A DNA stretch of 64,000 nt from positions 17,548,001 to 17,612,000 of the forward strand of contig CM075987.1 in assembly GCA_038087875.1 (NCBI GenBank). Reading direction: 5' to 3'. Below are positions 1 to 64,000 of this stretch, one piece after another. The notes under the pieces are model-generated. The model saw nothing but the letters and a program-made list of their open reading frames with translations, was not told where the DNA came from and made no database searches. Position 1 is the stretch's first letter, and the number at the start of each line of letters is the position of its first letter. Origin of the DNA: Malacoraja senta. Taxonomy: Eukaryota. A program made the translations under genes and the position numbers.

Positions 1-294
1 GGCACTCACTAACCTCTGTGTAGAGACAACTTGCCCCGCACATCTCCTTTCACATTGCCCCTCACGTATTTGATTTCTCTATCGTAGGAAAGAGGTTCTG
101 ACTGTCAATCCTCTCATAGTTTTATATACTATCGGAGCTCCCTGCAGCCTCTGGCGTTCCAGAGAAAATAATCTAACTCTATCCAAACTCTCCAATGCAG
201 GCTTCATTCAGGCAAACCTCCTGTGCACCCTCTCCAAAGCCTCTGCCCCCCTTTGTGAATGCCCACCCAAGGCTTGGTGAAGGGGTCCACTCAC

Positions 295-469
295 CCGGTG
301 CAGTTGCTGCAGTTGCTTGGCCAGGTTGGGTGCAGGGGATGTGTTTCTCATTCCACACTGAGCCGGCACCCTCTTCACATCTTCAGGCCTGTACATCAAA
401 TGTTGCCCGCTCACAGATCCCCTCAGATGCTCGATGACGTAGGTCCGGTTACTGAGGACAATCAGGGCG
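295..469 (-). CDS. ADAM-family metalloprotease, coding exon 6 (end of prodomain, cysteine-switch region)
   Basis: Pyrimidine-rich acceptor ...ctctcccag and donor gtgagt; 175 nt, phase 2 to 0. Reads (S)ALIVLSNRTYVIEHLRGSVSGQHLMYRPEDVKRVPAQCGMRNTSPAPNLAKQLQQLHR, matching the ADAM prodomain YxIEP..H.xY..CG pattern. Confidence 0.92.
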
Positions 470-633
470 CTGGGAGAGGGAGAGAAGATGCTCACTGTTG
501 ACCCAAACTCTGATCAATGTTACGCCCAGCAGTTGCACAGTGAGCATCCCTGGCCCCGCGCTCACAGCCCAGTACGTTACCCAGCGAGCCACCCCCTCTC
601 CGCACCCCCGCACCGCCGACCGGCCACGTGTAC

Positions 634-710
634 CTGAGTCCTGAGCAGGTGCTGGCAGACACGGCAGAGCCTCGCAGGCTTCTGATAAACCCCTCGTAGT
701 AACACAAACC
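634..710 (-). CDS. ADAM-family metalloprotease, coding exon 5 (prodomain)
   Basis: Branch point ctaac plus acceptor ctctctcctcacag; donor gtacac; 77 nt, phase 0 to 2. Reads GLCYYEGFIRSLRGSAVSASTCSGL, the ADAM CyYxG..S.vs.stCsGL motif. Confidence 0.93.
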
Positions 711-804
711 CTGTGAGGAGAGAGTTCAGTGTTAGCATTACCTTCACCACTCAGAGGCCCAGAGAGTGCGGCCATTACACGTCCCCCACAGCCAGCTCTC
801 TCCC

Positions 805-951
805 AACATCAGCATCAACATCAGCATCAGCATCAACATCAGCATCAACATCAGCATCAACATCAACATCAGTATCATCAACATCAACATCAGCATCAAC
901 ATCAACATCAGCATCAGCATCAACATCAGTATCATCAACATCAGCATCAAC
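805..951. repeat. Hexanucleotide microsatellite (AACATC/AGCATC)n in ADAM intron
   Basis: About 24 direct hexamer units visible. Confidence 0.95.
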
Positions 952-1454
952 ACAACCCTCCATGTTTGAGGAGGTGACGAGTGTGGGACGGTGGATGTTT
1001 ATTCCTCTATTCCCTCTATTCCCCCTCCTCCCCCACCCCTCTTATTTTCCCTGTTTGTGAAATATATAAGTGACTTGGTTGTAAATATAGGCAGGCAGAT
1101 TAGTAAGTTTACAGGTCAGACTAAAATTCAGACACAACCTGCCCACCTTTGCCTTCCGTCAGTTGACTCTCAGACTGTGTGGGTACCTTACCCCTGGGTA
1201 AGTGTACACTACCACAGTTGCCCTCATTGGCTCTCATCCCCAGGGAACTCTGGTAGATTAGACACATGTAGTATTCCTTTCATAAATCCATGCAATCTCT
1301 GCCCAACCCTGCCATTCATGTCAAGGTGATATGTTATTGCATCTTTCACTGTTGATCCCAGTATAATCCCTACCACTGACATCTGACAATCCAGAGTCCC
1401 TTGTTACCTCTGTCCCTCTTTCCAATACAGTCAGCTCACACTTGCTGCCCTCCA

Positions 1455-1800
1455 ATTCACTCCTCATAACTTTTGACTCCCTTACTAATCAAGAACCTAG
1501 AAATTTTCGTTTTATAAGTACCAAATATTTTTACCTCCACAGCTGTCTGTGGCAATGAATTCCACAGATTCACCACCCTCTGGCTGAGTAAATTCCCCTT
1601 CATCTCCTTTCTAAAGGTATGCCCTTTTATTCTGAGGCTGTCACCTCTGGTCCTTGACTCCCCCATTAGTGGAAACATCCTCTCCACATCCACTCGATCC
1701 AGGCCTTTCGTTATCTGGTAAGTTTCAATGAGAACCCCACTGATCCTTCTAAACTTCAGCCCAGAGCTGTCAAACGCTCATCATATGTTAACTCAATCAT
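1455..1800 (-). mobile_element. CR1 LINE 3' fragment
   Basis: ORF 1457..1693 MFPLMGESRTRGDSLRIKG...QRVVNLWNSLP is the CR1 ORF2 C-terminus. Confidence 0.85.
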
Positions 1801-1887
1801 TTTTAGTTTAGAGATACAGCGCGGAAACAGACCCTTCGGCCCACTGGGTCCGTGCTGACCAGCGATCCCCGCACATTAACACTATCC

Positions 1888-2017
1888 TAAATTAAGAATG
1901 ACTTGGAAAGAGAACTTCAAATTTCTCTATCTATAGAGAAATGGGAGAGGATTCTTCAATTAGTCAATACCTCCTCAATGTGTGCAAGACACACTCTGAT
2001 ACAATTCAAGGTGGTTC
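1888..2017 (+). mobile_element. Short L1 ORF2 fragment
   Basis: Translates WERILQLVNTSSMCARHTLIQFKVV, homologous to WNEYLLKVHKCSINVRHTLIQFKIL of the L1 at 22849-26640. Confidence 0.7.
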
Positions 2018-2019
2018 AG

Positions 2020-2400
2020 AGTTCGAATTGAATTAGACTTTATTAATCCCCTTATCCAGAAGAAATTCAGATGTCCTTGCAGCACACTAATAAAATATAA
2101 CATAGTATTAAAAAGAAGTTCAAAACACAAAAACATCCCCCCACAGTGGTTCCCACCGTGAGGGAAGGCACAAAGTCCAGTCCCCATCCTCTTGTCCACC
2201 CAGAGTCGGGCCCACTGAGGCCTCCACAGTCGCCGCCACGGCGCCCGATGTTCTCGCCGGGTGATGGTGCTCCGGCGTCGGGAGAACCCCCAGCGGCTTG
2301 GGGTACCAGGAACGACCACCTTCCCACCGAAGACGCGGCTTCCAAGCCAACAGACCGCGCAGGATGGAGCTCCACACACTTGCAATCTGGGATCTCTTGC
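2020..2400 (-). mobile_element. Short non-autonomous retroposon, hairpin-core copy A (Rex1-type tail)
   Basis: GC-rich body, hairpin at 2136-2165, U-rich stretch, tail ggggattaataaagtctaattcaattc. Confidence 0.6.
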
Positions 2401-2409
2401 TGAGATGAC

Positions 2410-2920
2410 AAACAGTAACGGGCCCAGTACCGAACCCTGAGGCACATCACTAGCCACAGGCATCCAGTCCAAATAACAACCTTCCACCATCACCCTCTGC
2501 TTCCTTCCATGGAGCCAATTTGCTATCCATTCAGCTACTGTATCCCTCCTTGGATCCCATGCGATCTAACCTTCCAGAGCAACCTACCATGCGGCACCTT
2601 GACGAACGCCTTACTGAACTCCATGTACACAACATCTACAGCTCTGCCCTCATCAATCTTATGGTCACGTCTTCAAAAAATTCAATCAGATTTGTGAGAC
2701 ACGACCTCCCATGTACAAAACCATGCTGACTGTCCCTAATCAGATGTTGCCTATAGTCATAGGGTCATAGAGTGATACAGCGTGGAAACAGGCCCTTCGG
2801 CCCAACTTGCCCACACCGGCCAACAAAGTCCCAGCTGCACTAGTTCCACCTGCCTGCATTTGGTCCATATCCCTCCAAACCTGTCCTATCCATATACCAG
2901 TCTAACTGTTTCTTAAATGC
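2410..2920 (-). mobile_element. CR1 fragments (RT region and 3' end)
   Basis: VASDVPQGSVLGPLLF RT motif; 3' tail ctgtatcactctatgacc. Confidence 0.75.
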
Positions 2921-3983
2921 ATGTACGTCTTATCCCTCTATACTTATCCACCTATACTTTGTTCCTGCCACTACGTTTCTGCAGTTAACATAACATAGCA
3001 CAGCACAGGAACAGGCCCTCCAGCCCACAATATCTGTGCTCAACATGATACCATATTAACCTAATGCCCTGCCTGCACGTAATCCATATCCCTCCATTCT
3101 CTGCATTTCCACGTGCCTATCTAAAGCCTCATTCATGTCACTATCGTATGAGGCATAGATAAGGTAGACAGTCTGAACCCCTTCATCAAATACTTGGCTC
3201 TAATGTGAGAGGAACAAGGTGCCAAGTGAAAAGGAAACAGGAAATCGGATGAGGGGAGAAGAGGAGGAGTTATAGGTAAAGCCAGAGGGACGGATATGAT
3301 GAAGGGGAAACATACGGCTCAGGGATGGGAGATGACCATACAGAAGAGAGGAAAGAAGCATGTTGACTAGAGTGTTGGGAGATGGTGGGAGAAGTGAATA
3401 TGGAGACAGGGAAGCGAGGACCAGGGTAGGTATCTTGGCATTGCAGAATTTAATTGCATCTTGGTGGAACCAGTCTGTTGCTGAAGGTGCTCCTCAGTTT
3501 GACCAGTGTGTCACGGAGGGAGTGAGCTGTATTGTCCAGGATGCTCCGCAGTTTGAGGAGCATCCTCCCCTCCAAGACCACCTCCAGTGAATCCAACTCC
3601 GCCCCCAGGATGGAGCCAGCCTTGCTGATGAGTTTCTTGATCCTATTGGCGTCCGCAACCTTCGCCCTGTTGCCCCAGCACACGGCAGCGAAGAAGATGG
3701 CACTGGCTACCACCGATTGGTAGAACATCTGCAGCATCTCACTGCAGATGTTGAAGGAGCTGAGCCTTCTCAAAAAAGTACAGCCGTCTCTGTCCCTTCT
3801 TGTACAGGGCCTCAGCGTTCCTGGACCAGTCCAGTTTACTGTCCATGTACACTCCAAGTTAATTGTACTCCCTGGTAAACTGCTCATCCACACCATTGAT
3901 GGAGATAGGGGACAGGGTGTTCCTCTCCTCCTAAAGTCCACCACCAACTCCTTAGTCTTGCAGGTGTTGAGCTGCAGGTGATT

Positions 3984-6475
3984 TATTTATTTAGCAAATG
4001 CGAAGTCCTTTAGCCAAGCAGTTGCCTCTTGATCTGCTGTATGAAGGGAGACAAGTCCTCCTTTAAGTCTTTTTTGTGGGCATGCTTCAATGATGTGTTG
4101 CATTGTTTGCTGCTCTCCACAAGCACACCGTGGGGTTGGGCTGCTGCCCCATTTGTGAAGGCTGGCCAAGCAGGGGCCATGTCCAGTCCTGAATCTATTC
4201 AGCGTCGTCCACTGCTTCCTTGGGAGATTGGTGCCAGGGACCGGTAGAGTTGGGTCTGACACCAGATGTTTATTTGGGACGTCCTTGGACTCCCATTCCT
4301 TTTTCCAAGCTGATTGGGTGATGAAATCAGCTGGTGGTGGGTTCTTCCAAATTGGTCGTCTAGATGGAAGTCGAGCAGTGGGTGGGTTGAAGATGTCCAT
4401 GTGAATTGGCAGATGAGGGGAGTTTTTGGTCTTTTGGAGCATCATTTGAGTGAGGGCTACTCGCTGGATGTGTGGAGGGGCTATATTGGATAGGACAGGG
4501 AGCCAGGGGAGTGGTGTTGAGCGGATTGTTCCTGTGATGATCCTCATCGTTGAGTTCAATTGGGTGTCCACATGGTGTGTGTGGGATGACCTGGACCAAA
4601 CAGGGGCGCAATATTCGGCTGAAGAAAATGCAAGGGCTAGTGCTGAAATGCGCAGTGTGGGGGCTGCTGCCCCCCACTTTGAGCCAACAAGCTTACTGAG
4701 GAGATTGTTTCTGGACTTCACCTTAGCTGCTGTCCTTTTGAGATATTCCTTGAAGGATAGGGTCCTGTCAAGGGTCACTCCGAGGTAGGTTGGAGTGGGG
4801 GCATACTTCAGTTTGGTCCTGCTCAGATAGATGTTTGGTTCTCTTGTGGCTTCTGCATTATGGAGGTGGAACACACTGGAGACCGTTTTTTCTGGGCTTG
4901 GTTTTAGGCGCCAGGTTTTGCAGTACTCGTCTAGTTTAACAAGGTCTTCATTGAGCACCTGTTCCAATGTACCAAAGTCTGGTGCTTGGAAGGCCAAACA
5001 GATGTCATCTGCATAGATGAATTTATGCAGGAGACTGCGGGACCTGGAGCTGATGCAGCGGGGTCCGGAGCGGAGACTGCGGGACCCGGGGCTGATGCTG
5101 TGGCGGGCCGTCTCGGAGCGGAGACGGCGTTCCATCTTTCGGCGGCAGCGACATCACCACGGAGGTCCGCTGGACTGGAGGGCGGCATCTTCGGCCTGGA
5201 TCGATCGCCTCAGCGCAGAGGGAGAACAAGGAGAGAAGAGACGGAGACTAAGACTTTGCCTCCATCACAGTGAGGGTGTGCTTGGTGAACTCACTGTGGT
5301 GGATGTTTAATTTGTGTTTATTGTATGTTTTGTTATTATTGGTTCTGTGTATGACTGCAGGCATCACAATTTCGTTCAGACCGAAAGGTCTGAATGACAA
5401 TAAAGGAAACTTGAACTTGAACTTGAACTTGCGGGATTTGGTGGTGGGTAGGTCATTTGTGTAAAGGTTGAACAAGGTTGGGGCTAAAACTGACCCTTGC
5501 GGGAGCCCATTCTTCTGTGTTCTCCATGCACTCTTGTTCTGTCCAAGGTGAACTCTGAACCTGCGGTTGGAGAGCAGAGATTTGATGGTTTCTGATGCCC
5601 AGGCAGGGAGTGCTTTGGTGAGTTTTAGGAGGAGGCCTTGGTGCCACACAGTGTCATAGGCTGCGGTGAGATCTAGGAACACTGCCCCGGTCTTCAGTTT
5701 GTTCTCGATGCCGTGTTCAATGCAGGTGGTTAGGGCCAGAACTTGTTCTCCTGTACTGCGGTCCTTGCGGAAACCTGCCTGGTCCACACTGAGAATCTCT
5801 TCTACTCCTGGAGATATACGTTGTAGTATAAGGCGTTCTAAGATTTTGAGTGGGACGCAGAGTAGAGAGATTGGGCGGTAGCTTGCTGGTAGTTTTTCGT
5901 CTTTGCCAGGTTTTGGTATAGCAATGACTTTTGCTGTCCGCCATATCTTTGGAATGGAGTTAGTCTGTATGGCCCTAGTGTAGAGTTGGGTCAGCCAGGT
6001 TAGAGCTCGGGGGCCCAGGTGTTTCATGAACTCTGGAGAGATGTTATCATAACCTGCTGCCTTTCCACATTTCAGGCCCTGCAGGACCTTCTCCAGTTCA
6101 GCCACCTCGAAGAGCTCAGGGTTTCTTTCCTTTCCAGGTGTTCGTCGAAGTGTCCTTAGCTCTGTTGCGACAGCTCTTCGTGGACTTGTCTTGGGGTGCT
6201 TTTGCAATATTCAGTAGGTGGAATGCAACCTGGTTGGGTGTGACAGGAGGTCGGCTTTGGGTGGGAGGTTTCTGTGCAGCTCCTAGGCGGCGGATGAGGC
6301 TCCAGCATTTTCTGCTAGAGTGGGTGAAGTTAAGCTCTGCTACTGTCTCCTCCCATTTCCTTTGCCGAGATGAAGATAGTGATTCAATGAGATGTTCTGC
6401 TATCTCAGGGTCCCCTGATATTTTGTAGGTTTGTAGGAGGGCAGCGCTTTCTCCATCCAGGCATGGGACGTAGAG
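3984..6475 (-). mobile_element. Vingi/Ingi-type (I-group) LINE, 5'-truncated and disrupted
   Basis: RT motifs YRPISLL, FLDLTAAYDTVW, GLPQGSVLAPTLF, IYADDIC; C-terminus WGAAAPTLR..EYCAPVW and C-x-C..H..C. (TAAA)n tail directly after the stop; TSD ggtgatt at 3977-3983 and 6476-6482. Confidence 0.8.
5024..5428 (+). mobile_element. Short non-autonomous retroposon, hairpin-core copy C, inserted into the Vingi RT
   Basis: Splits KF|IYADD. Hairpin at 5261-5303; terminal GAAA-loop hairpin ttcagacc-gaaa-ggtctgaa; tail tgacaataaag+(aacttg)n; target tgaa(c/t)tt mimics the tail. Confidence 0.75.
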
Positions 6476-6810
6476 GGTGATTCAGCCCACACCACTCAAC
6501 AAAGTCGTTGACTACACCTCTGTATTCAGCTTCCCTCCCCTCACTGATGCAACCCACAATTAGTCATCTGAAAACTGAATGAAGCAAGGAGTTGTGGAGC
6601 GAGCGGTCTCTGCAGAAGGGAGAAAGGGGTGGGGATGGGACGAGGTGACTGGTGTCATCAACTGATTTCAGGAGAACATGGTGGCATAAAACTGGCATTG
6701 CCTCCCACAAACGGTGGTTGTCACTCACTCAGCTGTGAACTGTAAATTAGTTTGATGAGCTTGCTTCTAAGCTGGAGACTTGTTCTGGTATGTGGGTTTG
6801 GAGTCTGCTG

Positions 6811-7295
6811 AATAGACAATAGACAATAGGTGCAGGAGTAGGCCATTCGGGCCTTTGAGCCAGCACCGCCATTCAATGTGATCATGGCTGATCATCCACA
6901 ATCAGTACCCTGTTCGTGCCTTCTCCCCATATCCCCTGACTCCGCTATCTTTAAGAGCCCTATCTAGCTCTCTCTTGAAAGTATCCAGAGAACCAGCCTC
7001 TGAGGCAGAGAATTCCACAGACTCACAACTCTTTGTGTGAAAAATAATGTCCTCATCTCCGATCTAAATGGCTTACTCCTTATTCTTAAACTGTGGCCCC
7101 TGTTCTGGACTCCCCCAACATCGGGGACATGTTTCTTACCTCTAGTGTGTCCAAACCATTAATAATCTTATATGTTTCAATAAGATATCCTCTCATCCTT
7201 CTAAATTCCAGAGTTTACAAGCCCAGCCGCTCTATTTTATCAACATATGACAATCCTGCCATCCCGGGAATTAACCGTGTAAACCTACACTGAAT
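6811..7295 (-). mobile_element. CR1 (HER1-like) 3' end
   Basis: CR1 C-terminal coding sequence, 3' UTR ggctcaaaggcccgaatggcctactcctgcacc and (ctattgt)n tail. Confidence 0.85.
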
Positions 7296-7788
7296 GACAG
7301 GTTGGACTCGAGGGGCTGAATGACCCTGCCTGTTCCCAGCTGTTCTTCACTTTGACTAAACGTCCAGGTGCTAAAACAAGTGCAGACCTGCATCTTCTAT
7401 CCCTGCATGAAGCGAGGAGGTAGACAATGATGGTGTTTGCTGGGCCGACCTGCATCGCTTATTGTTGAAGAGTAACCTGAAGACATTGTCATTCATGCTG
7501 AAAGTGGGTTAGGTTTGGAAATGAACGTGACTTGGTACAGCACAGAAAGAGGCCCTTCAGCCCACCGTGTCCATGCTCACCAGGTTGGCATACTGGACTA
7601 GTCCCAGTTGTCTGCTTTGGGCCCATTGCCCTGTAAACCCTATCCATGTCTCTGTCCAAATGTTTCTTGTGCGGCCCTGGATGGCAACATCCTTGTGGCA
7701 GAGAGGAAATAACTGAAGAGAGGAGAGGACGGAGTGTTATATGGAAGGAAGGCGGGTGTGAGTGCCAGAGTTTGCCGATAATCCTCAC

Positions 7789-7867
7789 CGACTGCAAGTC
7801 CTTCTCCGTCACCAGGGTCCCGTTCGAGTCGTAGTGAGACACCTGAAACCCCTTCGGCACCAGGAAC
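7789..7867 (-). CDS. ADAM-family metalloprotease, coding exon 4 (prodomain)
   Basis: Acceptor ctctctctgtttgtgccgcag and donor gtgagg; 79 nt, phase 2 to 0. Reads (K)FLVPKGFQVSHYDSNGTLVTEKDLQS and joins exons 3 and 5 in frame. Confidence 0.9.
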
Positions 7868-7929
7868 CTGCGGCACAAACAGAGAGAGGAGGGATAGGTT
7901 TGACCGCACTGTGAACTGTGGAAAGACGG

Positions 7930-8300
7930 TGGTCCCCAGACAGTCACCACTGCTGCCCTACAAGGATGCCCTCATGCCCCTTACTGTACCCGCTCTACAC
8001 TCACGACTGTGTGGCCACACACTGCTCTAACCCATCTACACGTTTGCAGATGACACTGCTGTGGTGGGCCGGTTCTCGAACAATGACAAGATGGCGGACA
8101 GGAAGGAGACGTGTAGTAAGATGGTGTCAAGACATCAATCTCTCCGTTCATCTCAGCAAGACACAGGAGCTGCTCCTCCCACTTCAGGAAAGCACACACC
8201 AGTCGGCTTCAATGGTGCCAAAGTGGAGATCGTCGAGAGCTTCAAGGTCCTAAGTGTAAACATCAACAACAATTTGTCCTGGTCCAACCACACTGTAGCT
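7930..8300 (+). mobile_element. Degenerate Rex1 RT fragment
   Basis: Remnants of PLLYPLYTHDC, FADDT and WCQD.NLS..SKTQEL. Confidence 0.65.
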
Positions 8301-8599
8301 AGAGCCGATCTTCCAACCTACCTGATTAAAGACCTCGCACTTTTAAATCTGCAGTTTCTCTGTTACTGTGATACTGTAACACTATTTTCGTCACTCTGAT
8401 ATTTTTCGCTTTGCACTACATATTGAACTTGTGTGCGACTTGTCTTTTCCTCTCTGACTTTTGATCCACTGCCCACATATCAGACTCCCCCTCACCTGTG
8501 TCCACCTATCACTTGCCAGGCTTTATCCTGCTCCTCCTCTCTTCCAGCTTTATTCTCCCCCCTCCCCCACCGACAAACAGTCTGAAGAAGGGTCCTGAC

Positions 8600-8880
8600 A
8601 AAACATCACCTATCCATGTTCTCCACAGATGCTGCCTGACCCGCTGAGTTACTCCAGCACTCTGTGAAACGTCACCTATCCATGTTCTCCACAGATGCTG
8701 CCTGACCCGCTGAATTACTCCAGCACTCTGTGAAACTTCACCTATCCATGTTTTCCACAGATGCTGCCTGACCCGCTGAGTTACTCCAGCACTCTGTGAA
8801 ACGTCACCTATCCACGTTCTCCACAGATGTTGCCTGACCCGCTGAGTTACTCCAGCAGCCTGTGAAAGGTCACCTATCCA
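8600..8880 (+). repeat. 66-bp tandem repeat (about 4.2 copies) derived from a Penelope-type terminal repeat
   Basis: Units start at 8600, 8666, 8732, 8798 and 8864: gaaacgtcacctatccatgttctccacagatgctgcctgacccgctgagttactccagcactctgt. Confidence 0.9.
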
Positions 8881-9153
8881 TTTATCGGCCTTTAATCCAT
8901 TCAATTTACCCAACACCACTTCCCGACTAACCTGGATTTCACTCAGTTCCTCCATCTCCTTTGACCCGCGGCCCCCTGCTATTTCCGGCAGATTATTTAT
9001 GTCTTCCTGGTTCCGTCTTCACTAAGGAAGACATAAATAATCTGCCGGAAATAGCAGGGGGCCGCGGGTCAAAGGAGATGGAGGAACTGAGTGAAATCCA
9101 GGTTAGTCGGGAAGTGGTGTTGGGTAAATTGAATGGATTAAAGGCCGATAAAT
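8880..9153. repeat. Perfect 129-bp inverted repeat (fold-back) at a CR1 5' junction
   Basis: 8880-9008 is the reverse complement of 9025-9153, with a 16-nt spacer. Confidence 0.92.
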
Positions 9154-10733
9154 CACCAGGGCCAGATAGGCTGCATCCCAGAGTACTTAAGGAAGTAGCT
9201 CCAGAAATAGTGGATGCATTAGTGATAATTTTTCAAAACTCTTTAGATTCTGGAGTAGTTCCTGAGGATTGGAGGGTAGCAAACGTAACCCCACTTTTTA
9301 AGAAGGGAGGGAGAGAGAAAACGGGGAATTACAGACCAGTTAGTCTAACATCGGTAGTGGGGAAACTGCTAGAGTCAGTTATTAAAGATGGGATAGCAGC
9401 ACATTTGGAAAGTGGTGAAATCATTGGACAAAGTCAGCATGGATTTACGAAAGGTAAATCGTGTCTGACGAATCTTATAGAATTTTTCGAGGATGTAACT
9501 AGTAGAGTGGATAGGGGAGAACCAGTGGATGTGTTGTATCTGGACTTTCAGAAGGCTTTCGACAAGGTACCACATAAGAGATTAGGATACAAACTTAAAT
9601 CACACGGTATTGGGGGTTCAGTATTGATGTGGATAGAGAACTGGCTGGCAAACAGGAAGCAAAGAGTAGGAGTAAACGGGTCCTTTTCACAATGGCAGGC
9701 AGTGACTAGTGGGGTACCGCAAGGCTCAGTGCTAGGACCCCAGCTATTTACAATTTATATTAATGATCTGGACGAGGGAATTGAAAGCAACATCTCCAAG
9801 TTTGCGGATGAAACTAAGCTGGGGGGCAGTGTTAGCTGTGAGGAGGATGCTAGGAGACTGCAAGGTGACTTGGATAGGCTGGGTGAGTGGGCAAATGTTT
9901 GGCAGATGCAGTATAATGTGGATAAATGTGAGGTTATCCACTTTGGTAGCAAAAACGGGAAGGCAGACTATTATCTAAATGGTGGCCGATTAGGAAATGG
10001 GGAGATGCAGCGAGACCTGGGTGTCATGGTACACCAGTCATTGAAAGTAGGCATGCAGGTGCAGCAGGCAGTGAAGAAAGCGAATGGTATGTTGGCCTTC
10101 ATAGCAAGAGGATTTGAGTATAGGAGCAGCGAGGTTCTACTGCAGTTGTACAGGGTCTTGGTGAGACCACACCTGGAGTATTGCGTACAGTTTTGGTCTC
10201 CAAATCTGAGGAAGGACATTATAGCCATAGAGGGAGTGCAGAGAAGGTTCACCAGACTGATTCCTGGGATGTCAGGACTTTCATATGAAGAAAGACTGGA
10301 TAGACTTGGCTTATACTCGCTAGAATTTAGGAGATTGAGAGGGGATCTTATAGAAACGTACAAAATTCTTATGGGGTTGGACAGGCTAGATGCAGGAAGA
10401 TTGTTCCCGATGTTGGGGAAGTCCAGGACAAGGGGTCACAGCTTAAGGATAAGGGGGAAATCCTTTAAGACCGAGATGAGGAAAAACTTTTTCACACAGA
10501 GAGTGGTGAATCTCTGGAACTCTCTGCCACAGAGGGTAGTTGAGGCCAGTTCATTGGCTATATTTAAGAGGGAATTAGATGTGGCCCTTGTGGCTAAAGG
10601 GATCAGGGGGTATGGAGAGAAGGCAGGTACGGGATACTGAGTTGGATGATCAGCCATGATCGTATTGAATGGCGGTGCAGGCTCGAAGGGCCGAATGGCC
10701 TACTCCTGCACCTATTTTCTATGTATCTATGTT
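9009..10733 (+). mobile_element. Young CR1 LINE, 5'-truncated, RT ORF open to the stop at 10640
   Basis: ORF 8961..10640 has NYRPVSLTSV, YLDFQKAFDKV and GVPQGSVLGP; the catalytic motif reads FADET instead of FADDT; (ttctatg)n tail. Confidence 0.93.
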
Positions 10734-11217
10734 CTCTACAGGTACTGCCTGAGTTACTGCAACACCTTGTGTTCTTGTGTGTAAACTAGCATCTGCAGCT
10801 CCTTGTGTCTAGACTGTAGTCATGTCTGCACGGTTTGACTGGGTAGCCCGCAGACTCATGCTTTTCACTGTATCTTGGTGCAGGTGACAGTAATAAACCA
10901 ATATGTACCGAGTGGAGACAGTTGACGCATCCCTTACTTTACCCTGGTGCAGTTCACAGCCAAGACTCAGGTCTGCACCGACTGTGGTGACTGGAATAGT
11001 CCACGTATGACTGCACTCAGCTTTTGATTTGAGTTTAGTTTATTGTCATGTGTATGAGGTACAGTGTGAGCTGCAACATGTTGGCACGCCCAGTGTGTCC
11101 TGGCACACAGCCACCGTCACAAGGGGTGGCAGGCGTTCCCTCGCTGAGTGCCTGCAGCGGTCGGGCCGGGCAGACAGTGTGGCCTCTCCAGCCCGTCACA
11201 TCTTCCTGAGGGGCGTC

Positions 11218-11520
11218 TGACAGCCGGAGGAGGGTTTACACGCGTGTGTCCACCCCTGAACAGCCGTGTTTACACACACGTGGCCGCCCCCTGAACAGCC
11301 GTGTTTACACATGTCGCCCGCCCCTGAACAGCCGTGTTTACACGTCGCCAGCCCCTGAACAGCCGTGTTTACAGCACGTTCCGGCCCCCTGAACAGCCGT
11401 GTTTACACGCGTTACCCGCACCCTGAACAGCCGTGTGGAGGGTTTACACGCATGTGCCTGCCCTCTGAACAGCCATGTTTACACACATGTTCCCCACCTG
11501 CCTCCACAGCCGTGTTCACT
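11218..11520. repeat. Minisatellite with conserved 22-nt core cccctgaacagccgtgtttaca and variable linkers
   Basis: Cores at 11253, 11288, 11321, 11352, 11386, 11420 and 11462, plus partial flanking copies. Confidence 0.9.
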
Positions 11521-11523
11521 CAC

Positions 11524-11600
11524 TTGTTGCGACGAAGATCCAGGATCAGCCGCTCCCCCGGGACCTCCACCACGATGCTGACATGCTCTGGATGCGTGCC
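11524..11600 (-). CDS. ADAM-family metalloprotease, coding exon 3 (prodomain)
   Basis: Acceptor ctgctttgttacag and donor gtgagt; 77 nt, phase 0 to 2. Reads GTHPEHVSIVVEVPGERLILDLRRN(K), the ADAM g..l.LdL.rN motif. Confidence 0.9.
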
Positions 11601-11811
11601 CTGTAACAAAGCAGATGGTCAGTGGCTGCCCTCTCCCTGGTCAGTCCCACTGGGCAATGGGTCAAGTGGCCACACGCCCTGTGCAAGGGTCAAGCAGATG
11701 GCCAGTGGCCACGAGGCGGTGGGAGAGCTGTCAGTGTGGGCACAGGAGAACGTTATCTACGATTGCAACGGGATGTCCATCAACCGGGCAAGTGGGCTGA
11801 GGAATGGCAGG

Positions 11812-12152
11812 TAGAGTTTAGTTATTAGTCAGTGTTAGTTTTAGAGATACAGCATGTAAACAGGCCCTTCGGCCCACCATGTCCACACCGACCATTGGTC
11901 AACGGTACAATCGTTCCATGTTATCCCATTTTCTCACTCACTCCCACACACTAGAGGCAATATACAGAAGCCAATTAACCTACAAACCTGCACGTTTTTG
12001 GAATATGCGAGGAAACCAGAGCACCCGGAGCAAACCCACACAGTCGCAGGGAGAAGGTGAAAACTCCGTACAGACAGCACCCGTTGTCAGGATCGAACCT
12101 GGGTCTGAGGCGCTAGAGGCAACAACTCTACCAGTGTGCCACTGTGATGCCC
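11812..12152 (-). mobile_element. HE1-type tRNA-derived V-SINE
   Basis: Head with box A/B (ggttcgatcc), V-domain-like gggtttgctccgggtgctctggtttcctc, and a CR1-like 3' end. Confidence 0.8.
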
Positions 12153-12179
12153 AATGAATTAAACAATTTATTTTAATTT

Positions 12180-13190
12180 AGATAAATGCAAGCCGTTGCA
12201 TTTTGGGAAGACAACCTAGGGCAGGACTTGCATAGTAAATGGTAGGGCCGTGAGGTGTGTTGTAGAGCTGAGGGATCTGGGGATACAGGTACATTATTCC
12301 CTGACGGTGGGGACACACGTGGACAGGGTGGTGAGAAATGGACAAAAGACAATAGGTGCAGGAGTAGGCCATTCGGCCCTTCGAGCCAGCACCGCCATTC
12401 AATGTGATCATGGCTGATCATCCCCAATCAGTACCCCGTTCCTACCTTCTCCCCATATCCTCTGACTCCGCTATCTTTAAGAGCCCTATCCAGCTCTCTC
12501 TTGAAAGTATCCAGAGAACCGGCCTCCACCGCCCTCTGAGGCAGAGAATTCCACAGACTCACAACTCTCTGGGTGAAGAAGTGTTTCCTCGTCTCCGTTC
12601 TAAATGGCTTACCCCTTATTCTTAAACTGTGGCCACTGGTTCTGGGTTATGAATGGGTTCAGCCTACCTGTCAGGTCAGGGTATTGAGCACAGGAGCTGG
12701 GACATCATGTTACAATCGTAAAATACATTGATCAGGTCGCATTTGGACCTTTGTGCCCAGTTCTGGACAGTCTGTTAAACAGGAAGGATGTCATGAAACT
12801 GCAAATGGTTCAAAAAAGATAATGAAGATGTTACTGGATTTGGAGGGTTGAGTGGGATAGGCTGCGATGTTTCTCCCCGCAGCATAGAATATTGAGGGGT
12901 GACCTTATAGAGGTTTATAAAATCACAAGGGACCATTCACAGTCTTTCACCCCGGTTGGTGGTTCTAACGGCAGAGGGCACGGCTTTAAGGTGAGAGTGG
13001 AAAGATTTAATAGGAAGCTGAGGGGCAACTTTTTCAGGTTGATGGGTGTATGGAATGAGCTGCTAGAGGAGGTAGTTGATCCAGGTACGATACTAATATT
13101 CAAGACATTTGGGCAGGTATGTGAATGGGAAAGGTTTTGTGGGATATGGGCCAAACGCAGACAAATGGGACTAGCTTGGTTTGGCATCTA
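12180..13190. mobile_element. Old + strand CR1 fragments with a nested - strand CR1 3' end (12345-12645)
   Basis: RGDLIEVYKI...GVWNELLEEVV; typical CR1 3' UTR. Confidence 0.7.
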
Positions 13191-13319
13191 GAGTTATATT
13201 GACCAACCTCGCTGTGAAAATGTAGCCCATGGGTCCTTTAAAATCTCTCTCCTCTCACCTAAACCAGTGTCCTCTAGTTTTAGACAGCCATACTCTGGGG
13301 AGAAATCTGGCTAACTATG

Positions 13320-14005
13320 CCCCTCATGACTTTATACACCTCTATAAGGTCACCCCTCATGAATTTATACACCTCTATAAGGTCACTCCATGATTTATAC
13401 ACCTCTATAAGGTCACCCCTCATGAATTGATACACCTGTATAAGGTCACTACATGATTTTATACACCTCTCTAAGGTCACTTCTCCGTGGATTGACACCT
13501 TGTCGTGGTGGAGAAGCTTGTGTGGTCCTGTGATCCTGAGAGCGATGCCGACTGGAGCGATGCTCCTGGTACGGCAACCCATGGCGGTAAGGTCGAGGGG
13601 GAGGACTCTGACAAAGAGCAACCCAACCAAGACCTCAACGGTGGAACAGGCAGAGGACGATGGGTGACCTTAGTGGAGCGGCACAACGGCTGGGAAGGCG
13701 GATGAAGGCTGCAGCAGAAAAGGGTCTTCGGTCGTCTTGGACTCCATGCCACTGGATCCTGCCCCAGATCTGTCAAGAACCGTGTGGTGGCTGTCTGTGC
13801 ACCAGTCTCCCCACGTTAAACAAAGTCATGCACAGGCGTCCTCCATATAGGGAATAGCACCCTGGAGACACCCATGTTCAGCCATGACCGAAGGGGGTGT
13901 AAGAACGTCACTCCATGACTTTATGCACCTCTATAAGGTCACCCCATGACTTTATACAACTGTAAGGTCACTCCATGACTCTATAAGGTCACTACATGAC
14001 TTTAT
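13320..14005. repeat. About 30-bp minisatellite (ccctcatgactttatacacctctataaggtca) amplified from CR1 coding sequence, split by an insertion
   Basis: Repeated MRGDLIEVYK units in ORF 13280..13630; the array resumes at 13907. Confidence 0.85.
13482..13906 (+). mobile_element. RTE-derived non-autonomous element (SINE-like), copy 1
   Basis: 5' end caccttgtcgtggtggagaagcttg...acccatggcggtaaggtc resembles the RTE/BovB 5' UTR; (aag) tail; TSD gtcact. Closely similar copy at 30359-30759. Confidence 0.7.
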
Positions 14006-14268
14006 TGTGTGCTTTTCACTGTACCTCAGTACACAAGGCCATAATAAACCTAAACCAATCGCATGACGTGCTCCCTGTGTCTGGGCGCCCAGAACTACAC
14101 ACTGTACTCCAAGTGTGGTCTCACCAATGACGTGTGCAGTCCGTGTGCTAAACCCACCACTGTCTCTGTGTCAGTGTGCCTCCCGTGACTGTGCTGGGGA
14201 CAGGGGCAGGCGGGTCGGCGCCCGTCTCGCCCGTGCCCTCCGACTGTGGAAGGTGACGGAGGAATTAC

Positions 14269-14381
14269 CTGGGGAACAGTCGCTAGACTCCGCTTCCTCT
14301 TCCCAGAGACCACGTAAGGGAACACAAATCTGTAATCCGTCAGCTCGTCCAGAAGGCTCTTCCTGTGGAGTCCGTCTGCAG
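14269..14381 (-). CDS. ADAM-family metalloprotease, coding exon 2
   Basis: Acceptor tttccctttgtatcccaag (alternative in-frame cag acceptor at 14375) and donor gtaatt; 113 nt, phase 1 to 0. Reads (A)ADGLHRKSLLDELTDYRFVFPYVVSGKRKRSLATVPQ. Duplicated at 60788-60900. Confidence 0.85.
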
Positions 14382-14981
14382 CTTGGGATACAAAGGGAAA
14401 CAGAGGCCGGTGAGCCTCACATCAGTGGCACAATAAACAATAGACAATAGGAGCAGGAGTAGGCCATTCGGCCCTTCGAGCCAGCACCGCCATTCAATGT
14501 GATCATGGCTGATCATCCCCAATCAGTACCCCGTTCCTGCCTTCTCCCCATATCCCCTGACTCATCTCCGTTCTAAATGGCCTACCCCTTATTCTTAAAC
14601 TGTGGCCCCTGGTTCTGGACTCCCCCAACATCGGGAACACGTTTCCTGCCTACGGAAACTTCTGGTGAGGATTCTTCAATGTAGCAATTACCCCCATTTG
14701 GGGAAGACTGGGTTAATTAGGGACAGTCAGCATGGCTTCGTACACGGCAGGCCGTGTCTTATTAACTTGATCAAATGTTTTGACGGGGTGACAAAGGTGA
14801 TCGATGAGGTTCAAGATTCAAGATTCAATATAAACAAAGACACGTTAGTTAGGAAGTTTGCAGATGACACCAAGATTGCTGGGATTGTGGGCTTTGGGAA
14901 GGCTGTCAAAGTTTACAGTGGGATATAGATCAGCTCCAGAAATCAGCAGAGAGATGGCAGATGGAGTTAATGTCAGCAAGT

Positions 14982-15365
14982 GTAAAGTAAAGTAAAGTAA
15001 ATTTATTTATACAGCACTTTTCAATCAATTTCAATCAAAGAAGCCAAAGTGCTTTACAGAGAAAATTATCCATATAAATAATAAAAAGAGGTAGAAAAAA
15101 AAAGACACAACACACTATAAGAGATTCAACACAAACATCCCCCACAGCAGAATCTACACTCTCCACTGTGAGGGAAGGCACCAAACTGTCAAGTCCTCCT
15201 CCTCCTCCTAGTCCACCCGAGGTCGGGGCCAGCCAGTCTGAGGCCACCGCAGCCAGTCGCCGCAACGGCAGCCCGATGATTGTAGGCCCACCCGCCGGGA
15301 AGCTGGAACACCGGCATCGGGTGGAAAAGTCCTCAGCAGCCTTGAAGTGTCTGGAGTGCTGCACA
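14982..15365 (-). mobile_element. Short non-autonomous retroposon, hairpin-core copy B (L2-type tail)
   Basis: Hairpin at 15138-15175. Tail tgtaaagcactttggc...aagtgctgtataaataaat(ttact)n matches the L2 3' end at 63275-63356. Confidence 0.7.
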
Positions 15366-15917
15366 AGGGTAGGTCAAATGTGAGGGGGAAATGCAGGGCT
15401 GCCAACTCTCACGCTTTCAGCGTGAGAATCACGCCTTGGAGCCAATTCTCACGCCCTCACGCTGATGACCGAGTTCTCACGCTGAGTTCAGTCCCTGTGC
15501 AGTTTGTCCCTTTGCGCCGCGTGCCAGCACGATCTGTCCGGTCTGGGGAAGCCCGTCGGTTGCCGGCTGTGAGTGACGTCGCGTCTCTTCTCTTCACTGT
15601 TGGTCGAATGTGCAGCTGCCGACAACATGAAGCAGCCGGAGATGGAACTAACCCGGTGAAGCGGTTGTAAAACATGGGGAGGGGGAGCGACGACGACCAC
15701 AATTAGGCCAAACATCTAGGACAGGGTTTGGACTACGGGCACACGGCCCGTAACCCGAAACACCGCGTATTGTTTTCAATTCGTTTTCGCGGGGTCGGGG
15801 CAGGCGAGCCGAGCTGAGAACTGCGGCCGGTCCCTGGGACGGGAGCTGATCTGGGAACAGCAGCCAGTCCCTGGGCACGCAGAATGGCAACTTGATCAGT
15901 ATGGACCAATTGGGCCC

Positions 15918-16552
15918 AAGGAAGAGAGAGGGGGTGGAGAGCGAGGAGAGAAGGGGAGAGAGGGGGGGGGAAGAGAGAGGGGTGGTAAAAGAGAGAGGAG
16001 AAAGAGGGAGAGAGGGGGGGGGGAGAGAGAAACGGGGGGAAGAGGGAGAGAGGAGGGCAAAGAGAAAGGAGATGGAGAAAAAGAGGGGAGAGAGAGGGTA
16101 GGGAGGGCAAGGGGGAGAGTGAGGTGGGAGGAAGAGAGGGGGAAGAGAGAGAGGAGGCGAGAGAGACAGGGAGAGTGAGGTGAGGGGAGAGAGGAGAAAG
16201 AGGGGGGAGAGAGAGAGGGGGAGAGAGAATGGAGAGAGAGGGGAAGAAAGGAGAGGGGGGAGAGAGAAGAGAGGGAAAGGGAGAGAGAGGGGGGAGATGG
16301 GAGAGAGAGGGGGTGAGAGGAGAGAGAGGGAGTGAGAGGGAGTGAGAGCAGAGAGAGGGGAGAGAGAGAGGGAGGGGAGATGGGGGAGAGAGGGGGTTAG
16401 AGGAGAGAGAGCGGAAGAGAGGGGAGAGAGAGAGGGAGAGAGAGAGGGGGGAGAGTGAGGTGGGAGGGAGAAAGAGGGAGAGAGAGGAGAGAGAGTGGGG
16501 GAGAGAGAGTGGGGGAGAGAGAGAGGGGGAGGGAGATAGGGGGATATAGAGG
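15918..16552. repeat. About 630-bp polypurine (GA-rich) low-complexity tract
   Basis: Almost exclusively G/A on the + strand. Confidence 0.95.
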
Positions 16553-16796
16553 CAGGGCTGCCAACTCCCATGCATTGAGCATGAGAATCACGCATTTTGC
16601 CAAATTTCTCACGCTCTGTCGTGAGAAACTCTGTGATCAACGAAAATTTCAAAACTAATATCAACTGCATGGGCCACGGGAGTTGGAAGCAGAAGCAGCG
16701 GCGGGGACAGATGCGGACGGGGAGCGGGGATGACGAGTGTTTGCTGGGATGGCGAGTGTTTGCTGGGCTGGCGAGTCGCTCACTGCAACTCCGGCC

Positions 16797-16952
16797 ATGG
16801 AGCAGCCTCAGTGCAAGAGTCCCGGGCCATCGGCGACGTCAGAAGCGTTGCGCCGCTGCCGTGGGAATCTCTGTGCCAAATTCGCCCAGGTGACCGGCAT
16901 GGATCAGGCTGCGGCTCGGTGCATCCTGGAGGACAACCAATGGCTGCTGGAA
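16797..16952 (+). pseudogene. Orphan first coding exon encoding a UBA-like domain (TDP2 N-terminus-like) inside the transposon
   Basis: Kozak gccATGg; CpG-rich; MEQPQCKSPGPSATSEALRRCRGNLCAKFAQVTGMDQAAARCILEDNQWLLE, then a perfect donor gtaagt (phase 0). No exon 2 found. Confidence 0.6.
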
Positions 16953-19900
16953 GTAAGTACGAAGCACTGGGTAGTAACGGTGGAAGATAGTGGACTTCAA
17001 ATGGGAGTGGTTGGAGAAAGCATCCTGCTTGCCTGCTAGATTTTCACTTACTGTAACTGCAGGAAAAATGTTCCCAATGTTGGGGGAGTTCAGAACCAGA
17101 GGTCACAGTTTAAGAATAAAGGGTAGGCCAGTTAGGACTGAGATGATGACAAACTTTCTTCACCAGAGAGTTCTGAATCTGTGTAATTCTCTGCCACAGA
17201 AGGCAGTGCAGGTGCCCACACCCACCAACATGTCCCAGCTACGCTACCTGCTTTTGGTCCATACCTCCAAACCTGCCCTATCCATGTATCAGTCTAACTG
17301 TTTCTTAAATGTTGGGATGGTCCCTGCCTCAACTACCTCCTCTGGCATTTTGTTCCATACATCCACCACCCTTTGTGTGGAATAAGTTACCCCTTAAAAA
17401 GTTACCTCTTAAAAATAATTAATACAAAAAACATTGAAATTATACTTCTACATTGCCCTAAACCTTGATATTAATACATCAAATTTCAAAAAGTCCCTAC
17501 CCTGGGAGGGGGGACACCCCACTTCCACACCCTCTCCCCATTCGGTTGCTCCACTCCCTCACCGGGTACCCCCAAAGCCAGTGATCAGTGATCGCTCAGC
17601 CTCCCCACCTTCAAAAATGCTCCATGGTCCTTGGTTCAGATGGAGAACACTGCCAGATGTGAGCGGGGAACTGAGGCCAGTTGTCCATGATGTCTGGATC
17701 CCAATGCTCAGCGCTTCATGTTTCGGAGTTGGCTAATGTTATTGATTTGTAATTAGCCTGATTTGTAATTAGTTGACAAAACCTTAATTTATGAATCTGG
17801 AATATCCAGGGGGATGGGATAAGTGTAATATTAAAATGATATGCAAGGTGTCAGGCTGTCTGTCACAACATACAGCCCCGTTAACCCATTATTTCCTTCA
17901 GTTAAATATTGGGAAGGTAGCACTATTGTCATTTGCCACTCAACTATTGTGTTTGTTTACCTCACTGACTATTTCTAAGCCCCCCCCTAAATTCCTTTGA
18001 CAGGTTGAATAAAAATGTCCCCAATAACGAATTCAACACGTAGATGAACATCCTCAAGGAGTGTAATCAGATGGAAACTGATTCAAATGCGATATTTAAG
18101 AGCTTGTTCAAAGAAGGGGAAAATTTTAAAGGAGTGACGGAGATACTTGCAGGGGAATGTGTGAGGAGGTTATTATTTTCTTTAGTTTTAGCTTGAACCA
18201 GGACATCTGAAGATTTAAAGTTTAATATAGTAATTGTACTGATACTGAACCCAACCAACCACGTAATGAATATCATCCATTCCGGAGGTTTGACTTTTAT
18301 GATGCCATTTAAACTTCACTTGGATTTCAATCACTTCAATGTAAAAGTAATTGGGAATGGGGAGCATTGGAACAAAAAATTGCCCTCGGTACATATTAAC
18401 TGCAATATAATAATGTATGCATGTAGGTAGGTGCAATCAAAACAAAGATATTGTTATCATTGTTGTGTTATGGATACCACAGAAAATATTATGTACTCTC
18501 AAGATCACATTTAATAGAATAATATTGCTTAAATATATAGTTATTGGACTTTGTAATTCGGAAAAGTCCCAGCTGAGAGGATGACAGCAAAATACTGAAA
18601 ATATTGGGGGTGAAAATGACTTCAGGACAGTTTGTTAGGAAAATGAAAGAAATGGTAACAGAATACTTATACAGCTGAGTGAGTATAATTTTATGGATGA
18701 GAAATTGTGTTCAACCAATTGATGACTAGCATGTTAGATAACAAGGAAGCCAATGGATGTAGCAAATTTTGTTATAGATAATTTGGTCTGTGAAGTGCCC
18801 CATAAAAGATTACTGCATTAGATAAGCACCTGTGGACTTGAACGTAATAGGTTAAGTCCAGGGGGTCAGATATGGGGCTTTATGTGAGGGCCAGATATAT
18901 TGTCAGTGCAGAGGGGCTAGGAGCAAGGCCAAGTGTGCATCCAGAGTCAAGGTCTGGAATAGTACTAGGTGTGCAGTCAAAGCCGGGACCAGGGGAGTGT
19001 TCAGCACTGGGAACCTAAGCAGGTAAGCAGCTATGATCAGGGTAGAATAGGGGGGGGGGAGGTGTAAGGCTGGACTCAGGGTCAGGAATGAGATAATGTC
19101 AGGGTCAGGAATGAGAGAAGGTATGCAACTGGAGTCAGGGTCACGAGTAGTACCCGGTGTGCAGTGAGACCCAGGTTGGTCAACATGGGCCATGTTTGAT
19201 TATATTCTGATTTCCATACATGAATATACTAAGATCATTCATGTGCTGCACCTGTTGATCAAAGCCTGGGCTCTACTGTGGAATGTAATTAGGAATGTAA
19301 TTTAATTTAACATTCAATCCAATTTAATCCAATTTAAAGCATATATATTGCATTCAAGTGTAAGTTAAAAGACTCGCTACAGTATGCATCATATTGTAGC
19401 GAGTGCCCCACCCTCCCCCCCGGTCGCTATGCTCCCTCGGGCTTGGTCTCTCGCAATTTCTCACTCCCAACTCTCACCCAATGTTGGCAGCCCTGAAAAT
19501 GTACAGATAGTGGCATGACCCACATCAGCATTCATGTACAGAGAGATCTTGGGGCCGGTCCATAACTCCCTGAATGTGGCAATGGCAGATAGAGGGATAA
19601 AGAGGGCATGTGGTTTACTTGCCTTCATAGGTCTGGGCTTTGAGTATAAGAGCCAGGATGGCTTGATGTAGCTTTATAATACTTTGGTCAGGCCACATTT
19701 GGAGCATTGTGTGCAGTTCTGGTCGCCCCATTACAGGAAGGATGTTAGAAATATAGAAATATAGAAAATAGGTGGAGTAGGCCATTCAGCCCTTTGAGCC
19801 TGTACTGCCATTCAATATGATCATGGCTGATCATCGAACTCAGTATCCTGTACCTGCCTTCTGTCCATACCCCCGATCCCTTTAACCACAAGGGCCACAT

Positions 19901-20971
19901 CTAACTCCCTCTTAAATATAGCCAATGAGTACAAGCCGAGTCTATCCAGTCTTTCTTCATATGAAAGTCCTGACATCCCAGGAATCAGTCTAGTGAACCT
20001 TCTCTGTACTCCCTCTATGGCAAGAATGTCTTTCTTCAGATTTGGAGACCAAAACTGTACGCAATACTCCAGGTGTGGTCTCACCAAGACCCTGTACAAC
20101 TGCAGTAGAACCTCCCTGCTCCTATACTCAAATCCTTTTGCTAGGAATGCAAACATTCCATTCGCTTTCTTCACTGCCTGCTGCACCTGCATGCCTACTT
20201 TCAATGACTGGTGTACCATGACACCCACGTTTCGTTGCATCTCCCCTTTTCCTAATCGGCCACCATTGAGATAATAGTCTACTTTCCTGTTTTTGCCACC
20301 AAAGTGGATAACCTCTCATTTATCCTCATTATACTGCATCCGCCATGCATTTGCCCACTCACCCAGCCTATCCAAGTCATCTTGCAGCCTCCTAGCATCC
20401 TCCTCATAGCTAACACTGTCCCCCAGCTTCGTGTCATCCGCAAACTTGGAGATGTTGCATTCAATTCCCTCATCCAAATCATGAATATATATTGTAAATA
20501 GCTGGGGTCCCAGCACTGAGCCTTGCGGTAACCCACTAGTCACTGCCTGCCATTCTGAAAAGGACCCGTTTACTCTTTGCTTCCTGTTTGCCAGCCAGTT
20601 CTCTATCCACATCAATACTGAACCCCCAATACCGTGTGCTTTAAGTTTGTATACTAATCTCTTATGTGGGATCTTGTCGAAAGCCTTCTGAAAGTCCAGA
20701 TATAACACATCCACTGGTTCTCCCTTATCCACTCTACTAGTTACATCCTCAAAAAATTCTATAAGATTCGTCAGACAAGACTTCCGGTGGCGTCATGTTA
20801 GACTAACAGACGTGCACCCAGCTCCTCTCCCGAAAAACTTCACGATTTATCGTGTAAAACGGGTCCGAAAATCGGGATTGTTTTTAAAAACCTTACCGGA
20901 GCTTCTGGTTACCGCGCTGATGACGTCATCGTTAAACGCGATGTTTTAAACGGTGGTTTGAAGCCCTTTAA

Positions 20972-22039
20972 ATGAGTAAATTGCCTCCAGCTGTGAGCCC
21001 TCAGAGAGCTGTGAATAAGCTGTCGAAAAAGTTTGAAGCAGAAGTTACCTCTGAAGTCTCTGAAGTGGCTGCAGAAATGGATACAAGATCTAAGAAAGAC
21101 TTTGATGACTTGAAGAAATCAATGAAAAATTTGAAAGATGAGATCTCGGATAATAGGGTGGAAGATAAGAAGGAAATGAAGGAAAATTCGGCAAAAATGA
21201 TGGAAGGAATGGAGATGATGAAGGATTTAAATGCTGGTAACCAGAAGAATATGACGGATTTACTGGACATTATGAATAAACGAATTGATGAGGTGAAAGA
21301 TGGACTATCAGAGAAAATGGATAAGATGGATGTAATTACTACGGATAAGTTCACGGATGTACTTGAAACAGTAGCTGCAAGTATGCACACAATTACGGAA
21401 TTGGAGAAAAATACGGCTCGACTGGTTGAAGACATGGCGAAATTGGGGCAAGAACATGAGCAAATGAGGCGAGAAAACGAACAAGCATCACTACAAATGG
21501 GGACTCAATTAGAGAAAGTCTCAGTCAAATGCCTGGACCTGGAAGCTCGCTCTAGACGCCAGAATTTGAGAATTCTTGGTGTTTCAGAGGGGGCAGAAGG
21601 GGAACAGGTACGTGAATTTGCCATGGGCTTGTTGAAACAACTGTTGAATCTTTCCAAGGAACCGAAAATCGAAGTGGCTCATCGTGTCCCAAGATTTGGA
21701 AAAAGATCTGATGCGGGAAAAGCTTATCCACGACATATTATAGTGAAATTTCGAGATACTGCAGAACTGGAATATGTTATGAGTAAAATCAAATATGGTG
21801 TACAATTGCGGCTGGACAAGGACACTATTAAGATATTCAGGGACTACCCACATGAAATTGTGCAAAAAAGAAACAAATTTGATAAGGTTAAAGATCTTTT
21901 AAGAGGGAGAGAAGGGGTCAGATTTGGGGTTTTTTATCCCGCGAAAATGCGTATTTCCTTTAATGGTCTTGAAAAGTCATTTGTTAAGCCTGAAGACGCA
22001 TTCAAATATGCCCAAACGATTGTTGAAAAACAGAAATAA
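20972..22039 (+). CDS. L1 ORF1p (coiled coil + RRM + CTD RNA-binding protein)
   Basis: 355 aa; motifs LEARSRRQNLRILGVSEG, IEVAHRV, PRHIIVKF, IFRDY and FYPAKMRI. Confidence 0.92.
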   Translation: MSKLPPAVSPQRAVNKLSKKFEAEVTSEVSEVAAEMDTRSKKDFDDLKKSMKNLKDEISDNRVEDKKEMKENSAKMMEGMEMMKDLNAGNQKNMTDLLDIMNKRIDEVKDGLSEKMDKMDVITTDKFTDVLETVAASMHTITELEKNTARLVEDMAKLGQEHEQMRRENEQASLQMGTQLEKVSVKCLDLEARSRRQNLRILGVSEGAEGEQVREFAMGLLKQLLNLSKEPKIEVAHRVPRFGKRSDAGKAYPRHIIVKFRDTAELEYVMSKIKYGVQLRLDKDTIKIFRDYPHEIVQKRNKFDKVKDLLRGREGVRFGVFYPAKMRISFNGLEKSFVKPEDAFKYAQTIVEKQK

Positions 22040-22848
22040 AAGGGAGCTTTGGCAGATCCGAATAATTCTCAGCTATGTTTTGTCTGGGGATAGTTACACT
22101 GTTATCTCTGGAATGTTGAATCAAGGACATTTTCTGTTCAAAACGTGTAAACAACTTTACAGCTGGAATATGAATCAGAAAATAATTGCTTATTGATTAA
22201 AATGTTATAACCAATTGTAAGAACTTATCCTATTAACAACTTTAAAAGTTATGCAGGTTAGATTAGAATACTAACAAAAAAAACAAAAAAATAATGAACT
22301 AACATACTAATATGAATTTTTAATAAATTGTAACCTTGTCTATAAGCGGGAGGAGGGGATGAGAAACGAGCTCCTGGCTTATGTCCAGGAGCACGTCTCG
22401 TTAACCCCTTCAACCAACAGTTGATTCTTATTGAAATCAAAAATATTGGTTTAATAATTAAACTCTGATATATATATATGTTATAAGGAAATATCAGGGT
22501 AAAATTGTATTATATATCTGAATGTGAGGCCTCGTTTTAATATTTTAATATGTTATGATTAACTAAGAGAGCGGAGCTAGTTGAGTAACAACGCAATGGA
22601 AGTCAACACAAGGTTTTTTCCCACCTACAGGTGGGTCACTCGCTACAGTGCCGATTATATCAGACACTGTAGCCTCACTTTTTTAGTTTTTTTTTAATCA
22701 CATAAAATCACTTGTTTGTGTTTTGTGTTTAGTGATAAGAGTAATAAGGACATACCAGCAAAAGTTAATAATTCAAAAACTCCCCCAATACCTAAAGACC
22801 TGGGACATGGACGCACCACAAGATTCAAAGGTACTATAATTATTCAAA

Positions 22849-25800
22849 ATGCATGACACCACACAAAAGAACCTAGGAGGAATCTCATTTTGTAGTTGGA
22901 ATATAAGAGGTATTAACGAACCTATCAAAAGGGGTAAGATATTAGCTCAGCTAAAAATGTATAATTCTGACATTACCTTCCTACAAGAAACACACCTAAA
23001 ACCTCAGGACCAAGTTAGGCTGAGGGCGAAATGGATAGGTCAAACATACCACTCTTCATTCACTTCAAAATCTAGAGGCACGTCAATTATCATAAGAAAA
23101 GGTATACCATTTAAAGCAAAGAATATTATAACAGATATAGAAGGGAGATACCTAATAGTTAATGGAGAAATCCATGACACTCCACTTACTTTGGTAAATA
23201 TATATGCCCCTAACTTTGATAACCCCCACTTTTTCAATAAAATCTTCAATATAATTGCAGAGTCAAACTATCAAAATGTTATAATAGGCGGAGACTTTAA
23301 CTGTGTTTTAGATCCGTACTTAGATAAATCAAGTCAAAAACAGAGAGGGAATATGAAATCGAAAACTGGGGAACTCCTCAATACCTATATAAATAACACT
23401 AATATAGCAGATGTTTGGAGAATTGTGAATCCAACTGGCAGGGAATATTCGTTTTACTCAATGGTACATAAGACATACTCACGTATAGACTACTTTCTGC
23501 TGGATACAAAATTAATCCCCCAAACATCTAATGCAATATACCATACAAATTCAATTTCAGACCATTCTCCACTAACTTTCTTTTTAAAACTGGAAGGTTT
23601 GTCTAAGAATAATTCATTCTGGAGATTTAACTCTCAAATTTTAAAAGATCCACAAGCGAGTATATATTTAAAAGAACAAATGGAGGTCTTTTTTCAAACA
23701 AATGATACTTCAGATATATCGCCTACTTTACTTTGGGAATCTTTTAAAGCATACATTAGGGGTATTATAATTTCATATCAAGCTTTTCAAAATAAAAAGA
23801 ATAAGAATGAACAAAGACAGTTAGAAGAACTTATTAGACAAATGGATATAGATAATGCTAAAGATCCATCAATAAATAAACATAATAAAATAATAATTTT
23901 AAAATTTAAATTAAATAAATTATTATCTGCCAAACTTATAAGACTTTTTCAAATTACAAAACAAGAGCACTTTGAATTTGGGGATAAACCGCATAAACTT
24001 TTGGCTCGCCAGCTAAAAAAACGAGAAAAGGAACATACTATACCAAAGATCAAATCAGATAAAGGGGAATTATTAACAACACCGAAGGATATTAATAAAA
24101 GATTTGCGCAATTTTACGAGAATTTGTATACATCTAAAACGATAATTGATTCCAATAATATCACAAAGTTCTTGGATACCTGTAATCTTCCAAAGTTAGA
24201 GATGAAGGAACAAGAGGAACTGGGTGCACAAATCTCAATTAAGGAATTAGAAGATACAATAAACTCATTAAAAAATGGAAAAACACCAGGCCCTGATGGA
24301 TTTACTAATGAATTTTATAAAAGCTTTTATGATAAAATAATACCAAGATTACAAAAAATGTACCAATACGCTTTTAAAAAACGAATACTACCTGATACAT
24401 TAGCGGAATCAACGATTACATTAATACCTAAGAAAAATAAAGATTTAGAAGAACCTGGCTCATATAGAGCTATAGCATTGTTAAACACAGATCAAAAAAT
24501 ATTAGCGAAAACATTAGCTAGAAGATTAAGTAAATACATTAGTAAATTAATAAACCCAGATCAGACAGGGTTTATCCCTAAGAGATACTCTTCTAATAAT
24601 ATGAGACGTCTACTCAACATAATGCACTCACACAAATCTGAAGATCAAGAATTATCAATTATTTCGCTGGATGCTGAAAAAGCATTTGATCAAGTAGAAT
24701 GGAATTATATGGATAAAGTATTACAAAAATTTCAACTGGGAGAGAATTTTATTTTATGGATTAAGTTACTATATAACAAACCTACAGCTAGAATACTTAC
24801 TAATAACATATTATCCTCGAAATTTCAACTATCAAGGGGAAATAGACAAGGATGCTCATTATCACCACAGCTATTTGCTCTCATTATTGAACCGCTAGCA
24901 GAAAAATTTAGAATACACCCTGATATTCATGGATATAATACTAAAGACTCATATAATAAAATATCTTTATACGCGGATGATATATTATTGTATATTACAA
25001 AACCTCAAATCACTATACCAAATATATTAAATTTAATTGAAGACTTCGGATCTTTTTCTGGATATAGAATAAATTGGAATAAAAGTGAAATTATGTCAAT
25101 AAAACCGAAAGATTCAACACATCTTTTAAAATTCCCTTTTAAAATAACTACAGAAAAATTTAAATATTTGGGAATCGAAATTACCAGAACATATCAAGGT
25201 ATGTTCAGGGCAAATTTTGACCCCCTACTTAATAAACTGAATACATTAATTAAATTCTGGAAAACGCTCCCGATGTCTTTAATAGGCCGAATAAACGCAA
25301 TAAAAATGATCTTTTTACCACAAATTTTATACCTATTTCAATCAATTCCTATATACTTACCTAAGAAGTTTTTTAAAAAACTCGACTCAGATATCACTAA
25401 TTTTATATGGGACTATAAATCACATAGAATACAAAAAACCCATCTGAATAAACCTAAAGTATTGGGGGGTCTAGCACTACCTAATTTTATGTATTATTAT
25501 TGGTCAGTAAATATTAAAAACATGATTCAACTGATGGATAACTCCGCCCAGCAAGTAGACTGGATTGTAATGGAGAAAGAGGATTGCTCCTCTAGAAACA
25601 TTGGAGCGATCCTCCTCTCTCCAATGAAACTGAATAACATAAACTATAATAAGAACCCAATTATTCATAGTACAATCCGAATTTGGAAACAAATAAAACA
25701 AAATTTAAAATTAAGAAACTTATCACTTTTATTACCTATAGTCAATAACCCTTTGTTTAGTCCTTCTATTATAGATAAAGCTTATACACAATGGGATAGA

Positions 25801-26640
25801 CTAGGAATTAAAACGCTTGGTGACTTGTATGAAACTGGAAAATTACTTTCATTTCAACAATTACAAATAAAATATAAACTCGGAAATAATCAATATTTTA
25901 AATATTTTCAAATATGCGACTATTTGAAAAAATATACAAAAGATCATCATAATAACCCAGCAGATGTACTGGACGAGGCAATGCAGATAAAAGCGGAATC
26001 AGCAAACTTAATATCATATTTGTATAATATTATCTTAAATGCACAAATACCATCTACGGAGGGTATCAGAAGAGACTGGGAACAAGAGTTAGCTATTAAA
26101 ATTTCAAAGGAAAGTTGGAATGAATACTTATTAAAAGTACATAAATGCTCGATTAATGTAAGACACACTTTAATACAATTTAAAATTTTACATAGATTAT
26201 ATTATTCGAAAACTAAAATTCATAAAATTTTCCCAAACGTATCATCTATTTGTGATAAATGTCAATCCCAAGAAGCAACTATAGCGCACTCATTTGTCTT
26301 CTGTACAAAAATTCAAAAATTTTGGAATGAAATTTTTGAAATCTTTACAAAGTTATTTAAAACAAGACTGATACCCAAAGCAGAATGGATTATCTTCGGA
26401 ATAACGGAAGATGATCCAGAACTAAATGTGTTTCAAAAGAAATTAATGGACTATGGGTTAATAACTGGAAAAAAGCTAATTCTAAAATTTTGGAAGAAGG
26501 CTCCAATACCAACTATAAATATGTGGATTTCAAATATGTTTGAAACATTACACCTTGAAGAGATAAGACTCCTCCTAGCAGGTAAACCAGATCACTTCCA
26601 CCTGACGTGGTCTGCATTTATAGAATTATTACAAACATAG
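22849..26640 (+). CDS. L1 ORF2p (APE endonuclease, reverse transcriptase, CCHC)
   Basis: 1263 aa uninterrupted; WNIRG, LQETH, GGDFN, SDH; DAEKAFD, RQGCSLSP, LYADD; CDKC-x8-H-x4-C. Confidence 0.96.
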   Translation: MHDTTQKNLGGISFCSWNIRGINEPIKRGKILAQLKMYNSDITFLQETHLKPQDQVRLRAKWIGQTYHSSFTSKSRGTSIIIRKGIPFKAKNIITDIEGRYLIVNGEIHDTPLTLVNIYAPNFDNPHFFNKIFNIIAESNYQNVIIGGDFNCVLDPYLDKSSQKQRGNMKSKTGELLNTYINNTNIADVWRIVNPTGREYSFYSMVHKTYSRIDYFLLDTKLIPQTSNAIYHTNSISDHSPLTFFLKLEGLSKNNSFWRFNSQILKDPQASIYLKEQMEVFFQTNDTSDISPTLLWESFKAYIRGIIISYQAFQNKKNKNEQRQLEELIRQMDIDNAKDPSINKHNKIIILKFKLNKLLSAKLIRLFQITKQEHFEFGDKPHKLLARQLKKREKEHTIPKIKSDKGELLTTPKDINKRFAQFYENLYTSKTIIDSNNITKFLDTCNLPKLEMKEQEELGAQISIKELEDTINSLKNGKTPGPDGFTNEFYKSFYDKIIPRLQKMYQYAFKKRILPDTLAESTITLIPKKNKDLEEPGSYRAIALLNTDQKILAKTLARRLSKYISKLINPDQTGFIPKRYSSNNMRRLLNIMHSHKSEDQELSIISLDAEKAFDQVEWNYMDKVLQKFQLGENFILWIKLLYNKPTARILTNNILSSKFQLSRGNRQGCSLSPQLFALIIEPLAEKFRIHPDIHGYNTKDSYNKISLYADDILLYITKPQITIPNILNLIEDFGSFSGYRINWNKSEIMSIKPKDSTHLLKFPFKITTEKFKYLGIEITRTYQGMFRANFDPLLNKLNTLIKFWKTLPMSLIGRINAIKMIFLPQILYLFQSIPIYLPKKFFKKLDSDITNFIWDYKSHRIQKTHLNKPKVLGGLALPNFMYYYWSVNIKNMIQLMDNSAQQVDWIVMEKEDCSSRNIGAILLSPMKLNNINYNKNPIIHSTIRIWKQIKQNLKLRNLSLLLPIVNNPLFSPSIIDKAYTQWDRLGIKTLGDLYETGKLLSFQQLQIKYKLGNNQYFKYFQICDYLKKYTKDHHNNPADVLDEAMQIKAESANLISYLYNIILNAQIPSTEGIRRDWEQELAIKISKESWNEYLLKVHKCSINVRHTLIQFKILHRLYYSKTKIHKIFPNVSSICDKCQSQEATIAHSFVFCTKIQKFWNEIFEIFTKLFKTRLIPKAEWIIFGITEDDPELNVFQKKLMDYGLITGKKLILKFWKKAPIPTINMWISNMFETLHLEEIRLLLAGKPDHFHLTWSAFIELLQT

Positions 26641-29454
26641 GGTGCAAAAGTACTTTAAAAAAAATAAAAAATTGAGGTCAGGTAAGGGGGGGTGATAGTT
26701 GAAGAGTTGGTATGTCCTATTTACGTGATGCTCAAAAAAAAAAACATTTGTTTCTCTTTTTTTCTCTTTCTCTTTTCTTTTCTTAGGGCCTATTTCTTAA
26801 CTCTTTTTCTTTTTGTTTTTAATTTCGCTCTTATAGGGTCTTCGTCCTTTTTTGTTGTTACATTTTCTACACTTTTCTACACTTGCACTTTTTCCTTCAC
26901 TTTCTTCTCTCTTTCAATCTTTTCTTTTTCTAGTGTAAAAAAATAAATAAAGGGAGTACATTAATTGTAAGAAGATATAAATGACGAGTATTAATGTATG
27001 TGGTTGTAATGTAATGTACTTCTAATAAATAAAAATTAAAAAAAAAAAAAAGATTCGTCAGACATGATTTACCTTTCGTAAATCCATGCTGACTTTGTCC
27101 AATGATTTCACCACTTTCCAAATGTGCTGCTAACCGATCTTTAATAACTGACTCTAGCAGTTTCCCCACTACCGATGTTAAACTAACTGGTCTGTAATTC
27201 CCCGTTTTCTCACTCCCTCCCTTTTTAAAAAGTGGGGTTACATTAGCTACCCTCCAATCCTCAGGAACTACTCCAGAATCCAAAGAGTTTTGAAAAATTA
27301 TCACTAATGCATCCACTATTTCTGGGGCTACTTCCTTAAGTACTCTGGAATGCAGCCTATCTGGCCCTGGGGGTTTATCGGCCTTTAATCCATTCAATTT
27401 ACCTAACACCACTTCCCGGCTAACCTGGATTTCACTCAGTTCCTCCATCTCATTTGACCCGCGGTCCCCTGCTATTTCCGGCAGATTATTTATGTCTTTC
27501 TTAGTGAAGACAGAACCAAAGTAGTTATTCAATTGGTCTGCCGTGTCCTTGTTCCCCATGATCAATTCACCTGTTTCTGACTGCAAGGGACCTACATTTG
27601 TTTTAACTAATCTTTTTCTCTTCACATATCTATAAAAACTTTTGCAGTCAGTTTTTATGTTCCCTGCCAGTTTTCTTTCATAATCTATTTACCCTTTCCT
27701 AATTAAGCCCTTTGTCCTCCTCTGCTGGACTCTGAATTTCTCCCAGTCCTCTGGTAGGCTGCTTTTTCTGGCTAATGTGTACGCTTCATCTTTTGTTTTG
27801 ATACTATCCCTGATTTCCATTGTCATCCACGGATGCACTACCTTCCCTGATTTATTCTTTTGCCAAACTGGAATGAACAATTGTTGTAGTTCATCCATGC
27901 AGTTTTTAAATGCCTTCCATTGCATATCGACCGTCAACCCTTTAAGAATCAATTGCCAGTCAATCTTTGCCAATTCACGTCTCATACCCTCAAATTACCT
28001 TTCTTTAAGTTCAGAACCCTTGTTTCTGAATTAACAATGTCACTATCCATCCTAATGAAGAACTCAACCATATTATGGTCACTCTTGCCCAAGGGGCCAC
28101 GCACACCAAGACTGCTAACTAACCCTTCCTCATTACTCAATACCCAGTCCAGAATAGCCTGCTCTCTCGTTGGTTCCTCTACATGTTGGTTTAGAAAACT
28201 ATCCCGCATACATTCCAAGAAATCCTCTTCCTCAGCACCCCTACCAATTTGATTCCCCCAACTATGTAGATTGAAGTCACCCATTATAACTGTTTTACCT
28301 TTGTTGCACGCATTTCTAATTTCCTGTTTGATGCCATCCCCAACTCCACTACTACTGTTAGGTGGCCTGTACACAACACCCACTAGCGTTTTCTGCCCCT
28401 TAGTGTTTCGCAGCTCTACCCATATCGATTCCACATCCTCCTTTCTATTGCGTTAATCTCCTCTCTAACCAGCAACGCTACCCCACCTCCTTTTCCTTTC
28501 TGTCTATCCCTCCTGAATATTGAATATCCCTGGATGTTCAGCTCCCAGCCTTGGTCACCCTGGAGCCATGTCTCCGTGATCCCAACTATATCATAATCAT
28601 TAATAGCTATCTGCACATTCAACATCCACCTTATTAGGAATGCTCCTTGCATTGAGACACAAAGCCTTCAGGCTTGTTTTTACAACACTCTTACCCCTTA
28701 TACAATTATGTTGAAAAGTGGCCCTTTTTGATTTTTGCCCTGGATTTGTCTGCCTGCCACTTTTACTTTTCACCTTGCTACCTATTGCTTCTACCCTCAT
28801 TTTACACCCCTGTCTCTCTGCTCACACATTTAAGAAACCCACCACCTCTTATTCTCTGTTTATTATTTTTTACCTTTTTCCCCCCCTACATGTTGGGTCT
28901 GAGTGCTTCCCTTCCCTGCCTCCTGCCTCACACACTGTCTACTAGCTTTTTCTTTTTGAGTCCCTCCCCCCAACCGTTCTAGTTTAAAGTCTCCCTAGTA
29001 CCCTTTGCAAATCTCCCCGCCAGGATATTGGTCCCCCTCGGGTTCAAGTGCAACCCGTCCTTTTTGTACAGGTCACACCTTCCCCAAAAGAGGCCCCAAT
29101 GATCGAGAAACTTGAATCCCTGCCCTCTGCACCAGTCCTTCAGCCACGCATTTATCCTCCACCTCGCTCCATTCCTACTCTCACTGTCGCTTGGCACAGG
29201 CAATAATCCTGAGATTGTTACCTTTGCGGTCCTTCTCCTTAACTCTCCTCCTAACTCACTAAATTCTCCTTTTAGGACCTCTTCTCTTTTTTTACCTGTC
29301 ATTGGTACCTATATGTACCACGACCTCAGGCTCCTCTCCCTCCCATTTCAGGATATCTTGGACATGTTGGAGGCTTACCAAAGGGTGTAGAGAAGCACTA
29401 CCAGAATGTTGCCTGGATTCGAGGGTAATAGCCACCGGGGGAGGTTGGAAAAAC

Positions 29455-30176
29455 ATGTGTAGGAAGGAACGGCAGATGCTGGTTTACACCAAAGATAGAC
29501 ACAAAATGCTGGAGTAACTAAGCAGAACAGGCACATCTCTGCATAGAAGGAATGGGTGAAGTGTCGGGTCGAGTCCCTTCTTCGAGAGTCAGGGGAGAGG
29601 GAGACATAGAGATAAGGAAGTGTAAAGGGCCTGTCCCACTTACGCGATTTTTTCCGGGACTTGCTGGCACCCGTCATAGTCGCAGCAGGGTCGCCGAAAA
29701 TTGTTGAAAACTCAGTGGTGACCAGAAAAAGGTACGACTCTTTGGGTGATTACTCATGACCAAACAGACGTCACCCCGCAACATATCGCCTGTAGGATTG
29801 TGAGTAGTCACCCAAAGAGTCGTACCTTTTTCTGGTCGCCACTGCATTTTCAACATTTTGAACATTTTCGGCGACCTGCTGCGACTATGATGGGTGCCGG
29901 CAAGTCGCAGAAAAAATCGCATAAGTGGGACAGGCCCTTAAGGTTCCTAGTTCTCCGACCTTGATTACATTTTATCTCTGTGTGCTTCGTTGTCACCCTC
30001 TACTAGCTTCATCCCCTTTGATGTCTCGTTTTCACACATCACACTTCTTTATCTCTGCATCTCCCTTTCCCCACTTAGTCTGAAGAAGGGTCTCGTCCCA
30101 AAGGTCACCCATTCCTTCTCTCCAGAGATGCTGCCTGTCCCGCTGAGTTACTCCAGCATTTTGTGTCCATCTTTGG
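29455..30176. mobile_element. Penelope-derived element with inverted terminal-repeat arrangement
   Basis: 29488-29625 (-) mirrors 30040-30176 (+); degenerate ctgaaga..gaaac hammerhead cores in both arms. Confidence 0.7.
29626..29938. mobile_element. PIF/Harbinger-type MITE
   Basis: TIR agggcctgtcccactt / aagtgggacaggccct; 3-bp TSD TAA on both sides; nearly fully palindromic. Confidence 0.88.
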
Positions 30177-30358
30177 ATAAACTTGGATTGTTTTCTCTGG
30201 ACCACCACAGGTTGTGAGGAGACCTGCTAGAAGTGTATAAAATAACGAGAGGCAGAGATAGGGTAGACAATTAGTCTTGTTCCCAAGATGGGAGAATCAA
30301 ACACGAGAGGGCAGTGGAGCAAAGTTTAAAGGAGGTGTGTGGGTTTTTACACAGAGTG

Positions 30359-30759
30359 TCACCTTGTCGTGGTGAAGAAGCTTGTGTGGTCCTGAGATCC
30401 TGAGAGCGATGCCGTCTGGAGCTATGCTCCTGGTAGGGCCATCCATGGCGGTAAGGTCGAGGGTGAGGTCTCTGAGAAAGAGCAATCCAACCAAGACCTC
30501 AACGGTGGAACAGGCGGAGCTTAGTGGAGCGTCACAACGGCTGGGAAGGCGGATGAAGGCTGCAGCAGAAAAGGGTCTCCGGTCGTCTTGGACTCCATGC
30601 CACTGGATCCTGACCCAGATCTGTCAAGAACCGTGTGGTGGCTGTCTGTGCACCAGTCTCCCCACGTTAAACAAAGTCACACACAGGTGTCCTCCATATA
30701 GGGAATAGCACCCTGGCGACACCCATGGTCAGCCATGACCGAAGGGGCCTAAGAAGGCC
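30359..30759 (+). mobile_element. RTE-derived non-autonomous element, copy 2
   Basis: Colinear with 13482-13906; TSD gagtg. Confidence 0.7.
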
Positions 30760-31119
30760 GAGTGCCTTGAACATGCTGCCGTTGTTGTTGGCTGAAGATG
30801 ATATTGAAGAGTTTTGGACAGACACATGGATATGCAGGGAATGGAGGGATATGGATGATAGGCAGGTAGATTAGAGATCATGCACGGATGACACACATTC
30901 TGGGCTGAAGGGCCTGTTACTGTGTTGCATGGTTCCATGTTCTAGACTCAGTGCACTCGGCGATCTATGCTGTCCCAGGTCTGGGATGTGAACAGCGATC
31001 GATGCTGTCCCGGAGAGAGGAGAGAGAGAGAGTGGCGAAAGAGAGAGAGCGACGAGAGAGACAGTGGCGAGAGAGAGAGAGCGGTGAGAGAGAGACAGAG
31101 AGCGGCAAGAGCTGCAGAT

Positions 31120-31231
31120 ACATAATAAATGGTCATGAACATACTTTATTCCCCCCAAATCATCCTGTAGGCCGGATTGGGCCCCTTCGTGGGCCGGATG
31201 CGACCCGCGGGCCGGTAGTTTGACACCCCTG
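31120..31231. mobile_element. hAT (Charlie-like) MITE end
   Basis: gggccg subterminal repeats and end gtttgacacccctg followed by ctctaaac; the other end was not found. Confidence 0.5.
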
Positions 31232-31260
31232 CTCTAAACCTTTCCTATCAATGTACCCAT

Positions 31261-31386
31261 TGGGGTGGAAGATTGCAACCTTCACGTGGACCGCCCTGTT
31301 TCGACGAATGCAATCAACCCGGCGTGCAAAATCAAATATGATCAAATAGAACAAGTTGTCCTGCAACTTTAACCACATGCAAGAAG
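31261..31386 (+). mobile_element. 126-bp retroposed insertion with (AAG)n tail
   Basis: 11-bp TSD aatgtacccat at 31250-31260 and 31387-31397. Confidence 0.75.
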
Positions 31387-32355
31387 AATGTACCCATCAA
31401 ATGTTTTTTAGATGTTCTTATATTACCTGCCTCAACGACCTCCTCTGACAGCTTGTTCCATACACCCACCATCTGTGTGAAAAAGTTTCCCCTGAGGTTC
31501 CGATTGAATCTTTCACCATAAACCTATAACCCGTGTTTGTTGATTCCTCTACTTTGGGTAAAACACTGTGCATTCACCCTATCAATTTCTCTGATGATTT
31601 TAAAAACCTCCCAAAATGCAGAACCCCATTGCCACCCCTGGCAGTGCGTTCCAGGCACACAGCAATCTCTGTAAAAACTTGTCCCATATACATCTCCTAT
31701 AAACTTTGCCCCTCAAAATATTCATTTCTTTGATATAAATGATTTGCCTTTAATAGATCCAAGCTGGTTCTTTCCAGATCAGTTGACAATTGTTCAATTG
31801 AAGGTTGATTCAGTCTCCGCGCTGTAAATATCTGAACATACTTGTAATCTACTAATTCCCCATGTCCTAATTGCTGAGTTTTAGTCGGGTTGCTTGTGTT
31901 CAGGTCTATTATTGTCACGTGTACCGAGGTACAGTGAAAAGCTTTGTTTTACATACTAGCCAAACATATCAGATAATATTATATATAAATACAATCAGGT
32001 CAAACTCAAGTACAATAGGTAGAGCAAAGTGGAAGATACAGAGTGTAGAATGTAGTTCTCAGCATTGTAGCGCATCAGGTCTAGAGACAAAGTCCAATGT
32101 CCGCAATGGGGTAGAGGTGAATCGGACAGTACCCTAGCTTCAGAGGGAAAGAAGCAGTTCCTGAGTCTGGTGGTGCGCGTTTTCAAGCTGCTGTACCTTC
32201 TACCATACGGGAGAGGGGAGAAGAAGGAATGACCGGGGTGGGACAAGTCTGAGCATCTGACCATTGCCGTACAGCAGTGACTGCCCCAGACTCAGACACT
32301 GCCCACAGCGCTGTGTTCTCACCGTTACTGAGCGGAGCTGACCACAGATGCCTAC

Positions 32356-32557
32356 CTGAAGCGGGTTGTTGGCGGGTGGAAGCTGCTCCTCTGATGTGGG
32401 TTACTCTGCCCATTGTGGGTGAGGAGCTGTCAGCGCCGTTACTGGGCACCGCGGGCTCCAATCCAACCACGCTGCCCACCTGTACCCCTGCCCCAGAGAG
32501 ATTCACAAGCTGGCAGCAGAACAGCAGCACCAGTGACACCCAGCACACAGGCATCAT
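32356..32557 (-). CDS. Probable ADAM coding exon 1 (signal peptide plus linker)
   Basis: MMPVCWVSLVLLFCCQLVNLSGAG... is a hydrophobic signal peptide in unique sequence. Donor cag|gtaggc gives 202 nt, phase 1, as required by exon 2. Confidence 0.68.
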
Positions 32558-33451
32558 GATCACCAGCTCACCCACACACTCACTGGCACATTCATCACTC
32601 TCTCGCCCCTCTCCCTTCCCTGTCCTTCACACTCTGGCAAGCTGCCCACAGCCGCATCTGCCCCTCTCCACCGCTCATTCATGGAGCAAGTCTGTAGCCT
32701 CACAAGCTTTCCTATCAGTTTTGTAACCTCGGCATTAGACACAAAGTGCCGGAGGTGACGACCGTTAATACATTGTCCAGGGCTCAATTGTTCCCAAAAT
32801 GTAACTCGTCACTTGTGGGAGAGCAAATGCAACAGAAACTTTTTAAAACACTTCAAATGCTTAAAGGGATGTGAGGCAAACGCAGGCAATGGGACTGACT
32901 GGGCATCTTGGTGGGCATGGAAGAGTTGGGCCGGCAGGGCCAGTTTCCATGCTGTGTGACTCTATGAAGGAGGCTTGGAAGCAGTGACCAGCTACAGCCC
33001 TATACGTGGCACAGCAAGTGTCCGCTGGTAATGCAGATTGCAGAAGCTGACTGCACTCACACTGAAGGAGTCTCGACCCAGAGACATTTTATCTCTCTAT
33101 GCTTCGTTGTCACCTCCGAGCCTCATCCCCTTTGATGTCTCGTTTTCACACCTTACACTTCCTTATCTCTATGTCTCCCTCTCCCCTCTCAGTCTGAAGA
33201 AAGGTCTTGCCCCAAATGTCACCCATTCCTTCTCTCCAGAGATGCTGCCTGTCCCGCTGAGTTACTCCAGCATTTTGTGTCTATCTCCGGTGCACTCAGA
33301 CATTTCTGGAGCACAGGAGCCTGAGGCCTGATCTTATAGTAGTGTCTAAGGTCATCGGGGGAATAGATAGTGTGAATGCAAAGACTTTTATAATAGGGTT
33401 GGGGAATCAAGAACCAGTGGTCATAGATTTGAGATGAGAACAGGAACAGGC

Positions 33452-33671
33452 CCTAGGGACAATTTACATTTATACCAAGCTAATTAATCTCCAAACCTGC
33501 ACGTCTTTGGAGTGTGGGATGAAACCAAAGATGTCGGAGAAAACCCACGCGGTCACAGTGAGAACTTACAAACTCTGTACAGACAGCAGCGGTAGTCAGG
33601 ATCGAACCCGGGTCTCTGGCGCTGTGAGTGCTGAAGGGCAGCAACTCTACCGCTGCGCCACCGTGCCACCC
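33452..33671 (-). mobile_element. HE1-type V-SINE
   Basis: gggtggcacggtggcgcagcggtagagttgctgcc...gggttcgatcctgac head. Confidence 0.8.
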
Positions 33672-33950
33672 CTGTAACCTGCCCTCACCCCGTCTCTGAC
33701 CTCTCCCCCTGTAACCTGACCTCTCCCATTTCTGACCTCTCCCCCTGTCTCTGTCCTCACCCCTTGTCTCTGACCTCTCCACCTGTAACCTGACCTCTCC
33801 CCCTGTCTCTGACCTCTCCCCCTGTCTCTGTCCTCACCCCTTGTCTCTGACCTCTCCCCCTGTAACCTGACCTCTCCCCCTGTAACCTCTCCCCCTGTAA
33901 CCTGACCTCTCCCCCTGTCTGTGACCTCTCCACGGTGCGTGCGGTGACCT
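33668..33950. repeat. About 20-bp minisatellite (cccctgtaacctgacctctc / cccctgtctctgacctctc)
   Basis: Direct repeats containing 11 TGACCT hexamers. Confidence 0.9.
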
Positions 33951-34424
33951 CTACTGACTGAGACACTGGGGAAGGTGCAGCGTGTGCTGGACATTGTGTG
34001 GGGACAGTTGGTGTCAGTGAGGAAGTTGCTCCGTGTTCTGGTGACGTTATGTCTGGGGACAATGTGCTGCCTTGCCCCTGACACAGTGAATGTGACTGAG
34101 CAATCTCCCCGCTCCCACACGCTGGGCTCCCACATGCTGGGCTCCCACACTCCTTTGACTCTCGTTGTGTTGTGGAACTGACAGTGAAATCTCTAAGGCC
34201 CATGGAGTCCGCCCAGCAACAGTGTTACCCCCTCCAGCACCAAAGCCCAGAGCTCGCACTCTCTCCGCGCTCTCTCTGATCAATGGTCAATGGTTCTTCA
34301 TTATCACGTGTCCTCAGGTACAGTTCAGTAAATGACCGCCATACAAAAGTACAATCCCCAACTAAGTACCTAATGTGTAGAGCCGGCCCACTGAGTCTAA
34401 AGGCAAGAGTGGCCATGTTTTGCT

Positions 34425-34950
34425 GCCATTTCCCAGTTCTGGGCACCGTGTTATATGAAAGATATTGTCAAGCTTGAAAGTGTTCAGAAAAGATTTACGA
34501 GGATGTTGGCAGGACTAGAGGGTGTGAGCTATAGGGAGAGGTTGAGTAGGCTGGGTCTCTATTCCATGGAACGCAGGATGAGGGGTTAACTGATAAAGGT
34601 ATATAAGATCATGAGAGGAATAGATCGGGTAGATGTACAGAGTCTCTTGCCCAGAGTAGGTGAATTGAGGACCAGAGGGCATAGGTTAAGGTGAAGGGAA
34701 ATCTGAGGGGTAACTTTTTCACACAAAGGGTGATGGGTGTATGGAACGAGCTGCCAGAGGAGGTAGTTGAGGCTGGAACTATTGCAACGTTTAAGAAACA
34801 GTTAGATAGGTACATGGATAGGACAGGTTTGGAGGGATATGAACCAAACACAGACAGATGGGACTAGTGTAGCTGGGACACGTTGGCCGGTGTGGGCAAG
34901 TTGGGCCGAAGGGCCTGTTACCACACTGTATCACTTTGTCTCATATTATC
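34425..34950 (+). mobile_element. CR1 3' fragment
   Basis: Same family as the minus-strand copy at 61835-62435. Confidence 0.8.
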
Positions 34951-35044
34951 TGATCTTAACAGTTAAGCAGGCTCAGCCTTTTTGGTTTAGTTTAGTTTGG
35001 AGATACAGCACGGAAACCAGCACTTCGGCCCACAAAGTCCATAC

Positions 35045-38033
35045 TGTAAACAACTGAGTCACACAATGTAAGATCCAAGATCATCTTTAATCTTTATGCA
35101 AGCTATAGTGGTACAGTAGGTTGTTAGTTATCAGAGCATCATGACCGCTTCCAGAACTGAGCAGTATAGGAAGTAGGTGTTAATATAAATGGTACAGTAA
35201 GGTGGGGTTAGTGATGCTAGTCTACTCTGATTGGTTGTCATGCATAAACCAATCTACATCCTACCCCCTAAAGAGTGAGTATAGTGAGCACACATGTCAT
35301 AAGAATTAAACAAATTCGCCATATCTATCAGGCGGTCTACTAATACGGCCCGAACGCGTACGGACCAAGCCCTCTCCCCCTTCGCCGGAAAGATTAAAGG
35401 GAGGTGGTGACCCCGGAAGCGAGATGGCAGCAGGGGACACCAGTGGTGGCCGACAGGGGGAGCATGCAGGAGAGGTAATTCCGTGGTTAGTCACAGCCGC
35501 TGGTCGTGGAGGAGTGTGGGACTTGCTGGGCCTGGTGGAAGGTACAGCAGCAAACGGCTGGAACTGAAGTGGTGGAGCATAAGGACTGGCCAGTGGCGGA
35601 CGTGGTTCCTTCACGGCAAGCAAATGTTGGTGGCTTCTGCGGTATATGGTACCATCATAGTCCACAAGGTATGATCGAGGTTCTTCAGCCAGGCCGACAG
35701 TACTATCCAGACAGGAATGTCCCATAGAAGTTTGTAAACTAACGACCTGGCCCGGAAGTAGAGGCTTAAGTGGTTTGCTGGACTTGTCATGCGATCGTTT
35801 CTGAATGTCGTGTTTCTCCTGGATACGCTTTTGGATTGTAGCTGGCTTCAGCACCTGCGGTATCAGCTTCTGCTGAGCAATCGGAATCGGAGGTCTCGTT
35901 GTTCTGGACATCAGTCGCTGGGCCGGCGAGCCCAGGGTCCCTTCTCTAGCAATGTTACTGAGATTGAAAAGATCAAGGTACACATCTGAATTGGCAAGGT
36001 ATGCACGTTCCATTAGATGTTTATCACTTCTGACAGCTCGTTCAGCGAGCCCGTTACTCTGTGGGTATTCAGGACTGCTCGTGACATGGTGGAAATTCCA
36101 TCGGTTGGCAAAGAGTTTGAAAGCGTAGCTGGTAAACTGTCTTCCGTTGTCGGCCTGCAAACGGACGGGTGCGCCGAATATAGAAAAATGTTTCTTTAGC
36201 TTTCGAATGACCATCTCAGATGTGATGGAGGTAAGTAGGTCGAATTCAAACCAGTTTGAAAAGGAGTCAACCAGGACAAGATAGTGTGTACCGCATCATT
36301 CGAAAATGTCTGACGTCCAGGGCAGAGCTGGTGGAGGTTGTTGCAGTAAGGGCTGCCTCTGCTGGTGTGGTGCAAGACTGTTGCAAGTGGAGCAGGAGGC
36401 TATATGGTCCCGTATGTACTTGGCCATCCCAGGCCAGTAGAACAGGTTCTATGCGTGGGTCAGCGTGGCATCAATTCCTGGGTGACCGCTCTGTGCCTCA
36501 TTTTAGTATTCCTCACGTAGCGATGAGGGGATCACGACTTTGTGGCCCTTAACTATGACACCATCCTGTATTACCAGTTCATCGCGGACTAAGAAGAACG
36601 ACTGCACCTCTGTTGGTACGCTAGATTGTCTGTCTGGCCAACCTCTTTTGATCACGGATGAAAGTATCTGGAGGGTGGCGTCGGTGACTGTATGTTCGGC
36701 TAGGCGGCGCAGTTGTTTCGTAGGAACAAAGTCAATGCCTAGGACCGTAAACTCGTCCTGTTCGTAGGGGTGACGTTCGCTGGATGCCCGTGGTGCACGA
36801 GAGAGAGTGTCCGCAACGTGCATGTCTTTACCCTTTTTGTAAACAAGTTTAAAGTCGAAACGCTGGAGCTGCATCATCATGCGTTGCAAGCGTGCTGGTG
36901 CAGCATGGATGGGATCGTCAACAGTGGTTGGTGGTCTGTCTCGACTGTGAAGCCGTTTCCAAAGATAAAATCCTTGAATTTGGAACAGGCAAAGACGACA
37001 GCCAGCAGCTCCTTCTCGATTTGCGCATAGCGCTGTTCGGTGTCTGTCATGGTGCAGGAGGCATAGGAGACGGGGTGCAAGGCACCATCGGCAGATTGTT
37101 GTAGGCAGGCTGCACCGAGCCCGAATCGCGAGGCATCACAGGTAACTGTCACAGGGCGCTTCAGGTCGAAGAATGTCAGGGTTGGTGTGCTGGTCAGCTT
37201 CGATTTTAAAGCGTCAAATGCTTTTTGGTGTTGCTGGAACCAGGACCAATTGTATCCTTTCTAGTCAGTTGTCGCAGGGGCGAACTCAGTTCACTGAGGT
37301 TTGGTATGAATTTTCCAAGATAGTTCACCATACCCAGGAATCGCTGCAGGCCGAGCACGTCGGTGGGGGCAGGCATCTCTGTGATGGTGGCAGTTTTCTT
37401 CAGATCCGGCTTGGGGCCGTCAAGAGTGAACACATGCCCAACGTAGGTGACCTCTGAAACCCTGAACTTACACTTGTTAGGGTTGAGCTTCAGGTTGATC
37501 TGACGTGCCCGGTCCATGATAAGCTTTAGGTTGTGGTCGTGCTCCAGTGTGTCTTTGCCATACACCATGATATCGTCGACAATGATGGCGCATGGGAAGC
37601 CCAGGAACAGCAGCTCCATGTTCCTCTGGAAGACCTCACTGGCTGAGTTGATGCCGAATGGCATTCTTAGAAACTTGAATCTGCCAAATGAAGTGGAAAA
37701 TGTGGTGAGGTTTGACGACTCGTTGTCCAGCGGTATCTGCCAGAAGGAGCTCTTTGCATCGAGGATGGAAAATATGTGCCGCATCGTCCTCGACAGTCCT
37801 CATAGGATAGTGAGGGCGCCTGATGGCAGAGTTCAAATCTTTCGGATTGATGCACACGCGGAGCTCGTTTTTATCCTTCTTGAGTAGCAACCATGGTGGA
37901 GACCCAATCAGTGGGCTCACTGACCTCTTCTAGCCCGCCTAAGGAGACCATGTTTTTTAGCTCGGACTCAATCCTGTCCCTCATGGCATGTGCCACGCGA
38001 TGTGGTGCACGAACGACAGGTACCACATTGGAT
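35045..38033 (-). mobile_element. Degenerate Ty3/Gypsy LTR retrotransposon (RT-RNaseH-integrase plus 3' LTR), cut by the gap
   Basis: LTR 35045-35258 (TG...CA) preceded by a polypurine tract at 35259-35272. RT LDAKSSFWQI, RMPFGI, IVDD; RH CDAS, YAQIEKE, TDHQPL; IN ADNGRQF, YPQSNGLAERAV; frameshifts and stops. Confidence 0.92.
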
Positions 38034-38233
38034 NNNNNNNNNNNNNNNNNNNNNNNNNNNNNNNNNNNNNNNNNNNNNNNNNNNNNNNNNNNNNNNNNNN
38101 NNNNNNNNNNNNNNNNNNNNNNNNNNNNNNNNNNNNNNNNNNNNNNNNNNNNNNNNNNNNNNNNNNNNNNNNNNNNNNNNNNNNNNNNNNNNNNNNNNNN
38201 NNNNNNNNNNNNNNNNNNNNNNNNNNNNNNNNN
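38034..38233. other. Assembly gap (200 N)
   Basis: Exactly 200 N; the Gypsy element on the left does not continue on the right. Confidence 0.99.
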
Positions 38234-38490
38234 AGGTTGGTTTGTGTGATGGTCTGGGCTGCTGTCCTTGCCGAGGCAGCGTGAGGTATAAATGGAGTCA
38301 ATGGAAGGGAGGTTGGTTTGTGTGATGGTCTGGGCTGCTGGCCTTGCCGAGGCAGCGTGAGGTATAAATGGAGTCAATGGAAGGGGGGTTGGTTTGTGTG
38401 ATGGTCTGGGCTGCTGGCCTTGCCAAGGCAGCGTGAGGTGTAGATGGAGTCAGTGGAAGGGAGGTTGGTTTGTGTGATGGTCTGGGCTGC
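38234..38490. repeat. 76-bp tandem repeat derived from Rex1-type LINE coding sequence, abutting the gap
   Basis: Units at 38234, 38310, 38386 and 38462; the minus strand reads LPSIDSIYTSRCLGKA. Confidence 0.88.
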
Positions 38491-38626
38491 GTCCACAATT
38501 CGCTGTAATTTCCTGCGGTCTTGGATGGAGCTGTTGCCAACAGCTGGGATACGTGCGGGTCGATAGTTAGCCTTGGCATCATGATGGGCTCAGACATTGT
38601 GGGCGTGTGGGTCTGTTCCAGTGCTG

Positions 38627-38930
38627 TGTCATCATCTTCATCGGCGGTCACTCTAAACGAGTATGACTGTCCTCTCCTCTCCATAGGGTCGTCTACTTGT
38701 GGGTCTGCAGATATCTGTAGAGGCCGATCCGCGATCCACACACCTTGGTGCAACGTGGGCAGTGGAGACTGGCTGTGGTTGGTAGTCGTCGAGCCCCCTT
38801 CTCTCTCTCCTTACGGTGCTGTCGCATTGTCTCTGACACAGCGTAGTTCCATTTTGTGACGTGCAGCTCCTTCCTGCATAGATTTCTTTCCAGCTGTTAT
38901 ACAGGCGCTCCTGGAGGCAATCCTTACTTG
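38627..38930 (-). mobile_element. RTE LINE 3' fragment
   Basis: C-terminal CPRCTKVCGSRIGLYRYLQTHK* zinc-finger-like motif followed by a (gat)n tail. Confidence 0.7.
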
Positions 38931-39687
38931 CTGCAGCACAGCAAAGTATATGAACAGAGGGAATGCCCAGGGTGTGAGAGGTCCTTGATTATGTTGGATC
39001 TTTTCCCGAGGCAGCGTGAAGTGCAGACGGGGAAGCTGGTCTAGGTTGGACTGGGCTGTTTACAACTCTCTGTGGTTTTTTACTTTCACTTCCTGGGGAT
39101 GTGAGAGTGCCCAGACTCAGGCTGCGGTGTGGGGAGAGGAGCCAGCAGCACTACCCGCTGTGTGTCACGCATAGAGTGATACAGTGTGGAAACAGGCCCT
39201 TCAGCCCAACCTGCCCACACTGGTCAACAATATCCCAGCTACACTAGTCATAGAGTGATACAGTGTGGAAACAGGCCCTTCGGCCCAACCTGCCCACACT
39301 GGCCAACAATGTCCCAGTTACACTAGTCCCACCTAGCTGCGCTTGGTCCATATCACTCCAAACCTGTCCTATCCATGTACCTGTCTAACTGTTTCTTAAA
39401 TGTTGCCATAGTCCCTGCCTCAACTACCTCCTCTGGCAGCTCGTTCTGTACACCCACCACCCTCTGTGTGAAACTTTTCCTTCTAACTGCGGCCCTCTCA
39501 CCTTAAACCCATGCCCACCAGTATTTGAACATTTCCAGTCTGCAGCAGGGTCCTGACCCCAAACATCGGCTGGCTATTGCTTTCCTGAGGTGTTTCCCGG
39601 CCCACTGAGGTCTTGCAACAGTGGGGTTCAGGCTGAGCAACAGTAGTGGTGGGATTCAGCAAGAGCAGCAAGCTAGATTCAAACATT

Positions 39688-40565
39688 GGCCGGCACGGTC
39701 GCGCAGCGGTAGAGTTGCTGCCTCACAGCGCCAGAGACCCGGGTTCCATCCTGACTACGAGTGCTGTCAGTATAGAGTTCTTACGTTCTCCCCGTGACCG
39801 TGTGGGTCTTCTCCAGGTGCTCCGATTTCCTCCCACACTCAGTTCAGTTTAAACATAGAAAATAGGTGCAGGAGTAGATCCTTTGAGCCAATATGATCAT
39901 GGCTGATCATCCAAAATCAGTACCCTGTTCCTGCTTTCTCCCCATATCCCTTGATTCCGTTAGCCCTGAGAGCTATATCTAACTCTCTCTTGAAAACATC
40001 CATTCAATTGGCCTCCACTGCCTTCTGTGGCAGAGAATTCCACAGAATCATAACTCTCTGGGTGAAAAAGTTTTTCCTCATCTCAGTCCTAAATGGCCTA
40101 CCCCTTATTCTTAAACTGTGACCCCTGGTTCTGGACTCCCCCAACAGCTGGAACATTGTTCCTGCATCTAGCTTGTCCAGTCCTGTAAGAATTTCATATG
40201 TTTCTATAAGATCCTCTCTCATCCTAAATTCCAATGAATATAAGCCCTGTCTCCCACACTCCAAAGACGTACAGATTTTTACGTTAATTGGCCTGGTATA
40301 AATTTAAAAATGATCCCTACTGTAGGATGTTTAAGAAAGAACTGCAGATGCTGGAAAAATCGAAGGTGGACAAAAATGCTGGAGAAACTCAGCAGGTGAG
40401 GCAGCATCTATGGAGAGAAGGAATAGGCGACGTTTCGGGTTGAGACCCTTCTTCAGACTGATTGGATAGTGTTAGTGTTACTGTTGGATCGTGTTAATGT
40501 GCGGGCATCGCTGGTCAGTGCGGACTCTGTGTTTCCGCGTTGTATCTCTAAACTAAACGTAACTA
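39688..40565 (+). mobile_element. HE1-type V-SINE with nested CR1 3' end (about 39843-40250) and Penelope fragment (about 40327-40460)
   Basis: SINE head at 39688; TSD ctcccacactc at 39830-39840 and 40251-40261. Confidence 0.8.
40429..40458 (-). ncRNA. Minimal type I hammerhead ribozyme core (Penelope-associated)
   Basis: Minus strand gt-CTGAAGA-a-gggt-ctca-accc-GAAAC-GTC: both conserved core boxes, stem II and the cleavage triplet are intact. Confidence 0.65.
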
Positions 40566-41109
40566 AGCAGGCGACTGAGCACACATATTTCATGAAGTAT
40601 GGGTTTTGATGACAAAGTCCTAGTTTCACGTTGACTGATACATGCAGCCGTGACTAGTTGTATTTAAATGCCAAGGTTGCCATTGTGATCAGGCTGGCAA
40701 CCCAGTTAATTAACCCTGAATCTGGGGCGTGGTAGGAGTTGCCACAAGAGTCAAACACTCTCCTCATTGTTCCTGCTTCCTGCGTTAAGCCATCACATGA
40801 GGACCCAGCCAGACACTGGCCTGATGATTTCATCAGAGGCTTGTTGCAAGAAGGGCTTGGGAACAGGACACGACACTCTGTGAATTCCCAGCACTGGCAA
40901 CAAGTCACAACTTGTTCTCACAACGTGTGGCAACTAAACCGTAACAGCTTGAGATGTCTTCACTTCCAGTGAACACTCACCCAGAGGATGTCAAGGCCAT
41001 ATACAGGCAAGATGACGTTAGGTCACCAGCAACTGGGGAGAAAGGAAATCTCCCTCAACCGGAGGTGTGTGTGGCCTTCCTTCAGAACTGGCCAGAGCAC
41101 ACGTTGGCT

Positions 41110-42017
41110 TAGAAACATAGAAAATAGGTGCAGGAGGAGGCCATTCGGCCCTTCGAGCCAGCACCGCCATTCATTGTGATCATGGCTGATCGTCCCCTAA
41201 CAATAACCCGTGCCTGCCTTCTCCCCATATCCCTTGACTCCACTAGCCCCTAGTGCTCTATCTAACTCTCTCTTAAATCCATCCAGTGACTTGGCCTCCA
41301 CTGCCCTCTGTGGCAGGGAATTCCATAAATTCACAACTCTCTGGGTGAAATTATTTTTTTCTCACCTCGGTCTTAAATGACCTCCCCTTTATTCTAAGTT
41401 GGAGATCCAACGCAGAAGCAGGCCCTTCGGCCCATCGAGTCTGCAACGACCACGATCACCACTAGCACGAGCCTGCACAATAGGGACAATTATCCTACAA
41501 ACCTGTACAAGTCAAGTCATGTTTATTTGTCACATACACATACAAGATGTGCAGTGAAATGAAAGTGGCAATGCCTGCGGGATTGTGTAATAACTACTGA
41601 ACTACAGAACCAGTATTTCCATTTTTTTTTGAGCCATAACAGTATGGTGAGATCAGAGTTTACAGTCCTGATGGCCTGTGGGAAGAAACTCCGTCTCATC
41701 CTCTCTGTTTTCGCAGCGTGACAGCGGAGGCTTTGCTTGACCGTTGCAGCTGGAACAGTCCGTTGCTGGGGTGGTAGGGGTCCCCCATAATGTTGCTGGC
41801 TCTGGATCTGCACCTCCTGGTGTATAGTTCCTGCAGGGGGTGAGTGTAGTTCCCATAGTGCGTTGTGCATAGTACAGCTTTGGAGTGTGGGAGAAAACCC
41901 ATGCGGGTCACGGGGAGAACGTGCAAACGCCGTACAGACAGCACCTGTAGTCAGTATTGAACCCGAGTCTCTGGCGCTGTGAGGCAGCAACTCTACCGCT
42001 GCGCCACTGTGACGCCC
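41110..42017 (-). mobile_element. CR1 3' end (41110-41398), then an HE1 SINE interrupted by a Rex1 3' fragment (41508-41870)
   Basis: Rex1 TERMRRSFFPQAIRTVN with (gactt)n tail; SINE head near 42017. Confidence 0.75.
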
Positions 42018-42340
42018 GGTTAAACTGTGTAGCTGTAAATGCTGAGCATCTGAAGTTGTTGAATTTCATATTCAATCCCAAGGCTGTAACTTGCTGAGTT
42101 GGAAATGTCTGAGGTTCTCTGAGAGGATGTTCTCCTGGTGAGGATCCATGCTACTGGGCAACAACGTTTCACATGAAGGAATCACCCATTACATGAAGCT
42201 CACCCCACACAGCCTGGGGAACAGAGTCACCCAGCATGGAAACAGGCCCCTTCAGCCCAACTTGCCCATGCCCACCAACATGCCCCATCTAAGCAAGTCC
42301 CACATGCCCATGTTTGGCCCATATCCCTCTAAACCTTTCC

Positions 42341-42598
42341 TGGACTGTGGAACAGCATCCCTCTTCCCATCAAAACTGCCCCCTCCATCGACTCCTTTAA
42401 GTCGAGACTTAAAACTCATCTCTACCCCCAAGCATTTCTTGACGTCCTCTGAGCGAGGGCTATATGTATGTATGATGTATGCATTTAATCCATGAACCAC
42501 TGTTGTATAACATTAGTACCTCCACCAATGTAAAGCACTTTGGCCAACGAGAGTTGTTTTTTAAATGTGCTATAGAAATAAAAGTGACTTGACTTGAC
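42341..42598 (+). mobile_element. L2 LINE 3' fragment
   Basis: LWNSIPLPIKTAPSIDSFKSRLKTHLY; (gactt)n tail; same family as 63275-64000. Confidence 0.8.
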
Positions 42599-42996
42599 TA
42601 TCCATGTGCCTCTCCAAATGTATTTTAAATGCTGTTCAGTTGAGTTTATTGCCACGTGTACAGTGAAAAGCTTTTTGTTGCATGCTATCTAGTCAGCAGA
42701 AAGACAATACATGATTACAATCGATCCATCTACAGTGTATGGATACATGATAAGGGAATAACGTTTAGTGCAAGGTAAAGCCAGCAAAGTCCCAATCAAG
42801 GATAGTCCGAGGGTCACCAAAGAGGTAGATAGTAGTTCAGGATTGTTCTCTGGTTGGGGTAGGATGGTTCAGTTGCCTGATTACAGCTGGGAAGAAACTG
42901 TCCCTGAATCTGGAGCTGTGCATTTTCACACTTCTATACCTCTTGCCTGATGGGAGAGGGGAGAAGAGGGAGTGGCCCTGCCTCAACTGCTCCTAC

Positions 42997-43076
42997 CAGG
43001 TGCTCCTCAACTTACGATGTGGTTACATTCTGATAAACCCATTGTAAATTGAAAATGCATTGAATACACCTAACCT
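42997..43076 (+). mobile_element. Tc1/mariner-Tigger terminal fragment (MER47/Tigger5-like)
   Basis: caggtgctcctcaacttacgatgtggttacattctgataaaccc...aatacacctaacct resembles the recalled MER47 end. Confidence 0.5.
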
Positions 43077-43093
43077 CCCATCCCCAGAGTGTT

Positions 43094-43479
43094 CAGGGTT
43101 GGACCACCAGGTGCTTGTGGGTTTTCATTCTCCGGGTTCGTGTTGCGTGCGCTTTTGAGGCCATGCATGAGCGATTCACCTGTCATCCAATCACAGCCCC
43201 ACCTTATCAGTTGTACGCTATATTTTTTGCCAATTCCTGCCAAAACAGAAAGTTTCAGTGATGTCAGTGGTGTTGTTCGGTCGGTTTGCGCAAATATGGA
43301 TAAACCTGCAAAATAGAAAAGTCTGCACAGCTGTAACAACCAATGGAAAGCAAAAAAGACGTGGGCTAAGCCCATCAGCGGTGACTCGACGAAGGCCTTC
43401 TGTACTTTATGCCGGCGGGAATTTGTCCCTTGTTTTGACCTTTTGCCCCTTATTTGGGAGTGAGAAAGTTGGCAACCCT
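43094..43479 (+). mobile_element. Internally deleted hAT-like element with transposase N-terminal zinc-finger remnant
   Basis: Ends cagggttg... / gttggcaaccct; 43296-43424 reads MDKPAK*KSLHSCNNQWKAKKTWAKPISGDSTKAFCTLCRREF. Confidence 0.6.
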
Positions 43480-43835
43480 CGGTCTGAGTCACCTGAACTG
43501 TGTCTGTCAGTCTCTTGTGTCTCGTCTTGCCAGCATCTGCCATTCCTTGTGTCTCCATTGAATGATGTCCCTCAGCTGTTGTGGGAGGAGAACGGGAGCG
43601 TGGTGTTAAGGCAAAGGGTGGATCAGCCATGACGTTGTAGATCCAAGAGACTTGGGCTGATCTAAACGTCTCTTAAACACCACTATCATATCTGCCTCCA
43701 CCACCACCCCCGGCAGCACGTTCCAGACCCCCACCACCCTCTGTATAAAAATAACTTGACCCACACATCTCCATTAAATGTCCCCCCTCTCACTTTGAAG
43801 CTGTGCCCTCTAGTATTTGATCCCTTATCAAATTG

Positions 43836-44285
43836 GTCATTTGGTTTCCTAATTTGAGGAAGGACATCCTTGTGATTGAGGCAGTGCAGCGTAGGTTCAC
43901 GAGATTGATCCCTGGGATGGCGGGACTGTCGTATGAGGAAAGATGAATAGTTCCCAATGTTGGGCGAGTCCAGAACCGGGGGCCACAGTCTTAGAATAAA
44001 GGGGAGGTCATTTAAGACTGAGGTGAGAAAAAAACATTTTCACCCAGAGAGTTGTGAATTTGTGGAATTCCCTGCCACAGAGGGCAGCGGAGGCCAAGTC
44101 ACTGGATGGATTTAAGAGAGAGTTAGATAGAGCTCTAGGGGCTAGTGGAATCAAGGGATATGGGGAGAAGGCAGGTACGGGTTATTGATAGGGGACGATC
44201 AGCCATGATCACAATGAAAGGCGGTGCTGGCTCAAAGGGCCGAATGGCCTCCTCCTGCACCTATTTTCTATGTTTCTATGTTTCT
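43836..44285 (+). mobile_element. CR1 3' fragment (related copies at 46085-46515 and 48643-48958)
   Basis: CR1 C-terminus with (tttctatg)n tail. Confidence 0.85.
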
Positions 44286-44476
44286 ATCTGTGTCTCTCAC
44301 AGTTGTATATAATGTCAAGTCCCTCAAAGGGACCTCTGATCTTCCGGGGGTAATGTTTAAAAGTATTTTGACATTTCCACCCTATGAATAAAGTGGCCTC
44401 TACAAATGCCTCTCGTTATTTTATTAATGATGTTCTTCTCCAAGGTGACTTTTGGGAAAAGATCTTGGGATTTATT

Positions 44477-44633
44477 TAAGAAGGAACTGCAGATGCTGGA
44501 AAAATAGAAGGTAGACAAAAATGCTGGAGAAACTTAGCGGGTGAGGCAGCATCTATGGAGCAAAGGAATAGGTGACGTTTTGGGTCTATAGATGCTGCCT
44601 CACCCGTTGAGTTCCTCCAGCATTTTCGTCTAC
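44477..44633. mobile_element. Short Penelope-derived inverted-repeat insertion
   Basis: 13-bp TSD cttgggatttatt at 44464-44476 and 44634-44646; internal arms are reverse complements. Confidence 0.75.
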
Positions 44634-44825
44634 CTTGGGATTTATTGGCACCAACATCTTTAGTACATTTTTCTTCAATTAATTTCATTTAGTTCCTCAT
44701 TCTTGCTAGACGTTGTTTCTTGTGAATTTCCAACAGTTTGTGTGGGCACCACACTGCCCTCTCATGATCCTTCCCCTTTTCACACCACTTCCTATCTTTT
44801 TACACCATTTGTATGTTTCTCACAA

Positions 44826-45408
44826 GGGCAGTATGGTGGCGCAGCGGTAGAGTTGCTGCCTCACAGCGCCAGACAATAGACAATAGGTGCAGGAGTAGGC
44901 CATTCGGCCCTTCCAGCCAGCACCGCCATTCAATGTGATCATGGCTGATCATCCCCAATCAGTACCCCGTTCCTGCCTTCTCCCCATATCCACTGACTCC
45001 GCTATCTTTAAGAGCTCTATCTAACTTTGTCTTGAAAGCATCCAGAGAACCTGCCTCCACCGCCCTCTGAGGCAGAGAATTCCACAGACTCACAACTCTC
45101 TGTGAGAAAAAGTGTTTCCTCGTCTCCGTTCTAAATGGCTTACCTCTTATTCTTAAACTGTGGCCCCTGGTTCTGGACTCCCCCCAACATCGGGAACATG
45201 TTTCTATCATGTCCAAACCCTTAATAATCTTATATGTTTCAATAAGATTCCCTCTAAATTGCAGAATATACCTGGGTTCGATCCTGACTACGGGTGCTGT
45301 CTGTACGGAGTGTGTATGATCTCCCCGTGACCATGTGGGTTTTCTCCGGGTGCTCCGGTTTCCTCCCACATTCCAAAGACTCTAAACTTTGTAGGTTAAT
45401 TGGCTTCA
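44826..45408 (+). mobile_element. HE1-type V-SINE split by a CR1 3' fragment (44871-45270, -)
   Basis: Box A at 44836 and box B at 45274, separated by the insertion. Confidence 0.78.
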
Positions 45409-47208
45409 GTGAGAGGGGAAAGATTTAATAGGAACCTGAGGGATAACTTTTTCACAGCAGATGGTGGGTATATGGAACGAGCTGCCAGAGGAGGTAGTTG
45501 TGGCAGGCACTATAACAATGTTTAAAGGATATATGGACTGGTACATGGATAGGAAATGTTTAGAGGGATATGGGCCAAACGCAGGCAGGTGGGACTAGCT
45601 TAGCTGGGGCAGTTAGCATGGGTGAGATTCCCACTTGCCAGCATTAGGCAACTTTGTAAGCTTCTGCCCGAGATCCATTGCAATCATTAATTACTCCTGT
45701 CAGCTACAGATGAATCATTGCTCCTCTTGGGCGTTTGTGCCTTAAAGGAATATCTCTCTTTTGCAAATTACATATTTGCAAATTGCGGGCAGGTGCAAAT
45801 TATATATTTGTTTAAGTGCATTTGTCTAAGTGCAGCTCCCTGCAGTGTGCTGGTTGTTAAACTAACCCATATTATTCTAATTCTCTCTTGATTGTTGAGC
45901 CAGTGCCCTGTGCCACCACTCCCATCTCTTTGGTGATCTCATCCCTCATTAGCATTGCTGCCTCACCACCTTCTGTCACAGTCACACAGCACGGAAACAG
46001 GCTCTTCGGCCCAAATGTGTAGGAAGAGACTGCAGATGCTGGTTTATACAAGGGCAGTTATAGAAACTGCAGATGCTGGTTTATAGTAATTCACTGGAAT
46101 TTAGAAGGATGAGGGGGGACCTTATAGAAACATATAAAATTATAAAAGGACTGGACAAGCTAGATGCAGGAAAAATGTTCCCAATGTTGGGCGAGTCCAG
46201 AACCAGGGGCCACAGTCTTAGAATAAAGGGGAGGTCATTTAAGACTGAGGTGAGAAAAAACTTTTTCACCCAGAGAGTTGTGAATTTGTGGAATTCCCTG
46301 CCACAGAGGGCAGTGGAGGCCAAGTCACTGGATGGATTTAAGAGAGAGTTAGATAGAGCTCTAGGGGCTAGTGGAATCAAGGGATATGGGGAGAAGGCAG
46401 GCACGGGTTGTTGATAGGGGATGATCAGCCATGATCACAATGAATGGCGGTGCTGGCTTGAAGGGCCGAATGGCCTCCTCCTGCACCTATTGTCTATGTT
46501 TCTATGTCTATCTTTCTATACCGAAGATAGACACAAAATGCTGGAGTAACTCAGTGGGGACAGGCAGCATCTATGGACAGAAGGAATGGGTGATGTTTTG
46601 GGTTGAGACCCTTTGGCCTAACTTTCCCATGTCAACCAAGATACCCCATCTACACTAGTCCCACCTGCCCGCATTTGGCCCATATCTCTCTAAATCTATC
46701 CTATCCATATAACCTTTTGTGTCTTTTAAATGTTGTTATGGTCCCAGCCTCAACTACCTCGTCTGGCAGCTTGTTCCATACACCCACCACCCTCTGCGTG
46801 GAAAAAGTTGTCCGTCAGGTTCCTATTAAACCTTTCCCCTCTTGTCTTAAACTTATGTCCTCTGGTCCTCGATTACCCTACTCTGGACAAGAGACTTTGT
46901 GCACCTACCCGATCTATTCCTCTCATGATTTTATACACCTCAATAAGATCACCCCTCATCCTCCTGCGCTCCATGGAATAGAGACCCAGCCTACTCAACC
47001 CTACAGCTCACACCCTCTGGCAACATCCTCGTAATTCTTCTCTGTACCCTAGAGGTCGTGTCTTATGAATTATGCATTCCAGCCCATCCCAAGTGCAGAA
47101 GAATCCAGTACATTTAGTTCCTGGTTTCTGTGCCCTGTGGCCACGGTTTTGTAATGAACATTCTGTCACATTCATTTACAATTTTTTTACAGTTCGTTTA
47201 TTGCCTTA

Positions 47209-48393
47209 AGGGCCAGTCCCACTTAGACGATTTTTTAGGCGACTTCAGGCCACTAGGCTGTTGCCACATGGTCGTGGATCGTCTCTTCAGTCGCCCAAAG
47301 AGTCGAAGCGTCTTTCTGGTCGCCGCTGGATTTTCAACAAGTTCAACATTTTTCGGCGACAGTGGGTTTGACGCCAATGAGCATAGTTTGACTTCTCCTG
47401 ATGTAGGTGCTGTCGTAGTTGTCGCCAGGTTAACTAAGGTTGTCTACCTTCGATTTTCCAGCATCTGCAGTTCCTTCTTAAACTAAGAAGGGTTTCGCTC
47501 CCGTAGATGCGGCTGAACCCGCTGAGTTTCTCCAGCATTTTTGTGTACCTTCGATTTTCCAGCATCTGCAGTTCCTTCTTAATAACTAAGGTTGTCGCCA
47601 GGTGACGTAGGTTGTCGCCGGTGCTGACTTCATTTTTTTTCGTGTCGAAGGGCGAGACCAGTCGCCGTTTTTTCGGTGACCTGCTTACGACTATGACAGT
47701 CGCCAGCAGTCGCCTAAAAATAGCCTAAGTGGGACAGGCCCATAATTAAGTCAAGAGTCAAGAGTGTTTTTTAGCGACTGCCAGCGACTGTCACAGTCGT
47801 AGCAGGTTGCCGAGAAACCGTCGACTGGATCCCTCCCCTACGACAATGTCCACAACAACCTACCACCTAGTCAACGGCAAGCAGGTTGCCGACAATCGGC
47901 GACCCATTAGGATGTCCATCTACGACCACACCTACGACAACCTACGACCACACCTACGACAACCTACGACAACCGAAGTGAACCTACGTCCACCCGCGAC
48001 AAGCTCGGACAAGCAACGACCTTGTCGGCGACAACTGAAGACAATTCAGTCGTCGGTACCTGTCGCCGGTTGACATAGCTTGACGAAGGTAGTCGCCAAT
48101 GGAATTCACCGAAGTCGGCACCAGCGACAACCTATGTCATCCTGGCGACAACCTACGGCAGTACCTACGTCAGGAGAAGTCAAGCTACGCTCATTGGCGT
48201 CAAACCCACTGTTGCCGACTGTCGCAGAAAATTTTGAATATGTTGCAAATCCAGCGGCGACCAGAAAGACGCTACGAATCTTTGGGCGACTGAGGAGATG
48301 ACTCACTACCATAAAGGCGACACCCCGGCGACCACGTGGCAACAGCCTAGTCGCCTGTAGTCGCCTAAAAAATACCCTAAGTGGGACAGCCCT
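47209..48393. mobile_element. Two related Harbinger MITEs in inverted orientation (47209-47742 and about 47770-48393)
   Basis: TIRs agggccagtcccactt / aagtgggacaggccca / aagtgggacagccct with TTA/TAA flanks; nested Penelope piece with TSD taactaaggttgtc (47431-47444, 47583-47596). Confidence 0.8.
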
Positions 48394-48982
48394 TAACTTG
48401 CTGCTGCGTAACAGAATATGCAAACATTGTATGATATGACGAACGAGAGAGAGAAAAAAATAGCTCAGTGTGTACATATGCATATACTCACAACATACCC
48501 ATATATATATATACACACACATACACACATACTCAAAACACAAACAAAACAGTGCAACAATAATAATAATAGTCTATGTTGTTCAGAGATTATTTGAGGT
48601 TGACATGTTTAATAGCCTGATGGCTGCAGGGAAGAAGCTGTTCCAGAACCAGGGGCCACAGTCTTAGAATAAAAGGGAGGTCATTTAAGACTGAGGTGAG
48701 AAAAAACGTTTTCACCCAGAGAGTTGTGAATTCATGGAATTCCCTGCCACAGAGGGCAGTGGAGGCCAAATCACTGGATGGATTTAAGAGAGAGTTAGAT
48801 AGAGCTCTAGGGGCTAGTGGAGTCAAGGGATATGGGGAGAAGGCAGGCACGGGTTATTGATAGGGGACGATCAGCCATGATCACAATGAATGGCGGTGCT
48901 GGCTCGAATGGCCGAATTGCCTCCTCCTGCACCTATTTTCTTTGTTTCTATGTTTCTAAGAACCTGGACGTTACAGTTCTTA

Positions 48983-49721
48983 TGGGCCTGTACCACTTAG
49001 GCAACTTTTTAGGCGACTGCAGGAGACTATTGCAGTCTCCACATGGTCGCCACATGTTCGCGGGTGGTTGCCGGGGAGTCGCCTTCATGGTCGTGAGGAG
49101 TTCCCGCATTCTGGGAACTGGTCGCGGCCTCATTGTGGACGCCGTGAATTTTTCAACATGTTGAAAAATTAGCGCCGACTAGAATGAAGTCGCCATGGAG
49201 TGTAGCGAGAATTCTCGTGCCGTAGGTGGGTCGCCAGGAGGTCGAAGGTTGTCGTAGGTTGTCGTAGTTTTCAGTCATTTTCTCGTAGAAAACAGTCGTT
49301 TTCAGAACCAAGGATAACCGACCGGTAATGTTAAATTCCGCTGAGCTTCACAGCCGTGTATCTCTGGCTTCTTAAAAGTTGTCTCCACTCCTTCTCCCCC
49401 CTTCTCCCCCTTCTACCCCCCCCACTCCCCCTCCTCTCCCCCCCTCTTTTAAAGGACTTACGTGGCCCTTCCCGTACACTGTGCTTTCACCGTCTTAATT
49501 ACAGCGCCAAACTTCCTGTTCATCGCAGTGTATGTCTATCACATTGGCTTTGCACCGTGTGAATTTCACTCAGACAGCGCTCCCCCCGCTTGCCCTGTCC
49601 CCCGTCTGCATAATTGGCTGGTGAAGGAAGCGATGTGTGTGTGTGTGTGTGTGTGTGTTTGACAGTCGCCGTTCCAGCCACCGGCAGTCGCCTGAAAAAT
49701 CGCCTAAGTGGGACAGGCCCA
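48983..49721. mobile_element. Harbinger MITE (739 bp) inserted in a Rex1 3' fragment
   Basis: TIR tgggcctgtaccacttaggc / gcctaagtgggacaggccca; TSD TTA. Confidence 0.87.
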
Positions 49722-50048
49722 TTAGGTTCCTGTACCTTCTTCCCGATGGCAGGGGAGAGATGAGTGTGTGGCCTGGATGGTGTGGGTCTTTGATGATGCT
49801 GCCAGCCTTTTTGAGGCAGTGCGATAGATCCCCTCAATGGTGGGGAGGTCGGAGCCGGTGATGGACTGGGCAGTGGTCACTACTTTTTGCAGTTTTTTTC
49901 TGCTCCTTCACGTTCCAGTTCCTGAACCAGGCCACGATGCAACCAATCAGTACGTGAATATTTAGTTACAACACTCGTAACTCTGCCCAGCTGATATTTT
50001 TAAATACGTTTTGCCTGCCTTTGTTCTTGTCTGGTTATTTTGTTTTCC

Positions 50049-53000
50049 TTTTTTTAATTTTTTTAATTATTTTTTATTTTTTTATTTTTATTTATTAGAA
50101 GTACATTACATTACAACCACATACATTAATACTCGTCATTTATATCTTCTTACAATTAATGTACTCCCTTTATTTATTTTTTTACACTAGAAAAGGAAAA
50201 GATTGAAAGAAAGAAGAAAGTGAAGGAAAAAGTGAAAGTGTAGAAAAGTGTAGAAAATGTAACAACAAAAAAGGACGAAGACCCTATAAGAGCGAAATTA
50301 AAAACAAAAGAAAAAGAGTTAAGAAATAGGCCCTAGGAAAAAAAAGAGAAAGAGAGGAAAAAAAAAAGAAAAATAAATATTTTTTTGAGCATTACATAAA
50401 TAGGACATACCAACTCTTCAACTATCATCCCCCCTTACCTGACCTCAATTTTTTATTTTTTTTTAAGTACTTTTGCACCCTATGTTTGTAATAATTCTAT
50501 AAATGCAGACCACGTCAGGTGGAAGTGATCTGGTTTACCTGCTAGGAGGAGTCTTATCTCTTCTAGGTGTAATGTTTCAAACATATTTGAAATCCACATA
50601 TTTATAGTTGGTATTGGAGCCTTCTTCCAAAATTTTAGAATTAGCTTTTTTCCAGTTATTAACCCATAGTCCATTAATTTCTTTTGAAACACATTTATTT
50701 TTGGATCATCTTCCGTTATTCCGAAGATAATCCATTCTGCTTTGGGTATCAGTCTTGTTTTAAATAACTTTGTAAAGATTTCAAAAATTTCATTCCAAAA
50801 TTTTTGAATTTTTGTACAGAAGACGAATGAGTGCGCTTCTTGGGATTGACATTTATCACAAATAGATGATACATTTGGGAACATTTTATGAATTTTAGTT
50901 TTCGAATAATATAATCTATGTAAAATTTTAAATTGTGTTAAGGTGTGTCTTACATTAATCGAGCATTTATGCACGTTTAATAAGTATTCATTCCAACTTT
51001 CCTTTGAAATTTTAATAGCTAACTCTTGTTCCCAGTCTCTTCTGATACCCTCCGTAGGTGGTATTTGTACATTTAAAATAATATTATACAAATATGATAT
51101 TAAGTTTGCTGATTCCGCTTTTATCTGCATTGCCTCGTCCAATACATGTACTGGGTTATTATAATGATCTTTTGTATATTTTTTCAAATAGTCGCATATT
51201 TGAAAATATTTAAAATATTGATTATTTCCGAGTTTATATTTTATTTGTAATTGTTGAAATGAAAGTAATTTTCCAGTTTCATACAAGTCACCAACCGTTT
51301 TAATTCCTAGTCTATCCCATTGTGTATAAGTTTTATCTATAATAGAAGGACTAAACGAAAGGTTATTGACTATAGGTAATAAAAGTGATAAATTTCTTAA
51401 TTTTAAATTTTGTTTTATTTGTTTCCAAATACGGATTGTACTATAAATAATTGGGTTCTTATTATAATTTTTGTTATTCAGTTTCATTGGAGAGAGGAGG
51501 ATCGCTCCAATGTTTCTAGAGGAGCAATCCTCTTTCTCCATTACAATCCAGTCTACTTGCTGGGTGGAGTTATCCATCAGTTGAATCATGTTTTTAATAT
51601 TTACTGACCAATAATAATACATAAAATTAGGTAGTGCTAAACCCCCCAATACTTTAGGTTTATTCAGATGAGTTTTTTGTATTCTATGTGATTTATAGTC
51701 CCATATAAAATTAGTGATATCTGAGTCGAGTTTTTTAAAAAACTTCTTAGGTAAGTATATAGGAATTGATTGAAATAGGTATAAAATTTGTGGTAAAAAG
51801 ATCATTTTTATTGCGTTTATTCGGCCTATTAAAGACATCGGGAGCGTTTTCCAGAATTTAATTAGTGTATTTAATTTATTAAGTAGGGGGTCAAAATTTG
51901 CCCTGAACATACCTTGATATGTTCTGGTAATTTCGATTCCCAAATATTTAAATTTTTCTGTAGCTATTTTAAAAGGGAATTTTAAAAGATGTGTTGAATC
52001 TTTCGGTTTTATTGACATAATTTCACTTTTATTCCAATTTATTCTATATCCAGAAAAAGATCCAAAGTCTTCAATTAAATTTAATATATTTGGTATAGTG
52101 ATTTGAGGTTTTGTAATATACAGTAATATATCATCCGCGTATGAAGATATTTTATTATATGAGTCTTTGGTATTATATCCATGAATATCAGGGTGTATTC
52201 TAATTTTTTCTGCTAGCGGTTCAATAATGAGAGCAAACAGCTGTGGTGATAATGAGCATCCTTGTCTATTTCCCCTTGATAGTTGAAATTTCGAGGATAA
52301 TATGTTATTAGTTAGTATTCTAGCTGTAGGTTTGTTATATAGTAACTTAATCCATAAAATAAAATTCTCTCCCAGTTGAAATTTTTGTAATACTTTATCC
52401 ATATAATTCCATTCTACTTGATCAAATGCTTTTTCAGCATCCAGCGAAATAATTGATAATTCTTGATCTTCAGATTTGTGTGAGTGCATTATGTTGAGTA
52501 GACGTCTCGTATTATTAGAAGAATATCTCTTAGGGATAAACCCTGTCTGATCTGGGTTTATTAATTTACTAATGTATTTACTTAATCTTCTAGCTAATGT
52601 TTTCGCTAATATTTTTTGATCTGTGTTTAACAATGCTATAGCTCTATATGAGCCAGGTTCTTCTAAATCCTTATTTTTCTTAGGTATTAATGTAATCGTT
52701 GATTCCGCTAATGTATCAGGTAGTATTCGTTTTTTAAAAGCGTATTGGTACATTTTTTGTAATCTTGGTATTATTTTATCATAAAAGCTTTTATAAAATT
52801 CATTAGTAAATCCATCAGGGCCTGGTGTTTTTCCATTCTTTAGTGAGTTTATTGTATCTTCTAATTCCTTAATTGAGATTTGTGCACCCAGTTCCTCTTG
52901 TTCCTTCAGCTCTAACTTTGGAAGATTACAGGTATCCAAGAACTTTGTGATATTATTGGAATCAATTATCGTTTTAGATGTATACAAATTCTCGTAAAAT

Positions 53001-55371
53001 TGCGCAAATCTTTTATTAATATCCTTCGGTGTTGTTAATAATTCCCCTTTATCTGATTTGATCTTTGGTATAGTATGTTCCTTTTCTCGTTTTTTTAGCT
53101 GGCGAGCCAAAAGTTTATGCGGTTTATCCCCAAATTCAAAGTGCTCTTGTTTTGTAATTTGAAAAAGTCTTATAAGTTTGGCAGATAATAATTTATTTAA
53201 TTTAAATTTTAAAATTATTATTTTATTATGTTTATCTATTGATGGATCTTTAGCATTATCTATATCCATTTGTCTAATAAGTTCTTCTAACTGTCTTTGT
53301 TCATTCTTATTCTTTTTATTTTGAAAAGCTTGATATGAAATTATAATACCCCTAATGTATGCTTTAAAAGATTCCCAAAATAAAGTAGGCGATATATCTG
53401 AAGTATCATTTGTTTGAAAAAAGACCTCCATTTGTTCTTTTAAATATATACTCGCTTGTGGATCTTTTAAAATTTGAGAATTAAATCTCCAGAACGATTT
53501 ATTCTTAGACAATCCTTCCAGTTTTAAAAAGAAAGTTAGTGGAGAATGGTCTGAAATTGAATTTGTGTGGTATATTGCATTAGATGTTTGGGGGATTAAT
53601 TTTGTATCCAGCAGAAAGTAGTCTATACGTGAGTATGTCTTATGTACCATTGAGTAAAACGAGTATTCCCTGCCAGTTGGATTAACAATTCTCCAAACAT
53701 CTGCTATATTAGTGTTATTTATATAGGTATTGAGGAGTTCCCCAGTTTTCGATTTCATATTCCCTCTCTGTTTTTGACTTGATTTATCTAAGTACGGATC
53801 TAAAACACAGTTAAAGTCTCCTCCTATTATAACATTTTGATAGTTTGACTCTGCAATTATGTTGAAAATTTTATTGAAAAAGTGGGGGTTATCAAAGTTA
53901 GGGGCATATATATTTACCAAAGTAAGTGGAGTGTCATGGATTTCTCCATTAACTATTAGGTATCTCCCTTCTATATTAGTTATGATATTCTTTGCTTTAA
54001 ATGGTATACCTTTTCTTATGATGATTGACGTGCCTCTAGATTTTGAAGTAAATGAAGAGTGGTATGTTTGACCTATCCATTTCGCCCTCAGCCTAACTTG
54101 ATCCTGAGGTTTTAGGTGTGTTTCTTGTAGGAAGGTAATGTCAGAGTTGTACAGTTTCAGCTGAGCTAGTATCTTACCCCTTTTAATAGGTTCGTTAATA
54201 CCTCTTATATTCCAACTACAAAATGAGATTCCTCCTAGGTTCTTTTGTGTGGTGTCATGCATTTTGAATAATTATAGTACCTTTGAATCTTGTGGTGCAT
54301 CCATATCCCAGGTCTTTAGGTATTGGGGGAGTTTTTGAATTATTAAATTTTGCTGGTATGTCCATTTTACGCTTATCACTAAACACAAAACACAAACAAG
54401 TGATTTTATGTGGTAAAAAAACCCCTAAAAAAGTGAGGTTACAGTGTCTGATATAGTCGGCACTGCAGCGAGTGTCCCACCTGTAGGTGGGAAAAAACCT
54501 TGTTTTGACTTCCATTGCGTTGTTACACAAATAGCTCCGCTCTCTTAGTTAATCATAACATATTAAAATATTAAAAGGAGGCCTCACATTCAGATATATA
54601 ATACAATTTTACCCTGATATTTCCTTATAACATATATATATATCGGAGTTTTAACTACTAATTATTAAACCAATATTTTTGACTTCAATAAGAATCAACT
54701 GTTGGTTGAAGGGGTTAACGAGACGTGCCCCTGGACCTATGCCAGGTGCTCGTTTCTCATCCCCTCCTCCCACTTATAGATAAGGTTACAATTTATTAAA
54801 AATTCATATTAGTATGTTAGTTCATTATTTTTTATTTTTGTTTTTGTTAGTATTCTAATCTAACCTGCATAACTTGTTAAGTTGTTAATAGGATAAGTTC
54901 TTACAATTGGTTATAATATTTTAATCAATAAGCAATTATTTTCTGGTTTATATTCCATCTGTTCAGTTGTTTACACGTTTTGAACAGAAAATGTCCTTGA
55001 TTCAACATTCCAAAGATAACAGTGTAACTATCCCCAGACAAAGCATTGCTTAGAATGGTTCAGAACTGCCAAAACTCCCTTTCATTTCTATTTTTCAACG
55101 ATAGTTTGGGCATATTTGAATGCGTCTTCAGGCTTAACAAATGACTTTTCAAGACCATTAAAGGAAATACGCATTTTCGCGGGATAAAAAACCCCAAATC
55201 TGATCCCTTCTCTCCCTCTTAAAAGATCTTTAACCTTATCAAATTTGTTTCTTTTTTGCACAATTTCATACGGGTAGTCCCTGAATATCTTAATAGTGTC
55301 CTTGTCCAGCCGCAGTTGTACACCGTATTTGATTTTGCTCATAACATATTCCAGTTCTACAGTATCCCGAA
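50049..55371 (-). mobile_element. L1, 5'-truncated within ORF1, same family as 20778-27049
   Basis: TSD attttgttttcc at 50037-50048 and 55372-55383; A-rich tail; ORF1 C-terminal remnant 55088-55371. Confidence 0.95.
50480..54262 (-). CDS. L1 ORF2p (open, with a 3-aa deletion in the CCHC motif)
   Basis: 1260 aa, nearly identical to 22849..26640; SYADD instead of LYADD; TIA missing between C2 and H. Confidence 0.92.
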   Translation of the reverse strand: MHDTTQKNLGGISFCSWNIRGINEPIKRGKILAQLKLYNSDITFLQETHLKPQDQVRLRAKWIGQTYHSSFTSKSRGTSIIIRKGIPFKAKNIITNIEGRYLIVNGEIHDTPLTLVNIYAPNFDNPHFFNKIFNIIAESNYQNVIIGGDFNCVLDPYLDKSSQKQRGNMKSKTGELLNTYINNTNIADVWRIVNPTGREYSFYSMVHKTYSRIDYFLLDTKLIPQTSNAIYHTNSISDHSPLTFFLKLEGLSKNKSFWRFNSQILKDPQASIYLKEQMEVFFQTNDTSDISPTLFWESFKAYIRGIIISYQAFQNKKNKNEQRQLEELIRQMDIDNAKDPSIDKHNKIIILKFKLNKLLSAKLIRLFQITKQEHFEFGDKPHKLLARQLKKREKEHTIPKIKSDKGELLTTPKDINKRFAQFYENLYTSKTIIDSNNITKFLDTCNLPKLELKEQEELGAQISIKELEDTINSLKNGKTPGPDGFTNEFYKSFYDKIIPRLQKMYQYAFKKRILPDTLAESTITLIPKKNKDLEEPGSYRAIALLNTDQKILAKTLARRLSKYISKLINPDQTGFIPKRYSSNNTRRLLNIMHSHKSEDQELSIISLDAEKAFDQVEWNYMDKVLQKFQLGENFILWIKLLYNKPTARILTNNILSSKFQLSRGNRQGCSLSPQLFALIIEPLAEKIRIHPDIHGYNTKDSYNKISSYADDILLYITKPQITIPNILNLIEDFGSFSGYRINWNKSEIMSIKPKDSTHLLKFPFKIATEKFKYLGIEITRTYQGMFRANFDPLLNKLNTLIKFWKTLPMSLIGRINAIKMIFLPQILYLFQSIPIYLPKKFFKKLDSDITNFIWDYKSHRIQKTHLNKPKVLGGLALPNFMYYYWSVNIKNMIQLMDNSTQQVDWIVMEKEDCSSRNIGAILLSPMKLNNKNYNKNPIIYSTIRIWKQIKQNLKLRNLSLLLPIVNNLSFSPSIIDKTYTQWDRLGIKTVGDLYETGKLLSFQQLQIKYKLGNNQYFKYFQICDYLKKYTKDHYNNPVHVLDEAMQIKAESANLISYLYNIILNVQIPPTEGIRRDWEQELAIKISKESWNEYLLNVHKCSINVRHTLTQFKILHRLYYSKTKIHKMFPNVSSICDKCQSQEAHSFVFCTKIQKFWNEIFEIFTKLFKTRLIPKAEWIIFGITEDDPKINVFQKKLMDYGLITGKKLILKFWKKAPIPTINMWISNMFETLHLEEIRLLLAGKPDHFHLTWSAFIELLQT

Positions 55372-55551
55372 ATTTTGTTTTCCACTTCCAACTTTCACAT
55401 CTATCTGAACGCAAAGGATGCCATTAATTTGGGAAAGGGTGTAGGAGCGATTCACCCTGGGCTTGTGGGAGACGCTGCATAGGCTGGGACTTTGTTCTTT
55501 GGAGCGAGGGAGGCTGAGGGGTGACAATATTGAGGTGTACATGATCATGAG

Positions 55552-55785
55552 GGTTGCGGCTGCTGGGACCAGGGTTAGGTAGCTGGGTTTGCTGGGACCA
55601 GGGTTGCGTCTGCTGGTATCACTGGGACCAACGGTGGGTCTGCTGAGACCAGGGTTGGGTCTGCTGGGTTTGCTGGGACCAGGGTTGGGTCTGCTGTTGT
55701 CACTGGAACCAGTGGTGGGTCTGCTGGGACCAGTGGTGGGTCTGCTTGGACCAGTGGTGGGTCTGCTGGAGGTGCTGGGACCCTT
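55552..55785. repeat. 21/30-bp minisatellite with codon-multiple units (minus frame GPSRPTT / GPSKPSRPNP)
   Basis: Units ggtcccagcagacccaccact and 9-nt-longer variants. Confidence 0.8.
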
Positions 55786-56139
55786 TGCTGAAACTTGCTG
55801 GAAATTTGTGTCCACGTTATCAGGCAAATAAACTTTAAAATAATGTCATTGTTTCAATATTTAGTTATGGAAGAAGGAAGTCACAATGCAGCTTTATGGG
55901 ACTTTGGTCAGTCCACGTGGAGTATTGCGTGCAGTTCTTGTCGCCCCCATTACAGGAAGGATGTGGAGGCTTTGGAGAGGGTGCAGAGGTGATTTACCAG
56001 AATGATGCCTGGATTAGACAGTTTCAGCTACAGGCCTTGGATTGTTTTCTTATACGACAGAGATTGAGGGAAGATTTGATAGAAATATGTAAAATGTTGA
56101 GATATGGATAGGGTGGACAGAACCTTTTCCCCAGAGCAA

Positions 56140-56720
56140 AGAGGTTCTTCTACCGTTGTACAGGGCCATGGTGAGACCACACCTGGAGTATTGTGTGCAG
56201 TTTTGGTCCCCTAATTTGAGGAAGTGCAGCGTAGGTTTACAAGGTTAATTCCCGGGAGGGCGGGACTGTCATATGCTGAGAGAATGGAGCAGCTGGGCTT
56301 GTACACTCGGGTGTTTAGAAGGATGAGAGGATATCTTATTGAAATATATAAGATTGTTAAAGGTTTGGACATGCTAGAGGCAGGAAACATGTTCCCGATG
56401 TTGGGGGAGTCCAGAACCAGGGGCCACAGTTTAAGAATAAGGAGTAAGCCATTTAGAATGTAGCCGAGGAAACACTTTCTCACAGAGAGTTGTGAGTCTG
56501 TGGAATTCTCTGCCTCAAAGGGCTGTGGAGGCCGGTTCTCTGGATACTTTCAAAAGATAGCTAGATAGGGCTCTTACAGATAGTGGAGTCAGGGGATATG
56601 GGGAGAAGGCAGGAACGGGGTACTGATTGGGGATGATCAGCCATGATCACATTGAATGGCGGTGCTGGCTCGAAGGGCCGAATAGCCTACTCCTGCACCT
56701 ATTGTCTATTGTCTATTTTC
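56140..56720 (+). mobile_element. CR1 3' fragment nested in an older CR1
   Basis: [19 protein letters not shown]...; (ctattgt)n tail. Confidence 0.8.
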
Positions 56721-57302
56721 TATTTATTGAAATGTCCAACACTGGAGAGCATAACTTTAAAGTGAGAGGGGGAAGTTTAACGGAGATGTGTGGGGCAGGT
56801 TTTTACACAGAGGGTGGTGGGTGCCTGGAACGCGCTGCCAGGGTTGGTGGTGGAGGCAGATACGATTGTGGCGTTTAAGAAGCTTTTAGATTGGCACATG
56901 GAGGCGTGCCAATCAGAAACCTTGGCTAACTGGGGAAGTTGGTTCTCTATTGAGAGCCCGGAATGCTGCATTAAAATCTGGGGACAATGCAGCATACAAG
57001 TTGGCACGGAGTAATCGGTCCCGGGGGATCAGGGAAGCGAAGAGGCTGTATGTACAAAAACTGAACAGCTACTTCGCAGACGACAAAGACGCACGTCGCT
57101 TGTGGCAGGGATTCCATACCATCACTGACTACAAGCCCCCCCCACTGCGGATATGCCAAAATGACCCCTCTCTACCAGACAAACTGAACGAGTGTTACGC
57201 TTGTTTTGAGGGTAAAAATACCACCCAGATACATGCACTCCTGCCATCACCCAGCGACCAGTCACTCACACTGTCCACAGCCGGAGTTAAAAAGGCCTTT
57301 GT

Positions 57303-58504
57303 TAAAGAAGGAACTGCAGATGCTGGAAAATCGAAGGTACACAAAAATGCTGGAGAAACTCAGCTGGGTGCAGCAGCATCTATGGAGCGAAGGAAATAGG
57401 CAACGTTTCGGACCGAAAACCTTCTTCAGATTGATAGGGGGTGGGGAGAAGAAAGGAAAAAAGGCGGAGGAGGAGCCCGAGGGCTGGGGGATGGGAGGAG
57501 ACAACCAGAGGGCTGATGAAGGGGAGGGGACAGCAAGGGCCAGCAGAGTTGGGAGAATTCAATGTTCATGCCCCCAGGGTGTAGACTGCCCAAGCGGAAT
57601 ATGAGGTGCATTTCCTCCAATTTCCGGTGTTGCTCGCTGTGGCCATGGAGGAGACCCAGGACAGAGAGGTCAGATACGGAATGGGAGGGGGAGTTGAAGT
57701 GCTGAGCCACCGGGAGGTCAGGTAGGTTATTGCGGACCGACCGAAGGTGTTCGGCGAAACAATCGCCAAGCCTCCGCTTGGTCTCACCGATGTAGATCAG
57801 CTGGCATCTAGAGCAGCGGATGCAATAGATGAGGTTGGAGGAGATGCAGGTGAACCTCTGTCGCACCTGGAACGACTGCTTGGGTCCTTGAATGGAGTCG
57901 AGGGGGGAGGTGAAGGGACAAGTGTTGCATCTCTTGCGGTTGCAAGGGAAAGTACCCGGGGAGGGGGTGGTACGGGAGGGAAGGGAAGAATTGATAAGGG
58001 AGTTACAGAGGGAGCGGTCTTTGCGGAAGGCAGACATGGGGGGAGATGGGAAGATGTGGCGAGTGGTGGGGTCACGTTGGAGGTGGCGAAACTGACGGAG
58101 GATCACTTGTTGTATGTGACGGCTGGTGGGATGAAAGGTGAGGACTAGGGGAACTCTGCCCTTGTTGTGAGTGGGGGGATGGGGAGAGAGAGCAGTGTTG
58201 CGGGGTATGGCAGAGACCCTGGTGCGAGCCTCATCTATGGTGGAGGAGGGGAACCCCCGTTCCCTGAAGAATGAGGACATTTCGGATGCCCTGGTGTGGA
58301 ACGCCTCATCCTGGGAGCAGATGCGGCGTAGACGGAGGAATTGAGAGTGGGGGATGGAGTCCTTACAGGAAGCAGGGTGGGAAGAAGTGTAGTCCAGATA
58401 GCCATGGGAGTCGGTAGGTTTGTAGTGGATGTCGGTATGAAGTGTATCACCTGCGATGGAGATAGTGAGGTCAAGGAATGGTAGGGAAGTGTCGGAAATG
58501 GTCC
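57303..58504 (-). mobile_element. Penelope-like element (Neptune-type), RT C-terminus plus GIY-YIG endonuclease, 5'-truncated
   Basis: LPFLD, YKPT, Cys linker CNRKRCNTC, NLIYCIRC...YIGET..R...H; hammerhead core at 57402-57429; TSD aggcctttgt at 57293-57302 and 58505-58514. Confidence 0.9.
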
Positions 58505-59500
58505 AGGCCTTTGTCAGCGTCAATCCACGCAAAGCTGCATGGCCGGACAACATCCCTGGACTCGTTTTAAGGGACTGCGCAGAGCAACTAAAATATGTCT
58601 TTGCAGACATTTTTAACATCTCACTCAGCCAGGCAGTAGTGCCCAACTGCCTCAAAAGTGCCACCATCGTTCCCGTCCCGAAGAAGCCCAACCCAGCCTG
58701 TCTCAATGACTTTCGTCCAGTGGCTCTCACACCCATATTAATGAAGTGTTTTGAGAGGCTGGTCATGCAGCACATCAAAAACGGTCTCCCTGCCAACCTG
58801 GACCCACTGCAGTCTCTACAACACTCAACCTCGCGCTATCACATCTCGACCGGAAGAACACCTATCCCAGGATCCCCTTTATAGACTTCAGCTCAGCTTT
58901 TAATACAATCGTCCCACAGCAGCTGGCACTTGTAACTGGGTCCTTAATTTTCTGACACAGCGGCAGGAGACAGTCAGGGTGGGCAGCCGGACTTCAAGAA
59001 CCATCGAAGTGAGCACTGGCTCACCCCAAGGCTGTGTCCTAAGCCCCCTGCTGTTCAGTCTGCTTACTCATGACTGTACTGCCAGACTCAGCAATAATTA
59101 TATCAATAAGTTCGCTGATGACACAACAGTGGTGTGTCTCATCAGTGACAACAATGAGTCGGCGTACAGGATGGAGGTGGAGCTGCTTACAGAGTGGTGC
59201 AGATCTCACAATCTCACCCTCAACGTGGAAAAGACAAAGGAGATGGTGATCGATTTCAGGAGAGCTGGCAAACACCATCATACACCGCTGCATATTGATG
59301 GTGCTGCTGTGGGGAGGGTCAGCAGTGTGAAGTTCCTGGGACTTCACCTGGCGGACGACCTGACCTCAACGACCAACGCCACAGCAGTCATCAAAAGAGC
59401 TCAGCAGCGGCTCCACCCCCTCCGGAGACTAAGAAAAGCAGGTCTCCCTAACGACCTTCTACAGGGGCACAATCGAGAGTATACTGACCTACGGCATCAC

Positions 59501-59959
59501 ATAGAAACATAGAAACATAGAAAATAGGTGCAGGAATAGGCCATTCGGCCCTTCGAGCCTGCACCGCCATTCAATATGATCATGGCTGATCATCCAACTC
59601 AGTATCCCGTACCTGCCTTCTCTCCATACCCCCTGATCCCTTTAGCCACAAGGGCCACATCTAACTCCCTCTTAAATATAGCCAATGAACTGGCCTCAAC
59701 TACCCTCTGTGGCAGAGAGTTCCAGAGATTCACCACTCTCTGTGTGAAAAAGTTTTTCCTCATCTCGGTCTTAAAGGATTTCCCCCTTATCCTTAAGCTG
59801 TGACCCCTTGTCCTGGACTTCCCCAACATCGGGAACAATCTTCCTGCATCTAGCCTGTCCAACCCCATAAGAATTTTGTACGTTTCTATAAGATCCCCTC
59901 TCAATCTCCTAAATTCTAGCGAGTATAAGCCAAGTCTATCCAGTCTTTCTTCATATGAA
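59501..59959 (-). mobile_element. Young CR1 3' fragment
   Basis: Protein identical to the C-terminus of ORF 8961..10640; TSD catcac (59495-59500, 59983-59988). Confidence 0.88.
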
Positions 59960-60787
59960 TAAATACATACAACTTTAAACTTCATCACTTCCTGGTTTGG
60001 GAGCTGCAAGGCTTATGAGCAAAAACAACTTAACAGTATAGTGAAGACAGCCAGTAGGATCATCGGTGCTCCACTCCCTTTCCTGTTGGAGATCTATCAG
60101 AAGCGCAGCATCAGCAGAGCCATCTCCATTATTAAGGACCCCTATCACCCATCACACCACATCTTCTCCATTCTGCCATCTGGGAAGAGGTACAGGAGTA
60201 TCAGCTGCAAAACCAGCAGGATGCTACACAGCTTCTTCCCACAGGCAATAAGACTGGTTAACGGACTGTCCCCCCTCCCCATATATCATACACCAACACA
60301 TCTAACCTCGCCCATACTTTGACAGCTAGGCACCTGTCAAAGCAAGCCACTGTTCGATCTGAATGTCTGTTTTTAGTTCAAAGGCCTATTCTTAAAGTTG
60401 TATGTATTTATTCTGTTTTTATTAACTGCACTGATGGGAATTGATTGAAAAACTATTTTTTGTTTCTTCTGTGTATGTAAGTACTCAGTTAAAAATGACA
60501 TTAAAGCAAATACTCAATACTGAATACTGAATATGCAGGGAATGGAGGGATATGGATCACGTGCCAGCAGAGGAGATCAGTTTTACATGGCGTCAGGTTT
60601 AGCACGGACATTGTGGGCCGAAGGGCCTGTTCGTGTGCTGGACTGTTCTGTGTTTGTGTCTCTGTGCTTGACATTTTTCTCTGCGTGTTATCAGCCGTGG
60701 TCCATTCCCATCCCAGCCCGGGGACTGTACATACCACCAGTGGCGTATATTCAGTGACGTGACCTCTGTTTCCCTTTGTTTCCCAAG

Positions 60788-60900
60788 CTGCAGACGGACT
60801 CCACAGGAAGAGCCTTCTGGACGAGCTGACGGATTACAGATTTGTGTTCCCGTACGTGGTCTCTGGGAAGAGGAAGCGGAGTCTAGCGACTGTTCCCCAG
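60788..60900 (+). CDS. Second copy of ADAM exon 2 (paralog or partial duplicate)
   Basis: 112/113 nt identical to 14269-14381 (one synonymous cct/ccg change); acceptor tttcccaag and donor gtaatt intact. Confidence 0.75.
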
Positions 60901-61005
60901 GTAATTCCTCCGTCAGCTTCCACAGTCGGAGGGCACGGGCGAGACGGGCGCCGACCCGCCTGCCCTTGTCCCCAGCACAGTCATGGGAGGCCCACTGGCA
61001 CAGAG

Positions 61006-61602
61006 TTCAGTTTGGAGGTACAGCGCGGAAACAGGCCCACCGAGTCCGCACTGACCAGCGATCCCCTCGCGCTAATGGGCCTGTCCCACTTACGTGACTG
61101 CCGGCACCTGTCATAGGTCGTTGCAGGTTGCCGAAAATTTTCAACATGTTGAAAATCCAGCGGCGACCAGAACGAGGTACGACTCTTTTGGCGACTACGC
61201 ACGGCCATACAGGCTTCACCCCGCGACATGACCTGTATGGTCGTGAGTCGTCTCCTCAGTCGCCCAAAGAGACGTAGTGTCTTTCTGATCGCTGCTGGAT
61301 TTTCAACATGTAAAGACCTGCAAAGACCTATGACGGGTGCCGGCAAAAATCGCATAAGTGGGACAAGCCCATTACACCAGGGACACCAGGGACAATTTTT
61401 ACACTTACCAATCCAATTAACCTACAAACCTGTACGTCTTTGGAGTGTGGCAGGAAACCGAAGAGCTCGGAGAAAACCCATGCAGGTCACGGGTAGAACG
61501 TACAAACTCCGTACAGACAGCACCCGTAGTTGGGATCGAACCTGGGTCTCCAGCGCTGCATTCGCTGTGAGGCAGCAACTCTACCGCTGCGTCACCGTGA
61601 CA
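61006..61602 (-). mobile_element. HE1-type V-SINE containing a Harbinger MITE (61076-61371)
   Basis: TIR tgggcctgtcccactta / taagtgggacaagccca; SINE head near 61600. Confidence 0.8.
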
Positions 61603-61634
61603 TTAGGCAGAGAGTCACACAGCAGAATGTTTGT

Positions 61635-63140
61635 CGGCACTGGGCCTGTACTCGCTGGAGTTTAGAAGAATGAGGGGGAATCCCATTGAAACGTACAGAA
61701 TAGTAAAAGGCTTGGATAGAGTGGATGTGGAGAGGATGTTTCCACTAGTGGGAGAGTCTAGGACTAGAGGTCATAATCACAGAATTAAAGGATGTTTCTT
61801 TAGTAAGGAAATGAGGAGGAATTTCTTTAGTCAGTCATAGAGCGATACAGTGTGGAAACAGGCCCTTCGGCCCAACTCGCCCACACCGGCCAACAATGTT
61901 CCAGCTACACTAGTCCCACTTGCCTGCACTTGGCCCATATCCCTCCAAACCTGTCCTATCCATGTACCTGTCTAACTGTTTCTTAAATGATGAGATAGTC
62001 CCAGCCTCAACTACCTCCTCTGGCAGCTTGTTCCATACACCCACCACCCTTTATGTGAAAAAGTTACCACTCGGATTCCTTTTAAATCTTTTCCCCTTCA
62101 CCTTGTACCTATGTCCTCTGGTCCTCGATTCCCCTACTCTGGGCAAGAGACTCTGTGCATCTACCCAATCTATTCCTCTCTTGATTTTATATACCTCTAT
62201 AAGATCTCCCCTCATCCTCCTGCGCTCCATGGAATAGAGACCCAGCCTACTCAACCTCTCCCTATAGCTCACACCCTCTAGTCCTGCCAACATCCTCGTA
62301 AATCTCTTCTGAACCCTTTCAAGCTCGACAATATATTTCCTATAACATGGTGCCCAGAACTGAACACAATATTCTAAATGCGGTCTCACCAACGTCTTAT
62401 ACAACTGCAACATGACCTCACAACTTCTACACTCAGAAGGGTATAGCCTTATACTTTTTAAGACCAAAAGTGATAGGAGCAGAATTAGGCCATTCGGCCG
62501 ATCAAGTCTACTCCGCCATTCAATCATGGCTGATCTATCTCTCCCTCCTAACCCCATTTTCCTGCCTTCTCCCCATAACCTCTGACACCCGCACTAATCA
62601 AGAATCTGTCTCTGCCTTAAATATATCAACTAACTTGCCTCCACTGCCTTCTATGGCAAAGAATTCCACAGATTCACCACCCTCTGACCAAAGAAATTCC
62701 TCCTCATCTCCTTCCTAAAAGAACCTTTCACTATTTGATGAGCTTGGATCACAGTGTGGAACTTCAGAGCACTGTGCACTCACTGTGCAGTCAAAGAGAA
62801 CAGTAATAGGCCCTCATTGGGGGACCTCATTGAAACATACAGAATAATGAAAGGCTTGGATAGAGTGGATGTGGAGAGGATGTTTCCACTAGTGGGAGAG
62901 TCCAGGACTAGAGGTCATAGTCTCAGAATTAAAGGACGTCTTTTAGGAAAGAGATGAGGAGGAATTTCTTCTATCAGAGGGTGGTGCATCTGTGGAATTA
63001 TTTGCACAGAAGGCTGTGGAGGCCAAGGCAGTGGATATATTTAAGGCAGAGATAGATAGATTCTTGATTAGTACAGGTGTCAGGGGTTATGGGGAGGAGA
63101 ATGGGGTTAGGAGAGATAGATCAGCCATGATTGAATCAGT
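61635..63140. mobile_element. Cluster of CR1 3' fragments on both strands
   Basis: ORFs 61631..61840, 62051..62557 and 62754..62957 carry CR1 C-terminal motifs. Confidence 0.8.
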
Positions 63141-63274
63141 TATGAGTTTATGAGCTTAGGGGCACAGTAACAGGCCCTTTGGCCTACACTACCTCGGCAA
63201 GGCCAGCAGCATAGTCAAGGAACAGTCTCACCCCTGGTCACTCTCTCTTCTCCCCTCTCCCCTCTCCCATCAGG

Positions 63275-64000
63275 CAAGTCAAGTCAAGTCAAGTCAAGTC
63301 ACATTTATTTATATAGCACATTTAAAAAACAACTCGTTGGCCAAAGTGCTTTACATTTGTTATAAGAATAATATAAACAAACAAACTACATACATATATA
63401 CATATAGCCCTCGCTCAGAGGATGTCAAGAAAGGCTTGGGAGTATAGATAAGTTTTTAGTCTTGACTTAAAGGAGTCGATGGAGGGGGCAGTTCTGATGG
63501 GAAAGGGGATGCTGTTCCACAGTCTAGGGGCTGCAACCGCAAAGGCGCGGTCGCCCCTGATCTTATGCCTAGACCGCGGGATATTCAGCAACCCCAAGTC
63601 GGCCGATCTGAGGGACCTGGAGGTGGAGTGGTGGGTGAGAAGACTTTTAATGTAGGTGGGGGCAAGCCCATTGAGGGCTTTGTAGACATGGAGGAGGATC
63701 TTGAAATGTATATGGAACCGCACAGGGAGCCAGTGCAGAGAGGCCAGGATCGGGGTGATGTGGTCCCTTTTTCGGGTGCCCGTCAGGAGTCTCGCTGCGG
63801 CGTTTTGGACCAGTTGCAGGCGGGACAGGGAAGATTGGCTGATGCCAGTGTAAAGGGAGTTGCAGTAATCTAGGCGGGAGGAGTTAAATGTGTGGATAAT
63901 CTTTTCGAGGTCATCAAAGTTGAGGAATTGTTTTATTTTAGCTATCGTCCGAAGCTGGAAGAAGCTAGCTTTTACCACGGCATTGACTTGTTTGTCAAAT
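63275..64000 (-). mobile_element. L2 LINE 3' portion
   Basis: SRLDYCNSL, LQLVQNAAARLL, HITPILASLHWLPV, FAVAAPRLWNS; (gactt)n tail. Confidence 0.9.

What the first reader, a model, noticed from the sequence alone, without database searches (positions are those of the whole stretch)
2136..15175. Three short retroposons share a covarying RNA hairpin but end in different LINE tails
Seen: copies A (2136-2165 -), C (5261-5303 +) and B (15138-15175 -) all read tgcc(t)-TCC[c/a]TCAC[a/g]GTG-loop-[CA/TG]CTGTGG[g/t]GGA-tgttt. Stems are 13-15 bp and loops 3, 15 and 8 nt, with compensatory pairs (C-G vs A-U at stem position 4; GG/CC vs GAG/CUC at the top). The bodies are GC-rich and otherwise dissimilar. 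Tails differ: L2-type (B, matching the L2 at 63275), Rex1-like tgacaataaag with a GNRA hairpin (C), and a second Rex1-like ggggattaataaag (A). Inference: a non-autonomous superfamily with a structurally selected core that has switched partner LINEs. I cannot match it to a named SINE core.
Basis: partly seen in the sequence, partly recalled or inferred. Interest (0 to 1): 0.7.

Follow-up and report, generated by a model that had tools for sequence, protein, structure and literature searches.

The report
Tail-swapping retroposons sharing an RNA hairpin
Three short jumping-DNA copies in what looks like a shark- or ray-type genome share one RNA hairpin but borrow their ends from two different kinds of copy-and-paste elements, which gives a concrete handle on why such parasites keep a conserved core.

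Summary
The hairpin is real in all three copies. A motif trained on A and B alone finds C above all 40 shuffles. All 39 cells of a 13-pair stem pair, with 2 two-sided and 4 one-sided changes, and the sense strand folds 6-10 kcal/mol better than the antisense. One correction: A and B are not dissimilar, they share at least 116 nt of body (73%). The copies are therefore modular: A = body 1 + Rex1-type tail, B = body 1 + L2 tail, C = body 2 + Rex1-type tail. B's tail matches coding L2 copies in the window. C's tail matches a coding Rex1-like copy; A's tail is linked only through C's. The A family is highly repeated in three public runs. None of four coding L2/Rex1 3' ends in the window carries the hairpin. 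No tRNA head or Pol III box was seen, internal T4-T9 runs argue against Pol III, and the 5' heads were not recovered. Best reading: a non-autonomous retroposon group that works like a SINE superfamily, with an RNA-selected core. Covariation across many copies is only suggestive (p about 0.08). Repbase and Dfam could not be searched.

The parts
2025..2402 (-). Copy A: GC-rich body 1, core hairpin, U-rich linker, Rex1-type tail and short microsatellite; its 5' end abuts a cut CR1-like RT piece
   Evidence: (CR1 loose ends at 2403)
2171..2402 (-). A body (GC 0.65 up to the hairpin end), homologous to B body; ends in a purine-rich tract
2133..2170 (-). A core hairpin: 14-bp stem 2166-2153/2149-2136, 3-nt loop, basal C.U mismatch and two more pairs
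2025..2100 (-). A tail, similar to C tail; Rex1 type by indirect evidence
   Evidence: A vs C p 5e-4; A vs coding Rex1-like tails not significant
5025..5430 (+). Copy C: body 2 beginning inside a 21-nt tandem repeat (5'-truncated), core hairpin, U-rich linker, Rex1-type tail; inserted into an RT reading frame (3990-6210, -) with no target duplication
5257..5306 (+). C core hairpin: 14-bp stem, 15-nt loop
5345..5430 (+). C tail with GAAA-tetraloop hairpin and 6-nt microsatellite; similar to the tail of the coding Rex1-like copy at 41505-41880 (-)
   Evidence: p 0.001
14982..15345 (-). Copy B: body 1 (5'-truncated relative to A), core hairpin, U-rich linker, L2 tail; inserted into a CR1-like RT piece with a 6-bp target duplication
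15135..15180 (-). B core hairpin: 15-bp stem, 8-nt loop
14982..15060 (-). B L2-type tail with its own stem-loop and 5-nt microsatellite
63275..64000 (-). Coding L2-like 3' end, candidate partner type for B; short 3' UTR without the hairpin
41505..41880 (-). Coding Rex1-like 3' end, candidate partner type for C; short 3' UTR without the hairpin
   Evidence: homologous to the C-terminus at 59963-60320, whose RT part carries PF09004

Best explanation
A, B and C belong to a group of non-coding, non-autonomous retroposons built from modules: a GC-rich body, a purine-rich tract, a conserved 13-15 bp hairpin, a U-rich linker and a LINE-derived tail with a microsatellite. The RNA is probably made by Pol II or by read-through rather than Pol III (inferred). 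The tail is recognised by the ORF2 protein of an L2 or a Rex1-type LINE, and the RNA is copied in by target-primed reverse transcription (established for L2 tails; inferred for these copies). Recombination or template switching has exchanged modules on both sides of the hairpin: A and B share a body but not a tail, A and C share a tail type but not a body (seen in the sequence). The hairpin is kept as RNA structure on the sense strand (suggested by the pairing pattern). Its constant part is the lower stem and basal mismatch, while the loop is free, so I think it most likely binds a host or LINE protein at the stem base and so stabilises or positions the RNA for capture of reverse transcriptase in trans, whichever tail is attached (inferred, about 45% among functions). 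Other functions: RT pause or template-switch site about 20%, 3' processing or stability barrier about 20%, pri-miRNA-like substrate about 10%, ribozyme under 5%.
For: Non-chance core. 39 of 39 cells paired in 13 aligned columns: 7 invariant, 4 changed on one side, 2 on both sides; 7 G.U cells in 5 columns and no A.C. Sense versus antisense folding: -23.8/-13.8, -23.0/-14.1, -24.4/-18.3 kcal/mol. In contigs of four runs, 5 of the 40 variant rows shown fall in A's stem; 4 keep the pair in A's context and the fifth (G>A at 2156) gives A-U with the majority U at 2146. A/B body homology. B tail matches L2 tails (p 5e-4 for both window L2 copies) and C tail matches a coding Rex1-like tail (p 0.001). 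In run X12, 3 contigs match only the core (about 2129-2186), with loose ends of about 50 unlike letters reported at both 2129 and 2186, i.e. the core in a further context. 7113-8604 contigs laid on the stretch in each of 3 runs (this count includes the CR1 flanks), with stem variants in up to 112 contigs. The sequence model finds no hairpin in the two coding L2 and two coding Rex1-like 3' ends or anywhere else in the window (3 hits at E <= 1e-12, the other 9 at E >= 0.63). No protein relatives of the body frames. T runs of 4-9 lie between hairpin and tail in all three copies, and no A or B box was found.
Against: Only three full copies. Variant linkage is unknown, 29 variant rows were not shown, 2 of the 5 stem variants lie in one CpG, and 5 of 5 pair-keeping changes has p about 0.08. 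The stem was defined on the sense fold, which favours G.U over A.C. The 5' ends were not recovered, so non-autonomy and the promoter type are inferred. A's tail does not significantly match a coding Rex1-like tail in the window, and C's tail also scores against an L2 tail (p 0.003, probably through the shared microsatellite). Upstream body variants often break A's predicted pairs, so structure outside the core is not supported. The Rex1, L2 and CR1 labels rest on recalled peptide motifs plus PF09004/RVT_1 hits, not on a phylogeny.
Confidence: 0.6

Rival explanations
1. A and C are 5'-truncated copies of autonomous Rex1-type LINEs with unusually long, structured 3' UTRs, and the hairpin is an ordinary UTR element of that lineage. 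B is a chimera that picked up an L2 tail.
For: All three copies look 5'-truncated or cut. U-rich linkers resemble LINE 3' UTRs. Rex1 coverage is among the highest in rays (PMC13343379, passages). Bipartite ORF-less LINE derivatives had been reported only from RTE, Ingi, Vingi and R2 (PMC5786205).
Against: 364-406 nt without a coding trace. The two coding Rex1-like and two coding L2-like 3' ends in the window have short UTRs and no core. B still requires exchange across clades.
Confidence: 0.2
2. A classical Pol III SINE superfamily (like CORE, V, Deu or Meta) whose tRNA or 5S head is simply truncated in these three copies.
For: A shared central domain with variable LINE tails defines such superfamilies (PMC4824008, passages). 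The heads were not recovered.
Against: No tRNA, no Rfam match, no A/B box and internal T4-T9 runs that should stop Pol III before the tail (terminator rule from established knowledge). The core lies next to the tail, at least 200 nt from any head, whereas the Meta domain follows the head directly.
Confidence: 0.1
3. The hairpin is a neutral or DNA-level quasi-palindrome, kept symmetrical by template-switch correction and shared by descent; it may mark a recombination hot spot but has no RNA function.
For: Few copies; the variant test is not significant. Module junctions flank the hairpin.
Against: DNA-level correction should give Watson-Crick pairs and no strand bias, yet an invariant U.G pair is kept, all imperfect pairs are G.U on the sense strand, and the sense strand folds 6-10 kcal/mol better.
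Confidence: 0.1

Closest known systems
SINE superfamilies with a conserved central domain (CORE, V, Deu/Nin, Ceph, Meta, UCON3), including shark/ray HE1 (V), SacSINE1 (Deu) and CmiSINE (CORE)
   Same: Short non-coding retroposons with a shared internal module and exchanged LINE tails (PMC4824008 passages; PMC5499810 parts 1-2 of 6; PMC7245038 passages).
   Different: No tRNA/5S/7SL head or Pol III box in the 364-406 nt held. T runs lie before the tail. The core is a short covarying hairpin next to the tail, not a 60-150 nt domain behind the head. The core model does not hit the window's tRNA-like-headed SINE piece at about 41886-42017 (its HE1/V-SINE likeness is recalled).
Bipartite non-autonomous LINE derivatives (RTE, Ingi/RIME, Vingi, R2) and bird SINEs with GC-rich heads of unknown origin
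   Same: Non-coding, LINE-tailed, no small-RNA head needed; tails can be exchanged (PMC5786205 parts 1-3 of 5).
   Different: The tails here are L2- and Rex1-type, clades not listed as producing such elements in that paper. No body match to a LINE 5' UTR could be shown (none is available in the window).
L2 3'-tail stem-loop (UnaL2, ZfL2-1/2-2)
   Same: B's tail and the window's L2 copies fold into a matching terminal stem-loop. ORF2 recognises such stem-loops stringently (PMC4176376, abstract only).
   Different: The shared core is a separate hairpin 75-120 nt upstream of the tail motif; its loop is not conserved, whereas L2 recognition uses the loop for specificity.
SINE2-5_NV / Rex1-24_NV pair (sea anemone)
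   Same: A precedent for a short element with a Rex1 tail (PMC3747384 table passage).
   Different: tRNA-headed, cnidarian, no L2-tailed sibling or hairpin core given there.

Membership tests
SINE (SINEBase definition) | Head from a Pol III RNA (tRNA, 7SL, 5S) with internal promoter | tested here: inconclusive
   None in the parts held; 5' ends are truncated, so a head cannot be excluded
SINE (SINEBase definition) | Transcribable end to end by Pol III (no T4+ run before the tail) | tested here: not met
   A has T5, T4, T5, T4; B has T9, T5, T4; C has T4 downstream of the hairpin
SINE (SINEBase definition) | Short, non-coding, interspersed, many copies | tested here: met
   364-406 nt held; no protein relatives; thousands of contigs in 3 of 4 runs laid, for A only; full length unknown
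SINE (SINEBase definition) | LINE-derived 3' region and simple-repeat tail | tested here: met
   B vs L2 p 5e-4; C vs coding Rex1-like tail p 0.001; A only via C
SINE superfamily (CORE, V, Deu, Ceph, Meta, UCON3) | Sequence match to one of the named domains | not testable with these tools
   SINEBase supplement unavailable; exact 8-11 nt core words absent from supplements of PMC13343379 (1 file), PMC5786205 (1 file) and PMC4824008 (2 of 3 files), a weak test; from recall none of the domains resembles the core
SINE superfamily (CORE, V, Deu, Ceph, Meta, UCON3) | Shared internal module with different LINE tails | tested here: met
Bipartite non-autonomous LINE | 5' part derived from the 5' UTR of a LINE | not testable with these tools
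   No genome held; no L2/Rex1 5' UTR found in the window; 5' ends not recovered
Ordinary L2 or Rex1 3' UTR | Motif lies between the ORF2 stop and the tail of coding copies | tested here: not met
   0 of 4 coding 3' ends in the window (63275, 42529, 41531, 60500) carry it; other lineages not testable
Self-cleaving ribozyme or other Rfam RNA | Covariance-model match | tested here: not met
   0 gathering hits in 64 kb; only E >= 1 noise over the copies
TPRT insertion | 3' microsatellite, 5' truncation, clean target site | tested here: met
   B has a 6-bp duplication in a CR1-like piece; C restores the host RT frame with no duplication; A's target is not resolved

The most novel reading that the evidence does not exclude
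A previously undescribed, very abundant group of Pol II-type, head-less retroposons in cartilaginous fish whose only universal part is a covarying RNA hairpin that recruits a factor common to L2 and Rex1 retrotransposition, so that bodies and tails can be shuffled across LINE clades. It would be a conserved retroposon core whose constraint is demonstrably RNA structure.
Probability: 0.3. Interest if true: 0.72.

Novelty: new variant of a known kind. Interest (0 to 1): 0.5.

Why it matters
Why SINE-like elements keep conserved central domains while swapping tails is an open question; three untested models are listed in PMC5499810. A 40-nt core with visible compensatory pairs can be tested directly by disrupt-and-rescue mutations in an existing L2 trans-retrotransposition assay. 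It would also add L2- and Rex1-dependent elements without a Pol III head to the known non-autonomous retroposons, and it flags an abundant repeat that automatic annotation probably splits into 'L2', 'Rex1' and 'unknown' pieces. It remains selfish DNA, with no sign of a host function.

Tried and rejected
No whole genome is held, so no genome-wide copy set, head reconstruction or R-scape test. Pattern scans: viral contigs 6 hits (that pattern could not match A's six-G arm) and 0; metagenomes 7 hits; GTDB 0 and 21. The 13 viral and metagenome hits lack the flanking layout; 20 of the 21 GTDB hits are one cyanobacterial coding stretch and one is a gammaproteobacterial hairpin without the layout. 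All were rejected as chance. Phage BLAST: none. Protein searches with body frames: none, and 3 repetitive proteins judged spurious. Rfam and ARAGORN negative. Summed depth is lower over the tail and the 5' body than over the core, but contig depth cannot rank parts, so it was not used. A 14-nt match of A's 5' end to 8148-8161 lies in a Rex1-like RT piece and was judged chance. A borderline fourth site ending at 1190 (+) scores 16, equal to the shuffle maximum, and has no tail. RNAalifold on A+B missed the core because of MAFFT misalignment and found 1 two-sided change in 40 pairs, so it gives no support for conserved body structure. Resemblance to iron-responsive element, SECIS, Y RNA, ENE, hammerhead and HDV folds was considered from recall and rejected: no Rfam match and no conserved loop. 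Earlier scan findings: none by sequence or place or by words; one search gave 5 loose analogues in other genomes that were not used. Literature: 9 searches listed no paper describing this element; most subscription papers, Repbase Reports and Dfam are outside the library.

Full report
Setting. The window is repeat-rich vertebrate DNA with many CR1-like, L2-like, Rex1-like and L1-like pieces. I take it to be a cartilaginous fish, probably a skate or ray. This is an inference from recalled repeat types and from the report that CR1-group elements fill 22-34% of elasmobranch genomes and that Rex1 coverage is among the highest in rays (PMC13343379, passages). No genome is held.

The observation. 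It occurs 3 times in the window and never in 100 shuffles, but that pattern was written after seeing the copies. With arms from A and B only, C scores 24, the next best site 16, and the best sites of 40 locally shuffled windows 11-16. Folding gives stems of 14, 14 and 15 bp and loops of 3, 15 and 8 nt (A, C, B), with 0, 1 and 6 of 200 shuffles as stable. Anchored on the central CAC, 13 pair columns align: 39 of 39 cells pair, 7 columns are invariant (one is a U.G wobble), 4 change on one side and 2 on both sides. All 7 imperfect cells (5 columns) are G.U and none is A.C. The sense strand folds 6-10 kcal/mol better than its complement. The stem was defined on the sense strand, so this bias is partly built in.

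A correction. The bodies are not all dissimilar. A and B align for 116 nt at 73% and none of 1000 shuffles reaches that score, while C's body is unrelated to either (p 0.32, 0.12). The linkers between hairpin and tail are U-rich but not significantly alike.

Tails. B's last 75 nt match both coding L2-like 3' ends in the window (p 5e-4 each) and fold into the same terminal stem-loop. C's tail matches the tail of a coding copy at 41505-41880 (p 0.001). That copy's last codons are homologous to the C-terminus at about 59963-60320, whose RT part carries RVT_1 and PF09004; I recall that combination and the peptide motifs as Rex1/Babar, with no tree built. C's tail also scores against an L2 tail (p 0.003), probably through the microsatellite. 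A's tail matches C's (p 5e-4) but not the coding Rex1-like tails (p 0.65, 0.80), so its label is indirect. The layout is thus A = body 1 + Rex1-type tail, B = body 1 + L2 tail, C = body 2 + Rex1-type tail, with the hairpin common to all.

Insertion sites. B (14982-15345) interrupts a CR1-like RT piece with a 6-bp target duplication. C (5025-5430) interrupts an otherwise open RT frame, which reads on once C is removed, with no duplication; it starts inside a 21-nt tandem repeat. A (2025-2402) abuts a cut CR1-like piece and its target is not resolved. These are the marks of target-primed reverse transcription with 5' truncation.

Other copies. A search for runs holding A listed 21 runs, 20 holding part of it. 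I laid 4 of them on 1950-2520 at 80% likeness. Three runs gave 7113-8604 contigs (CR1 flanks included), and summed depth over the core is of the same order as over the neighbouring CR1 piece; this shows a highly repeated family but is no copy number. Of 40 variant rows shown (29 more hidden), 5 lie in the stem: in RNA sense 2146 C>U, 2156 G>A, 2157 G>A, 2158 C>U and 2161 U>C. Four keep the pair in A's context; 2156 breaks A's G-C but forms A-U with the majority U at 2146. Linkage is unknown, two of the five are one CpG, and since 17 of 28 possible transitions keep pairing, 5 of 5 has p about 0.08. This is consistent with selection but not significant. Variants in the body often break A's predicted pairs. 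The fourth run held only 15 contigs; 3 of them match the core alone, and loose ends of about 50 unlike letters are reported at both 2129 and 2186, i.e. the core in another body and linker. The 5' head did not appear among the loose ends shown (811 hidden).

What it is not. No Rfam family or tRNA. No protein relatives of the open frames tested. A sequence model of the core hits only A, B and C; the other 9 matches have E of 0.63 or more, so the two coding L2-like and two coding Rex1-like 3' ends lack it. No A or B box was found, and T runs of 4-9 lie between hairpin and tail in every copy; by the usual Pol III terminator rule these would stop transcription before the tail that reverse transcription needs. 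Hits in microbial collections were chance.

Mechanism. Shown: modular layout, two tail types, insertion marks, a paired core. From established work: L2 ORF2 binds its cognate 3' stem-loop (PMC4176376, abstract), and SINE-like elements survive by template switching to new tails (PMC4824008, passages). Inferred: Pol II or read-through transcription, non-autonomy, and the role of the core. The constant features are the lower stem, a U.G wobble and a basal mismatch, while the loop varies from 3 to 15 nt. That fits protein binding at the stem base better than a ribozyme or a loop-reading protein. I put this whole reading at 0.6, a long structured Rex1 3' UTR with B as a chimera at 0.2, a truncated classical SINE at 0.1 and a DNA-level palindrome at 0.1.

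Comparison. It works like a SINE superfamily: a shared core with exchanged LINE tails. It is not filed as a SINE, because the Pol III test fails on the T runs and no head was seen. Chondrichthyan SINEs in the papers read (HE1, SacSINE1, CmiSINE) are tRNA-headed with V, Deu or CORE domains. Head-less bipartite elements were reported only from RTE, Ingi, Vingi and R2 (PMC5786205). One tRNA-headed SINE with a Rex1 tail is listed from a sea anemone. Nine literature searches listed no description of this element, and exact core words were absent from three papers' supplements (one file not searched). The SINEBase supplement could not be read, and Repbase and Dfam, where the families may already sit as separate entries, could not be searched.

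Verdict. A real, structured, shared core in a tail-swapping retroposon group; probably a new variant of a known kind; the function of the hairpin is testable but unproven. Interest 0.5.

Noticed in passing
window 20972-26637 (+) and about 50070-55375 (-): Two young L1-type LINE copies in opposite orientation, 96.8% identical over 5.3 kb, each with an open 1263-1266 aa ORF2 (endonuclease, RT, zinc finger); the first also has a 355-aa ORF1.
   Followed up: partly
window 3990-6210 (-): A nearly open RT frame with a C-terminal cysteine motif, interrupted only by copy C; recalled as Ingi/Vingi-like. It suggests C is a recent insertion.
   Followed up: partly
window 56900-60530 (+): A Rex1-like coding element broken by at least three later insertions, one a CR1-like piece at 59498-59959.
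   Followed up: partly
window 11523-11618 and 14269-14421 (-): Short open pieces that look like exons of a host gene, recalled as ADAM-metalloprotease-like; Pfam and PDB searches gave no support. A and B would be sense to it, C antisense.
   Followed up: partly
window 35309-37135 (-): Open frames of 329 and 210 aa resembling an LTR-retrotransposon integrase region (resemblance recalled, not searched).
   Followed up: no
window 15383-16617: GC-rich segment bounded by matching about 75-nt ends, possibly a DNA-transposon derivative, just 5' of B.
   Followed up: no
window 1148-1190 (+): Weak look-alike of the core, scoring at the shuffle maximum, without linker or tail; could be an old decayed copy or chance.
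   Followed up: partly
copies B and C: The purine-rich tract 5' of the core is predicted to pair with the U-rich linker 3' of it, extending the hairpin into a long irregular helix; low-complexity pairing, not tested against shuffles.
   Followed up: no
L007:1501-1533 and L011:1501-1533: A bacterial metagenome hairpin with a similar stem followed by U residues, probably an intrinsic terminator matched by chance.
   Followed up: no

Follow-up and report, generated by a model that had tools for sequence, protein, structure and literature searches.

A 64,000 nucleotide stretch of contig CM075987.1 of Malacoraja senta, referred to here as the window, contains at positions 15394–19495 what we take, with a probability of roughly 90 %, to be a decayed copy of a high-copy Pack-TIR transposon in which a block derived from the 5′ part of the host gene TDP2 travels as a passenger. 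The segment is one copy of a non-autonomous transposon with terminal inverted repeats (TIRs), and its assignment as a Pack-TIR is supported by the presence of inverted repeats, by target-site duplications that vary among copies, by the lack of a transposase and by an internal segment copied from a host gene whose own locus is not part of any copy. The presence of a captured TDP2 first exon in a Pack-type element, as proposed in an initial annotation made from the sequence alone, is likewise supported.

Organization of the window copy

The features of the element are listed in Table 1. The 13 bp TIR CAGGGCTGCCAAC at its left end is matched at the right end by a perfect inverted copy (13 of 13 positions complementary), and these repeats bound the 4.1 kb element that the initial annotation had delimited. 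A third copy of the TIR, in direct orientation, lies within the element at 16553–16565; the three matches in the window compare with 0.11 expected, and three were reached by none of 100 shuffles. The duplication pair of the window copy itself (gaaatg/aaaatg) is imperfect, agreeing at five of six positions, and the length of 6 bp is taken from 28 other copies. Exact duplications of 5–8 bp were read by eye in seven of eight end pairs, and 20 further end pairs on contig C1 yielded 16 more (6 bp in ten, 7 bp in four, 8 bp in one and 5 bp in one) and four with none. Overall, 23 of the 28 pairs have an exact duplication of 5–8 bp with a mode of 6 bp, and a length of 8 bp was rejected; the longest in a control set of 380 mispaired end pairs was 4 bp. 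Since the duplications vary from copy to copy, the composite structure has been transposed after the capture.

Table 1. Features of the transposon copy in the window
Feature	Position	Strand	Basis or remarks
Left target-site duplication (gaaatg)	15388..15393	.	Direct reading
Outer 5′ end: 13 bp TIR (15394–15406), then subterminal DNA in which TCTCACGC/GCGTGAGA motifs recur	15394..15483	+	
Unique CpG-rich stretch within the outer 5′ unit	15484..15920	+	Whole outer unit also in L002, L004, L006, L015, L019 and L088
GA-rich satellite within the element	15921..16552	+	Length differs among copies
5′ end repeated internally (TIR 16553–16565 and subterminal repeats)	16553..16684	+	
Captured TDP2 5′ flank/5′ UTR	16685..16796	+	Firm from 16746, weaker at 16685–16745
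Captured TDP2 exon 1, 52 codons	16797..16952	+	Matches to Pfam UBA_4, skate TDP2 and PDB
Captured part of TDP2 intron 1, from donor GTAAGT	16953..17394	+	Collinear with intron 1 of TDP2a and TDP2b
Family-specific internal and 3′ subterminal DNA, no coding capacity	17395..19482	+	Collinear with 12 other copies
3′ TIR	19483..19495	-	Matched to the 5′ TIR
Right target-site duplication (aaaatg)	19496..19501	.	Direct reading

The outer 5′ unit (15394–15920) has a G+C content of 0.59 and a CpG observed/expected ratio of 0.92, and its subterminal short repeats occur in both orientations; at nine other loci the part corresponding to 15484–15920 is replaced by a partial duplicate of 16553–16880. A nested second element starting at the internal TIR was considered and rejected: family-internal sequence lies directly before this TIR at 11 of 12 loci, and it is the outer TIR rather than the one at 16553 that the target-site duplications join with the 3′ TIR. 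The twelfth locus, L017, is a single-unit copy and speaks for the 5′ end having been duplicated internally at a later stage. About 300 bp are missing from the window copy at 17212/17213, a piece that is present at 12 of 19 other loci, and some members of the family are deletion derivatives in which 17074 is joined to about 18562. The family-specific DNA downstream of the captured block is 88–95 % identical to that of 12 other copies. The element has no non-repetitive ORF of more than 142 amino acids, and a Pfam search with the five ORFs of at least 85 amino acids that overlap it gave no match, in agreement with the earlier view that it carries no transposase.

The parental TDP2 genes

Two tandem TDP2 genes, TDP2a and TDP2b, which differ from each other by 2.4 %, are located on a different contig from the window (C19). 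The captured block corresponds to window positions 16746–17394, possibly from 16685, and contains exon 1 with some 5′ flank before it and part of intron 1 after it; it is ~0.95 kb long in full-length copies and ~0.65–0.7 kb in the window copy. TDP2 exon 1 with its flanks is 83 % identical to 16746–17212, and through the piece missing from the window copy the match carries on to 17394 at 87–91 %. The blastn matches to both TDP2 loci start at 16746, and in copy L022 the match reaches 61 bp further upstream (80 % identity), to TDP2b only; a 19 bp tandem repeat is present at 16724–16761 within the captured flank. An interspersed repeat begins at about 17058 in the captured intron part, and the last intron segment is 87–91 % identical to the TDP2a intron as against about 70–82 % to the repeat's other genomic copies; the repeat was already in TDP2 intron 1 before the capture. 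That 5′ flank, exon 1 and intron 1 are all shared, the intron collinearly, bears out the proposed origin of the exon.

Among named proteins, the exon peptide is most closely related to the NCBI TDP2 of Leucoraja erinacea (little skate), with 80 % identity over all 52 residues, and exon 1 of this gene ends at the same residue as the captured exon, the boundary at which the initial annotation had placed the end of the TDP2 first exon. The peptide also matches the TDP2 UBA chain 6q00_B in the PDB (E-value 6e-4), whose sequence is the one that the initial annotation had given for the TDP2 N-terminus; residues 21–52 of the peptide align with residues 3–34 of this 45-residue chain (PDB 6q00/6q01 chain B). 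Relative to host exon 1, which has 60 codons, the captured exon has a 24 bp deletion.

The opposite direction of transfer, in which the exon is transposon-derived, having perhaps once opened the gene of a lost transposase, and was then acquired by the TDP2 genes, is extremely improbable. The only points in its favour are the sharing of exon 1 as such and the lack of an autonomous element by which such a first exon could be excluded; but the UBA N-terminus is found both in 6q00_B and, with the same exon boundary, in little skate TDP2, and neither a TIR nor any other family sequence was found in 20 kb at each TDP2 5′ end. Moreover, the shared block extends into ordinary intron DNA with the interspersed repeat at the same junction, and the transposon version, with its 24 bp deletion, is the derived one. 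The capture of the block from TDP2 would have occurred once, by transduplication at the DNA level through gap repair or template switching.

Copy number and divergence of the family

A 24-mer of the 5′ end (from 15394) has 1537 matches in the genome with no more than one mismatch, a 25-mer of the 3′ end has 1514, and the reversed control of each has none; within the 1.94 Gb genome the family numbers at least about 1,500 copies. When the genome was searched with 498 bp surrounding the exon, 2244 first-look candidates appeared, and the 40 of them that were scored have 83–96 % identity. The exon is thus multicopy and is associated with the TIRs elsewhere, and the possibility raised at the outset that it might be single-copy falls away. 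The 20 copies sampled for the exon differ by 2–4 % from their own majority sequence, and since they are those most similar to the window copy the divergence figures are biased low; the majority sequence differs from host TDP2 by 7–8 % in the exon and by 11–13 % in the intron. The family would now be old, and it is probably inactive.

Superfamily and mobilization

Transposons of the hAT superfamily have the terminal motif YARNG and classically make target-site duplications of 8 bp. The TIR of the present family starts with CAGGG, which fits this motif, and is short (13 bp), and the subterminal short repeats in both orientations also speak for a hAT; however, the modal duplication is 6 bp. A hAT6 group with 6 bp duplications has been described and placed among the animal hATs (Kapitonov & Jurka, 2007, Repbase Reports, as cited in PMC12730594), so that this length does not exclude a hAT. 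Membership of hAT6 is set by the transposase, and none was found here; the hAT-like assignment made initially therefore stands as putative and unproven, fitting the CAGGG terminus and the hAT6 group but not the classical 8 bp.

Less likely is an origin in another superfamily with 6 bp duplications, such as IS3EU, or in an undescribed one. IS3EU elements likewise make 6 bp duplications (as described in PMC12730594), which the present family fits in length, and of the 150 scored hAT dimerization-domain matches, the eight loci inspected showed no TIR, with up to two mismatches allowed, within 1.2 kb downstream. Against this stand the form of the termini, the existence of hAT6 and the many remnants of hAT transposases in the genome (1648 first-look candidates). 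Three unusually long copies of 6.7, 8.0 and 9.5 kb were rejected as autonomous partners, since the elements nested in them are LINE-like or DIRS-like retroelements and a DNA transposase is lacking. Because neither an autonomous partner nor a transposase was found, we can only infer the superfamily and the mobilizing enzyme: a transposase, most likely a hAT with 6 bp duplications (hAT6), that recognizes CAGGGCTGCCAAC together with the subterminal repeats would have mobilized the element in trans.

Coding content and use of the captured exon

The ATG of the exon is at 16797, not 16798, and is followed by a 52-codon open frame to 16952 and by GTAAGT at 16953. The start codon lies in the context ccggccATGg, which has G at both −3 and +4, and the block 16685–16952 has a G+C content of 0.64 and a CpG observed/expected ratio of 0.83, compared with 0.12–0.29 in the remaining downstream part of the element, much as the initial annotation had described in reporting a CpG-rich exon with a strong start context and a perfect donor. 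The UBA-like character of the peptide, also suggested there, is confirmed by a match to Pfam UBA_4 (E-value 3.2e-5; 24.1 bits, the cut-off being 21.8). This match covers only profile positions 3–30 of 43, so the exon alone is unable to give a complete domain; it encodes the N-terminal two-thirds or so of the UBA, the rest of which is encoded by exon 2 in TDP2 itself. Compared with the TDP2 UBA of PDB 6q00/6q01 chain B, the captured exon stops at UBA_4 position 30.

These properties raise the question of exaptation, in which the CpG-rich TDP2 5′ block serves as a dispersed promoter and first exon that is spliced onto host exons in some genes. There are precedents in bats, where a Helitron-borne NUBPL promoter and first exon contribute to chimeric transcripts (as described in PMC4224331), and in animal Pack-TIRs, many of which are transcribed as chimeras according to the survey in PMC8277862. 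The retention of the ATG and of GTAAGT in all 20 sampled copies, an open frame in 15 of them, a crude pN/pS of 0.59 for the exon and the high CpG ratio of the block are further points in its favour. The number of open frames is, by our estimate, about that expected from roughly 6.5 random substitutions per copy, and the conserved ATG and donor and a pN/pS below 1 may be compatible with weak constraint on the exon. In this low-biased sample, however, the divergence of the exon (0.042, or 0.035 without CpG sites) exceeds that of the intron (0.022) and of the transposon's own 5′ region (0.030). The donor GT survives in 378 of 394 copies (95.9 %), no better than a control exonic dinucleotide, which survives in 378 of 387 (97.7 %).

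The RNA data point the same way. In a polyA RNA run, 31 reads cross the donor into the intron unspliced at window position 16961, the exon bin has a low depth of ~28 with reads on both strands, and no spliced joint at 16952 is among the best-supported joints listed. These results refer to ~6 % of one run, whose organism is possibly not the species of the window, and to the best-supported joints and loose ends, so that rare splicing from 16952 could be missed; the runs X1 and X3 are probably of DNA. The longer named proteins that start with the exon are bona fide TDP2 only (three matches among 28 candidates). A library of 1.84 billion proteins gave 14 matches, of which the only credible one is P0004, a read-through ORF of one copy; the other 13, long proteins matching in several short stretches, were rejected. 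With the partial domain added to these observations, we consider exaptation quite improbable. Its products would be alternative 5′ ends or fusions with an N-terminal TDP2 fragment.

The exon looks instead like a passive passenger: its divergence is at least that of its flanks, its donor is not favoured, the reads are unspliced and its domain is partial. It would be carried neutrally rather than as a used coding exon. The earlier idea that the element spreads a promoter and an exon able to splice onto neighbours thus holds in so far as a TDP2 5′ block has been dispersed, but no spliced reads were seen in the RNA, and promoter capture is unproven because only about 50–110 bp upstream of the ATG were captured. 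Rather unlikely, too, is a role of the family as a candidate genome-wide supply of alternative promoters and first exons for host genes, one that would draw on well over a thousand CpG-rich 5′ ends of a housekeeping gene, each with a consensus donor and a strongly placed ATG, or a conflict in which small RNAs aimed at the transposon cross-silence TDP2; such a conflict, if true, could explain the diverged, indel-bearing exon 1 of the host and the tandem duplication of TDP2.

Genomic surroundings

Two repeat halves (14849–14972 and 19535–19757), which are 85–91 bp apart in four other copies, flank the element. The initial annotation had used a split host CR1 to define the insertion; the flanking halves are indeed present, but the split is only approximate, as gaps of about 420 bp and 39 bp separate them from the ends of the element. 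The placement of the exon antisense to an ADAM gene found no support: none of the 145 window ORFs of at least 85 amino acids has an ADAM domain, and no match inside the window came from scanning the genome with PF01421 and PF01562, the Reprolysin exons being 29 kb below and 36 kb above it.

Relationship to known gene-capturing elements

For plants, there is ample documentation of gene fragments being captured by cut-and-paste transposons. The Pack-MULE and Pack-TYPE elements described in PMC8903248 resemble the present family in concept, as non-autonomous DNA transposons whose terminal regions enclose pieces of genes that they have taken up and reshuffled, but they are mostly Mutator-like or CACTA elements with many captures, each in low copy, whereas here a single capture has reached a very high copy number in a vertebrate. 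A closer parallel is provided by the Pack-TIRs surveyed in 100 animal genomes (Tan et al., 2021, Nat Commun, PMC8277862), of which hATs are the commonest carriers (208 of 370); these too are non-autonomous TIR carriers of a duplicated host fragment with an identifiable parental copy. As reported there, exonic fragments are over-represented, the median captured size is 224 bp, captures are almost always single-copy and four Pack-TIRs (1.4 %) are multicopy, with an example amplified onto three chromosomes. In contrast, the present family counts at least about 1,500 members, and its captured block measures ~0.95 kb. The kind of element is a known one, the animal Pack-TIR, and it is the copy number that stands out, a gene-fragment capture on this scale being unusual among animals.

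In Myotis, HelibatN3 has taken up the 5′ end of NUBPL (Pritham & Feschotte, 2007, as described in PMC4224331); this case differs in that the carrier is a Helitron, a rolling-circle element without TIRs or target-site duplications, in a mammal, and in having documented chimeric transcripts; the present family is a TIR element with 6 bp duplications and a putative promoter, for which no chimeric transcript was seen. Amplification after capture in an animal TIR family can thus equal the extreme represented by the bat Helitron and NUBPL. Our literature search found no paper linking TDP2 with transposon capture, although the family may already be catalogued in Repbase or Dfam. It offers a natural system for asking how often dispersed first exons and CpG-rich 5′ ends are co-opted and whether the parent gene is affected. 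We note finally, as a matter for annotation, that copies with open frames and a UBA_4 match are already predicted as proteins in public data (P0002 and P0004).

Structure of the element

Most of what the initial annotation described at window positions 15394–19495 (terminal inverted repeats, an exon with its donor and no transposase) is borne out with small corrections. The TIR occurs three times in the window, compared with 0.11 expected from shuffling. The exon's open frame and donor stand as annotated, although the frame starts one base earlier than had been placed. All non-repetitive ORFs in the element are of 142 aa or less, and those of at least 85 aa have no Pfam match.

Features of the element, its surroundings and the host TDP2 loci
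Feature	Position	Strand	Remarks
5′ TIR	15394		CAGGGCTGCCAAC
Outer 5′ unit	15394–15920		CpG-island-like: GC 0.59, CpG o/e 0.92
Part of outer 5′ unit	15484–15920		GTGAGT donor-like site
CpG-rich unit			0.5 kb, between the two direct TIR copies; part of the outer 5′ unit
GA-rich satellite			630 bp, between the two direct TIR copies
Third TIR copy	16553		Direct orientation
19 bp units	16724–16761		5′ edge of captured block
Exon, open frame	16797–16952		52 codons, then GTAAGT
3′ TIR	19483–19495		Perfect inverted copy
LINE ORF2-like frame	22840–26637	+	1266 aa, uninterrupted; endonuclease, reverse transcriptase
GDSL-lipase-like ORF	28982–29308	−	Sub-threshold match
LTR retroelement remnants	35309–38810	−	Integrase core, RNase H, reverse transcriptase
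LINE ORF2-like frame	50483–54271	−	1263 aa, uninterrupted; endonuclease, reverse transcriptase
TDP2 tandem paralogs	C19:4603402–4641386 and C19:4674572–4712516	−	Loci L033–L046
hAT dimerisation-domain match	C19:4663418–4663567		Between the two TDP2 paralogs
Reprolysin (ADAM-type) exon cluster	C11: 16.81, 17.51–17.52, 17.65, 17.75–17.77 Mb	Both	

The segment 15484–15920 may derive from another host 5′ end taken up by the element, or else from the lost autonomous element, as its 5′ region; the same outer unit heads L088, a 9.5 kb copy that is otherwise unrelated. The 19 bp unit is present twice in most copies, as one unit plus a partial one in the host gene, and about nine times in the copy L010 (about 3051–3238), and is a minisatellite that has expanded inside the transposon.

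Copy number, target-site duplications and superfamily

The element belongs to a mobile, high-copy family. A search of the genome (1.94 Gb) with 498 bp around the exon gave 2244 first-look candidates, 40 of which were scored and are 83–96 % identical to the window copy. The first 24 and last 25 bases of the element have 1537 and 1514 genome matches respectively at no more than one mismatch, and the reversed controls none; with about 1500 matches per end, the multicopy state of the element is confirmed.

Collinearity with window 16553–19495 was seen in 12 copies retrieved over 10 kb. Shorter derivatives, with 17074 joined to about 18562, were seen at 5 of 19 loci, and a piece of about 300 bp at 17212/17213, present at 12 of the 19, has been lost from the window copy and from one other (L002). 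The 3′ TIR is partnered by the outer TIR and not by the internal one, which is part of a duplicated 5′ unit. At nine of the 19 loci the upstream 5′ unit is a partial duplicate of 16553–16880, so that the exon start occurs twice there; an upstream unit of the 15394–15920 type is found at five loci and in the window, and one locus (L017) has a single 5′ unit only.

Exact flanking direct repeats of 5–8 bp were seen by eye in seven of eight two-ended copies, and on contig C1 another 20 end pairs include 16 that also have repeats (6 bp in ten, 7 bp in four, 8 bp and 5 bp in one each); the longest repeat among 380 mispaired end controls is 4 bp. A true duplication length of 6 bp, extended by chance in some copies, accounts for these lengths. 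The window copy itself is flanked by gaaatg and aaaatg.

The hAT-like assignment is probable. The CAGGG terminus agrees with the hAT terminal motif, and the 13 bp TIR and the short repeats that lie, in either orientation, next to the ends also fit hAT, but the duplication is 6 bp long and not the classical 8 bp. According to a published account, 6 bp duplications are made by the hAT6 group, as here, and likewise by IS3EU elements (PMC12730594). There are 1648 first-look candidates for hAT remnants in the genome; since none of the eight hAT transposase loci looked at has the TIR, and nested retroelements account for the size of three long family members, the mobilising transposase was not found among these.

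Origin and age of the captured block

The 52-residue exon peptide passes the UBA profile check, matching Pfam UBA_4 at 24.1 bits (cut-off 21.8; profile positions 3–30 of 43) and the solved TDP2 UBA chain 6q00_B (E-value 6e-4), whose sequence is the same as the TDP2 N terminus given in the initial annotation. The sole named match among longer proteins in a collection of 5.8 billion is the NCBI TDP2 of Leucoraja erinacea, which is 80 % identical across all 52 residues and whose exon 1, as had been proposed, ends at the same residue; the remaining two matches come from other assemblies, where they are ORFs reading through transposon copies. The rest of this TDP2, used as a query, located two tandem genes (TDP2a and TDP2b) on contig C19, with a 60-codon exon 1 and donor GTAGGT upstream of each.

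Comparison with the host genes showed that 5′ flank, exon 1 and intron 1 are common to gene and element. Window 16746–17212 is 83 % identical to both loci; in a full-length copy the match reaches 61 bp further upstream (80 %, TDP2b only) and, downstream, crosses the piece missing from the window copy to the equivalent of 17394. The final matched segment is an interspersed repeat, 87–91 % identical to the TDP2a intron compared with about 70–82 % to its copies elsewhere in the genome; this repeat meets unique intron DNA at the identical point in gene and transposon. The 20 kb retrieved at the 5′ end of each TDP2 gene contains neither a TIR nor other family sequence. The shared block, the common repeat junction and the lack of family sequence at those 5′ ends together show that the transfer ran from gene to transposon. 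The transferred block consisted of exon 1, which lost 24 bp after capture, together with about 50–110 bp of the 5′ flank and about 0.74 kb of intron 1.

Twenty sampled copies lie 2–4 % from their majority sequence, although these are the copies most like the window copy and the true spread is therefore larger. The majority sequence differs from host TDP2 by 7–8 % (exon) and 11–13 % (intron), and the exon-1 regions of the two host genes are 2.4 % apart. By these divergences, capture came before the burst sampled here and before TDP2 was homogenised or duplicated. Several coded organisms have contigs or reads that cover the element at 88 % likeness or more, in keeping with an old family common to related species.

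Is the exon used?

No sign of exon use was found. The exon diverges no more slowly than the sequence around it: the values are 0.042 (0.035 without CpG sites) in the exon, 0.022 in the intron and 0.030 in the 5′ region that belongs to the transposon itself. The crude pN/pS is 0.59. All 20 sampled copies have retained the ATG and GTAAGT, and 15 have an open frame, which we estimate to be close to expectation from random substitution at about 6.5 changes per 156 bp. Across the genome, 394 copies have their 21 flanking bases intact, and the donor GT survives in 378 of them; a control exonic dinucleotide survives in 378 of 387. On its own, the exon encodes a UBA domain whose final third is missing, and protein-collection searches found no chimeric models starting with it.

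The RNA evidence is one polyA run from an organism given by code, of which about 6 % was read. Each strand of the exon has a depth of about 13–15, and 31 reads pass the donor unspliced into the intron. The suggested splicing onto neighbours did not appear, no joint at 16952 being among the best-supported joints listed, where rare splicing could be hidden; nor was a cluster of molecule starts upstream of the exon among the best-supported loose ends listed.

Comparison with known elements

The segment 15394–19495 shows all the features that define Pack-TIR elements, and a literature search found nothing linking TDP2 with transposon capture. The family stands out for the number of copies it has reached in a vertebrate; no evidence of function was found. 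In the survey by Tan et al., 100 animal genomes yielded 370 Pack-TIRs, 208 of them on hAT, with only four multicopy and a median capture of 224 bp (PMC8277862). In scale and content it most resembles the Helitron HelibatN3, which in a bat amplified the NUBPL promoter and 5′ UTR, with the first exon and a portion of intron 1, to about a thousand copies (PMC4224331).

Genomic surroundings

The window consists mostly of retroelements. The claim of a split CR1 is only approximately right, as a repeat whose halves are adjacent in four other copies flanks the element left and right, but the halves are not flush with the element ends. The element had also been placed antisense to ADAM; genome profile scans found no Reprolysin exons inside the window, exons of the ADAM cluster lying 29 kb below it (minus strand) and 36 kb above it (plus strand). 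The two uninterrupted LINE frames suggest a LINE family recently active in this genome. The GDSL-lipase-like ORF (E-value 2.6e-7; 31.7 bits, cut-off 32.9) adjoins endonuclease and reverse-transcriptase pieces and is presumably a LINE esterase-like domain.
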